A DNA stretch of 35,451 bases. Source: Asticcacaulis sp. Lineage in GTDB: Bacteria; Pseudomonadota; Alphaproteobacteria; Caulobacterales; Caulobacteraceae. The position numbers and the translations under genes were made by a program. The notes beneath the pieces are model-generated. The model did no database searches, was not told the DNA's origin, and worked only from the letters and a program-made list of their open reading frames with translations. The stretch spans positions 1 through 35,451 of the forward strand of contig JBKBWB010000001.1 in NCBI GenBank assembly GCA_046289215.1. The letters are read 5' to 3'. Positions 1-35,451 of the stretch are shown in pieces. The number at the start of each line of letters is the position of its first letter. The stretch's first letter is position 1.

Positions 1-858
1 CTGCGTCCCGTTGGGTTCAAGTACCGGTCCAAGCGTCCGGAAGCCGCCTGGCGTAACGGATGGGACTGGGCGCTGTTTGCCGGGGGCTTTATCCCGGCGC
101 TGGTGTTCGGTGTGGCTGTTGGCAATGTGTTGTCCGGCGCGCCCTTTTCCTTCGACAGTGACCTGCGCATGACCTGGGGGGCCGGGACCTTTGATGGGCT
201 TCTGGCTCTGTTCACGCCCTTTACGCTGCTGGCCGGGGTCGTGTCCGTGGCGATGCTGAGCCTTCAGGGCGCAGCCTGGCTGTCGATGAAGCTCGAACAC
301 GGGGATATGCACACCCGTGCCCGGCGTCTGGGCCAGATCGCGGCGCTGGTGACGATGGTCGGCTATGCCGGGGGCTATCTGTTCCTGCGGTATGGCGGGC
401 TTGGGTTCGAGGTGGTCGGGGCTGTGGATCCGGCCGGGGCCTCTAACCCGCTCAAGGCCACCGTGGTGCCTGCGGCCGGGGCCTGGCTGAAAAACTACAG
501 CCTTTATCCCTGGATGTGGGCGGCGCCTGCACTCGGGTTCGGGGGCGCGCTTCTGGCGCTGCTGGCTCTGACGTTCAAGGTCGACGGGCTGGCCTTTGCC
601 GGGTCAAGCCTGACAGTGACCGGGATCATCGCCAGTGTCGGGGCCTCGATGTTCCCGATCATCCTGCCCAGCACGACGAATGCCAATTCCAGCCTTCTGG
701 TCTGGACGGCCTCCAGCTCGGAACTGACGCTCAAGATCATGCTAGTCGTGACGCTGATCTTCTTGCCGCTGGTGCTGCTCTATACCGGTTGGGTCTATAA
801 GGTTTTGTTTGGTCGCATCAGCACCGAACAGGTCCGCACCCAGTCTGATCTCTACTAA
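1..858 (+). CDS. cydB: Cytochrome bd ubiquinol oxidase subunit II (5'-truncated by window edge)
   Basis: Frame is open from base 1 (LRPVGFKYRSK...WDWALFAGGF), which is typical CydB sequence. It is multi-pass hydrophobic, contains FPIILPS and WTASSS near the C-terminus, and is followed by cydX. Confidence 0.96.
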   Translation: MRPVGFKYRSKRPEAAWRNGWDWALFAGGFIPALVFGVAVGNVLSGAPFSFDSDLRMTWGAGTFDGLLALFTPFTLLAGVVSVAMLSLQGAAWLSMKLEHGDMHTRARRLGQIAALVTMVGYAGGYLFLRYGGLGFEVVGAVDPAGASNPLKATVVPAAGAWLKNYSLYPWMWAAPALGFGGALLALLALTFKVDGLAFAGSSLTVTGIIASVGASMFPIILPSTTNANSSLLVWTASSSELTLKIMLVVTLIFLPLVLLYTGWVYKVLFGRISTEQVRTQSDLY

Positions 859-884
859 GTCGCCAAACCAAAGGAGCCTGAAAC

Positions 885-1004
885 ATGTGGTATTTTGCCT
901 GGATCCTCGGGGTTGGCCTGGCGGTCAGCCTTGGTATTCTCAACGGGATGTGGTTTGAAATGAACCACGGGGCCGATGAGCCGGTAGATAATCCTGAAGG
1001 CTGA
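885..1004 (+). CDS. cydX: Cytochrome bd oxidase small subunit CydX (39 aa)
   Basis: Translated by hand as MWYFAWILGVGLAVSLGILNGMWFEMNHGADEPVDNPEG. The MWYFAWILG start is diagnostic. SD AAGGAG lies at 871-876, directly after cydB. Too short for the ORF track. Confidence 0.96.
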   Translation: MWYFAWILGVGLAVSLGILNGMWFEMNHGADEPVDNPEG

Positions 1005-1021
1005 CGGTTGCTTGGCCGGCC

Positions 1022-1909
1022 TTAGTGGTCAGCCAACGCAATTGCGCCAAGCAATCCAGCCCGGTCACCAAGTGTGGCCGGGCTGATGATTTTAGAAATA
1101 GACTCAAGGCTGCGCGCGGGCGCAAGATAGCCCTTGAGATGCTCAAAAGTTGAAGCTCGCGCGGCCTTGAGTACAGCAGGATGTAATCCTACTCCACCCC
1201 CAACGCGTATGCTGCGCACCGCAAGGGTCAGCAACAGATTGGAGAAAAGCTGACCCAGATAATAACCTGTCAAATCCCAAACGGGATGGTCAGCTGCCAG
1301 GGCCTCTCCGGGCTGGCCCGTCCGCGCCGCGATTGCCGGACCACAGGCGAGCCCTTCGAGGCAATCTCCATGAAAAGGGCAATGTCCCTGATATGGATCG
1401 TCTGGGTGGCGTTGAACCCGGATATGGCCCGCTTCCGGGTGCATTAATCCGTGGACCGGACGACCATGAATCAAAAGGCCGACGCCAATTCCAGTCCCGA
1501 CGGTGACATAGGCCAAACTGTCGGAGTCTGCCTCAGGGTCCCAACGCGCTTCCCCTAAGGCTGCGCCATTAACGTCCGTATCCAAAGCAATGTGAAGCGA
1601 CGGACGTTCTGCAAGGATGGCGGAAACCAAATCAAAACCGCTCCATCCCGGCTTGGGCGTATCATAAAAACGGCCATAGTCCGGAGTGCCGGGAGTCACC
1701 CCAATGGGCCCAAAACTGGCTATACCCAGGCGTTCAGCCTTACCAAAGCGCTGTTCGAGCGTCTCAAGCGCGCGTAGTGCAGCGGTTACCGTGGCTTGGG
1801 GCTCCGTCGTGGGGATCACGATGGGCTGACCCAGAATATCGCGTGATTGTGCATCACTTAGGGCGACTACGACCTTTGTACCGCCAAGTTCCAGTCCGGC
1901 TAGACGCAT
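1022..1909 (-). CDS. ROK-family sugar kinase (fructokinase-like)
   Basis: Motifs ELGGTK, GIASFGP, DTDVNGAALGE, YVTVGTGIG, HPEAGH and CPFHGDCLEGLACGPAI. Lies downstream of a sucrose hydrolase. Confidence 0.92.
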   Translation of the reverse strand: MRLAGLELGGTKVVVALSDAQSRDILGQPIVIPTTEPQATVTAALRALETLEQRFGKAERLGIASFGPIGVTPGTPDYGRFYDTPKPGWSGFDLVSAILAERPSLHIALDTDVNGAALGEARWDPEADSDSLAYVTVGTGIGVGLLIHGRPVHGLMHPEAGHIRVQRHPDDPYQGHCPFHGDCLEGLACGPAIAARTGQPGEALAADHPVWDLTGYYLGQLFSNLLLTLAVRSIRVGGGVGLHPAVLKAARASTFEHLKGYLAPARSLESISKIISPATLGDRAGLLGAIALADH

Positions 1910-1922
1910 CGTCAGGATTTCC

Positions 1923-3797
1923 TCAGGGAGCAGGGCTAATCGTAGCAGGCTCCAGAGTCCAGATCAGCCCGTAAGGGGCAATCTGGTTGGTCTCAGGGAC
2001 ATGAGCCTGTCCGGTCAGAATGCGACCAGTTATGGATACAGGCCGCGGTTTATCGCTGAAATTAGCCGTGCAGACAAAGGTCTCTCCGGTAACGAGCGGC
2101 CGTCTCAGGATCAAAATAGCTGGATCAGAGCTCGGTTTCACAACCTGTCCTACGTCAAAAGCGAGGCCATTTAGAATGCGAGCATATTCACTCAGGCCTT
2201 TGAAAATAATGGCTTCGGTACTTTGCACATCGTGTCGCTTTTCGGCCTTTTGCCAATCCATGCTCGGTCGATGAAGCCAGCGGATTTCATCACGCCGATC
2301 CGGATCGTCTAAAAAGCCATAGTCATTCTCTAGGGCGATCTCATCGCCCATATAAAGTAAGGGAATGCCTTCTTGAGCATAGGTCACGCCGTACATGAGT
2401 AACAAACGTTGTGGCATCATGGGATCGTTATGCCCGCCACATAAACTGGCAGCCATGCCGCAGCCAGAAGCCGGAAAGCCTGGGGGGGCCTGAAACGTCA
2501 TGCCCTTGGCGAAGCTAGAGTCCTTGCCGGCAAAGAAGTCTGACCAGCCCTTAAGACGGTCATGCGAGGCCAGATCTGAAAGGGCAAGCCAGATTATGTC
2601 ATCATGGCAACGAACATAATTGAGCCACTGTCCGTGGTCGGGTTTGGTCGCCGCCGCATTCAGGGTTTGGGCGAGAAGATCCGTGGACTGATCGGCTATA
2701 GCTCCCCATAGAGCCGTCATCACGCTGTTATTATAAGCCAGATCACACTCGGGTGCCTCAGGGACACCAAAGAACGGCAGAACCGCTTCTTGAGACTCTA
2801 TCGCTTCAGCGAGCAAAATCGTTTGTGGCGCTACGGCGTTGATAAGTATCCGCATGGCCTGGATAATCAGATGCGTTTCGGGGCGATTACGACACGCTGT
2901 TCCCGGTTGCTTCCAAAGGAAAGGCGTTGAGTCCAAGCGAAAGCCGTCAACGCCAATATTGGCTAAAAATAACAAGCAATCCAACATTTCCACAAAGACG
3001 CGGGGGTTGGCATAATTCAAATCCCACTGGAAAGGGTAAAAAGTCGTCCACACCCAGCCTTTGGCCTCTGGGATAAACGTAAAGTTTCCCGGAGCTGTTT
3101 CAGGGAACACGTCCTGAAGGTGGGCCTCCCATGATTCAAATTCGGCTGAGGTCTGAATAACGTGATAAAAGTCAGCAAAATATGGATCTCCGGCAAGCAT
3201 AGCCTGAGCCCATCGGTGTTCGCGTGCCGTATGATTACAAACCATATCAATGATCAAGGCCATATCTCGGTCGTGCACGGCTTCAGCGAATTTACTCAAG
3301 TCATCGAGTGATCCCAATCTTGGATCGACATCGCGATAATCAGCAACGGCAAAACCACCATCTGAGTCCCCTTCGCGGGGCTTTAGCAAAGGCAGAGGGT
3401 GAACAATGCCAACATTCAAAGATTTCAGATAATCCAGATGCGTGACAGCACCCGCAATATTGCCGCCAAACCGGTCGATATAGGTGCAATAGGCTGGACG
3501 GCCAGGGCGTAGTGCACTTGGAACAGTCCCGGATAAAGCTTCATCTCGCAATTTGAGCGCAATTGGCCGTGTTTCTTTTGCGGCTATGACGCGGGCATGC
3601 AAATCCGCCCATGCGCTGACCCAATTAGGATGATCCTCGTAAAGAGTTTTGAGTAAATTCTCGGACCTGGCGAGGGCATCGTTTACCCGTGCGGTTAAGG
3701 GTGTCTCTGAACACAAGGCCTGAGAAGATTGCGACAGGTTTGGTTCCTTATCGTTTAATCCTGCTGCAGACACGTGCATAACCAACCTCTTCGCCAT
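1923..3797 (-). CDS. GH13 amylosucrase / sucrose hydrolase (SuxB/SUH-like)
   Basis: Motifs DGGFAVADY, NHTA, WTTFYPFQWDLNY, RLDSTPF (nucleophile Asp), AEAI (acid/base Glu) and RCHDDI. Sits in a TBDR-MFS-LacI-ROK context. Confidence 0.9.
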   Translation of the reverse strand: MAKRLVMHVSAAGLNDKEPNLSQSSQALCSETPLTARVNDALARSENLLKTLYEDHPNWVSAWADLHARVIAAKETRPIALKLRDEALSGTVPSALRPGRPAYCTYIDRFGGNIAGAVTHLDYLKSLNVGIVHPLPLLKPREGDSDGGFAVADYRDVDPRLGSLDDLSKFAEAVHDRDMALIIDMVCNHTAREHRWAQAMLAGDPYFADFYHVIQTSAEFESWEAHLQDVFPETAPGNFTFIPEAKGWVWTTFYPFQWDLNYANPRVFVEMLDCLLFLANIGVDGFRLDSTPFLWKQPGTACRNRPETHLIIQAMRILINAVAPQTILLAEAIESQEAVLPFFGVPEAPECDLAYNNSVMTALWGAIADQSTDLLAQTLNAAATKPDHGQWLNYVRCHDDIIWLALSDLASHDRLKGWSDFFAGKDSSFAKGMTFQAPPGFPASGCGMAASLCGGHNDPMMPQRLLLMYGVTYAQEGIPLLYMGDEIALENDYGFLDDPDRRDEIRWLHRPSMDWQKAEKRHDVQSTEAIIFKGLSEYARILNGLAFDVGQVVKPSSDPAILILRRPLVTGETFVCTANFSDKPRPVSITGRILTGQAHVPETNQIAPYGLIWTLEPATISPAP

Positions 3798-3823
3798 GGA
3801 ACAGGTCTCATGCTAGCTTATTA

Positions 3824-3837
3824 TGAAAACGATTACA
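3824..3837. promoter_or_regulatory. Putative LacI-family operator TGAAAACGATTACA
   Basis: CG-centred imperfect palindrome 26 nt upstream of the GH13 start. Resembles the site at 3999-4012. Confidence 0.6.
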
Positions 3838-3998
3838 AGAATATGGGGAAATGGGGATAAGCCGACGAGCGCACGAATGGGATCTTTCAATATTTTTTAT
3901 TCCATATAAACAATGATATAAAGTGTTCTTGGTTGTGGTGTCGCGCCCGTGTTTTTCTGCTCAGGGCCCGAAATAAGGAGCAAATTACGTAATTAACT

Positions 3999-4012
3999 TG
4001 TAAACGTTTGCA
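3999..4012. promoter_or_regulatory. Putative LacI-family operator TGTAAACGTTTGCA
   Basis: Near-perfect CG-centred palindrome upstream of the TBDR. A LacI repressor is encoded in the locus. Confidence 0.7.
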
Positions 4013-4174
4013 GCTGTGGCATATTGCGGTTCTGTGAGGTGGCTTTGACGGAGAGCGTCATAACGCTAACCCCACACGTAAGGGAGAACGAAGAAATGCT
4101 TCGTCGCTCTGTATCAAATGACAATCTGGCCAGGGATGACGTTAAATGATCGCCCGGCACAGGAGGAAACACAG

Positions 4175-6613
4175 ATGACTCTCAAGACGTCGACGTCCAG
4201 CCTTGCTCTTCTGTCCGGCCTTATCCTTGCGCTCAGCACACCGGTTTTGGCAAAAGACACGAGTCAAAATTTTGATGAACCCGTGACCGAAGTGGTTGTT
4301 ACGGGCGTTACTAAGGGCACGAATAAACTCAACACCTCGATTTCTGTAAGCTCCATTCAGATTGAGGAAATCCAGAAATTTGCTCCACGCTCGGCCGCAG
4401 AAATTTTCCGCAACATCCCAGGCATTCGCTCGGAATCGACCGGCGGTGAGGGGAATGCCAACATTGCCGTACGGGGCCTGCCAGTGGCAGCAGGCGGGGC
4501 TAAGTTTCTCCAGCTTCAGGAAGACGGTCTTCCGGTGCTCGAGTTCGGCGACATCGCGTTCGGAAATGCCGATATTTTCCTGAGAACAGATCTTGGCTTG
4601 GGTCGCGTTGAAGCGATCCGCGGCGGCACCGCTTCGACTTTGGCGTCAAACTCACCAGGCGGGATCATCAATATGATTTCCAAGACCGGTGGACAAAGCG
4701 GCGGTACGCTACAACTGACACAGGGTCTAGATTTTGGCCATTCGCGCGGTGATTTTGAGTTTGGCGGCGCGCTGAGCGATAAAATCGATTTTCACATCGG
4801 TGGCTTCTACCGTTCCGGTGAGGGCCCCCGTGATGCGGGCTACACTGCAAACCGTGGCGGTCAAATCAAAGCCAATTTGACCCGTAAATTCGACAATGGG
4901 TTCATCAGGGTTGGGGTTAAGTATCTGGATGACAAATCGATCGGCTATCTGCCGATGCCGATGGTGGTCAGCGGAACCAACAGTGATCCCAATTGGTCCT
5001 CGGCCCCGCGCCTTGATGCTAAGTCCGCAACCATTCATTCGGCCCTGTTCCTTCAGGACGCGGGTCTGAATGGTCAGAATAATCGCTCTGTGACAGATAT
5101 CCGCGATGGCATGGCACCCAAGAGCCTTGTGTTTAATGGCGAGGCCAATTTCGATCTCGGCAATGGCTGGAGTCTGGTCGACAAATTTCGGATCGCTAAG
5201 ACCGAAGCCAATTTCGCCTCTTTGTTCCCTGCTTCTGTAGGAACCGCTGGGAACATTCTGGCGGGCATAAACGGGGCTACAGGTGCCGGTGGGACGCGTC
5301 TGGTTGTAGCCAATGGGGCAGGGGCGGGTTCAGACTACACAGGTCTGGCCATGATCGTGCACACGTTCAATACGCGTCTCAATAGCCTGGATAACAGCGC
5401 CAACGATCTGAAATTAAGCAAGGCTTTTGATATGGATGGGTCCAAGGTCAATCTGACCTTTGGACTCTATAATTCTTCCCAGTCCATCGAAATGGACTGG
5501 ATCTGGAATAGTTACGCTATGGAAGTGGCTGGCGATAATGCCCGCCTGCTGAATGTTTTTAACGGCAACACCAACCTGTCGCAAAACGGGCTTTATGCCT
5601 ATGGCGTGCCGGTGTGGGGAAACTGCTGCACGCGAAACTATAATGTGCAGTATGACATCGTGGCACCGTATCTGTTTGCCAGTGCAGATTTTGGTCGCTT
5701 CAATGTCGAAGCGTCAGTTCGACGCGACAGCGGCGAGGCCAGTGGCAGCTATGCTGGGGCCGTGCAGATGCCGAACTTTGATGTGAATGGCGACGGGACG
5801 ATACAATTCCCGGAACGTAGCGTGTCGTTCGTAAATTATGCGGGTGCAAAGCCGGTAAACTACGATTGGAGCTATACATCCTATTCGCTGGGTGGAACCT
5901 ATCGTCATACTGACAATCTTTCGCTGTTTGCCCGCTATTCCAAGGGGGGCCGGGCGAATGCGGACCGGTTGCTGTTTGGTAAGGTCCGAGATGATGGATC
6001 GGTGGCAAAGCCGGATGCTGTTGATTTCGTGAAACAGTTCGAGGCCGGGGTAAAGTACCGCCAAGGAACACTTGCTCTTTATGTCACCGCCTTTGCTGCC
6101 GAGACAGAAGAGCAGAACTACGAGGCGACGACCCAGCGATTTATTGATCGTATCTATGAAGCCAAGGGTATCGAGCTTGAGGGTAGCTGGCGGATGGGCA
6201 ACTTCCGTGTCAACGGCGGGGCAACCTATACCAAGGCCGAAATCACCAAGGATGCCTTGTCACCGGCTCAAGTGGGCAACCGCCCCCGTCGTCAGGCGGA
6301 GTGGGTTTATCAGCTCACCCCGACCTGGTCGGTGGACCGTTATAGCCTTGGGGCGAATTTCATCGGGACCACCGATGCCTACGCCTCAGATGATAATCAG
6401 CTGGTTATGCCGGGCTATATCCAGACCAATCTGTTTGCTGATTATAAGCTGACGGAGGCCCTGACCGTGTCTCTCAATGTGAACAATGCCTTTGATGTGT
6501 TGGGGATCACCGAAGTTGAAGAGGGATCGATCACAGCCAACACCACAAACTATGTGCGGGCGCGGGCGATAAACGGCCGGACCTCGACGGTATCGTTAAA
6601 GTACCGTTTTTGA
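4175..6613 (+). CDS. TonB-dependent receptor, probable sucrose transporter (SuxA/SucA-like)
   Basis: SD AGGAGG at 4161-4166 precedes ATG 4175, preferred to 4118. Has a signal peptide, TonB box EVVVTG, plug motifs (IPGI, VRGL, VEAIRGG) and a C-terminal Phe. Confidence 0.92.
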   Translation: MTLKTSTSSLALLSGLILALSTPVLAKDTSQNFDEPVTEVVVTGVTKGTNKLNTSISVSSIQIEEIQKFAPRSAAEIFRNIPGIRSESTGGEGNANIAVRGLPVAAGGAKFLQLQEDGLPVLEFGDIAFGNADIFLRTDLGLGRVEAIRGGTASTLASNSPGGIINMISKTGGQSGGTLQLTQGLDFGHSRGDFEFGGALSDKIDFHIGGFYRSGEGPRDAGYTANRGGQIKANLTRKFDNGFIRVGVKYLDDKSIGYLPMPMVVSGTNSDPNWSSAPRLDAKSATIHSALFLQDAGLNGQNNRSVTDIRDGMAPKSLVFNGEANFDLGNGWSLVDKFRIAKTEANFASLFPASVGTAGNILAGINGATGAGGTRLVVANGAGAGSDYTGLAMIVHTFNTRLNSLDNSANDLKLSKAFDMDGSKVNLTFGLYNSSQSIEMDWIWNSYAMEVAGDNARLLNVFNGNTNLSQNGLYAYGVPVWGNCCTRNYNVQYDIVAPYLFASADFGRFNVEASVRRDSGEASGSYAGAVQMPNFDVNGDGTIQFPERSVSFVNYAGAKPVNYDWSYTSYSLGGTYRHTDNLSLFARYSKGGRANADRLLFGKVRDDGSVAKPDAVDFVKQFEAGVKYRQGTLALYVTAFAAETEEQNYEATTQRFIDRIYEAKGIELEGSWRMGNFRVNGGATYTKAEITKDALSPAQVGNRPRRQAEWVYQLTPTWSVDRYSLGANFIGTTDAYASDDNQLVMPGYIQTNLFADYKLTEALTVSLNVNNAFDVLGITEVEEGSITANTTNYVRARAINGRTSTVSLKYRF

Positions 6614-6626
6614 GAGTGATGAGCTG

Positions 6627-6651
6627 GGCGGCCTTTAGGGGCCGCCTTTTT
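6627..6651 (+). terminator. Rho-independent terminator/attenuator between TBDR and MFS genes
   Basis: GGCGGCC-TTTAGG-GGCCGCC followed by TTTTT. Confidence 0.8.
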
Positions 6652-6710
6652 CAGTTTACCAACCCGGGGAAGACCGGGCATGGTTCGCGTAAGCGGACAG
6701 GGGGAGCCCC

Positions 6711-7928
6711 ATGAGCGGGATCAAACCAGCCAATCTATTACTGATCACCGGCTTGACTTATCTGATGTTCTTGATGTTTGCCATGACCACAGATGCGGTC
6801 GGGGTGATCATTCCGGAGGTGGCACGCGAATATGGCTTGAGCAACACTCAGTCAGGCGCTTTTCATTATGCCACTATGGCCGGTATTGCCCTGGCCGGGA
6901 TTGGTCTGGGATTTCTTGCTGATGTGCTGGGTCGTAAGTGGGCTATCATTTTCGGACTTATCTTATTTGCTTTGAGCTCATTTTTATTTGCTATAGGTGA
7001 AAGCTTCTTATTTTTCGCCGGACTATTGTTCATGTCCGGACTGGCCATCGGGATCTTTAAAACGGCGGCTCTGGCTTTGATCGGTGACATTGCCCAATCG
7101 ACGGAAAGTCACACGCGGATCATGAATACCGTCGAAGGGTTTTTCGGGGTCGGCGCGATCCTGGGTCCGCTCGTCGTCACTCAGTTGTTGCTCAGCGGGG
7201 CATCGTGGAAGTGGCTCTATGTGATCGCCGGAGCCATGTGCACGCTACTGATTCTTATGGCGCTGCTGGTGCGGTACCCCGCACGCAAAGTTGCAGCCAT
7301 TGAAACCCGCGTGACCTTCGCCGGGACGGTTGCCCTGCTGCGCAACCCCTATGCATTGGCCTTTTCCGCTCTCGCAATGCTCTATGTGGGCGTTGAGACG
7401 GCGATCTATGTCTGGATGCCAACCTTACTCAAGGGTTATGACGGGCCATTTGTTACCTTGGCGCTATACGCTCTGACTATTTTTTTCGTGCTGCGGGCAG
7501 CTGGGCGCTTTTTGGGCGCGCTGATGCTGGCGCACTTAAGTTGGACGATTGTACTAGCCGTATGTTCCGGAATTATATTGATTTGTTTTCTAGTGGCTCT
7601 GGTGGGGGGGCAAGGATATGCCGTCTTCAGTTTACCGCTCTCGGGCCTGTTTATGTCTGTGATGTATCCGACGATAAACTCGAAAGGGATTTCGTGTTTT
7701 CCAAAAGCACAGCATGGATCCGCTGGTGGGATCATTCTGTTCTTCACGGCTTTGAGTGCGGTGGTCTCGCCCTTAGCCATGGGGGCGGTTTCCGACGCCT
7801 TTGGTCATGCAAGCTATGGGTTTGTACTTGCAACCTGGTTATCCGCAATCCTGTTTGCGGCACTCATGTTCAATTTGTTGCGTGACCCTGCAAAGCAGCG
7901 CCTGTCTAATCAAGATCAGGAATATTGA
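6711..7928 (+). CDS. MFS sugar transporter (FucP-like; probable inner-membrane sucrose/hexose permease)
   Basis: About 12 hydrophobic segments, motif-A-like GFLADVLGRK, and YVGVE. SD GGAG. Located in the sucrose locus. Confidence 0.88.
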   Translation: MSGIKPANLLLITGLTYLMFLMFAMTTDAVGVIIPEVAREYGLSNTQSGAFHYATMAGIALAGIGLGFLADVLGRKWAIIFGLILFALSSFLFAIGESFLFFAGLLFMSGLAIGIFKTAALALIGDIAQSTESHTRIMNTVEGFFGVGAILGPLVVTQLLLSGASWKWLYVIAGAMCTLLILMALLVRYPARKVAAIETRVTFAGTVALLRNPYALAFSALAMLYVGVETAIYVWMPTLLKGYDGPFVTLALYALTIFFVLRAAGRFLGALMLAHLSWTIVLAVCSGIILICFLVALVGGQGYAVFSLPLSGLFMSVMYPTINSKGISCFPKAQHGSAGGIILFFTALSAVVSPLAMGAVSDAFGHASYGFVLATWLSAILFAALMFNLLRDPAKQRLSNQDQEY

Positions 7929-7935
7929 GCGCGGT

Positions 7936-8961
7936 TCAGGATGAACTGCGTACGATCAAGCTGGCTGCGATGGTTGCCGAAGACGTCTTATCCCCGGCCA
8001 TGCGCCGGAACAGTAACTCAACCATAGTTCTTGCCCCTTCGTTCAGATCCTGTCTGACAGTTGTGAGGGGCGGAGACAGATTGCGAGACATGGCCACGTC
8101 GTCAAAGCCGCAGACGGCCACATCTTCAGGGACAGATCGGCCCGCTTCGATGAGTGCCGTCATCATGGCCAAGGCAATAACATCAGAGGCTGCAAAAACA
8201 GCGTCAAACTTCCGACGGGAACTCACCAATGAACGCGCTGTCTCAATGGCGGCATCTGGCGTAAAATGGCAGTCGATGACGTTTTGAGCCGTTACAGAAT
8301 GGCCTGAGGCGGCCAAGGCTTCACGGTATCCTTCCAGACGGGCCGTGACTTCTGGTACGCCTACGGGACCCAGAAACAGGATCTTCTTTCGCCCGCGAGA
8401 GATAAGATGCTCCGTAGCAAGATAACCGCCTTGGCGATTATCAACGCCCACAGTGCAATAGCTTTGATCTGGTAGCCGCTCGCCCCATACCACCATGGGG
8501 TCATATGAGCGGGCAAGCGTATTGAGCGCATCGTGCTGGTCGCTTTGCCCCAGAACAAGCATCGAATCAAACCGGTGTGATTGTACCAGGGTCTTCAACC
8601 AGCCCGGCTGAGGCGCGAGGGTCTTTGACATAAGGAGGTCATACCCCCTTCGAAAGACGGCTTCTGATAAATGCCCGATCAGCTCCAGTTGAAATGGATC
8701 CGTGACTTGCTGTTCCGTCTCATGTCCCATTGGCAATACAAGACCAATGGTGCGCGTGGACTGGAGACGAAGGTTTCTGGCCGCCTGATTAACGGCATAG
8801 CCATGTTCCTCAGCAATGGCGAGAATCCTCTGGCGCTGGGGCTCTGGCACAAGAGGGCTGCCGGACAGGGCACGCGACACCGAGGCCAGAGACACACCGG
8901 CCAGCTTGGCGATGTCGGCCATCTTGAGTCTGGTCGGACGAGCTGGGGACTTTACACGCAT
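7936..8961 (-). CDS. LacI-family transcriptional repressor (SuxR/SucR-like)
   Basis: HTH MADIAKLAGVSLASVSRAL, hinge NQAARNL, GFDD and PPLTTVRQ. Confidence 0.94.
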   Translation of the reverse strand: MRVKSPARPTRLKMADIAKLAGVSLASVSRALSGSPLVPEPQRQRILAIAEEHGYAVNQAARNLRLQSTRTIGLVLPMGHETEQQVTDPFQLELIGHLSEAVFRRGYDLLMSKTLAPQPGWLKTLVQSHRFDSMLVLGQSDQHDALNTLARSYDPMVVWGERLPDQSYCTVGVDNRQGGYLATEHLISRGRKKILFLGPVGVPEVTARLEGYREALAASGHSVTAQNVIDCHFTPDAAIETARSLVSSRRKFDAVFAASDVIALAMMTALIEAGRSVPEDVAVCGFDDVAMSRNLSPPLTTVRQDLNEGARTMVELLFRRMAGDKTSSATIAASLIVRSSS

Positions 8962-9039
8962 AACCTTCGCTTAGCCGATCCTGCACGCGCGTCAAGAAGA
9001 TGACAATTTTTGTGAGATCGTTGTCTGGTTAAGTTGGGC

Positions 9040-9831
9040 TCAAGAGGTAGACCGCAAAGCCATGCCGCTTTTGAACAGGATATAAGCAGCGACTATAAAA
9101 ATTATCATGGCAAACAATGTGTTAAGAAGTCGCTTGCTCTGACCAAGCTTCAAAGAGAGCCGGGTTCCAATCAGACCGCCCCCAAGACCGCCAACAATAA
9201 ACAAACCAGCTATCGGCCAATCAACAAGTCCTGAAAAACTATAGTTCAGGGCGGTCGACAGGCCAAAAGTGCCCACGGCCAGGAGGGAGGTGCCCACAGC
9301 CTTGATCATGGGCATACGGGTGGCCAGCATCAGGGCAGGGACAATCAGAAACCCACCGCCTATTCCAAAAAACCCGGAAGCCAGTCCGGCGATTAGCGCC
9401 AGAGCTGCGGTTCGAATACAAATCGGGCGGGTTACCACCAAGGGGCCTGTCGGGACCGCCGTGACCGGGCGCAGCATAAAGACGCCCACGGCGATCATGA
9501 TCAGCCCGAACAAAAACAGTAACATCTGTCCATCGACGGCCTTGCCGAGTGAGGACCCGAGAAGCGCGCCAACCGTCCCAAGGGCGGCAAACACCAGGGC
9601 ACACGGCCAGACCACATTGCCCTTGCGCGCATGACCGAGGAAATTGGTATAGGCATTCACGGAAACAGCCAAGGCACCTGTGCCAATGGCCATGTGCGGG
9701 TTGCTGAGGCCGACCACATAGAGCAGCAAAGGGGTCGCAAGGATCGATCCCCCACCGCCAATCAGGCCAAGTGTAAAGCCGACCAGTCCGCCGCTGAACA
9801 GTGCGCTGAGGGTTGTGTAGCTATCCGGCAT
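9040..9831 (-). CDS. Sulfite exporter TauE/SafE family membrane protein
   Basis: Duplicated GLIGGGGSIL / GFFGIGGGFLIVPAL motifs and AVGTSL. Start placed at ATG 9831 (11-nt overlap with the upstream gene) rather than 9909. Confidence 0.88.
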   Translation of the reverse strand: MPDSYTTLSALFSGGLVGFTLGLIGGGGSILATPLLLYVVGLSNPHMAIGTGALAVSVNAYTNFLGHARKGNVVWPCALVFAALGTVGALLGSSLGKAVDGQMLLFLFGLIMIAVGVFMLRPVTAVPTGPLVVTRPICIRTAALALIAGLASGFFGIGGGFLIVPALMLATRMPMIKAVGTSLLAVGTFGLSTALNYSFSGLVDWPIAGLFIVGGLGGGLIGTRLSLKLGQSKRLLNTLFAMIIFIVAAYILFKSGMALRSTS

Positions 9832-10156
9832 TGTATGCCATGCCAAAGGCGAGTGCGGCCCGGTTGCCTGAGGCGCAATAGGCCAGAACGGGTCCTTCGG
9901 CATGGGCAAGCAGGTCAGCGAGGGCGGCGGCCTGGGCCTCGGTCACAGCCCCCGACAGTACCGGCAGAAAGTGAAACGCCAGTCCCTGGGCCAGGGTGGC
10001 GGCCTTGACCGTGGTCATCAAGGGCTGGTCCGTCACTTCGTGGTCGGGGCGCATACAGACGATTGTCTTGTAACCCGCAGCGGCCAGGCCCGGGATATCC
10101 GCCGGCGCCAGTTGTGAGGCAACGTGAAACTGATCGCTAAGGGGGCGGATGGTCAT
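9821..10156 (-). CDS. DUF442/TIGR01244-type sulfurtransferase (Blh N-terminal domain-like)
   Basis: Motifs VASQL, GYKTIVCMRPDHE and active-site loop YCASGNR. SD GGAT/AGGA region upstream. Lies between the MBL-fold dioxygenase and TauE. Confidence 0.85.
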   Translation of the reverse strand: MTIRPLSDQFHVASQLAPADIPGLAAAGYKTIVCMRPDHEVTDQPLMTTVKAATLAQGLAFHFLPVLSGAVTEAQAAALADLLAHAEGPVLAYCASGNRAALAFGMAYNAG

Positions 10157-10180
10157 GACGGGATCCTGCCTTGGAGGTCT

Positions 10181-11056
10181 TTATAAGCGGTTGAGTGGAA
10201 CCTTAAGAAAGCGGCGGCCATCGGCGTCTGGCTCCGGCATATGTCCGGCCCCCATATTGACCTGAAGCGACGGCAGGATCAGGCGCGGCATATCGAGCGT
10301 CGCATCCCGGGCCGTGCGCAGGGCAACGAACGCGTCTTCTGTGACGCCGTCGTGCACATGGATATTGCCGTGGCGTTGGGCCGCGACGGTACTTTCCCAG
10401 CGGATCTCGCGGCCCTCCGGACCATAGTCGTGACACATGAACAGGCGGGTCGCGCCGGGCAGATCCAATATCCGCCGGATCGAGCGGTAAAGTTGACGCG
10501 CATCGCCGCCGGGAAAGTCAGCCCGGGCTGTGCCGCCATCGGGCATGAACAGCGTATCGCCCACAAAGGCGGCATCGCCAATGACATGGGTCATACAGGC
10601 CGGTGTATGGCCGGGCGTATGGAGCGCCCGGGCTTGGAGAGATCCTATCTGATAGGGCTCATCGTCCTGGAACAGGTGGTCAAACTGGCTGCCATCCCGT
10701 CGGAACCCATCGCCTTCGTTGAAAACGGCCCCGAAGGTGTCTTGGACTGTAGTAATGGACGCTCCGATCCCGATCCGGCCGCCAAGATGTGCCTGAAGAT
10801 AGGGGGCCGCCGACAGGTGATCCGCATGGACATGGGTTTCTATGATCCATTCGACCGATAGACCCTCTGTCCGGATATAGTCGATGATCCGGTCCGCACT
10901 GTCATAGCGCGTTCGTCCCGCGGCGTAGTCCAGATCCAGAACGGAATCGATAATGGCACAAGCCCGTGGTGCGGGATCAGACACAACATAGCTGATGGTC
11001 CAGGTGTCAGGATCAAAAAAGGCCTGAACATGTGGAACAGGCGTTTCAGACAGCAT
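10181..11056 (-). CDS. MBL-fold persulfide dioxygenase (ETHE1/Blh/SdoA-like)
   Basis: Motifs ETHVHADHLSAA, TPGHTPAC, GDTLFMPDGGTARADFPGG, CHDY and PRLILPSLQVN. ATG 11056 preferred over TTG 11074. Confidence 0.92.
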   Translation of the reverse strand: MLSETPVPHVQAFFDPDTWTISYVVSDPAPRACAIIDSVLDLDYAAGRTRYDSADRIIDYIRTEGLSVEWIIETHVHADHLSAAPYLQAHLGGRIGIGASITTVQDTFGAVFNEGDGFRRDGSQFDHLFQDDEPYQIGSLQARALHTPGHTPACMTHVIGDAAFVGDTLFMPDGGTARADFPGGDARQLYRSIRRILDLPGATRLFMCHDYGPEGREIRWESTVAAQRHGNIHVHDGVTEDAFVALRTARDATLDMPRLILPSLQVNMGAGHMPEPDADGRRFLKVPLNRL

Positions 11057-11104
11057 GAGGTCATCCCAATCCAATGAAGCCCAACAGGGGCCAGACCATG
11101 ATAT

Positions 11105-11133
11105 TTTATATAATTAGAATGTTCTTATATAAA
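11105..11133. promoter_or_regulatory. AT-rich inverted repeat, putative repressor operator (BigR/SqrR-type ArsR?) of the sulfur operon
   Basis: TTTATATAA-N11-TTATATAAA has perfect 9-bp arms and lies about 50 nt upstream of the dioxygenase. The regulator assignment is inference. Confidence 0.55.
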
Positions 11134-11315
11134 TGCAAGAGGGGAGGGCGAGTTGAAACACAAGGGGGCGGGCCAAATGGTGTGTTGTTTCGTGACCGAT
11201 TTGCCCGGATTTTGTCGTTTTTTGTGCGATTGTCACAATTGAAAGTTATGTTTGCATGCCATCTGGCCATCTCAGAGTTGAGAAGGGCCCACGATATGGC
11301 AAACGGGAGCCGTCA

Positions 11316-12272
11316 ATGAAAACGAACATTATTGGACGCGTGTCGCTCGCTGTCTTTGTCGCCCTGAGCGCGGTCGCTACGCCGGCAACGGCAGAGCCCG
11401 CGCGTCACGTCATCATCATCGGTGTGGATGGTCTGAGCACCGATGGCGTACGCAAAGCAAAAATGCCGGTCTTGCGCGACATGATGGCCAAGGGCAGCAC
11501 CAGCCTTTATGCGCGCGGTGTCATGCCGACTAGCAGCTCGTCTAACTGGGCGTCGATGATCAACGGGGCGGGGCCGGAACAGCATGGCGTGACCAATAAT
11601 TACTGGCGGGTGGGCAAGTATAAGTTTCCCACAGCGGTCACCGGGTCGGGAAATTTCTTCCCGTCCTTGTTTCAGATCGTCACCGATCAACATCCGGAGT
11701 GGGAAGTCGGCGCAATCTATCATTGGGACGGGTTTGGTAATCTCTATGACCCGCGCTTTGTGGATTACAATGTGAATCCAAAGACAGAAGATGAAGCGGC
11801 AACTTTGGCGGCTGACTATATCCGTCAGAAGAAACCCAATCTGTTGTTCGTTCATCTCGATCACGTCGACCATGCGGGTCATGCCGACGGACATGGCACC
11901 CCCCATTATTATGAGGCCGTCGAAAAGGCTGACCGCCTGATCGGACAGATCCGTCAGGCCACGATCGAGGCGGGCATAGACAAGAATACCACGATCATTG
12001 TGACCTCGGACCACGGTGGCGTCGGCAAGGGTCATGGCGGCGAAAGCCTTGCAGAACTGGAGATCCCGTGGGTCGCCTATGGTCGCGCGGTCCGGGCCGG
12101 GCGCGATTTGGATCAGCCGATCAACACCTATGATACGCCGGCCACTGCGGCGAAACTTCTGGGGGTCAACATCCCTTATGCCTGGCTTGGACGCCCGGTG
12201 GCGCAGGCGCTGGAAGGTGAGCCAGAGCCGAACCTAACCTATTCGACCCATCGCCCAGCTCCAGCCAAGTGA
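11316..12272 (+). CDS. Secreted alkaline-phosphatase-superfamily enzyme (NPP/type I phosphodiesterase-like)
   Basis: SD GGGAG precedes ATG 11316, followed by a signal peptide. Metal-site motifs IGVDG, PTSSSSNW, DHAGH, TSDHGG and HGG. Confidence 0.85.
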   Translation: MKTNIIGRVSLAVFVALSAVATPATAEPARHVIIIGVDGLSTDGVRKAKMPVLRDMMAKGSTSLYARGVMPTSSSSNWASMINGAGPEQHGVTNNYWRVGKYKFPTAVTGSGNFFPSLFQIVTDQHPEWEVGAIYHWDGFGNLYDPRFVDYNVNPKTEDEAATLAADYIRQKKPNLLFVHLDHVDHAGHADGHGTPHYYEAVEKADRLIGQIRQATIEAGIDKNTTIIVTSDHGGVGKGHGGESLAELEIPWVAYGRAVRAGRDLDQPINTYDTPATAAKLLGVNIPYAWLGRPVAQALEGEPEPNLTYSTHRPAPAK

Positions 12273-12307
12273 GGCCAAGCGGGTCTGATTGCGGACCCGC
12301 TAGACCC

Positions 12308-12351
12308 AAAAAAATCCCTTCCGGCTTGATCCTGTGACGGGCCGGAAGGGA
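12308..12351 (-). terminator. Rho-independent terminator of the minus-strand TBDR
   Basis: 11-bp stem TCCCTTCCGGC/GCCGGAAGGGA with an A7 run at 12308-12314 (U-tract on the minus strand). Confidence 0.8.
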
Positions 12352-12415
12352 GCGAGGTGTGGTTGGGGATAGTGCGGACCCGGCGGTGAACCGCCGGATC
12401 CCGGTTCAACTGGCC

Positions 12416-15247
12416 TTAGTAGGTATAGGCCAGACGAAGAACGAAGGTGCGGCCCGGCTCCATATAGTCTTTCTGGTAGCTCGGGCTGCGACCCTTGGTG
12501 GTGTAGTAACGGTGACCGTCGAGGATGTTCTGAACATCGAAATCGACCACCAGGTTGCTGTTGACATTGTAGCGGGTGTGCAGGTCGAGGCTCTTATTCG
12601 GCTGGACCCACTTGTCGATCGCGTTGTCACGCAGATCTTCGACATAGGCACCTTGGTACTGATAGGCCAATTTGCCTTCAAAGCCGTACTTCTGATAGGT
12701 CAGAGCCGCATTATACAGCAGATCCGGTGCACCGACGAACGACATGGTTTCGTTCTTGCGGTAATCCAGACCAGACTTGGCTTCTGAGTTCTGCGAGGTG
12801 AGGTTAAATTCAACCCCAAACCCGTCGAACGGCGCACCAAGACCTTCGAATGACTTGATCAGGTTCAGCTCAACGCCGGTGATGGTGGCGTTTTCACCGT
12901 TCTTCGGCTGGGAGATGGTGATCGAGCCTTGCTTGGTGTCCGCTTCCACCGAGTTACCGTTGGTGAAGATGAAGTTGTCGATCGACTTGCGGAACACAGT
13001 CAGGCTGAGCATCGAGGTCCGGTCCGGATAGAATTCCGCCGACAGGTCCAGGTTGGTGGCCTTGGCCGGTTTCAGAACCGGGTTGCCGCGGCTGATGGCC
13101 ACGATCTCATTGGTCCCTTTGTCGCGTGTGATGCTCTCACCGCGGCTGATGTTACCGTATTCCGGACGCGAGAAGCTGGTCCACAGGGCCCCACGGACCA
13201 CAAAGCGGTCTTCCGGACGCCAGATGGCCGTGATGCTCGGCAGAACATTGGTGTAGTCACGCGCAGTCTTGCCAAAGCCGGTCTTGGTGCCATCTTCGAC
13301 CCAAACGGTGGTTTCCACCTTGGTATGCTCAACCCGAGCCCCGGCGATGACTTCGACGTCGCCGGTCTTGATGTTGGCGAGGGCATAGGCCGCATAGATG
13401 CTTTCCTGACCCTTTTTATCGTCGCGCAGGTAGCGTTCGCGGCTATAGGTGGTCGGATTGGCTTTACGGGCCGCGTTGATCGCAGCTTCGACCTTATCGC
13501 GGCTCAGGATGGACCCGTAATAGTAACGTCCATCGAGGAAGTCTGTGACCTTGCGGTCCACCAGGCCCGACTTGTCGAGCGTCCCGGTGTTGACCAGGTC
13601 GCCGTCCCAGATCGGGGTGGAGTCGTATTCGCGCTCCGACTTCATGTATTTGAAGCCCGCCTTGACGAAATCCACCAGGCCGCCATCGAGGTCGTATTTG
13701 GCATCAAACCGAGCGGCCAGACGGGCATCGGTCTGTTCCGACTTGTCCATCCAGGCGCCGTCGAAGGGCAGATAGTCATCGCGGCGCTCCACATCGGCGG
13801 CAAAGCCGGCGATCTGGGGCAGGGGGAAGCGCGGGTCATAGGACGACCACAGCACGCCCGTGCCTTTGAACACGCTGGTCGGGCACGAAGCGGCCATGCT
13901 GCCGCCGCCGTTACAGTTGTAACCGACGCCGAAATTGCCGTCGCTGCCCTTGGAGCCTTTCGAATAGCTCAGGTCATAGGCCAGGCTGAGACGGTCAAAG
14001 GTCGAAGCGCCACCGGCGTTGATCGTCATCAGGTCGGAAACCTGATCCTGGGTCTCAAATGTGCGAGCGAATTGGAACGCTTTCGGGTTCCATACACCGG
14101 ACTTACCGACCATGGACCACATCGACCCCTTGGTGGCGTCAGCGTCCGTGATGATCCCGTCCTTGTCCGCATCGACGATCTGGGCCGTGGTGTAGCCATA
14201 GACCCGGCCCTTTTTCGCATCATGACCGGTGATCATGGCGTCGGGCTGCAACAGGTTCTGGTCGGCGGCATTGACCTGAACCAGACGCGCCGAGTTGCGG
14301 CTGCGATAGTCCGTATAGTCGTTGCTGCCGGTCCGCTCGAATTTCGAGATCTGACCGCGCAGATAAAGCTGGGTCGCGTCCGAGCGCCAGTCGAGCGAGA
14401 AGTTCCCGCCGTAACGGATCTGTTCGCCGCGACGATAGTCGAGGTCGATCCCCGGCAGATACATCGAGCGACCATCAATGGCCTCGGTCGAATTGGCGCG
14501 CCAGCGGTAGGGTTCCCATTCCCCGTCGTTTTCCGTTTCTTCGTTCAGATACTGGCTCTTGCCGTAGTTGAACGAGCCATAGAACCCGAACTGCTGGGCG
14601 TCGCCGAACTTGGTGGCATAATCGAACTGGCCTTGATAGCCGTCAGCGTTCTCGTTCTGGGCGCGGGCCCGGTCGTTACGCTGCATCGACACGAAGGCGC
14701 GCATTGTCGTCGGCTTGTTGAAATCAAACGCCGTCGGGGTGACAAAGTTCACGGTGCCGCCGATGGCGTCGCCGTCCATGTCCGGGGTCAGGGTCTTGGA
14801 CACCGAAATGGCCTTGAGGCCGTTCGGCGGCAGGACCGTCATCGACATTTTCCGCGATTCGGTGTCGGTCAGGGCGACGCGAACGCCGTTGATGGAATAG
14901 GCGTTGAAGGTCCCGGCGAGCCCGCGCACGGTGACATATTCGCCTTCGCCGGTTTCCTGGTTGACGACAACGTTCACGCCCGGAACACGGGCCAGAGCGT
15001 CGGCCACGTTGGCGTCGGGCAGCTTGCCCAGGTCATCCGCCGAAATCACATTGACGATGCCGTCGGCTTTTTTCTGGGCCTGGATGGCATTGGCGTTCGA
15101 CAGGCGCTGACCCTTGACCACCACTTCGGTGACAGGTTCCGCGGCCGGGGCGGCGGTTTGGGCCTGAGCGGTTGCGCTCAGTCCCAGGGAAAGCAGGCTG
15201 GTGCCGGTCAGGGCCAGCAGCCGCAAAGACAAGGTCGGTCGGTTCAT
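12416..15247 (-). CDS. TonB-dependent receptor (Xanthomonas/Caulobacter type), phosphoesterase-associated
   Basis: Signal peptide, TonB box EVVVKG, plug KLPDANVADALARVPGV and VRGL, GNPVLKP, C-terminal Tyr. SD GAGGAG. Confidence 0.93.
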   Translation of the reverse strand: MNRPTLSLRLLALTGTSLLSLGLSATAQAQTAAPAAEPVTEVVVKGQRLSNANAIQAQKKADGIVNVISADDLGKLPDANVADALARVPGVNVVVNQETGEGEYVTVRGLAGTFNAYSINGVRVALTDTESRKMSMTVLPPNGLKAISVSKTLTPDMDGDAIGGTVNFVTPTAFDFNKPTTMRAFVSMQRNDRARAQNENADGYQGQFDYATKFGDAQQFGFYGSFNYGKSQYLNEETENDGEWEPYRWRANSTEAIDGRSMYLPGIDLDYRRGEQIRYGGNFSLDWRSDATQLYLRGQISKFERTGSNDYTDYRSRNSARLVQVNAADQNLLQPDAMITGHDAKKGRVYGYTTAQIVDADKDGIITDADATKGSMWSMVGKSGVWNPKAFQFARTFETQDQVSDLMTINAGGASTFDRLSLAYDLSYSKGSKGSDGNFGVGYNCNGGGSMAASCPTSVFKGTGVLWSSYDPRFPLPQIAGFAADVERRDDYLPFDGAWMDKSEQTDARLAARFDAKYDLDGGLVDFVKAGFKYMKSEREYDSTPIWDGDLVNTGTLDKSGLVDRKVTDFLDGRYYYGSILSRDKVEAAINAARKANPTTYSRERYLRDDKKGQESIYAAYALANIKTGDVEVIAGARVEHTKVETTVWVEDGTKTGFGKTARDYTNVLPSITAIWRPEDRFVVRGALWTSFSRPEYGNISRGESITRDKGTNEIVAISRGNPVLKPAKATNLDLSAEFYPDRTSMLSLTVFRKSIDNFIFTNGNSVEADTKQGSITISQPKNGENATITGVELNLIKSFEGLGAPFDGFGVEFNLTSQNSEAKSGLDYRKNETMSFVGAPDLLYNAALTYQKYGFEGKLAYQYQGAYVEDLRDNAIDKWVQPNKSLDLHTRYNVNSNLVVDFDVQNILDGHRYYTTKGRSPSYQKDYMEPGRTFVLRLAYTY

Positions 15248-15458
15248 ATCAGGCTCCTCAGGGCCGCTGGTCCCATCAGGACGCAGTCAGCCGTCCCGCC
15301 GGGCAGGTGCCGACGGGTTGACAGGGTGGGCCGCCGCAGGATCACGGTTGCCCGGGTGAGTATCGGGGCTGTTTCCCCCCCATCCGCGTTGACCTGTCGC
15401 CCCAGCCCCGGGATCGCAGACCATAAATTTCGCAAATGAGATGCTTTATTTTATATCT

Positions 15459-17390
15459 TTATCGCATGACGCTTTCTTGACGCACACCGTTATGACTCAC
15501 AGCTTTTGTGCGCTGATGCACGGTGAACACATCCCGAAGACGGCCCTCGGCATCCACCATGCGCGCTTCGAGGGTTTCGGGCGTGACGTGCAGGGTGACA
15601 TAGTGGTGGGCCCGGACCGTCTTGGCCGAGAACCAGGGTTTGTTGGGGGCAAAGTCTTCGAGATTGCCGCCGAGGCCGCCGACCTGAACATAGGTGGTGC
15701 CGTCGCTCAGATTGACCTTGCCATCCCGGATCGGCCAGCTGCGCTCGTAGCTATGAAGGTGGCCAAAGAACACCAGATCGATCTTGTGTTTGTCATAAAG
15801 CGGCTGGAAGTCGGCCTGGACATCGGTATCGCCCTCGCCACTTTTGCCTTTGAAGCTGTCGCCGTAATCATCGCTGTCCGACGTGCGGACGTCCTGGTGA
15901 TGCATGGCGATTTTCCAGCGGGCCTTGGAGGCGCTGAGGGCGGCATCAAGCCAGGCCTTTTGGCGGGCGCGGAAGCCGGGGAATTCGCGTTCGCGGCGCT
16001 CAAGATTGGCATCCAGAACAAAGAATTCCACGTCGCCATAGACATGAGAGAAATAGGTCTCCCTGCCCTTGGACTCGGCCCCGGTCACCGCATCGCGCTT
16101 GAGATTTTGGCGGTGATAGTGGTGATACCAGTCCAGCTCTTCTTCGCCATTGCCCACGACGCCGAGGGTCGGAACTCGACCAAAGAAGGCCCCCATGCCG
16201 GTGAAGTATTCGTGGGTCCACTCAAAGCGTTTTGGGGTCGATCCACCGTCAGTCAGATCCCCCATGATCGCCAGCAGCGCGGGGCGCTCTTCCCACATCA
16301 GCTCGGACATGCGGTGATTGATGTGTGGGCGCGCTTCAGTATCGCCGGAGATCACCATCACAAACGGCCGACCGGGCAGGGGCGCGGTGCGGAAGCTGAG
16401 CAGGCCCGAGTCCAGCGACGCCGCCGTCTCGCCCGTTTTCGTGCTGCGGACGCGGTAGACATAGGGCGTGTCCGGCTTGAGGCCGCTCAGAGTCAGGCCA
16501 TGCGCGCGACGCGCACCCGGAGCAACCGGAACCGGCTTCAGCGTCTCGGCGCTTTCCCCGACCCAGACTTCGGCGCCCAAAGGTCGGTCAAATTCAAACG
16601 ACAGTTCAATTCCATCCGCACGCGGAAGATTGAGATAAGGCGGCTGGGTGAAATGAAGCCGGTCGGCATAAAGACGCCCTTCGTCCACCAGGGTGTGACG
16701 CGCCTTGAACCGCGCGGCGACGTCTTGGGGCGTAAACGCTGAGCTCTCGACGGCGGCGAGGTTCACCAGATTGGCCGGGATCATATAGGGCTCGCGGCCA
16801 AGATAGCTGTCGAGACGGATCGGACCTTTGGCCTTGATGGCTGGCACGGTCTCGGAGGCCATCGGCGCGCCGTTATGATAGACCGTCAGGCGAACCTGAC
16901 CCTTTTGCTTTGTGGTTTTGAGCGTTTCGCGCACGAGCACCAGATGATGCCAGCGTTCGAGATAGCCGAACTTTTGGCGGTCTGTATGGCTCAGGCTCAG
17001 GCCCTGTCCGGCTACGACCTGGCCGTCGTAATAGCCCAACCGCGTCTGGCCAACGCTCAGGAGCGCCCCAACCGGCTGATTAACGTGATCGAGTACCCAC
17101 AGCTCAGCGGTGAAGTCCCCTTGCGGGGCACGCTCGGACAGCACCTGGCTGTGCGTGGCCTCAAGGTCTGCGAGTCGTAGGGCCGGGCTTAAGGGGACGC
17201 TCAGGCCAGGCACCGGCTTCGCGGCCTTAGGCCGGACCGCCGCGGCCCGAGGCAGATCATAGGCCGGTTCAAGCCGCCATTCCGTCGCCTGTAAGGGTGT
17301 GACGAGCAAGGTGGTCGCCAGCAGGAGCCCCCCTAAACTGGCCGCGACCCCCATAGCACCCGCGTTTCGGTATGGACGCATGAACGGCAT
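15459..17390 (-). CDS. Secreted calcineurin-like metallophosphoesterase (purple-acid-phosphatase-like fold) with N-terminal LamG-like and Fn3-like domains
   Basis: SD AGGAGG precedes ATG 17390, followed by a hydrophobic signal. LamG-like FTAELW and WHHLVLV; Fn3-like LSGLKPDTPYVYRV; catalytic motifs GDTE, GDLTDGG, GNGE, MHH and GHLHSYER. Confidence 0.85.
   Translation of the reverse strand: MPFMRPYRNAGAMGVAASLGGLLLATTLLVTPLQATEWRLEPAYDLPRAAAVRPKAAKPVPGLSVPLSPALRLADLEATHSQVLSERAPQGDFTAELWVLDHVNQPVGALLSVGQTRLGYYDGQVVAGQGLSLSHTDRQKFGYLERWHHLVLVRETLKTTKQKGQVRLTVYHNGAPMASETVPAIKAKGPIRLDSYLGREPYMIPANLVNLAAVESSAFTPQDVAARFKARHTLVDEGRLYADRLHFTQPPYLNLPRADGIELSFEFDRPLGAEVWVGESAETLKPVPVAPGARRAHGLTLSGLKPDTPYVYRVRSTKTGETAASLDSGLLSFRTAPLPGRPFVMVISGDTEARPHINHRMSELMWEERPALLAIMGDLTDGGSTPKRFEWTHEYFTGMGAFFGRVPTLGVVGNGEEELDWYHHYHRQNLKRDAVTGAESKGRETYFSHVYGDVEFFVLDANLERREREFPGFRARQKAWLDAALSASKARWKIAMHHQDVRTSDSDDYGDSFKGKSGEGDTDVQADFQPLYDKHKIDLVFFGHLHSYERSWPIRDGKVNLSDGTTYVQVGGLGGNLEDFAPNKPWFSAKTVRAHHYVTLHVTPETLEARMVDAEGRLRDVFTVHQRTKAVSHNGVRQESVMR
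15466..15483 (-). promoter_or_regulatory. Putative Pho box (PhoB site) and promoter for the TBDR
   Basis: The minus strand reads GCGTCAA-GAAA-GCGTCAT, an 11-nt-period direct repeat resembling CTGTCAT-N4-CTGTCAT. A -10-like TATAAA follows 10 nt later. Confidence 0.55.
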
Positions 17391-17563
17391 ATTCGCCTCC
17401 TGAAAATCAGATTTAATTATCGTACTAGCGACATTATGCGACATTGTTATGAATAGAGACGGGAGTCCTCGCCAATTTCCCGGCTCACACCGCAACAAAC
17501 GGAGTTTTGCCCTGGGCTTAGCGACCTAGTCTGAACGCCATTCAGACAGAGGAGCCCAATGCG

Positions 17564-18328
17564 ATGGCCGTATTAAATGAATCCGTTGCCCTCATCACCG
17601 GCGCCAGTTCCGGGATTGGCTATGACGCCGCCCGCCTGTTCGCTCGTGAAGGCGCGCGTGTGGTGGTGACGGGACGACGCGAAGCCGCCTTAGCCGCACT
17701 GGTTGATGCCATTCGGGCAGACGGAGGGGAGGCCGTCGCCCTGGCCGGGGATATTCGGGACGAAGGCTTGGCGCGTGATCTGGTCGACCTCGCCACGTCA
17801 ACCTACGGCGGGCTGGATATTGCCTTTAACAATGCCGGGATCACAGGACCCTCGGCCCCCGTGCCGGATATGGCCCGCGATACCTGGCAAGAGGTGCTCG
17901 ACAGCAACCTGACCAGCGCCTTTCTGGGGGCGAAGTATCAGATTCCGGCGCTTGTGGCGCGTGGCGGCGGGTCATTGATCTTTACCGCTACCTTTGTCGG
18001 CCACACCGTCGGCTTTCCGGGCATGGCGGCCTATGCGGCTTCTAAGGCGGGATTGGTGGGCCTGACCCAGTGTTTGGCCGCCGAATATGGACCGCACAAG
18101 GTCCGCGTCAACGCCCTGTTGCCGGGCGGGACGGATACGCCCATGGGGCAAGCCGCGACCCCAACCCCGGAAAGCCGGGCCTTCATCGAGGGGCTTCATG
18201 CGCTGCGCCGCCTGGCCCGTCCCGACGAGATCGCGCGGGCCGCCCTGTTTCTGGCCTCGGAGGCATCCAGTTTTGTGACCGGCACAGCCTTGCTTGCGGA
18301 CGGGGGGATTTCGATCACCCGGACATGA
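17564..18328 (+). CDS. Classical short-chain dehydrogenase/reductase
   Basis: Motifs TGASSGIG, NNAG, YAASK and RVNALLPG. SD GAGGAG. Confidence 0.93.
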   Translation: MAVLNESVALITGASSGIGYDAARLFAREGARVVVTGRREAALAALVDAIRADGGEAVALAGDIRDEGLARDLVDLATSTYGGLDIAFNNAGITGPSAPVPDMARDTWQEVLDSNLTSAFLGAKYQIPALVARGGGSLIFTATFVGHTVGFPGMAAYAASKAGLVGLTQCLAAEYGPHKVRVNALLPGGTDTPMGQAATPTPESRAFIEGLHALRRLARPDEIARAALFLASEASSFVTGTALLADGGISITRT

Positions 18329-18381
18329 CGGGGCCTAACCAGATAAGTATCCTATTTCGACGGCTACGACTGCCCCACCAT

Positions 18382-18407
18382 AAAAAAGCGGACCCCGAAG
18401 GGTCCGC
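18382..18407 (-). terminator. Rho-independent terminator of the Oar-like TBDR
   Basis: The minus strand reads GCGGACCC-TTCG-GGGTCCGC-TTTTTT, with a UUCG tetraloop. Confidence 0.88.
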
Positions 18408-18461
18408 AGTTGGAGGCATCGAGACATCATCTGCACCGGATGGACAGGTGCTTTTGCTGGC

Positions 18462-21400
18462 TCAATAGGTCAGATCGAAGCCAACACGCACATAACGCGG
18501 CGTGTTGTAGAAGGTGGGCATGCCGTAGAGCGCGCTCTTCACACCCGGGCCAGAGGTCTCGAAACCTTGCCGGCGCATGACGATCTGTTGATTGTTAAAG
18601 ATATTGAACACATCGGCGCGGAGAACGAGTTTACCGCCCAATGCGTACTTTTCTGGCATGGTATAGCGCAGGGACATGTCGACGTTCTTCGTCCAGTCGG
18701 TCTTGAGACCCTTGCCACGGCCCGAGGGTTTGCCGTCACAGAAGAACGAGATCGAGCCATAGCTGGCGGCGTAGGCGTCGGTCGGGTGATATCCCATGCA
18801 GGACAGACGGGCAGGGGATTGCACCAGAACGTTTGCCCCCACCGTCAGATTATCGGTCAAGGCATAGTTGCCCCACAGTTTGAGCGTATGGGCCCGGTGG
18901 TTGGACAACAGACCCTTGCCATTGTCGGTAAAGCCCGGCGCGTCATAAAGGTACGTTCCACCGGCTGTGTCCTGTGTCGCATTTGACGTCGCCGTCACAG
19001 TGCCTTCGTAGTTCCCGTATGACTTAGACAGGGTATAGGACCCTTGCAGACCCCATTTTCCGTCAAAGGCGCGCTTGAAATCAAAGACGAGCGCTTGATA
19101 GGTGCGGGTGGGCTTTGTGTAACGACCCAATTGCGCCGAGGTGAGGGTCACAACGCGCTGAGTGGTCTCGGCGCCATAGAGGCCCTGAAGGCGAATGGTC
19201 ACATCCCGATCGCCCGGGTTCCAGACGTGATATCCGGAGGATGCGCGATACAGCGAAGGATCCAGTTTATTGTCGACGAAGTACTGATTGATCGCGTCTG
19301 CGAAATCTGAATCTTCCGACACGTCGTCCAGTTCACGACGGGTATAGTTCGCGCCAACGCTCCACAGATCATTGATGCGATAGGTCAGGCCCAGGATCAC
19401 TTCCGTGTCCTTGGTGGGCTTCAGGTCAAACGCAGCCTTGGCATTAGCGGGTTCCTGGATCCCGCCCTGGTGTACGTTACAGTTGCCTTGGCCGATAGCC
19501 GTGTTGAGGAACGCCAGGCTGCCAATGCTGGATCCAGTCGGACAGGCCGAGTCATAATGCAGTCCTGGGATATTCAGGGCCGGACCAACCGCCGCCGGAA
19601 GCCCGGTGTTGGGATCAATGACAAACCCGCCCGCCGGTGCCGCAAACTTTTGTTCAAAGTCCAGGTCACGACCACGGAAGCCCAGGCTCATGGCAGGCGG
19701 AATATAGTTTTGACCGAAGGACCCATAGAGCTTCAGATTACCGTCACCAATCGGATCCCAGCTGAAGCCAAGACGAACCGCCATATTGTCTTTCAGATCA
19801 AGATACTTCTCGCCCGAAAGGTTGTATTGAATAAAGTCGTCTTTGCGCACGCCAATCTGAAGGTTCAGATCCGGAGTTACATCCCAGGAGTCCTGGATAT
19901 ACATGGCGTTGGCTTCGGCCGAGACATTGCCGCCCCACACCAGATAGCGATAGTTCAGGGCATCTTGAGCCGGGTTCAGCGGATTGGCTTCGTAGGTAAA
20001 GGTTGCATGAGCAGACCCCGGCGCCGCCTGGGTTTTGATCATGGCATTCTTTTCGGAGTCGATCCCGAAGCGCACATGGTGACGCCCAAAGGCTTCAAAC
20101 CGCAGATCGCCATCCACGCGATAGAAATCGCGCTCGATTTCGGTCACGAGGGCAGAGGTGCTGGCCTGAGACTTTGACAAGACCGTCGACCCGCCACCGC
20201 GCGTGTCAACGACATAGTAGTCCGTCGTATTCGCGGGCAGGTCGCTAATACGGTCTTCCATTCGGCCCATAGCCGCCGAGATAGAGAGCCAGTCCGTAAA
20301 TTTCCCGTTATAGTTTATAACGTGATTTTTGCCGCCGCGCTCTCTGATCAGCTTAAAGTTCGGGTTCAGAGCGCCAGTCTGCCGGGTTCCAGCAACATAA
20401 TTATAGCCCTCACGGGTATATTTGCTGGTCGTATCAAAGAAGGTCGCGGATAAGCGATGGTCTTCATTAATGTAACCATCAATTTTCAAACCAAAGAACG
20501 GATCCTTTGTGTTTGTAACTGCATTCATGCCTGATCTGTAGAGCGCTTGCTTTGCAGTAATATCATTGAATTGATATAAACCGTAAGCAAACAGCCGATC
20601 TTTGATGATGGGCCCGCCCATCTCAACGGTATATTGACGGCTGTCGTTTCGCTTCTGATCTCCGTGCTCAAAGAAAGTATCACGGCTGTTGGCGCGCCAT
20701 CCTTCGGGTTCAATATTACCGTGCAGCGCGAACATGAAATCATTCGTGCCGGATTTCGTGGTGGCATTCACAACGCCCCCCGTTGCGCGGCCGAATTCAG
20801 CGTGGAACCCGCCCGTCTTCACTTCGACTGTTTTATAAAAATCGAAGGGGATGAGCGCGCCACCAATAAAGGTATCCGGGTTGGTAATATTAAGGCCGTC
20901 TATATAGTAGGCGTTTTCTGCAACGGATCCGCCCGAGAACGACGCACCACCCGGCGTACCCGTTACACCAAAGCTGGGGTTGCCCGCAGAAACCATCGGC
21001 GCTAACAGAGTAACCGCCGTGATACTTCTGTTAATCGGCTGTGTCGACGTGATATCTTCCAGATCGATATTCAGACCCGTAGTCGTCTTGGTGAAGTCAC
21101 TGCGACGGCTTTTGCCACGAACAACGACGACCTCAACCCCTGCTTCAACACTCTGCATCGCGATTTCGTATCGCACTTCCTGCGAAACAACAACTTTGAG
21201 CTGTGTTTCTGTCGTGTTGTAATTATTAGCGCTGACCAGCGCTTTGTACTCGCCCGGAGGAAGGAGTGAGGCAACAAAACGTCCCGAAGCATCCGTAGTA
21301 AAGGTGCGATTTATACCAGTACTTTCAGATGTAAGATTAACATTTGCATTAGATACTGCCTTGCCTTTATCATCTTTAACTGTACCAATGATTGATCCAG

Positions 21401-21563
21401 TTGTATAATCTTGTGCCACGGCAACAGTTGGAATAATTGAAATTCCAACTGTAGAAATAATAGTGGCAGAACCAGACAGCAAACTTGTTGCTAATAAAAA
21501 AGTGCGAGATAGTTTGTATTTTGCAGAGCCTCTCTTTGGGCTCATATTTGTACTTTTTGTCAT
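18462..21563 (-). CDS. Oar-like TonB-dependent receptor with N-terminal carboxypeptidase-regulatory-like domain
   Basis: Signal peptide then AQDYTTGSIIGTV...LPPGEY, ENAYYIDG, KTGGFHAEFGRATGGVVNATTKSGTN, and a C-terminal beta strand ending in Tyr. SD GGGGAG. Confidence 0.92.
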   Translation of the reverse strand: MTKSTNMSPKRGSAKYKLSRTFLLATSLLSGSATIISTVGISIIPTVAVAQDYTTGSIIGTVKDDKGKAVSNANVNLTSESTGINRTFTTDASGRFVASLLPPGEYKALVSANNYNTTETQLKVVVSQEVRYEIAMQSVEAGVEVVVVRGKSRRSDFTKTTTGLNIDLEDITSTQPINRSITAVTLLAPMVSAGNPSFGVTGTPGGASFSGGSVAENAYYIDGLNITNPDTFIGGALIPFDFYKTVEVKTGGFHAEFGRATGGVVNATTKSGTNDFMFALHGNIEPEGWRANSRDTFFEHGDQKRNDSRQYTVEMGGPIIKDRLFAYGLYQFNDITAKQALYRSGMNAVTNTKDPFFGLKIDGYINEDHRLSATFFDTTSKYTREGYNYVAGTRQTGALNPNFKLIRERGGKNHVINYNGKFTDWLSISAAMGRMEDRISDLPANTTDYYVVDTRGGGSTVLSKSQASTSALVTEIERDFYRVDGDLRFEAFGRHHVRFGIDSEKNAMIKTQAAPGSAHATFTYEANPLNPAQDALNYRYLVWGGNVSAEANAMYIQDSWDVTPDLNLQIGVRKDDFIQYNLSGEKYLDLKDNMAVRLGFSWDPIGDGNLKLYGSFGQNYIPPAMSLGFRGRDLDFEQKFAAPAGGFVIDPNTGLPAAVGPALNIPGLHYDSACPTGSSIGSLAFLNTAIGQGNCNVHQGGIQEPANAKAAFDLKPTKDTEVILGLTYRINDLWSVGANYTRRELDDVSEDSDFADAINQYFVDNKLDPSLYRASSGYHVWNPGDRDVTIRLQGLYGAETTQRVVTLTSAQLGRYTKPTRTYQALVFDFKRAFDGKWGLQGSYTLSKSYGNYEGTVTATSNATQDTAGGTYLYDAPGFTDNGKGLLSNHRAHTLKLWGNYALTDNLTVGANVLVQSPARLSCMGYHPTDAYAASYGSISFFCDGKPSGRGKGLKTDWTKNVDMSLRYTMPEKYALGGKLVLRADVFNIFNNQQIVMRRQGFETSGPGVKSALYGMPTFYNTPRYVRVGFDLTY

Positions 21564-22038
21564 TGCATTAACTCCCCATTTCTTCTTATGCCACTTTCAG
21601 GCATTTTATAATTCCGGCGGAAATTTAGAATGCGAAAGGGCCTTGCGACGAAACGTGCGTTTATTGAGATAAAGGCGTATATTTGTAATGTTATACCTGA
21701 TTTTATTACATAAAATTTATATTGAATAGTGCGAACTGCCTAAATTATTGTTTGCAATGTAAAATATAAATTTGTTGGATTCTGAATAATGTAAGTATAA
21801 TATCAATATTATTTGTATAAATTATTACAAAACTCATGTTTTGTTTAAACGGCTTTGTGAAAGCGCCCGCGATCGCCGTCGAATGAGGATATGGCTAAGC
21901 CGTGGCGCTATTCCTTCCAATTCTTCGTACGCCATGTGTGGCTAGGCGAAATACAGAAATGACAGATGTGGGATCCAGCTTGGAGTCGCCTTAAAGGCAG
22001 GCTAGAGCTGCCTTTACGTTTGTCTGTTTGAGGCCCGC

Positions 22039-22977
22039 ATGAGCGTACTACCCGAAGAGTCGTCATCCGTCCCCGCATCCGCCACTGGCCGCCGCCGCGA
22101 AACCGGCAGCCTCTCCATCGGCGCGCTGAAAGCCTTTGTGGCGGTCGTCGATCAAGGGTCATTTTCCCGGGCCGCCCAGACCTTGGGGGTGTCGCAACCC
22201 AACGTCTCCAACCAGATTAACAGCCTCGAACAGATCTGTGGCGTCCGATTGCTGAACCGTCGCACCCAAAACCAGACCCTGACCGAAGCCGGGCGTGAGC
22301 TCTATACCCGGGCCCGGCTAGTGCTGAGCCGGGTCGAGGATTTCGAAGCGACGGCCAATCTGTTTACCGGCTTGAAGCGCGGGCGGTTGACCGTGGGCTT
22401 TTCCACGCCCCCCATTACTATGCAAATGATCAGCCGCTTTCAGCAAACCTGGCCGGATGTGTCGGTGCTGACGCGGCTTGGCAATACCCGGACCCTGACC
22501 CAGGATGTTCTGGATTGTCGGGTTGACGTGGCGATCCTGTCGCTGTTGGAGCCGGATCCCGCCTTGGCCTGTCATCGCGTGTTCGAACAGGGGCTGAATG
22601 TTATGGTCCCGCTCGATCACGCGCTGGCGAAGGAACCGGCGATTAGCCCCCAGACCCTTGCCACCCTGCCGCTGGTCGCCCGCGAAGACGGCTCTGTGAC
22701 GCGCGCCTTGACGGAAATTGCCCTCGGACATGGCGCGGCCTGTCTCGACCGGGCCTTCGTGGTCGAAAGCCGCGAGGCTGCCAAGGAAGCAACCGCCCAA
22801 GGCCTTGGATTTGCTCTGGTCCTCGACGGCGAAACCGGTTCGGACAGTCGGCTGTGTGCGGTTCCGGTTGCCCCCCTGACCCGCAAGGCCGGTGTTTATC
22901 TGGTGACGCTGCGGGAAAACCTCGAGATCCCAGCGGTTTCCGCCTTTGTGGCCCTTGCCGGAAACCCGCCCGGCTGA
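22039..22977 (+). CDS. LysR-family transcriptional regulator (resembles phosphonate-catabolism-associated LysRs)
   Basis: HTH GSFSRAAQTLGVSQPNVSNQINSLE, LTEAG, and REDGSVTR (CysL/CbbR-like effector domain). Lies immediately upstream of phnZ. The phosphonate link rests on context. Confidence 0.88.
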   Translation: MSVLPEESSSVPASATGRRRETGSLSIGALKAFVAVVDQGSFSRAAQTLGVSQPNVSNQINSLEQICGVRLLNRRTQNQTLTEAGRELYTRARLVLSRVEDFEATANLFTGLKRGRLTVGFSTPPITMQMISRFQQTWPDVSVLTRLGNTRTLTQDVLDCRVDVAILSLLEPDPALACHRVFEQGLNVMVPLDHALAKEPAISPQTLATLPLVAREDGSVTRALTEIALGHGAACLDRAFVVESREAAKEATAQGLGFALVLDGETGSDSRLCAVPVAPLTRKAGVYLVTLRENLEIPAVSAFVALAGNPPG

Positions 22978-22984
22978 TATTCGC

Positions 22985-23017
22985 ATATCAAATCTAATGA
23001 ACAACAAGATTTGATAT
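22985..23017. promoter_or_regulatory. Perfect inverted repeat upstream of phnZ (putative operator or RNA hairpin)
   Basis: ATATCAAATCT-N11-AGATTTGATAT fills most of the 44-nt intergenic gap. Confidence 0.55.
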
Positions 23018-23021
23018 AATT

Positions 23022-23615
23022 ATGACTGAGCTGTCACCCTCCCTTGCCGCTGTCGCAACCCTGCGCGCGGAAATCCTCGATATCTACCTGGGCAACGCCG
23101 TTCGGCCCTATGGCCTTTATGGGCTCAACCAGCTTCAGCATGCGTTGCAGTCGGCTGCCCACGCCGAGGAACAAGGCTTGTCCTCAGCCATGGTACTGGC
23201 TTGTCTCCTGCATGATGTGGGACACATGATCCACGACCTGGGTGAAGCCCCGGCCGAAGACGGCATCGATGATGCCCACGAAGCCCTTGGCGCCAACTGG
23301 GCGGCCGCCCGTTTTGTCCCGGCGCTGAGTGAGCCAATCCGGTTGCATGTCGCCGCCAAGCGTTATTTGTGCACCGTCGATCCGGCCTATGAAGCGCGTT
23401 TGGCCAAGGACTCGCGCATCTCGCTGGCGCTTCAGGGGGGCCATATGACCGATGCAGAACTGACGACGTTTTTGGCAAAGCCCTGGGCCCAGGATGCCCT
23501 TCACCTGCGTCGGATCGACGAACTGGCCAAGGACAAGCACGCCGTCACCGACCCTCTGGAAGCCTTTCTGGACCGGCACCTGTCCCCGGAACTGATGGTG
23601 TCCATCGCCCCTTAA
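23022..23615 (+). CDS. phnZ: HD-domain diiron phosphonate-cleaving oxygenase (PhnZ/TmpB family)
   Basis: Motifs NQLQHALQSA, LLHDVGH, HEALGA, HVAAKRYL, SLALQGG and LRRIDELAK, covering the iron ligands and the phosphonate-binding H, K, S, Q and R positions of the family. Confidence 0.88.
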   Translation: MTELSPSLAAVATLRAEILDIYLGNAVRPYGLYGLNQLQHALQSAAHAEEQGLSSAMVLACLLHDVGHMIHDLGEAPAEDGIDDAHEALGANWAAARFVPALSEPIRLHVAAKRYLCTVDPAYEARLAKDSRISLALQGGHMTDAELTTFLAKPWAQDALHLRRIDELAKDKHAVTDPLEAFLDRHLSPELMVSIAP

Positions 23616-23707
23616 TAACTGACCCAACGGATCAGGACATTTCGTCCGATTGTCTCTGCATCCCCGACTCTGTAGCTTGGTTATCCTTTGCAAGATCAAG
23701 GTGCGCC

Positions 23708-24562
23708 ATGACTGATCCAGACATCCTGACCGCCAATCCGTCTGCAAGTGACTGGGCCACACATCGCGGGGCCGCCTGGGCGGCGCATCTGACGGCCATG
23801 GAAGCAACGCTTGAGCCCGTCAATGCCCCCCTGATCGCCGCCTTGTCTCTGGGTGATCAGCCCTTGCGGGTCGCGGATCTTGGATGCGGCGGCGGGGCCA
23901 CGACCCGGGCGCTCAAGGACCAGGCGGTTGCAGGAAGCCAGATCGACTGCTTTGATATCTCTCCGGATCTGATTGACCTTGCCAAAGACGATCCGCGCCA
24001 TAGCGGTCTGTCCTTTTTCGTCGCAGACCTGTCTGTGACGGTGCCGCCTGCGGCAGCCTATGACCGACTGGTGTCACGGTTTGGCATGATGTTCTTTGAT
24101 GACCCGGCTGCAGCGTTTGCCAATCTGCGGCCCTGGCTGACACCGGGCGGGGTCCTGGCGTTTGCAGTTTGGGGCCGGCCCGAAGAGAATCCGTGGATGA
24201 CCGTCACCGCCGAGGTGATTGGCAAGTTTGTTTCCTTGCCTGCCCCCGTGGCCGATGCACCGGGTCCGTTCCGCTATGCAGATCCGGCCCCTCTGGCGAC
24301 ACTTTTAACGCGGGCGGGATTCCTGGATGTGAGTGTCGGAGCCTGCCGCCCGGATCTGTGGGTTGGAGGGGGTCTGTCCCCCGCTGAGGCCACGGATTTT
24401 GCCCTGTCCGCTTTCGGCGTCGCTTCGGCTCTGAGGGATGCGGACAGCATGACCTTGGCCGCCGTGCGTGCAGCCCTGACCGAGCATTTCAACCGCCACA
24501 CCGACACCCAGGGACACGTCCGCCTTAGCGCCTGCGTCCAGATCATTACTGCACAAGGCTGA
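23708..24562 (+). CDS. Class I SAM-dependent methyltransferase
   Basis: Motif I VADLGCGGG, plus DISPDLI, SRFGMMFF and LTPGGVL. Confidence 0.9.
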   Translation: MTDPDILTANPSASDWATHRGAAWAAHLTAMEATLEPVNAPLIAALSLGDQPLRVADLGCGGGATTRALKDQAVAGSQIDCFDISPDLIDLAKDDPRHSGLSFFVADLSVTVPPAAAYDRLVSRFGMMFFDDPAAAFANLRPWLTPGGVLAFAVWGRPEENPWMTVTAEVIGKFVSLPAPVADAPGPFRYADPAPLATLLTRAGFLDVSVGACRPDLWVGGGLSPAEATDFALSAFGVASALRDADSMTLAAVRAALTEHFNRHTDTQGHVRLSACVQIITAQG

Positions 24563-24804
24563 GACTGTCGGGAGGACTTCTGTCTTACAGCATTGCACAG
24601 TCTGTGGGCCGCATCGCTAAAAATGTGCAATTGACACCGAGGGACAAATTCCAGCCTCTTTTGTTGACAGCCTGTCATTTAGAGGGATAATGCGATTATT
24701 GTGGCAAAGTCCACGCCGCCGGGAAACTGGCGTTATAATAATGAGGAAACGTTTCTAATCGATCTGAAGTGCAGCCCGTCTTGGGTTTTGTTTTGGATCG
24801 TAAA

Positions 24805-24818
24805 TGACACCGGTGTCA
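24805..24818. promoter_or_regulatory. Putative LacI-type operator TGACACCGGTGTCA (pectin/hexuronate regulon)
   Basis: Perfect 14-bp CG-centred palindrome 23 nt upstream of the TBDR ATG. Its core recurs at 30832-30843. Confidence 0.75.
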
Positions 24819-24841
24819 AAGCCGCACCCAGGGAGAGTGAC

Positions 24842-27736
24842 ATGACAGGTTTGCGCACAGAAAAACGCCAATTGCGTTCAGGTTTAATCAGCTCTGCATC
24901 CGCAGCCATCCTATTGATTGCGACCAGTGCCATGGCCCAACAGGCTGCCCCGGCGTCGAAACCAGCCTCTGAAGAGGTTCAGGAAGTCGTCGTCACCGGT
25001 TTTCGCAGTTCTCTGCAATCGGCCATCAGTGAAAAGCGTCGCAGTGTCGATATGGTTGACGCTATCAAGGCCGAGGATATCGGGAATTTTCCCGACCTGA
25101 ACCTCGCTGAATCGCTGCAACGTATTCCTGGTATTGCCATTGACCGTGACGGTGGTGAAGGCCGTCAGATTACAGTGCGCGGTCTGAACTCTGAATTCTC
25201 ACGCACGCGACTGAATGGCCTAGAAGCTTTGGCCACGGCAGCAGGTAAAGACGGTGCAGCAGGGACCAATCGTGGTCGCGGCTTTGACTATAACGTATTT
25301 GCGGCGGACCTGTTCAGCGCCCTTACGGTACGCAAGTCGATGTCAGCCGAGGTCGAAGAAGGCTCGCTGGGGGCCACCATCGACCTGCAAACCGCCCGGC
25401 CTTTTGACTATAAAGGCTTTACCATGGCCGCTTCGGCGGCGGCTGGTTACAACAGCGTCTCGAAGGAGGCCAGCCCGCGCACGACCTTCCTGATTTCGAA
25501 CCGCTGGGCTGACGGGCGTTTAGGCGCTTTGCTGTCAGTAGCCTATGAGACCCGAAATGTCCTCGAAGAATCGACCACCACGACGCGCTGGGAAAATTCG
25601 AGTTCAGCGGGTACGGCGGGGCGTTATAAATCCTACAGTACGGACGGCGGCAAGACTTTCATCAACATTCCGACGGGTACGGCTGCCATTATCGATCCGG
25701 AGGCTTTGAAGGTTGTTAATTCACTCCACCCGCGCATACCACGTCACAATCGCTATGAGACCGACCAGAAGCGTCTCGGGATCACCGGCGCGTTCCAGAT
25801 GCGCCCTGTTGAGGGCACCCTGATCACCCTCGAAGGTCTTTACGCGCAATTTGGCGCGGACCGGAAAGAGTGGGAAATCGAAGCCATTTCCTTCTCGCGC
25901 GGCGGAAGAGGCCTGCCGGCTTCATCTGTCTATGATTACGCGATCGATAGCCGCGGCGTCATGACCAAGGGGTCATTCAATGATGTGGATATCCGCTCGG
26001 AAAGCCGCTTTGACGAACTCACCACGACCTTTAAGCAACTGGGCCTGACATGGGATCAAACCTGGTCGGATCGCCTGAGCTCAAAATTGGTCATCGGCGC
26101 CTCTAATTCGCTTCAGGACAACCCAGAGCAAACAACATTTACGTTCGAGTCCTATGACGTTGACGGATACCGCTATGACTACAGCGATCCGACCAATCCA
26201 CGCTTTGACTACGGTAAATCAAATACAGGATGTAAACCGGATCAGGGATGTTACTGGACCTATTCGACCAGCAACAGTCTGGGTGATCGGTCATTGATCC
26301 GACTTCGACCCAATCGTACTGAAAATGCTTTCGATACGATCAAGTTCGATGTGAACTATAATCTCAATGACATGTTCACATTGAAGATGGGGGTGGCTAA
26401 ACGGCATTATGAGTTCAGCTCGAACGAATTTGGTCGTTATACATCTGCACCGCAAACCCGGGATGAAGATGCTGGTGGTTTGATTGCGACTTTGATCAAT
26501 GCCGATATCGCCAAATATTCCAATACTGTTACGGTGGAAGGGAATACTTATCTGATCCCGAACCTGGATCTGATCCGGTCAACCTTTAAGTATGACTGCC
26601 GTTGTACCAATGAGTTTGGTGTGTTCACTATGAACGAAACCAACTCCAGCTCACGAAACAATAATCGTCAAGCTGAAGAAGACAGCATGTCTTATCATGT
26701 CCAGCTAGACTTCAATTTTGATGTGTTCGGTATGCCGCTGCGCGGGAATGTCGGTACGCGTCAAGTTACAACTGATCTGACGGCCACGGGCTTTATCGGT
26801 CAGGGAAACAATGCCGTCCTGACCACAGTCAAACGCAAGTACAAAAACAGTCTGCCCTCGATCAATCTTGTGCTGGAACCGCGCAATGACGTCTTCATTC
26901 GCTTCGCGGCCGCCCAGACCATGGCCCGTCCAACGCTGCTTAGCCAGACCCCGGGTGGGGGCTCGATCAATACGTCAAACCTGTCGGTTACGACGGGTAA
27001 CCCGAACCTTGATCCCGTCCGGTCTGACAATATCGATCTGAGCATCGAATGGTATCCGGATCGCGATACCTTGGTCAGCTTTGCGGTGTTCAAGAAGGAA
27101 ATCAAATCCTACATCCAGCGTGTGGCCACCCAAGTGCCGCTCAGCCAGCTTGGCTACCAAGCTTCGGATTTCGGTTTGACGGGCGACCCGATCTTTACGG
27201 TCACAACCCCAACCAACACACCGGGCGGTCCGCTTGAAGGGTTTGAATTCAGCGTTCAGAAGCCTTTTACCTTCCTCCCGGGCATCCTCAAAAATACTGG
27301 CGGGATCTTCAACTACACGCATGTAGACTCGGACATCACTTACATCATCACGCCCTCTTTGACGGCGCCGGTGATCAAAACTGAGAAGCTCTTGGGCCTC
27401 TCCAATAAGTCGTGGAACATGACGCTCTACTATGAAGATGAGCGTTTCAATGCCCGCGTCTCCTACGCGTCGCGTTCGGGTTACCTGTCACAATTGAACC
27501 CGGGCTCCTCGGCTCTGTTCTGGGGTAAGAACGAGACCAAGAACCTGGATGCTCAGGTCTCCTGGAATGTCAACAAGAACGTCACTGTATCACTTGAGGC
27601 GATCAACCTGACTGACCAAGCCGATGACAAGTTTATCGCCTATGACACTCCGCAAGGAAATAAGGTGGATGATCTGATGTATGAGTATTCCAACACGGGT
27701 CGTCAGTTCTTCCTCACGGCGAAGTACAAGTATTGA
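24842..27736 (+). CDS. TonB-dependent receptor, probable pectin-oligosaccharide transporter
   Basis: SD GGGAG precedes ATG 24842, preferred to GTG 24701. TonB box EVVVTGFR, FPDLNLAESLQRIPG, GNPNLDP and a C-terminal Tyr. Adjacent to pectinases. Confidence 0.92.
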   Translation: MTGLRTEKRQLRSGLISSASAAILLIATSAMAQQAAPASKPASEEVQEVVVTGFRSSLQSAISEKRRSVDMVDAIKAEDIGNFPDLNLAESLQRIPGIAIDRDGGEGRQITVRGLNSEFSRTRLNGLEALATAAGKDGAAGTNRGRGFDYNVFAADLFSALTVRKSMSAEVEEGSLGATIDLQTARPFDYKGFTMAASAAAGYNSVSKEASPRTTFLISNRWADGRLGALLSVAYETRNVLEESTTTTRWENSSSAGTAGRYKSYSTDGGKTFINIPTGTAAIIDPEALKVVNSLHPRIPRHNRYETDQKRLGITGAFQMRPVEGTLITLEGLYAQFGADRKEWEIEAISFSRGGRGLPASSVYDYAIDSRGVMTKGSFNDVDIRSESRFDELTTTFKQLGLTWDQTWSDRLSSKLVIGASNSLQDNPEQTTFTFESYDVDGYRYDYSDPTNPRFDYGKSNTGCKPDQGCYWTYSTSNSLGDRSLIRLRPNRTENAFDTIKFDVNYNLNDMFTLKMGVAKRHYEFSSNEFGRYTSAPQTRDEDAGGLIATLINADIAKYSNTVTVEGNTYLIPNLDLIRSTFKYDCRCTNEFGVFTMNETNSSSRNNNRQAEEDSMSYHVQLDFNFDVFGMPLRGNVGTRQVTTDLTATGFIGQGNNAVLTTVKRKYKNSLPSINLVLEPRNDVFIRFAAAQTMARPTLLSQTPGGGSINTSNLSVTTGNPNLDPVRSDNIDLSIEWYPDRDTLVSFAVFKKEIKSYIQRVATQVPLSQLGYQASDFGLTGDPIFTVTTPTNTPGGPLEGFEFSVQKPFTFLPGILKNTGGIFNYTHVDSDITYIITPSLTAPVIKTEKLLGLSNKSWNMTLYYEDERFNARVSYASRSGYLSQLNPGSSALFWGKNETKNLDAQVSWNVNKNVTVSLEAINLTDQADDKFIAYDTPQGNKVDDLMYEYSNTGRQFFLTAKYKY

Positions 27737-27782
27737 TACAACTCACAGGGGGGGAGTCGTCCCTCCTCCCTTGTCTCTCTCG

Positions 27783-27811
27783 CGCCGGAACTTCGGTTCC
27801 GGCGTTTTTTT
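27783..27811 (+). terminator. Rho-independent terminator of the TBDR
   Basis: CGCCGGAAC-TTCG-GTTCCGGCG followed by T7. Confidence 0.9.
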
Positions 27812-27831
27812 ATGCTCAGAGGGATAAAGAC

Positions 27832-27866
27832 AAAAAAAACCCGCCCGGTTAAAATCCGCGCGGGTT
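27832..27866 (-). terminator. Rho-independent terminator of the GH43-PL10 operon
   Basis: Imperfect stem CCCGC.CGG / CCG.GCGGG with an A8 run at 27832-27839. Confidence 0.65.
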
Positions 27867-27897
27867 CATCTTGTGGACAAGCGGTCTCTTCTGGTGG

Positions 27898-29124
27898 TTA
27901 TCCCGCAGCCGGACGTAAAGGCCCGGTAACCTTGGCTGGAGCCTTTGAAAACCAGGCGTAGCCATTGCGTCGCTCGAGGCTGATGACATTCACATCGTCA
28001 TAGATACGACCGTCACGGTCCCCGAATACGGGCTTGAGTGTGCCCAGGGTATAGTATCGCGACCAAATTGGCCCGGCCCCGGACACAGGAACCAGTTTCA
28101 TGCCGTCCTCGGGTGTGCGCACCCAATCCACGCCAAACAGGGCCAAACGCGCCAGAGCTGCCTTACCCGCCTCATAGGCTTTCGCCAGCGCCGCCCCCTC
28201 TTTTGCCGCATCCCGAAGCAGGGTGAGCACATCCGCGCTTTCGGTGCTTGATAAGGCCACGGGCTCAAAGGCGCGTGCTGCCACCGGCTTGAGGCTTCGG
28301 GCATCATATTGCTGGGCCCATAACGGGGCCCCCAGATCCGGCTGGGTCTGCAGCCTCAGCAACAGCTGCACACCCTTGTCGTATTGTGCGCGCGCCAAGC
28401 CCCGCTCGGAGTCTGTGAGGGCTGAAAATGCGCCCTCCCCATGGGCCACAGCCCGCAACAAGCGCAGGATATTGACCATCATATTGTCATTGAGGGTAAC
28501 CGCGTCGTGATAACCCCCCTGTAGGGGCCAGACCTGGGGCCATCCGCCATTGGGGTACTGGGATGTGGCGATATAGTTCAGCCCTTTTCGCAATGCGGCC
28601 AGCGCAACCTCGGCCATGACATCATCATGACTGATGACTTGCCCAAGGAAAAACAGCTCATGAATCGTGGCCCCGTTGTCAAAGGTGCCGACGTAGCTTC
28701 CCATCCGTTCCGGGCGCGGATCCTTGGCAAAGCCAGAATCAGGCACAAAGCTCTGACCGCGTTGTCGCGGGGCCTTGTCGCGGGGCTGGTTCTTGCCCCA
28801 CCCGCCGACGGGCAGCTGGAATGACAGGATATTGCGAGTCACCTGGCGCCCGGCTTCGGATCGATACCATTCGGCCGGTTGATTCAGCGGCATGGTGCGA
28901 AGGCCGTTGCCATCCTCAGGGGGTAAGGGCAGGCCCGCAAGGCCCGCTCGCTCCTGCGTGAGTTGCGCCAGCATAAGAGCTTTAGCCGCGCTTGATCGTT
29001 CAGCGTAAGCGGTCCAAGCTTCAGCCACGGGGTCCGGGCGTGCGCCCATGTGGGCCAAGGCTGGAACGGGTAGCAACGCCGTTGCGCCCAGAAACATGTG
29101 ACGGCGGTTTAGCAACAGCGTCAT
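27898..29124 (-). CDS. pelA: Pectate lyase, PL10 (PelA/Pel-15E family), Tat-exported
   Basis: Motifs GGWGKN, TFDNGAT, QYPNGGWPQ, LNDN, WAQQYD, ARAFEP and ERRNGYAW. N-terminal NRRHMF twin-arginine signal. Confidence 0.9.
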   Translation of the reverse strand: MTLLLNRRHMFLGATALLPVPALAHMGARPDPVAEAWTAYAERSSAAKALMLAQLTQERAGLAGLPLPPEDGNGLRTMPLNQPAEWYRSEAGRQVTRNILSFQLPVGGWGKNQPRDKAPRQRGQSFVPDSGFAKDPRPERMGSYVGTFDNGATIHELFFLGQVISHDDVMAEVALAALRKGLNYIATSQYPNGGWPQVWPLQGGYHDAVTLNDNMMVNILRLLRAVAHGEGAFSALTDSERGLARAQYDKGVQLLLRLQTQPDLGAPLWAQQYDARSLKPVAARAFEPVALSSTESADVLTLLRDAAKEGAALAKAYEAGKAALARLALFGVDWVRTPEDGMKLVPVSGAGPIWSRYYTLGTLKPVFGDRDGRIYDDVNVISLERRNGYAWFSKAPAKVTGPLRPAAG

Positions 29125-29140
29125 GAGACAGCCTTTCAGC

Positions 29141-30802
29141 TCAAAGGGCGCGATAGGTCAGATCAGAAAAGGTGGCCTCGCCGGCGCCGGCGGCGTAAAG
29201 CCCGGGACGCAGCGCGAGGAAGCCGCCCTTGGTATTGTGATGATAGCCTGATACATCCATGCCGCGATCAAAGCGATCCCACTGCTCACCATCTTTGGAC
29301 AGCCAATAGCTGACGATATGGTCCCGGTTCAGCACCCGTAACCATAACGCGCGGCCATAGGGGTTCGCCGGACGACCGCGTTCCAGCCCATATTGGTGCG
29401 TGACAAAGCGCTCGGCATCAAACCCTAAACCACAGTAGAGCTGGTCATCGTAAAACAACACCACACCGGCGGTGGTCCCTTCGCCCAAGCGGATCCGACA
29501 GGTGACGCTATAGCGTCGGTCACCGACCGTCAGGCACAACGGCGATGACGTCCGCGGCGATTGGCCCCGTGCAGACAGGATCAGCTGGCCATTGTCGCGG
29601 CGAATCCGGGCCTTGTCAGCCGCATCGGGCTTAAAAAAGGCCCACTTAATGCCATAGGTATCGTCGCGGAAATCATCGGACAGGGCGTTCGGTTTAAAGG
29701 ATCCTTGCGCTTGGCCCGGGAAGGGCACGCGAAGCGGCTTGGACAGATCCCCACCGCCAACGTCAAACCAGCCGTCTGCGTCCCATGTGACGGGCGCCAG
29801 CAGGGTTTGGCGCCCTAGAGTCACAAAGTCCCGTTCATAACCATGGTAGACAGCCCACCAATTTCCCGGACTGGCTTCAAAGATTGTGGCATGGCCACGC
29901 GACCACCACAGCTCGTCGCGGTTTTGTGTCCGGACTAACGGGTTACGCGGATGGTGTTCCCAGGGACCGTGCAGACTGCGCGACCGGGCCGCTATGACCA
30001 TGTGGCCAGTCGGCGGGCCGGCTGTCCCGCCGACAGCGGTCACCATGTAGAACCAAGCCCCTCTGCGGAAAATCTTTGGGCCCTCAGGGGAAAAGCCTTC
30101 AACATCCCAATCAGAAGGGTAGCGCCAAGGGTCATAGACTTTTTCCGGCACACCGAGTGTCCGCAGCCCATCATCCGATAGTCTGACCCGCTGTCCGCCA
30201 TTCAGGAACAGCCAGCGGCTACCATCCTCAGCGACAGCGTGTCCCGGATCAATGTTACGCGGCAGGTTCAGGTCAAGGGGCTCGCTCCACGGACCTTCCG
30301 GGTCAGGCGCCGTCATCACCCAGTTTGTGGTTTTGGACCCGGGCTGACCATTCGCCTTGGTTGGAAAGTAAAGGTAGTAGCGGCCCTTGTGGGCGCATAA
30401 CTCCGGGGCCCATACCGATCCGACGGGTGTCGTCAGGGCCGCCGTCACCGGGGTCCAGTTCAGCAAGTCTTCCGAACGCCAGATCAGCAGGCCCGGATAG
30501 ACATCAAAGGTTGAAAAGACCATGTAGAACAAGACTTTTCCACGCTTTTCCACGCGCAAGATCGAGGGATCAGGGCGGTCGCCCGAGACAATTGGGTTGA
30601 GGAACAGTCCGTCGCCCAGATTCGCTTGTCTTTGGCCTTCTGGACCCCGAGACCATTGCGGCTCTTCACGGGCATCACAGATTGGCGAAGGAGTCTTTTG
30701 AGTTTCGGATCTTGAGTGCCCTGGAAGCAGCCCCGCTAACCCTGTTCCACCAGCAAGGCCAAGGAGGCCTTGTTTAAACAGATGGCGGCGGTCGAGTCTC
30801 AT
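29141..30802 (-). CDS. Glycoside hydrolase family 43 (beta-xylosidase/arabinofuranosidase type) with C-terminal beta-sandwich, Tat-exported
   Basis: Motifs NPIVSGDRPDPSI, WAPEL, IDPGH, EGPK, GHATI and GRQTLL. DRRHLF Tat motif. Start is ATG 30802 or GTG 30814. Confidence 0.9.
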   Translation of the reverse strand: MRLDRRHLFKQGLLGLAGGTGLAGLLPGHSRSETQKTPSPICDAREEPQWSRGPEGQRQANLGDGLFLNPIVSGDRPDPSILRVEKRGKVLFYMVFSTFDVYPGLLIWRSEDLLNWTPVTAALTTPVGSVWAPELCAHKGRYYLYFPTKANGQPGSKTTNWVMTAPDPEGPWSEPLDLNLPRNIDPGHAVAEDGSRWLFLNGGQRVRLSDDGLRTLGVPEKVYDPWRYPSDWDVEGFSPEGPKIFRRGAWFYMVTAVGGTAGPPTGHMVIAARSRSLHGPWEHHPRNPLVRTQNRDELWWSRGHATIFEASPGNWWAVYHGYERDFVTLGRQTLLAPVTWDADGWFDVGGGDLSKPLRVPFPGQAQGSFKPNALSDDFRDDTYGIKWAFFKPDAADKARIRRDNGQLILSARGQSPRTSSPLCLTVGDRRYSVTCRIRLGEGTTAGVVLFYDDQLYCGLGFDAERFVTHQYGLERGRPANPYGRALWLRVLNRDHIVSYWLSKDGEQWDRFDRGMDVSGYHHNTKGGFLALRPGLYAAGAGEATFSDLTYRAL

Positions 30803-30831
30803 GGTTTTGTCCACTTCTGCGTTCGCCCATA

Positions 30832-30843
30832 GACACCGGTGTC
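30832..30843. promoter_or_regulatory. Second copy of the operator GACACCGGTGTC in the divergent GH43/CE12 promoter
   Basis: Exact 12-bp palindrome identical to the core at 24806-24817. Confidence 0.75.
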
Positions 30844-30898
30844 AATGCGAGTTTAGAGTGATCCCGCCTTGAATCAAGCCACCAGAGTGGAGCGTGTT

Positions 30899-31774
30899 AT
30901 GAAATCGGCTCTCAGCCCCTTGTTTTCGAGACTCCTGCTCTCACTCGGTCTGGTCTTTTGCCTCACTCAAGCTTTGGCGTCTCAACCAACGCCGTCGGTT
31001 CAAACCTCGATCAATACCCTCAAGATCGTGTTGGTTGGGGACTCGACCATGCAAAGTCAGACTGGCTATGGCGGGGCCTTCTGCGCCTATCATGTGGCCC
31101 CGGCTGTTGCTTGCCTTAACCTCGGGCGAGGGGGCCGTTCGACCTCATCTTACAGAGCCGAAGGGTCCTGGGACGTGGCTTTGGGCGAGATGCGTAACCC
31201 GCGCCATAGCAAAACCTATGTGCTGATCCAGTTCGGCCACAACGATATGCCCGGCAAGCCTGGGCGGTCCACAGATCTGAAAACGGAATATCCGGCGAAC
31301 CTCGTGGCTTACATCCACGAGACTCGGGCGGCGGGGGCCATACCGGTGTTGGTGACGCCTCTGACAAGACGCAGCTTTAAAGACGGAGCGCTGGTTGATG
31401 ATTTGGCGCCTTGGGTTGCGGCTATGCGGTCGGTTGCCCGGGATCATTCGGTTCCATTAGTGGAGCTCAATGCCGTCAGCCGTGAGCAAACCATCGCCGC
31501 GGGCCCGGTGGGGTCGCTGAGCTTTGCCCAAGTCGCTCCGGATCCATCTCTCGTCCTTGCAGCCAGAACCGGCACGAGCGGAAAAGCTGCGGGTAAGCCT
31601 GAACCCCGGCCCGCGCCCCAAAGCGGTCCGGCCCGTCACCGGATCACGCCTTATTTTGACTATACGCATCTCGGGACTGAGGGCGCGATGCGAACGGCCT
31701 ATGCATTTACCCAGGCGCTCGGTACAGCCGTACCGGATCTTGCCCCCTACTTAATTGAAGAGTCGCCGCGATGA
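30899..31774 (+). CDS. Rhamnogalacturonan/pectin acetylesterase (CE12, SGNH hydrolase)
   Basis: Motifs VGDST, GRGGRS, IQFGHND, TPLTRR and DYTH. Signal peptide; SD GGAG precedes ATG 30899. Confidence 0.88.
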   Translation: MKSALSPLFSRLLLSLGLVFCLTQALASQPTPSVQTSINTLKIVLVGDSTMQSQTGYGGAFCAYHVAPAVACLNLGRGGRSTSSYRAEGSWDVALGEMRNPRHSKTYVLIQFGHNDMPGKPGRSTDLKTEYPANLVAYIHETRAAGAIPVLVTPLTRRSFKDGALVDDLAPWVAAMRSVARDHSVPLVELNAVSREQTIAAGPVGSLSFAQVAPDPSLVLAARTGTSGKAAGKPEPRPAPQSGPARHRITPYFDYTHLGTEGAMRTAYAFTQALGTAVPDLAPYLIEESPR

Positions 31775-33405
31775 CGGCATGCACGATCAATCGCCGCTCT
31801 GTGATTGCAGGGGGCGGCGCGGGCGCTCTGATCGCGACGGGCATGTCCAATGAGACTGTCGCCAAGCCTGTCCGTATGCGGACTGTTCGTGTGGCGACCC
31901 GTTCTGGGATGGTTGAGGGCCGAATTCAGGACGGGGTTATCGCTTTTGACGGCATTCCATATGGCGCTGATACAGGCCCCTCGCGTTTTCAGCCCCCACA
32001 GGAACCGGAGCCTTGGCGTGGCATAGGCAATGGTCCGGACCGTCAACGGGCTTGCTGGCAGAATGCGGCGACGGACGTGCCGCAATCTGAGGATTGTTTG
32101 TTTCTCAATCTGACGACACCGCGGTGTGACTCAGCCCAGCGACCCGTCCTCGTCTATGTGCATGGCGGGGCCTACATGACGGGCACCGCCGCAGATCCAC
32201 TTTATGATGGAGCGGCTTTAGCCGCCAAGCATGATGTGGTCGTGGTGCGGATCAATCATCGTTTGAATGTGTTCGGGTATCTCTATCTTGATCCGATTGC
32301 CCGAAAAGTAGGGGGACCGTCAAAACGCTATTTCGGATCCGGGAATGCGGGGCAAGCGGACTTAATTTTGGCTTTGCACTGGATCCGAACCCACATCCGC
32401 GATTTCGGTGGGGATCCAAGCCGGATCCTGATCTTTGGCCAATCAGGCGGGGGCGCAAAAATCGCGACCCTTATGGCCCAGCCGGACGCCGCAGGCCTGT
32501 TCAACCGGGTCCTGACCATGTCGGGCCAACAGGTCACCGCATCTGGCCCCCTCAACGCAACACGACGCACCCGCGCCCTTTTGTCGACATTGGGTGTGCC
32601 CGAAACCGAAGCTGGATTATCGCAACTGCAGAAAATCCCCCAGCGTGATCTGCTTCAGGCCCTCAAGATCACGGACCCGATCCTGCAAACAGGTGGGCTC
32701 TACCTGGGTCCGGTAATGGATGGCAAAGCCTTGATGCGGCACCCATTTTTTCCGGATGCACCAAGGCAATCCGCCCGAATACCCATGATCATCGGCAATA
32801 CCCGCGAGGAGACCCGCTACTTTTATGCGCGAAGTCCTGAGTTTTTCACCCTCGATTGGGCCGGGTTGATGGAGGCCTTACCGGGCGGGATGCGGGTCGA
32901 TATCGATCCAACGCGCGTCATAGACACATATCGCCGCCTTTATCCCGAGGCGGATGCGAGTACGATCTTTTTTCTGGCGACGACAGTTTCCCGATCATGG
33001 CGCGGTGCCGTCGAAGAGCTTGAAGCGCGGGCCCGGCAAGTCGGCCGTGATGTAGCGTCGACCTGGACCTATCAACTGAACTGGAAATCCCCCTTGGATG
33101 CGGGCCGGTTCGGGGCATGCCATACGCTCGACATTCCACTTATGTTTGGCACGACTCGTGCCAAAGGCGCGCTGAGCGGTGACGGGCCTGAAGCGCGTCG
33201 CCTTGCGGATCAGTGCGGAACCCTACTGGCCCGATTTGCCCGAACAGGTGATCCGCGTGGGCCAGAGGTGGCCGACTGGGCTCCCTATGATCTGGGCCGC
33301 CGGACCACCCTGATGTTGGACTTGCCCTTGTCAATCGCAGAAGATCCGCGAGGGGAAGAACGAAGACTGTTTGCAAGTGTCCCTTATGTTCAGCCCGGAA
33401 CCTGA
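31771..33405 (+). CDS. Type-B carboxylesterase, Tat-exported
   Basis: Motifs SEDCLFLN, HGGAY, GQSGG (Ser), GNTREE (Glu) and GACHTLDI (His). NRRSVI signal. ATGA overlap with CE12. Confidence 0.9.
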   Translation: MTACTINRRSVIAGGGAGALIATGMSNETVAKPVRMRTVRVATRSGMVEGRIQDGVIAFDGIPYGADTGPSRFQPPQEPEPWRGIGNGPDRQRACWQNAATDVPQSEDCLFLNLTTPRCDSAQRPVLVYVHGGAYMTGTAADPLYDGAALAAKHDVVVVRINHRLNVFGYLYLDPIARKVGGPSKRYFGSGNAGQADLILALHWIRTHIRDFGGDPSRILIFGQSGGGAKIATLMAQPDAAGLFNRVLTMSGQQVTASGPLNATRRTRALLSTLGVPETEAGLSQLQKIPQRDLLQALKITDPILQTGGLYLGPVMDGKALMRHPFFPDAPRQSARIPMIIGNTREETRYFYARSPEFFTLDWAGLMEALPGGMRVDIDPTRVIDTYRRLYPEADASTIFFLATTVSRSWRGAVEELEARARQVGRDVASTWTYQLNWKSPLDAGRFGACHTLDIPLMFGTTRAKGALSGDGPEARRLADQCGTLLARFARTGDPRGPEVADWAPYDLGRRTTLMLDLPLSIAEDPRGEERRLFASVPYVQPGT

Positions 33406-33407
33406 GA

Positions 33408-34787
33408 TTACCGGAGCTTTGACCGAAGATCTTTGAACAGGCTGGCCCATCCAGCTTTCGGCGCCATTGTGCCAAGATCCCAATCCGCCTCCTGAAACGC
33501 CTTATACGTCGGCGCATATTTGGGATAACCGCTGCTGTTTTCGGTCTCCGCGTCGATAATCAGGCCCCGCCCTTCCGCCACGTCGGAAAGCAGTTTTAAG
33601 TCAATCAGGTCTCGATCCCATGGACGTGCCCCAGCGGTACGATAGATCTCATTTTCGATACGGGCCGCCGGGATGATACGGATATCCCCAGGCAAATAGG
33701 GGCGTTTATCAGCGAGCATGCGCGCGGAGGACTGAGTATATCGCCCCGTTAAGGGCAAAGGCTTGCCAAACATATCGACGGCGATGTTATCGCGTATGTG
33801 GACAAGCACATCCCCATTTCCGCCGAGTAGAAACAGCGGAAGCCCGGACGCTGTATCCGGCCCGGCCCGGTAAACATTACCAACAATTGCTAAGCGTCCT
33901 GACTGAAATGCACGCCCCTGCCATTCATGATCTATCAGATTGTAATGAATGGCGCGCTTGCCAGGGTTGTAGATGAAGTTGTTCACTTGGGCCGCATGGA
34001 CCCCACCTTTGAACAAGGCATTTCGCTCATAATTTGAAGCGTAGAGGTTCCCATAAAGCAGCAAGCCGGTAACGTTATCGTGGAACAAGCTACCCTTGGA
34101 ATGCTCCCCCTTAGGGTGGATCGAATGGCTCAGGCACTCATAGATCAGGTTGTTGGAATAGGTGATCTTGTGGGATGTCCCCCGCCGCCACTCTGCTGGG
34201 GTTTCTCCGGCAAATCGCGTTCCCGAGGCCGATAGATTTTCGTCGGAGCCCCATGACAAAGAGCAGTGATCGACAATAACGTTGTGGCTACGCGTTGCAC
34301 AAAAGCTGTCGTAATCTGGCCCTGCCTTTTTGGCGTGTCCTGCTTCGCCGGGTCTAAACATAATATGCTGAATAATCACATTGTGCGTATCCAGTGTATT
34401 GGTCTCGCCCCGGATAAGGGTGATGCCCGGTGACGGCGCTGTCTGGCCCGCGATTGTGATGTATGGGTTTTTGATCGACAGGGTTCGCGTCTGAAGATCA
34501 ATGACGCCGCCAACCTCAAAGACGACGATACGCGGACCTTCGGCTTCCACGGCCGCGCGCAGGGATCCGGGGCCCTCATTGGCCAGGGTTGTGACCCGTA
34601 TGATCCGCCCCCCCGTTCCGCCGACCGTATCGCGAGCCCAACCTTTGATGTCGTATGTGGCCGGGTTGAGCACAAAGCGGGGACCGGTTTTTTTACGCTT
34701 CCGTCGGGTCTTGGCACTGGCCTCGTCGGTGAGGATGGCGGCGGACAGGGCGGCGCTTCCAAAGAGCATGTGGCGGCGTTGCAGCAT
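33408..34787 (-). CDS. Pectate lyase, PL1-type beta-helix, Tat-exported
   Basis: Motifs GGTGGRIIRVTTL, GSLRAAV, PRIVVFEVGG, TIAGQTAPSPGI and VDHCSLSWGSDE. QRRHML Tat motif. Confidence 0.86.
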   Translation of the reverse strand: MLQRRHMLFGSAALSAAILTDEASAKTRRKRKKTGPRFVLNPATYDIKGWARDTVGGTGGRIIRVTTLANEGPGSLRAAVEAEGPRIVVFEVGGVIDLQTRTLSIKNPYITIAGQTAPSPGITLIRGETNTLDTHNVIIQHIMFRPGEAGHAKKAGPDYDSFCATRSHNVIVDHCSLSWGSDENLSASGTRFAGETPAEWRRGTSHKITYSNNLIYECLSHSIHPKGEHSKGSLFHDNVTGLLLYGNLYASNYERNALFKGGVHAAQVNNFIYNPGKRAIHYNLIDHEWQGRAFQSGRLAIVGNVYRAGPDTASGLPLFLLGGNGDVLVHIRDNIAVDMFGKPLPLTGRYTQSSARMLADKRPYLPGDIRIIPAARIENEIYRTAGARPWDRDLIDLKLLSDVAEGRGLIIDAETENSSGYPKYAPTYKAFQEADWDLGTMAPKAGWASLFKDLRSKLR

Positions 34788-34843
34788 GTGAGTTTCCCTA
34801 TTTTTATCTTTTCTTGGCAGATCGCGTCCGGCTAAAGGGCGCC

Positions 34844-35449
34844 CTAGTATAGGAGTTTTATACCCTCTTCAAAGCTCTGGCGGGCGGCGTCCAGGATCGA
34901 TGATCTCGCCGTCAATTCTTTTGGAATCATGCGTAACGGCGCCAGGCTCTCAAAGGCTGTAGATACGGGGTCCATTAGGCTGGAGACTTGATGCGCCCAC
35001 GCCAGTAAGCGCTCTGCTTCGGGGTCGACGAATGTCTCGCCTGTGTCGTACCGCATGTGGATGAAAGCCAGCCAAGACCCGATCACCCGGGCAAAGGGCT
35101 TGGGATCGTGCCCTTGGGAACAGGCCAAGAGCATGGGGTCGATGATCCGTACTGGAATTTTCTGAGAACCATCCCACGCGATCTGCGCTAATTGATGCGC
35201 CAATTCGGGGTTCTCAAATCGAGCCCAAATCTGATGGGCATAGTCTTCGAGTGGCAGTCCAGGCAGAGGCTCAAGCAGTGGCAGAACAGCGTCCACCATC
35301 AGGCTCTGGACTGTACGGCGCAGGTCAGGATCTGAAGCGGCTTCTGCGACCGTCTTCATGCCCCGTAATTGGCCCGCATAGGCCAAGGCCGAATGGGCCC
35401 CGTTCAGTACCCAAAGCTTGGCGCGGGCGAATGGCGAGAGGCTATCGCA
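34844..35449 (-). CDS. Mannitol-dehydrogenase-family oxidoreductase (UxuB/UxaB-like hexuronate pathway enzyme), 5'-truncated by window edge
   Basis: The frame stays open to the window edge: AKLWVLNGAHSALAYAG, RFENPELAH and QIAWDGSQKIPVR. Pectin context. Confidence 0.88.
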   Translation of the reverse strand, partial: CDSLSPFARAKLWVLNGAHSALAYAGQLRGMKTVAEAASDPDLRRTVQSLMVDAVLPLLEPLPGLPLEDYAHQIWARFENPELAHQLAQIAWDGSQKIPVRIIDPMLLACSQGHDPKPFARVIGSWLAFIHMRYDTGETFVDPEAERLLAWAHQVSSLMDPVSTAFESLAPLRMIPKELTARSSILDAARQSFEEGIKLLY

Positions 35450-35451
35450 GA

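What the first reader, a model, noticed from the sequence alone, without database searches (positions are those of the whole stretch)
11316..23615. Candidate undescribed system: TBDR-fed phosphonate-ester scavenging pathway ending in a variant PhnZ
Seen within 12 kb: two secreted phosphoesterases of unrelated folds (AP superfamily; LamG-Fn3-metallophosphoesterase) flanking a TBDR that has a Pho-box-like promoter, then a LysR and a PhnZ-family C-P-cleaving oxygenase. The window has no PhnY/TmpA hydroxylase, PhnWX, C-P lyase or ABC transporter. Known: PhnZ cleaves 1-hydroxyphosphonates to release phosphate, and natural phosphonates mostly occur esterified in phosphonolipids and phosphonoglycans. 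The enzymes that release the headgroups and the outer-membrane uptake step are poorly described. Inference: this resembles a carbohydrate-utilisation locus for phosphorus. The TBDR would import phosphonate or phosphodiester fragments, periplasmic esterases would free the headgroup, and PhnZ would break the C-P bond. The SDR and Oar-like TBDR in between may be insertions or members.
Basis: partly seen in the sequence, partly recalled or inferred. Interest (0 to 1): 0.78.

Follow-up and report, generated by a model that had tools for sequence, protein, structure and literature searches.

The report
Split phosphonolipid-scavenging locus, swapped esterase
This stretch holds part of a recurrent gene cluster in which an outer-membrane importer and two unstudied esterases sit with carbon-phosphorus-cleaving genes, so it likely lets starved bacteria take up phosphonate-bearing lipid fragments, free the head group and release its phosphate.

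Summary
All seven genes are real. The receptor (TBDR), the LamG-metallophosphoesterase, the NPP-like esterase, LysR and phnZ belong to one recurrent alphaproteobacterial locus; the SDR and the Oar-like receptor are insertions. Orthologues of the receptor lie within 10 kb of C-P catabolic genes in 39 of 40 genomes. Most carry phospholipase C; 9 of 49 loci carry this metallophosphoesterase instead, none both. Its active site has the substitutions that turn a model enzyme into a diesterase/phosphonate-esterase. The Pho-box-like motif is invariant in 13 of 13 aligned promoters. PhnZ keeps all iron ligands, has no PhnY partner nearby and lacks the amine-binding Glu. Best reading: a phosphate-starvation phosphonolipid utilisation system; no substrate is shown. 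The concept is known (Bacteroidota PUS loci), as are the cytoplasmic enzymes; this SusD-less receptor clade, the esterase family and the PhnZ subfamily were not found in the papers searched. The scan noted the same kind of locus before, on another genome (e1-9981329).

The parts
11316..12272 (+). NPP-like alkaline-phosphatase-superfamily esterase, likely exported; short form without the C-terminal Fn3-associated/PA14 domains of its 550-aa orthologues; accessory member
   Evidence: PF01663; best PDB matches are ENPP/NPP diesterases; 9 of 12 orthologues in three other genera lie within 10 kb of phnZ, 4 directly upstream of it on the same strand; long form domains; same short form in G010
12416..15247 (-). 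TonB-dependent receptor of a clade tied to phosphonate catabolism; predicted importer
   Evidence: TIGR01782; 8 of 8 orthologues (66-71%) among 60 relatives within about 5 kb of a phnZ-like gene; 39 of 40 genomes in the GTDB scan; no solved relative at E<=1e-10
15466..15482 (-). Conserved Pho-box-like direct repeat about 235 bases upstream of the receptor, overlapping the last codons of the esterase gene
   Evidence: invariant core in 13 of 13 aligned promoters; exact pattern found once in each of 24 of 174 loci, all upstream of this receptor. PhoB binding is inferred
15459..17390 (-). LamG + Fn3 + calcineurin-like metallophosphoesterase with D-T-E, GDLTDG and GNG motifs; predicted phosphodiesterase/phosphonate-ester hydrolase that replaces phospholipase C
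   Evidence: model pLDDT 90, best fold match purple acid phosphatase PPD1 3zk4, E 1.5e-23; motifs; 11 of 12 homologues at >=48% next to phnZ; never with PLC in 49 receptor loci
17434..17453 (-). Conserved 20-base element upstream of the esterase (degenerate Pho-box-like repeat); in relatives part of the divergent promoter shared with the FAD oxidase
   Evidence: identical in 2 of 3 orthologous promoters and one change in the third; blastn 17406-17453, 83%
17564..21563 (.). Intervening SDR (17564-18328+) and Oar-like receptor (18462-21563-): not members, an insertion between the esterase-receptor cassette and lysR-phnZ
   Evidence: no Oar match and only three 36-39% SDRs in 42 receptor loci; genus orthologues lie on other contigs or at least 54 kb from phnZ; GC 0.41-0.55 at 19-22 kb against about 0.61 either side
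22039..22977 (+). LysR regulator of the aminoethylphosphonate-associated type
   Evidence: best family TIGR03339, under cut-off; pairs with this PhnZ subfamily in 18 of 20 loci
22985..23017 (.). Perfect 11-11-11 inverted repeat directly before phnZ; likely LysR operator
   Evidence: sequence; conserved upstream of orthologues; top two scores in the window with a matrix from 11 orthologous sites, 32.2 and 29.7 against 21.8 next
23022..23615 (+). PhnZ/TmpB-family di-iron oxygenase, 'YGL' subfamily: Tyr in place of the YxxE glutamate, conserved Asp130; no PhnY/TmpA partner nearby
   Evidence: YxxE role from PMC8177086; partner search

Best explanation
The window holds a rearranged half of a recurrent alphaproteobacterial gene cluster that likely scavenges phosphorus from phosphonolipids and related phosphonate esters when phosphate is scarce. 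Shown: gene content, linkage, motifs, promoter conservation. Inferred steps: PhoB would induce the receptor and the LamG esterase; the receptor would import soluble phosphonate-ester fragments into the periplasm; the LamG esterase, standing in for the phospholipase C of most copies and helped by the NPP-like enzyme, would cut the P-O-C ester and free aminoethylphosphonate-type head groups; the DUF5690 protein (contig C347) would carry them into the cell; PhnX with a PbfD-type oxidase would degrade AEP and N-methyl-AEP, while the LysR-controlled PhnZ would oxidise head groups that already carry a 1-hydroxyl, which is why no PhnY is needed. Whether cleavage comes before or after outer-membrane transport is open.
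For: Receptor clade: 36 of 41 loci have phnZ, 3 more have pbfA+phnX+pbfD instead, the last 2 end at contig edges; 37 of 41 have PC-PLC, 28 DUF5690, 25 FAD oxidase, 25 phnX (families). Control: paralogous receptors (33-38%) lie on other contigs or over 1.5 Mb from phnZ in 7 of 7 genomes that have both, and their neighbouring phosphoesterase keeps GNHEY (2 of 2 examined). PLC and LamG esterase exclude each other: 37 PLC only, 9 esterase only, 0 both, 3 truncated, of 49 loci, in both LysR and PhnR architectures. The esterase has Glu, Gly and Gly at the positions of CthPnkp His189, Arg237 and His264 (my motif mapping); in that enzyme H189E gives a diesterase, Arg237 and His264 are needed for monoesterase only, and loss of His264 raises activity on a phosphonate ester (PMC2190708). 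A 36% homologue sits with phnW and a phnX-like gene, two others behind phnCDE. PbfA, specific for (R)-hydroxy-AEP, replaces PhnZ in 3 loci whose ABC binding protein is PhnS2, over cut-off in the one tested; hydroxy-AEP occurs in amoebal glycans and Bdellovibrio lipids, and phnZ and pbfA are alternatives in phnWX clusters (PMC8154272). 5 of 5 genomes tested with only receptor-lysR-phnZ-PLC(-DUF5690) have the oxidase-phnX pair elsewhere, like this genome.
Against: No substrate, expression or transport data; all function is by context and motif. This genome gave no TIGR03364 match over cut-off (79.5% complete, and C347 ends at the phnX start). The loss of the amine-binding Glu in PhnZ argues against hydroxy-AEP as its substrate unless Asp130 or another residue compensates. 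Two loci have both PbfA and a divergent PhnZ. Four of five more distant esterase homologues (34-43%) have no phosphonate genes nearby; 3 of 12 NPP-like orthologues outside the genus are unlinked and the nearest relative G010 keeps that gene without the rest. PC-PLC is an ordinary Pho-regulated phospholipase in Caulobacter (PMC11208175). Related genomes are not independent observations.
Confidence: 0.65

Rival explanations
1. General phosphate-starvation island: the receptor imports free aminophosphonates (or ordinary phospholipid head groups), and the esterases are broad phosphodiesterases for phosphatidylcholine, sphingomyelin or nucleotides that cluster here only through shared PhoB control.
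For: PhoD, PAP2 and PstS genes occur in some copies; Caulobacter PhoB controls many receptors, diesterases and a phospholipase C (PMC11208175); diesterase-type motifs do not distinguish phosphate diesters from phosphonate monoesters.
Against: The receptor clade is not found without C-P genes where the contig allows a view; the esterase occupies the PLC slot one-for-one and joins three different phosphonate pathways.
Confidence: 0.2
2. The LysR/YGL-PhnZ version targets non-amine or glycan-derived phosphonates (for example 1,2-dihydroxyethyl- or hydroxymethylphosphonate esters of phosphonoglycans), the LamG domain binding the sugar; only the PhnR/YxxE version handles hydroxy-AEP lipids.
For: No Glu at the E27 position in 114 of 114 parsed homologues; separate, fully supported clade with its own regulator; two genomes carry both PhnZ types in separate loci; LamG, Fn3 and PA14 domains on the esterases.
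Against: YGL-type loci still carry PC-PLC or the AEP oxidase-phnX pair; the LysR is nearest the AEP-associated family; Asp130 is conserved in 119 of 120 and might replace the Glu (untested).
Confidence: 0.1
3. In this genome the cluster is a decaying remnant: inverted, interrupted and no longer a working pathway.
For: Esterase-receptor cassette is inverted against lysR-phnZ, the divergent oxidase is replaced by SDR-Oar, DUF5690 by a methyltransferase; the 11.3-kb block is absent at this place in G010; AP gene is shortened.
Against: All frames are intact, catalytic residues and three promoter elements are kept; phnX-DUF5690 is present elsewhere; the same order appears in other runs at about 98% identity; split layouts are common.
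Confidence: 0.05

Closest known systems
Bacteroidota phosphate utilisation systems, PUS/PusCD (PMC8115612; bioRxiv 10.64898/2026.09.03.749221)
   Same: Low-phosphate TonB-dependent transporter clustered with periplasmic phosphodiesterases; PusCD1/2 are needed for growth on a phospholipid; some PUS clusters include phosphonate-degrading genes and inner-membrane transporters.
   Different: No SusD-like lipoprotein and no ECF sigma/anti-sigma pair here; TIGR01782-type receptor; LysR or PhnR plus Pho box; linkage is to C-P enzymes in nearly every copy; the shown PUS substrate is phosphatidylinositol.
PbfD-PhnX and PbfA-PhnX aminophosphonate pathways (PMC10590968, PMC8154272)
   Same: Relatives carry TIGR03364 oxidase and PhnX over cut-off without phnW, some with PbfA; this genome has phnX.
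   Different: Those papers' main texts do not mention TonB receptors or phospholipases (for PMC10590968); the upstream ester-release and import steps are the addition here.
PhnY*/PhnZ, TmpA/TmpB and GmPhnY/GmPhnZ oxidative C-P cleavage
   Same: HD di-iron ligands H40, H64, D65, H86, H109, D166 all kept.
   Different: No hydroxylase partner nearby; YxxE loop is YxxY/S/H/A. Stand-alone phnZ beside hydrolytic clusters is already noted (PMC8154272).
Purple acid phosphatases / PPD1 and calcineurin-like phosphodiesterases (CthPnkp, MJ0936, Rv0805)
   Same: Fn3 + metallophosphoesterase fold, best match 3zk4.
   Different: 16-18% identity; no GDxxY tyrosine, GNG for GNH, D-x-E for D-x-G/H; extra N-terminal LamG domain.
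Phosphocholine-specific phospholipase C (TIGR03396)
   Same: Occupies the same slot in 37 of 49 receptor loci.
   Different: Unrelated fold; absent from the window's locus, though a fragmentary PLC lies on C162 beside a DeoR gene.

Membership tests
Bacteroidota PUS (PusCD) locus | TonB-dependent transporter clustered with exported phosphoesterases | tested here: met
Bacteroidota PUS (PusCD) locus | SusD-like surface lipoprotein paired with the transporter | tested here: not met
   no SusD/RagB Pfam hit in 23 window proteins or in the recurrent neighbours scanned
Bacteroidota PUS (PusCD) locus | Induction by phosphate depletion and need for growth on an organophosphorus source | not testable with these tools
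   only a conserved Pho-box-like motif
PhnZ/TmpB HD mixed-valent di-iron oxygenase | H...HD...H...H...D iron ligands | tested here: met
   invariant in 120 of 120 homologues; aligned to 4mlm and 6npa
PhnZ/TmpB HD mixed-valent di-iron oxygenase | YxxE substrate-gating loop (Y24/E27) | tested here: not met
   Tyr30 kept, Tyr33 at the Glu position; 0 of 114 parsed homologues have Glu (loop defined in PMC8177086)
PhnZ/TmpB HD mixed-valent di-iron oxygenase | Score over the TIGR03276 cut-off | tested here: not met
   181.5 against 214.6 bits; three relatives also fall under it
PhnY*Z / TmpAB two-enzyme pathway | Adjacent 2-oxoglutarate C1-hydroxylase | tested here: not met
   none in the window; no PhyH or TauD hit among 79 of 89 unlabelled neighbour clusters scanned (the other 10 were annotated); own genome has one weak, unlinked PhyH match and no TmpA match (whose control was silent)
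PbfD-PhnX pathway | TIGR03364 oxidase next to phnX, without phnW | tested here: inconclusive
   met in relatives; in this genome phnX starts at the end of contig C347 and no oxidase passes the cut-off
Purple acid phosphatase | DxG, GDxxY, GNH(D/E), VxxH, GHxH motifs with the Tyr ligand (motifs recalled) | tested here: not met
   GDTE, GDLTD, GNGE, MHH, GHLH; fold matches
Phosphonate monoester hydrolase (AP superfamily, recalled) | Sulfatase-like sequence with formylglycine nucleophile | tested here: not met
   the window's AP enzyme matches NPP/ENPP best and has Ser at the nucleophile position; no such hydrolase among 54 PDB matches
TIGR03339 AEP-associated LysR | Score over curated cut-off | tested here: not met
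   207 against 341 bits, but clearly the best family

The most novel reading that the evidence does not exclude
This is the dedicated outer-membrane and periplasmic entry route for phosphonolipids in Caulobacterales and Sphingomonadales: a phosphonate-specific TonB receptor, a new LamG-metallophosphoesterase family that is a true phosphonolipid 'phospholipase C' evolved independently of PC-PLC, DUF5690 as a new phosphonate permease, and a Glu-less PhnZ subfamily with a substrate not yet assigned to any oxygenase.
Probability: 0.4. Interest if true: 0.8.

Novelty: new variant of a known kind. Interest (0 to 1): 0.62.

Why it matters
Natural aminophosphonates occur mostly bound in lipids and glycans (PMC3266647), yet the described catabolic enzymes act on free compounds and a 2023 review presumes entry through porins and does not mention TonB (PMC10574752). 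The locus names testable candidates for each missing step (receptor, ester hydrolase, inner-membrane permease) in harmless, cultivable Caulobacter, Asticcacaulis, Brevundimonas and Sphingomonas species, and flags a large PhnZ subfamily whose substrate probably differs from the characterised ones, which bears on how phnZ counts in metagenomes are read.

Tried and rejected
Structured leader RNA before the receptor: no Rfam match there, RNAalifold covariation term 0.08, folding z -0.16: rejected. SDR or Oar-like receptor as members: rejected. C-P lyase in the genome: no PhnJ match, control rang in E. coli (genome 79.5% complete). Sigma-70/terminator scan: at chance level. A loose palindrome pattern for the LysR box was not conserved; a matrix was used instead. 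Receptor in an even sample of the class: 0 of 400 genomes, with only 2 candidates scored per genome, so it shows patchiness at most. No solved structure related to the receptor at E<=1e-10. Expression: no RNA holder listed. The PhnZ tree is the quick tree only; the careful search did not finish, and loci whose motif my pattern failed to parse (mostly Sphingomonadaceae) were left out. Two primary PhnZ papers were not held, so the loop roles come from a review, and roles of other second-shell residues are recalled. Paper search returned irrelevant hits. Look-ups of earlier findings by sequence and by genome gave nothing. Whether Asp130 faces the substrate was not tested: no coordinates were available.

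Full report
Observation. The window is contig C332 of a 79.5%-complete genome; the nearest named records point to Asticcacaulis, Caulobacteraceae. Between 11316 and 23615 lie an NPP-like esterase, a TonB-dependent receptor, a LamG-Fn3-metallophosphoesterase, an SDR, an Oar-like receptor, a LysR and a PhnZ-like oxygenase. Contigs from other runs bridge most junctions at about 98% identity.

The receptor marks a conserved locus. Among 60 relatives, 8 of 8 receptor orthologues lie within about 5 kb of a phnZ-like gene. A scan of GTDB species genomes returned 42 loci from 40 genomes (Caulobacteraceae, Sphingomonadaceae, Hyphomonadaceae, Niveispirillum/Azospirillum and others); 41 hold the receptor match. 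Within 10 kb, 36 have phnZ, 37 PC-phospholipase C, 28 DUF5690, 25 a TIGR03364 oxidase, 25 phnX, 5 pbfA, 25 PhnR and 13 the LysR (families). Three loci without phnZ have pbfA, phnX, the oxidase and an ABC system (PhnS2 over cut-off in the one tested). The two left are contig-truncated, one being half of a split gene whose other half has phnZ, so 39 of 40 genomes show a C-P gene. The scan needs exact peptide patterns and kin are not independent. Paralogous receptors at 33-38% are far from phnZ in 7 of 7 genomes with both.

The window is a split copy. In G028, G031 and G007 the order is phnX and oxidase on one strand, then esterase-receptor-lysR-phnZ-DUF5690. Here the esterase-receptor cassette is inverted, SDR and Oar sit in between, and phnX-DUF5690 lies on C347, which ends at the phnX start. 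No oxidase passes the cut-off in this genome, which may be an assembly gap. Five of five tested genomes with a short locus keep oxidase-phnX elsewhere. SDR and Oar orthologues in the genus are on other contigs or at least 54 kb from phnZ.

The LamG esterase replaces phospholipase C. Of 49 receptor loci, 37 have PLC only, 9 the esterase only, none both, 3 are truncated. Eleven of 12 homologues at 48% or more are next to phnZ, the twelfth is cut by its contig end; two of the 11 are near-identical. Of five more distant ones, one sits with phnW and a phnX-like gene and four show no phosphonate genes. The model (pLDDT 90) matches purple acid phosphatases, but the motifs are D347-T-E349, G-D375-L-T-D378-G379 and invariant G410-N411-G412 (numbering of P0001). 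By motif these correspond to His189, Arg237 and His264 of CthPnkp, where H189E gives a diesterase, Arg237 and His264 are needed only for monoester hydrolysis and loss of His264 raises activity on a phosphonate ester (PMC2190708, passages). This predicts a diesterase/phosphonate-ester hydrolase; it does not choose between the two.

The NPP-like enzyme is an accessory member. Its best solved relatives are NPP diesterases. Nine of 12 orthologues in three other genera lie within 10 kb of phnZ, four directly upstream; three are unlinked. In the genus, 6 of 8 lie 8-20 kb from a phnZ-like sequence (one interrupted), one genome has no phnZ match and one contig is too short. It travels with a second receptor cassette rather than with the window's receptor, and is shorter than most orthologues.

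PhnZ. All six iron ligands are invariant in 120 of 120 nearest homologues; the Glu of the YxxE loop that binds the substrate amine (PMC8177086, passages) is absent in 114 of 114 parsed, and Asp130 (Ala in PhnZ) is kept in 119 of 120. These form one clade of 20 of 41 rows (quick tree, support 100, long branch); 18 of the 20 pair with LysR, 19 of 21 Glu-type with PhnR, and two genomes carry both types. No PhyH or TauD hydroxylase was found among neighbours (my ORF caller can miss genes). Stand-alone phnZ as an alternative to pbfA, and hydroxy-AEP in natural lipids and glycans, are in print (PMC8154272, passages).

Regulation. A direct repeat at 15466-15482 is invariant in 13 of 13 LysR-type receptor promoters; a 20-base element before the esterase and an inverted repeat before phnZ are also conserved. 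Calling them PhoB and LysR sites is inference from recalled consensus forms. A structured leader RNA was not supported.

Mechanism and odds. Most likely (0.65): phosphate starvation induces import of phosphonate-ester fragments, periplasmic release of the head group, DUF5690 uptake, then PbfD-PhnX for AEP and N-methyl-AEP (activities from PMC10590968, passages) and PhnZ for pre-hydroxylated forms. Rivals: general Pho island (0.2), non-amine or glycan substrates (0.1), remnant (0.05).

Known versus new. PUS loci of Flavobacterium already pair TonB transporters with phosphodiesterases and, in some, phosphonate genes (PMC8115612, passages); PusCD import of a phospholipid head group is shown in a 2026 preprint (abstract and passages; supplements closed). 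Caulobacter PhoB receptors are presumed to import P compounds (PMC11208175, passages). I found no description of this alphaproteobacterial locus, receptor clade, esterase family or DUF5690 role in searches or in passages of PMC10574752, PMC10590968, PMC12366243, PMC13576164 and PMC3266647; the library lacks most subscription journals and no supplements were read. An earlier, unreviewed note of this scan on another genome reaches the same reading; I saw it after stating mine and count it as no evidence.

Verdict. Real, conserved, testable; a new variant of a known kind. Interest 0.62.

Noticed in passing
L033, L035, L037, L042, L043, L203, L206, L232-L240: A second TonB receptor with a sulfotransferase, an Asp/Asn-hydroxylase-like 2-oxoglutarate dioxygenase and TPR-sulfotransferase genes recurs beside the same phn genes, often in the slot of the window's receptor. 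The hydroxylase-like genes are candidates for a non-homologous PhnY substitute. A 48% relative of that receptor, in two frames, lies on this genome's contig C364.
   Followed up: partly
L040-L047, L044-L046 receptor promoters, L144, L164, L170: PhnR-type copies share a TGGT-N4-ACCA palindrome before phnZ and the receptor instead of the Pho box/LysR elements.
   Followed up: partly
L108 (G010:C77) against window 12283-23630: The nearest relative has the AP gene joined directly to the methyltransferase-receptor genes; the whole 11.3-kb block is an insertion here or a deletion there.
   Followed up: partly
L049 (G020:C38): A TmpA-like hydroxylase fused to a PhnZ-like domain, with DUF5690, oxidase and phnX, in the same genus; the same genome has a phnZ-like frame with a stop codon near the AP gene.
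   Followed up: no
window 1022-8961: Sucrose-type utilisation locus: ROK kinase, GH13 hydrolase, TonB receptor, MFS transporter, LacI.
   Followed up: no
window 9040-11074: TauE/SafE exporter, a short ORF and a persulfide-dioxygenase-like metallo-beta-lactamase fold protein.
   Followed up: no
window 24701-35449: Pectin-type utilisation locus: TonB receptor, two pectate lyases, GH43, GDSL and carboxylesterases, mannitol-dehydrogenase-family gene.
   Followed up: no
L245 (G007:C15), L246 (G018:C3): A paralogous receptor followed by a canonical GNHEY purple-acid-phosphatase-like gene, with no phn gene within the 20 kb; in G007 a strong PhyH match lies about 8 kb away.
   Followed up: partly
L149, L150, L172; G000:C162: A DeoR-receptor-PLC unit recurs next to or apart from the phn locus; this genome has DeoR beside a PLC at a contig end.
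   Followed up: no
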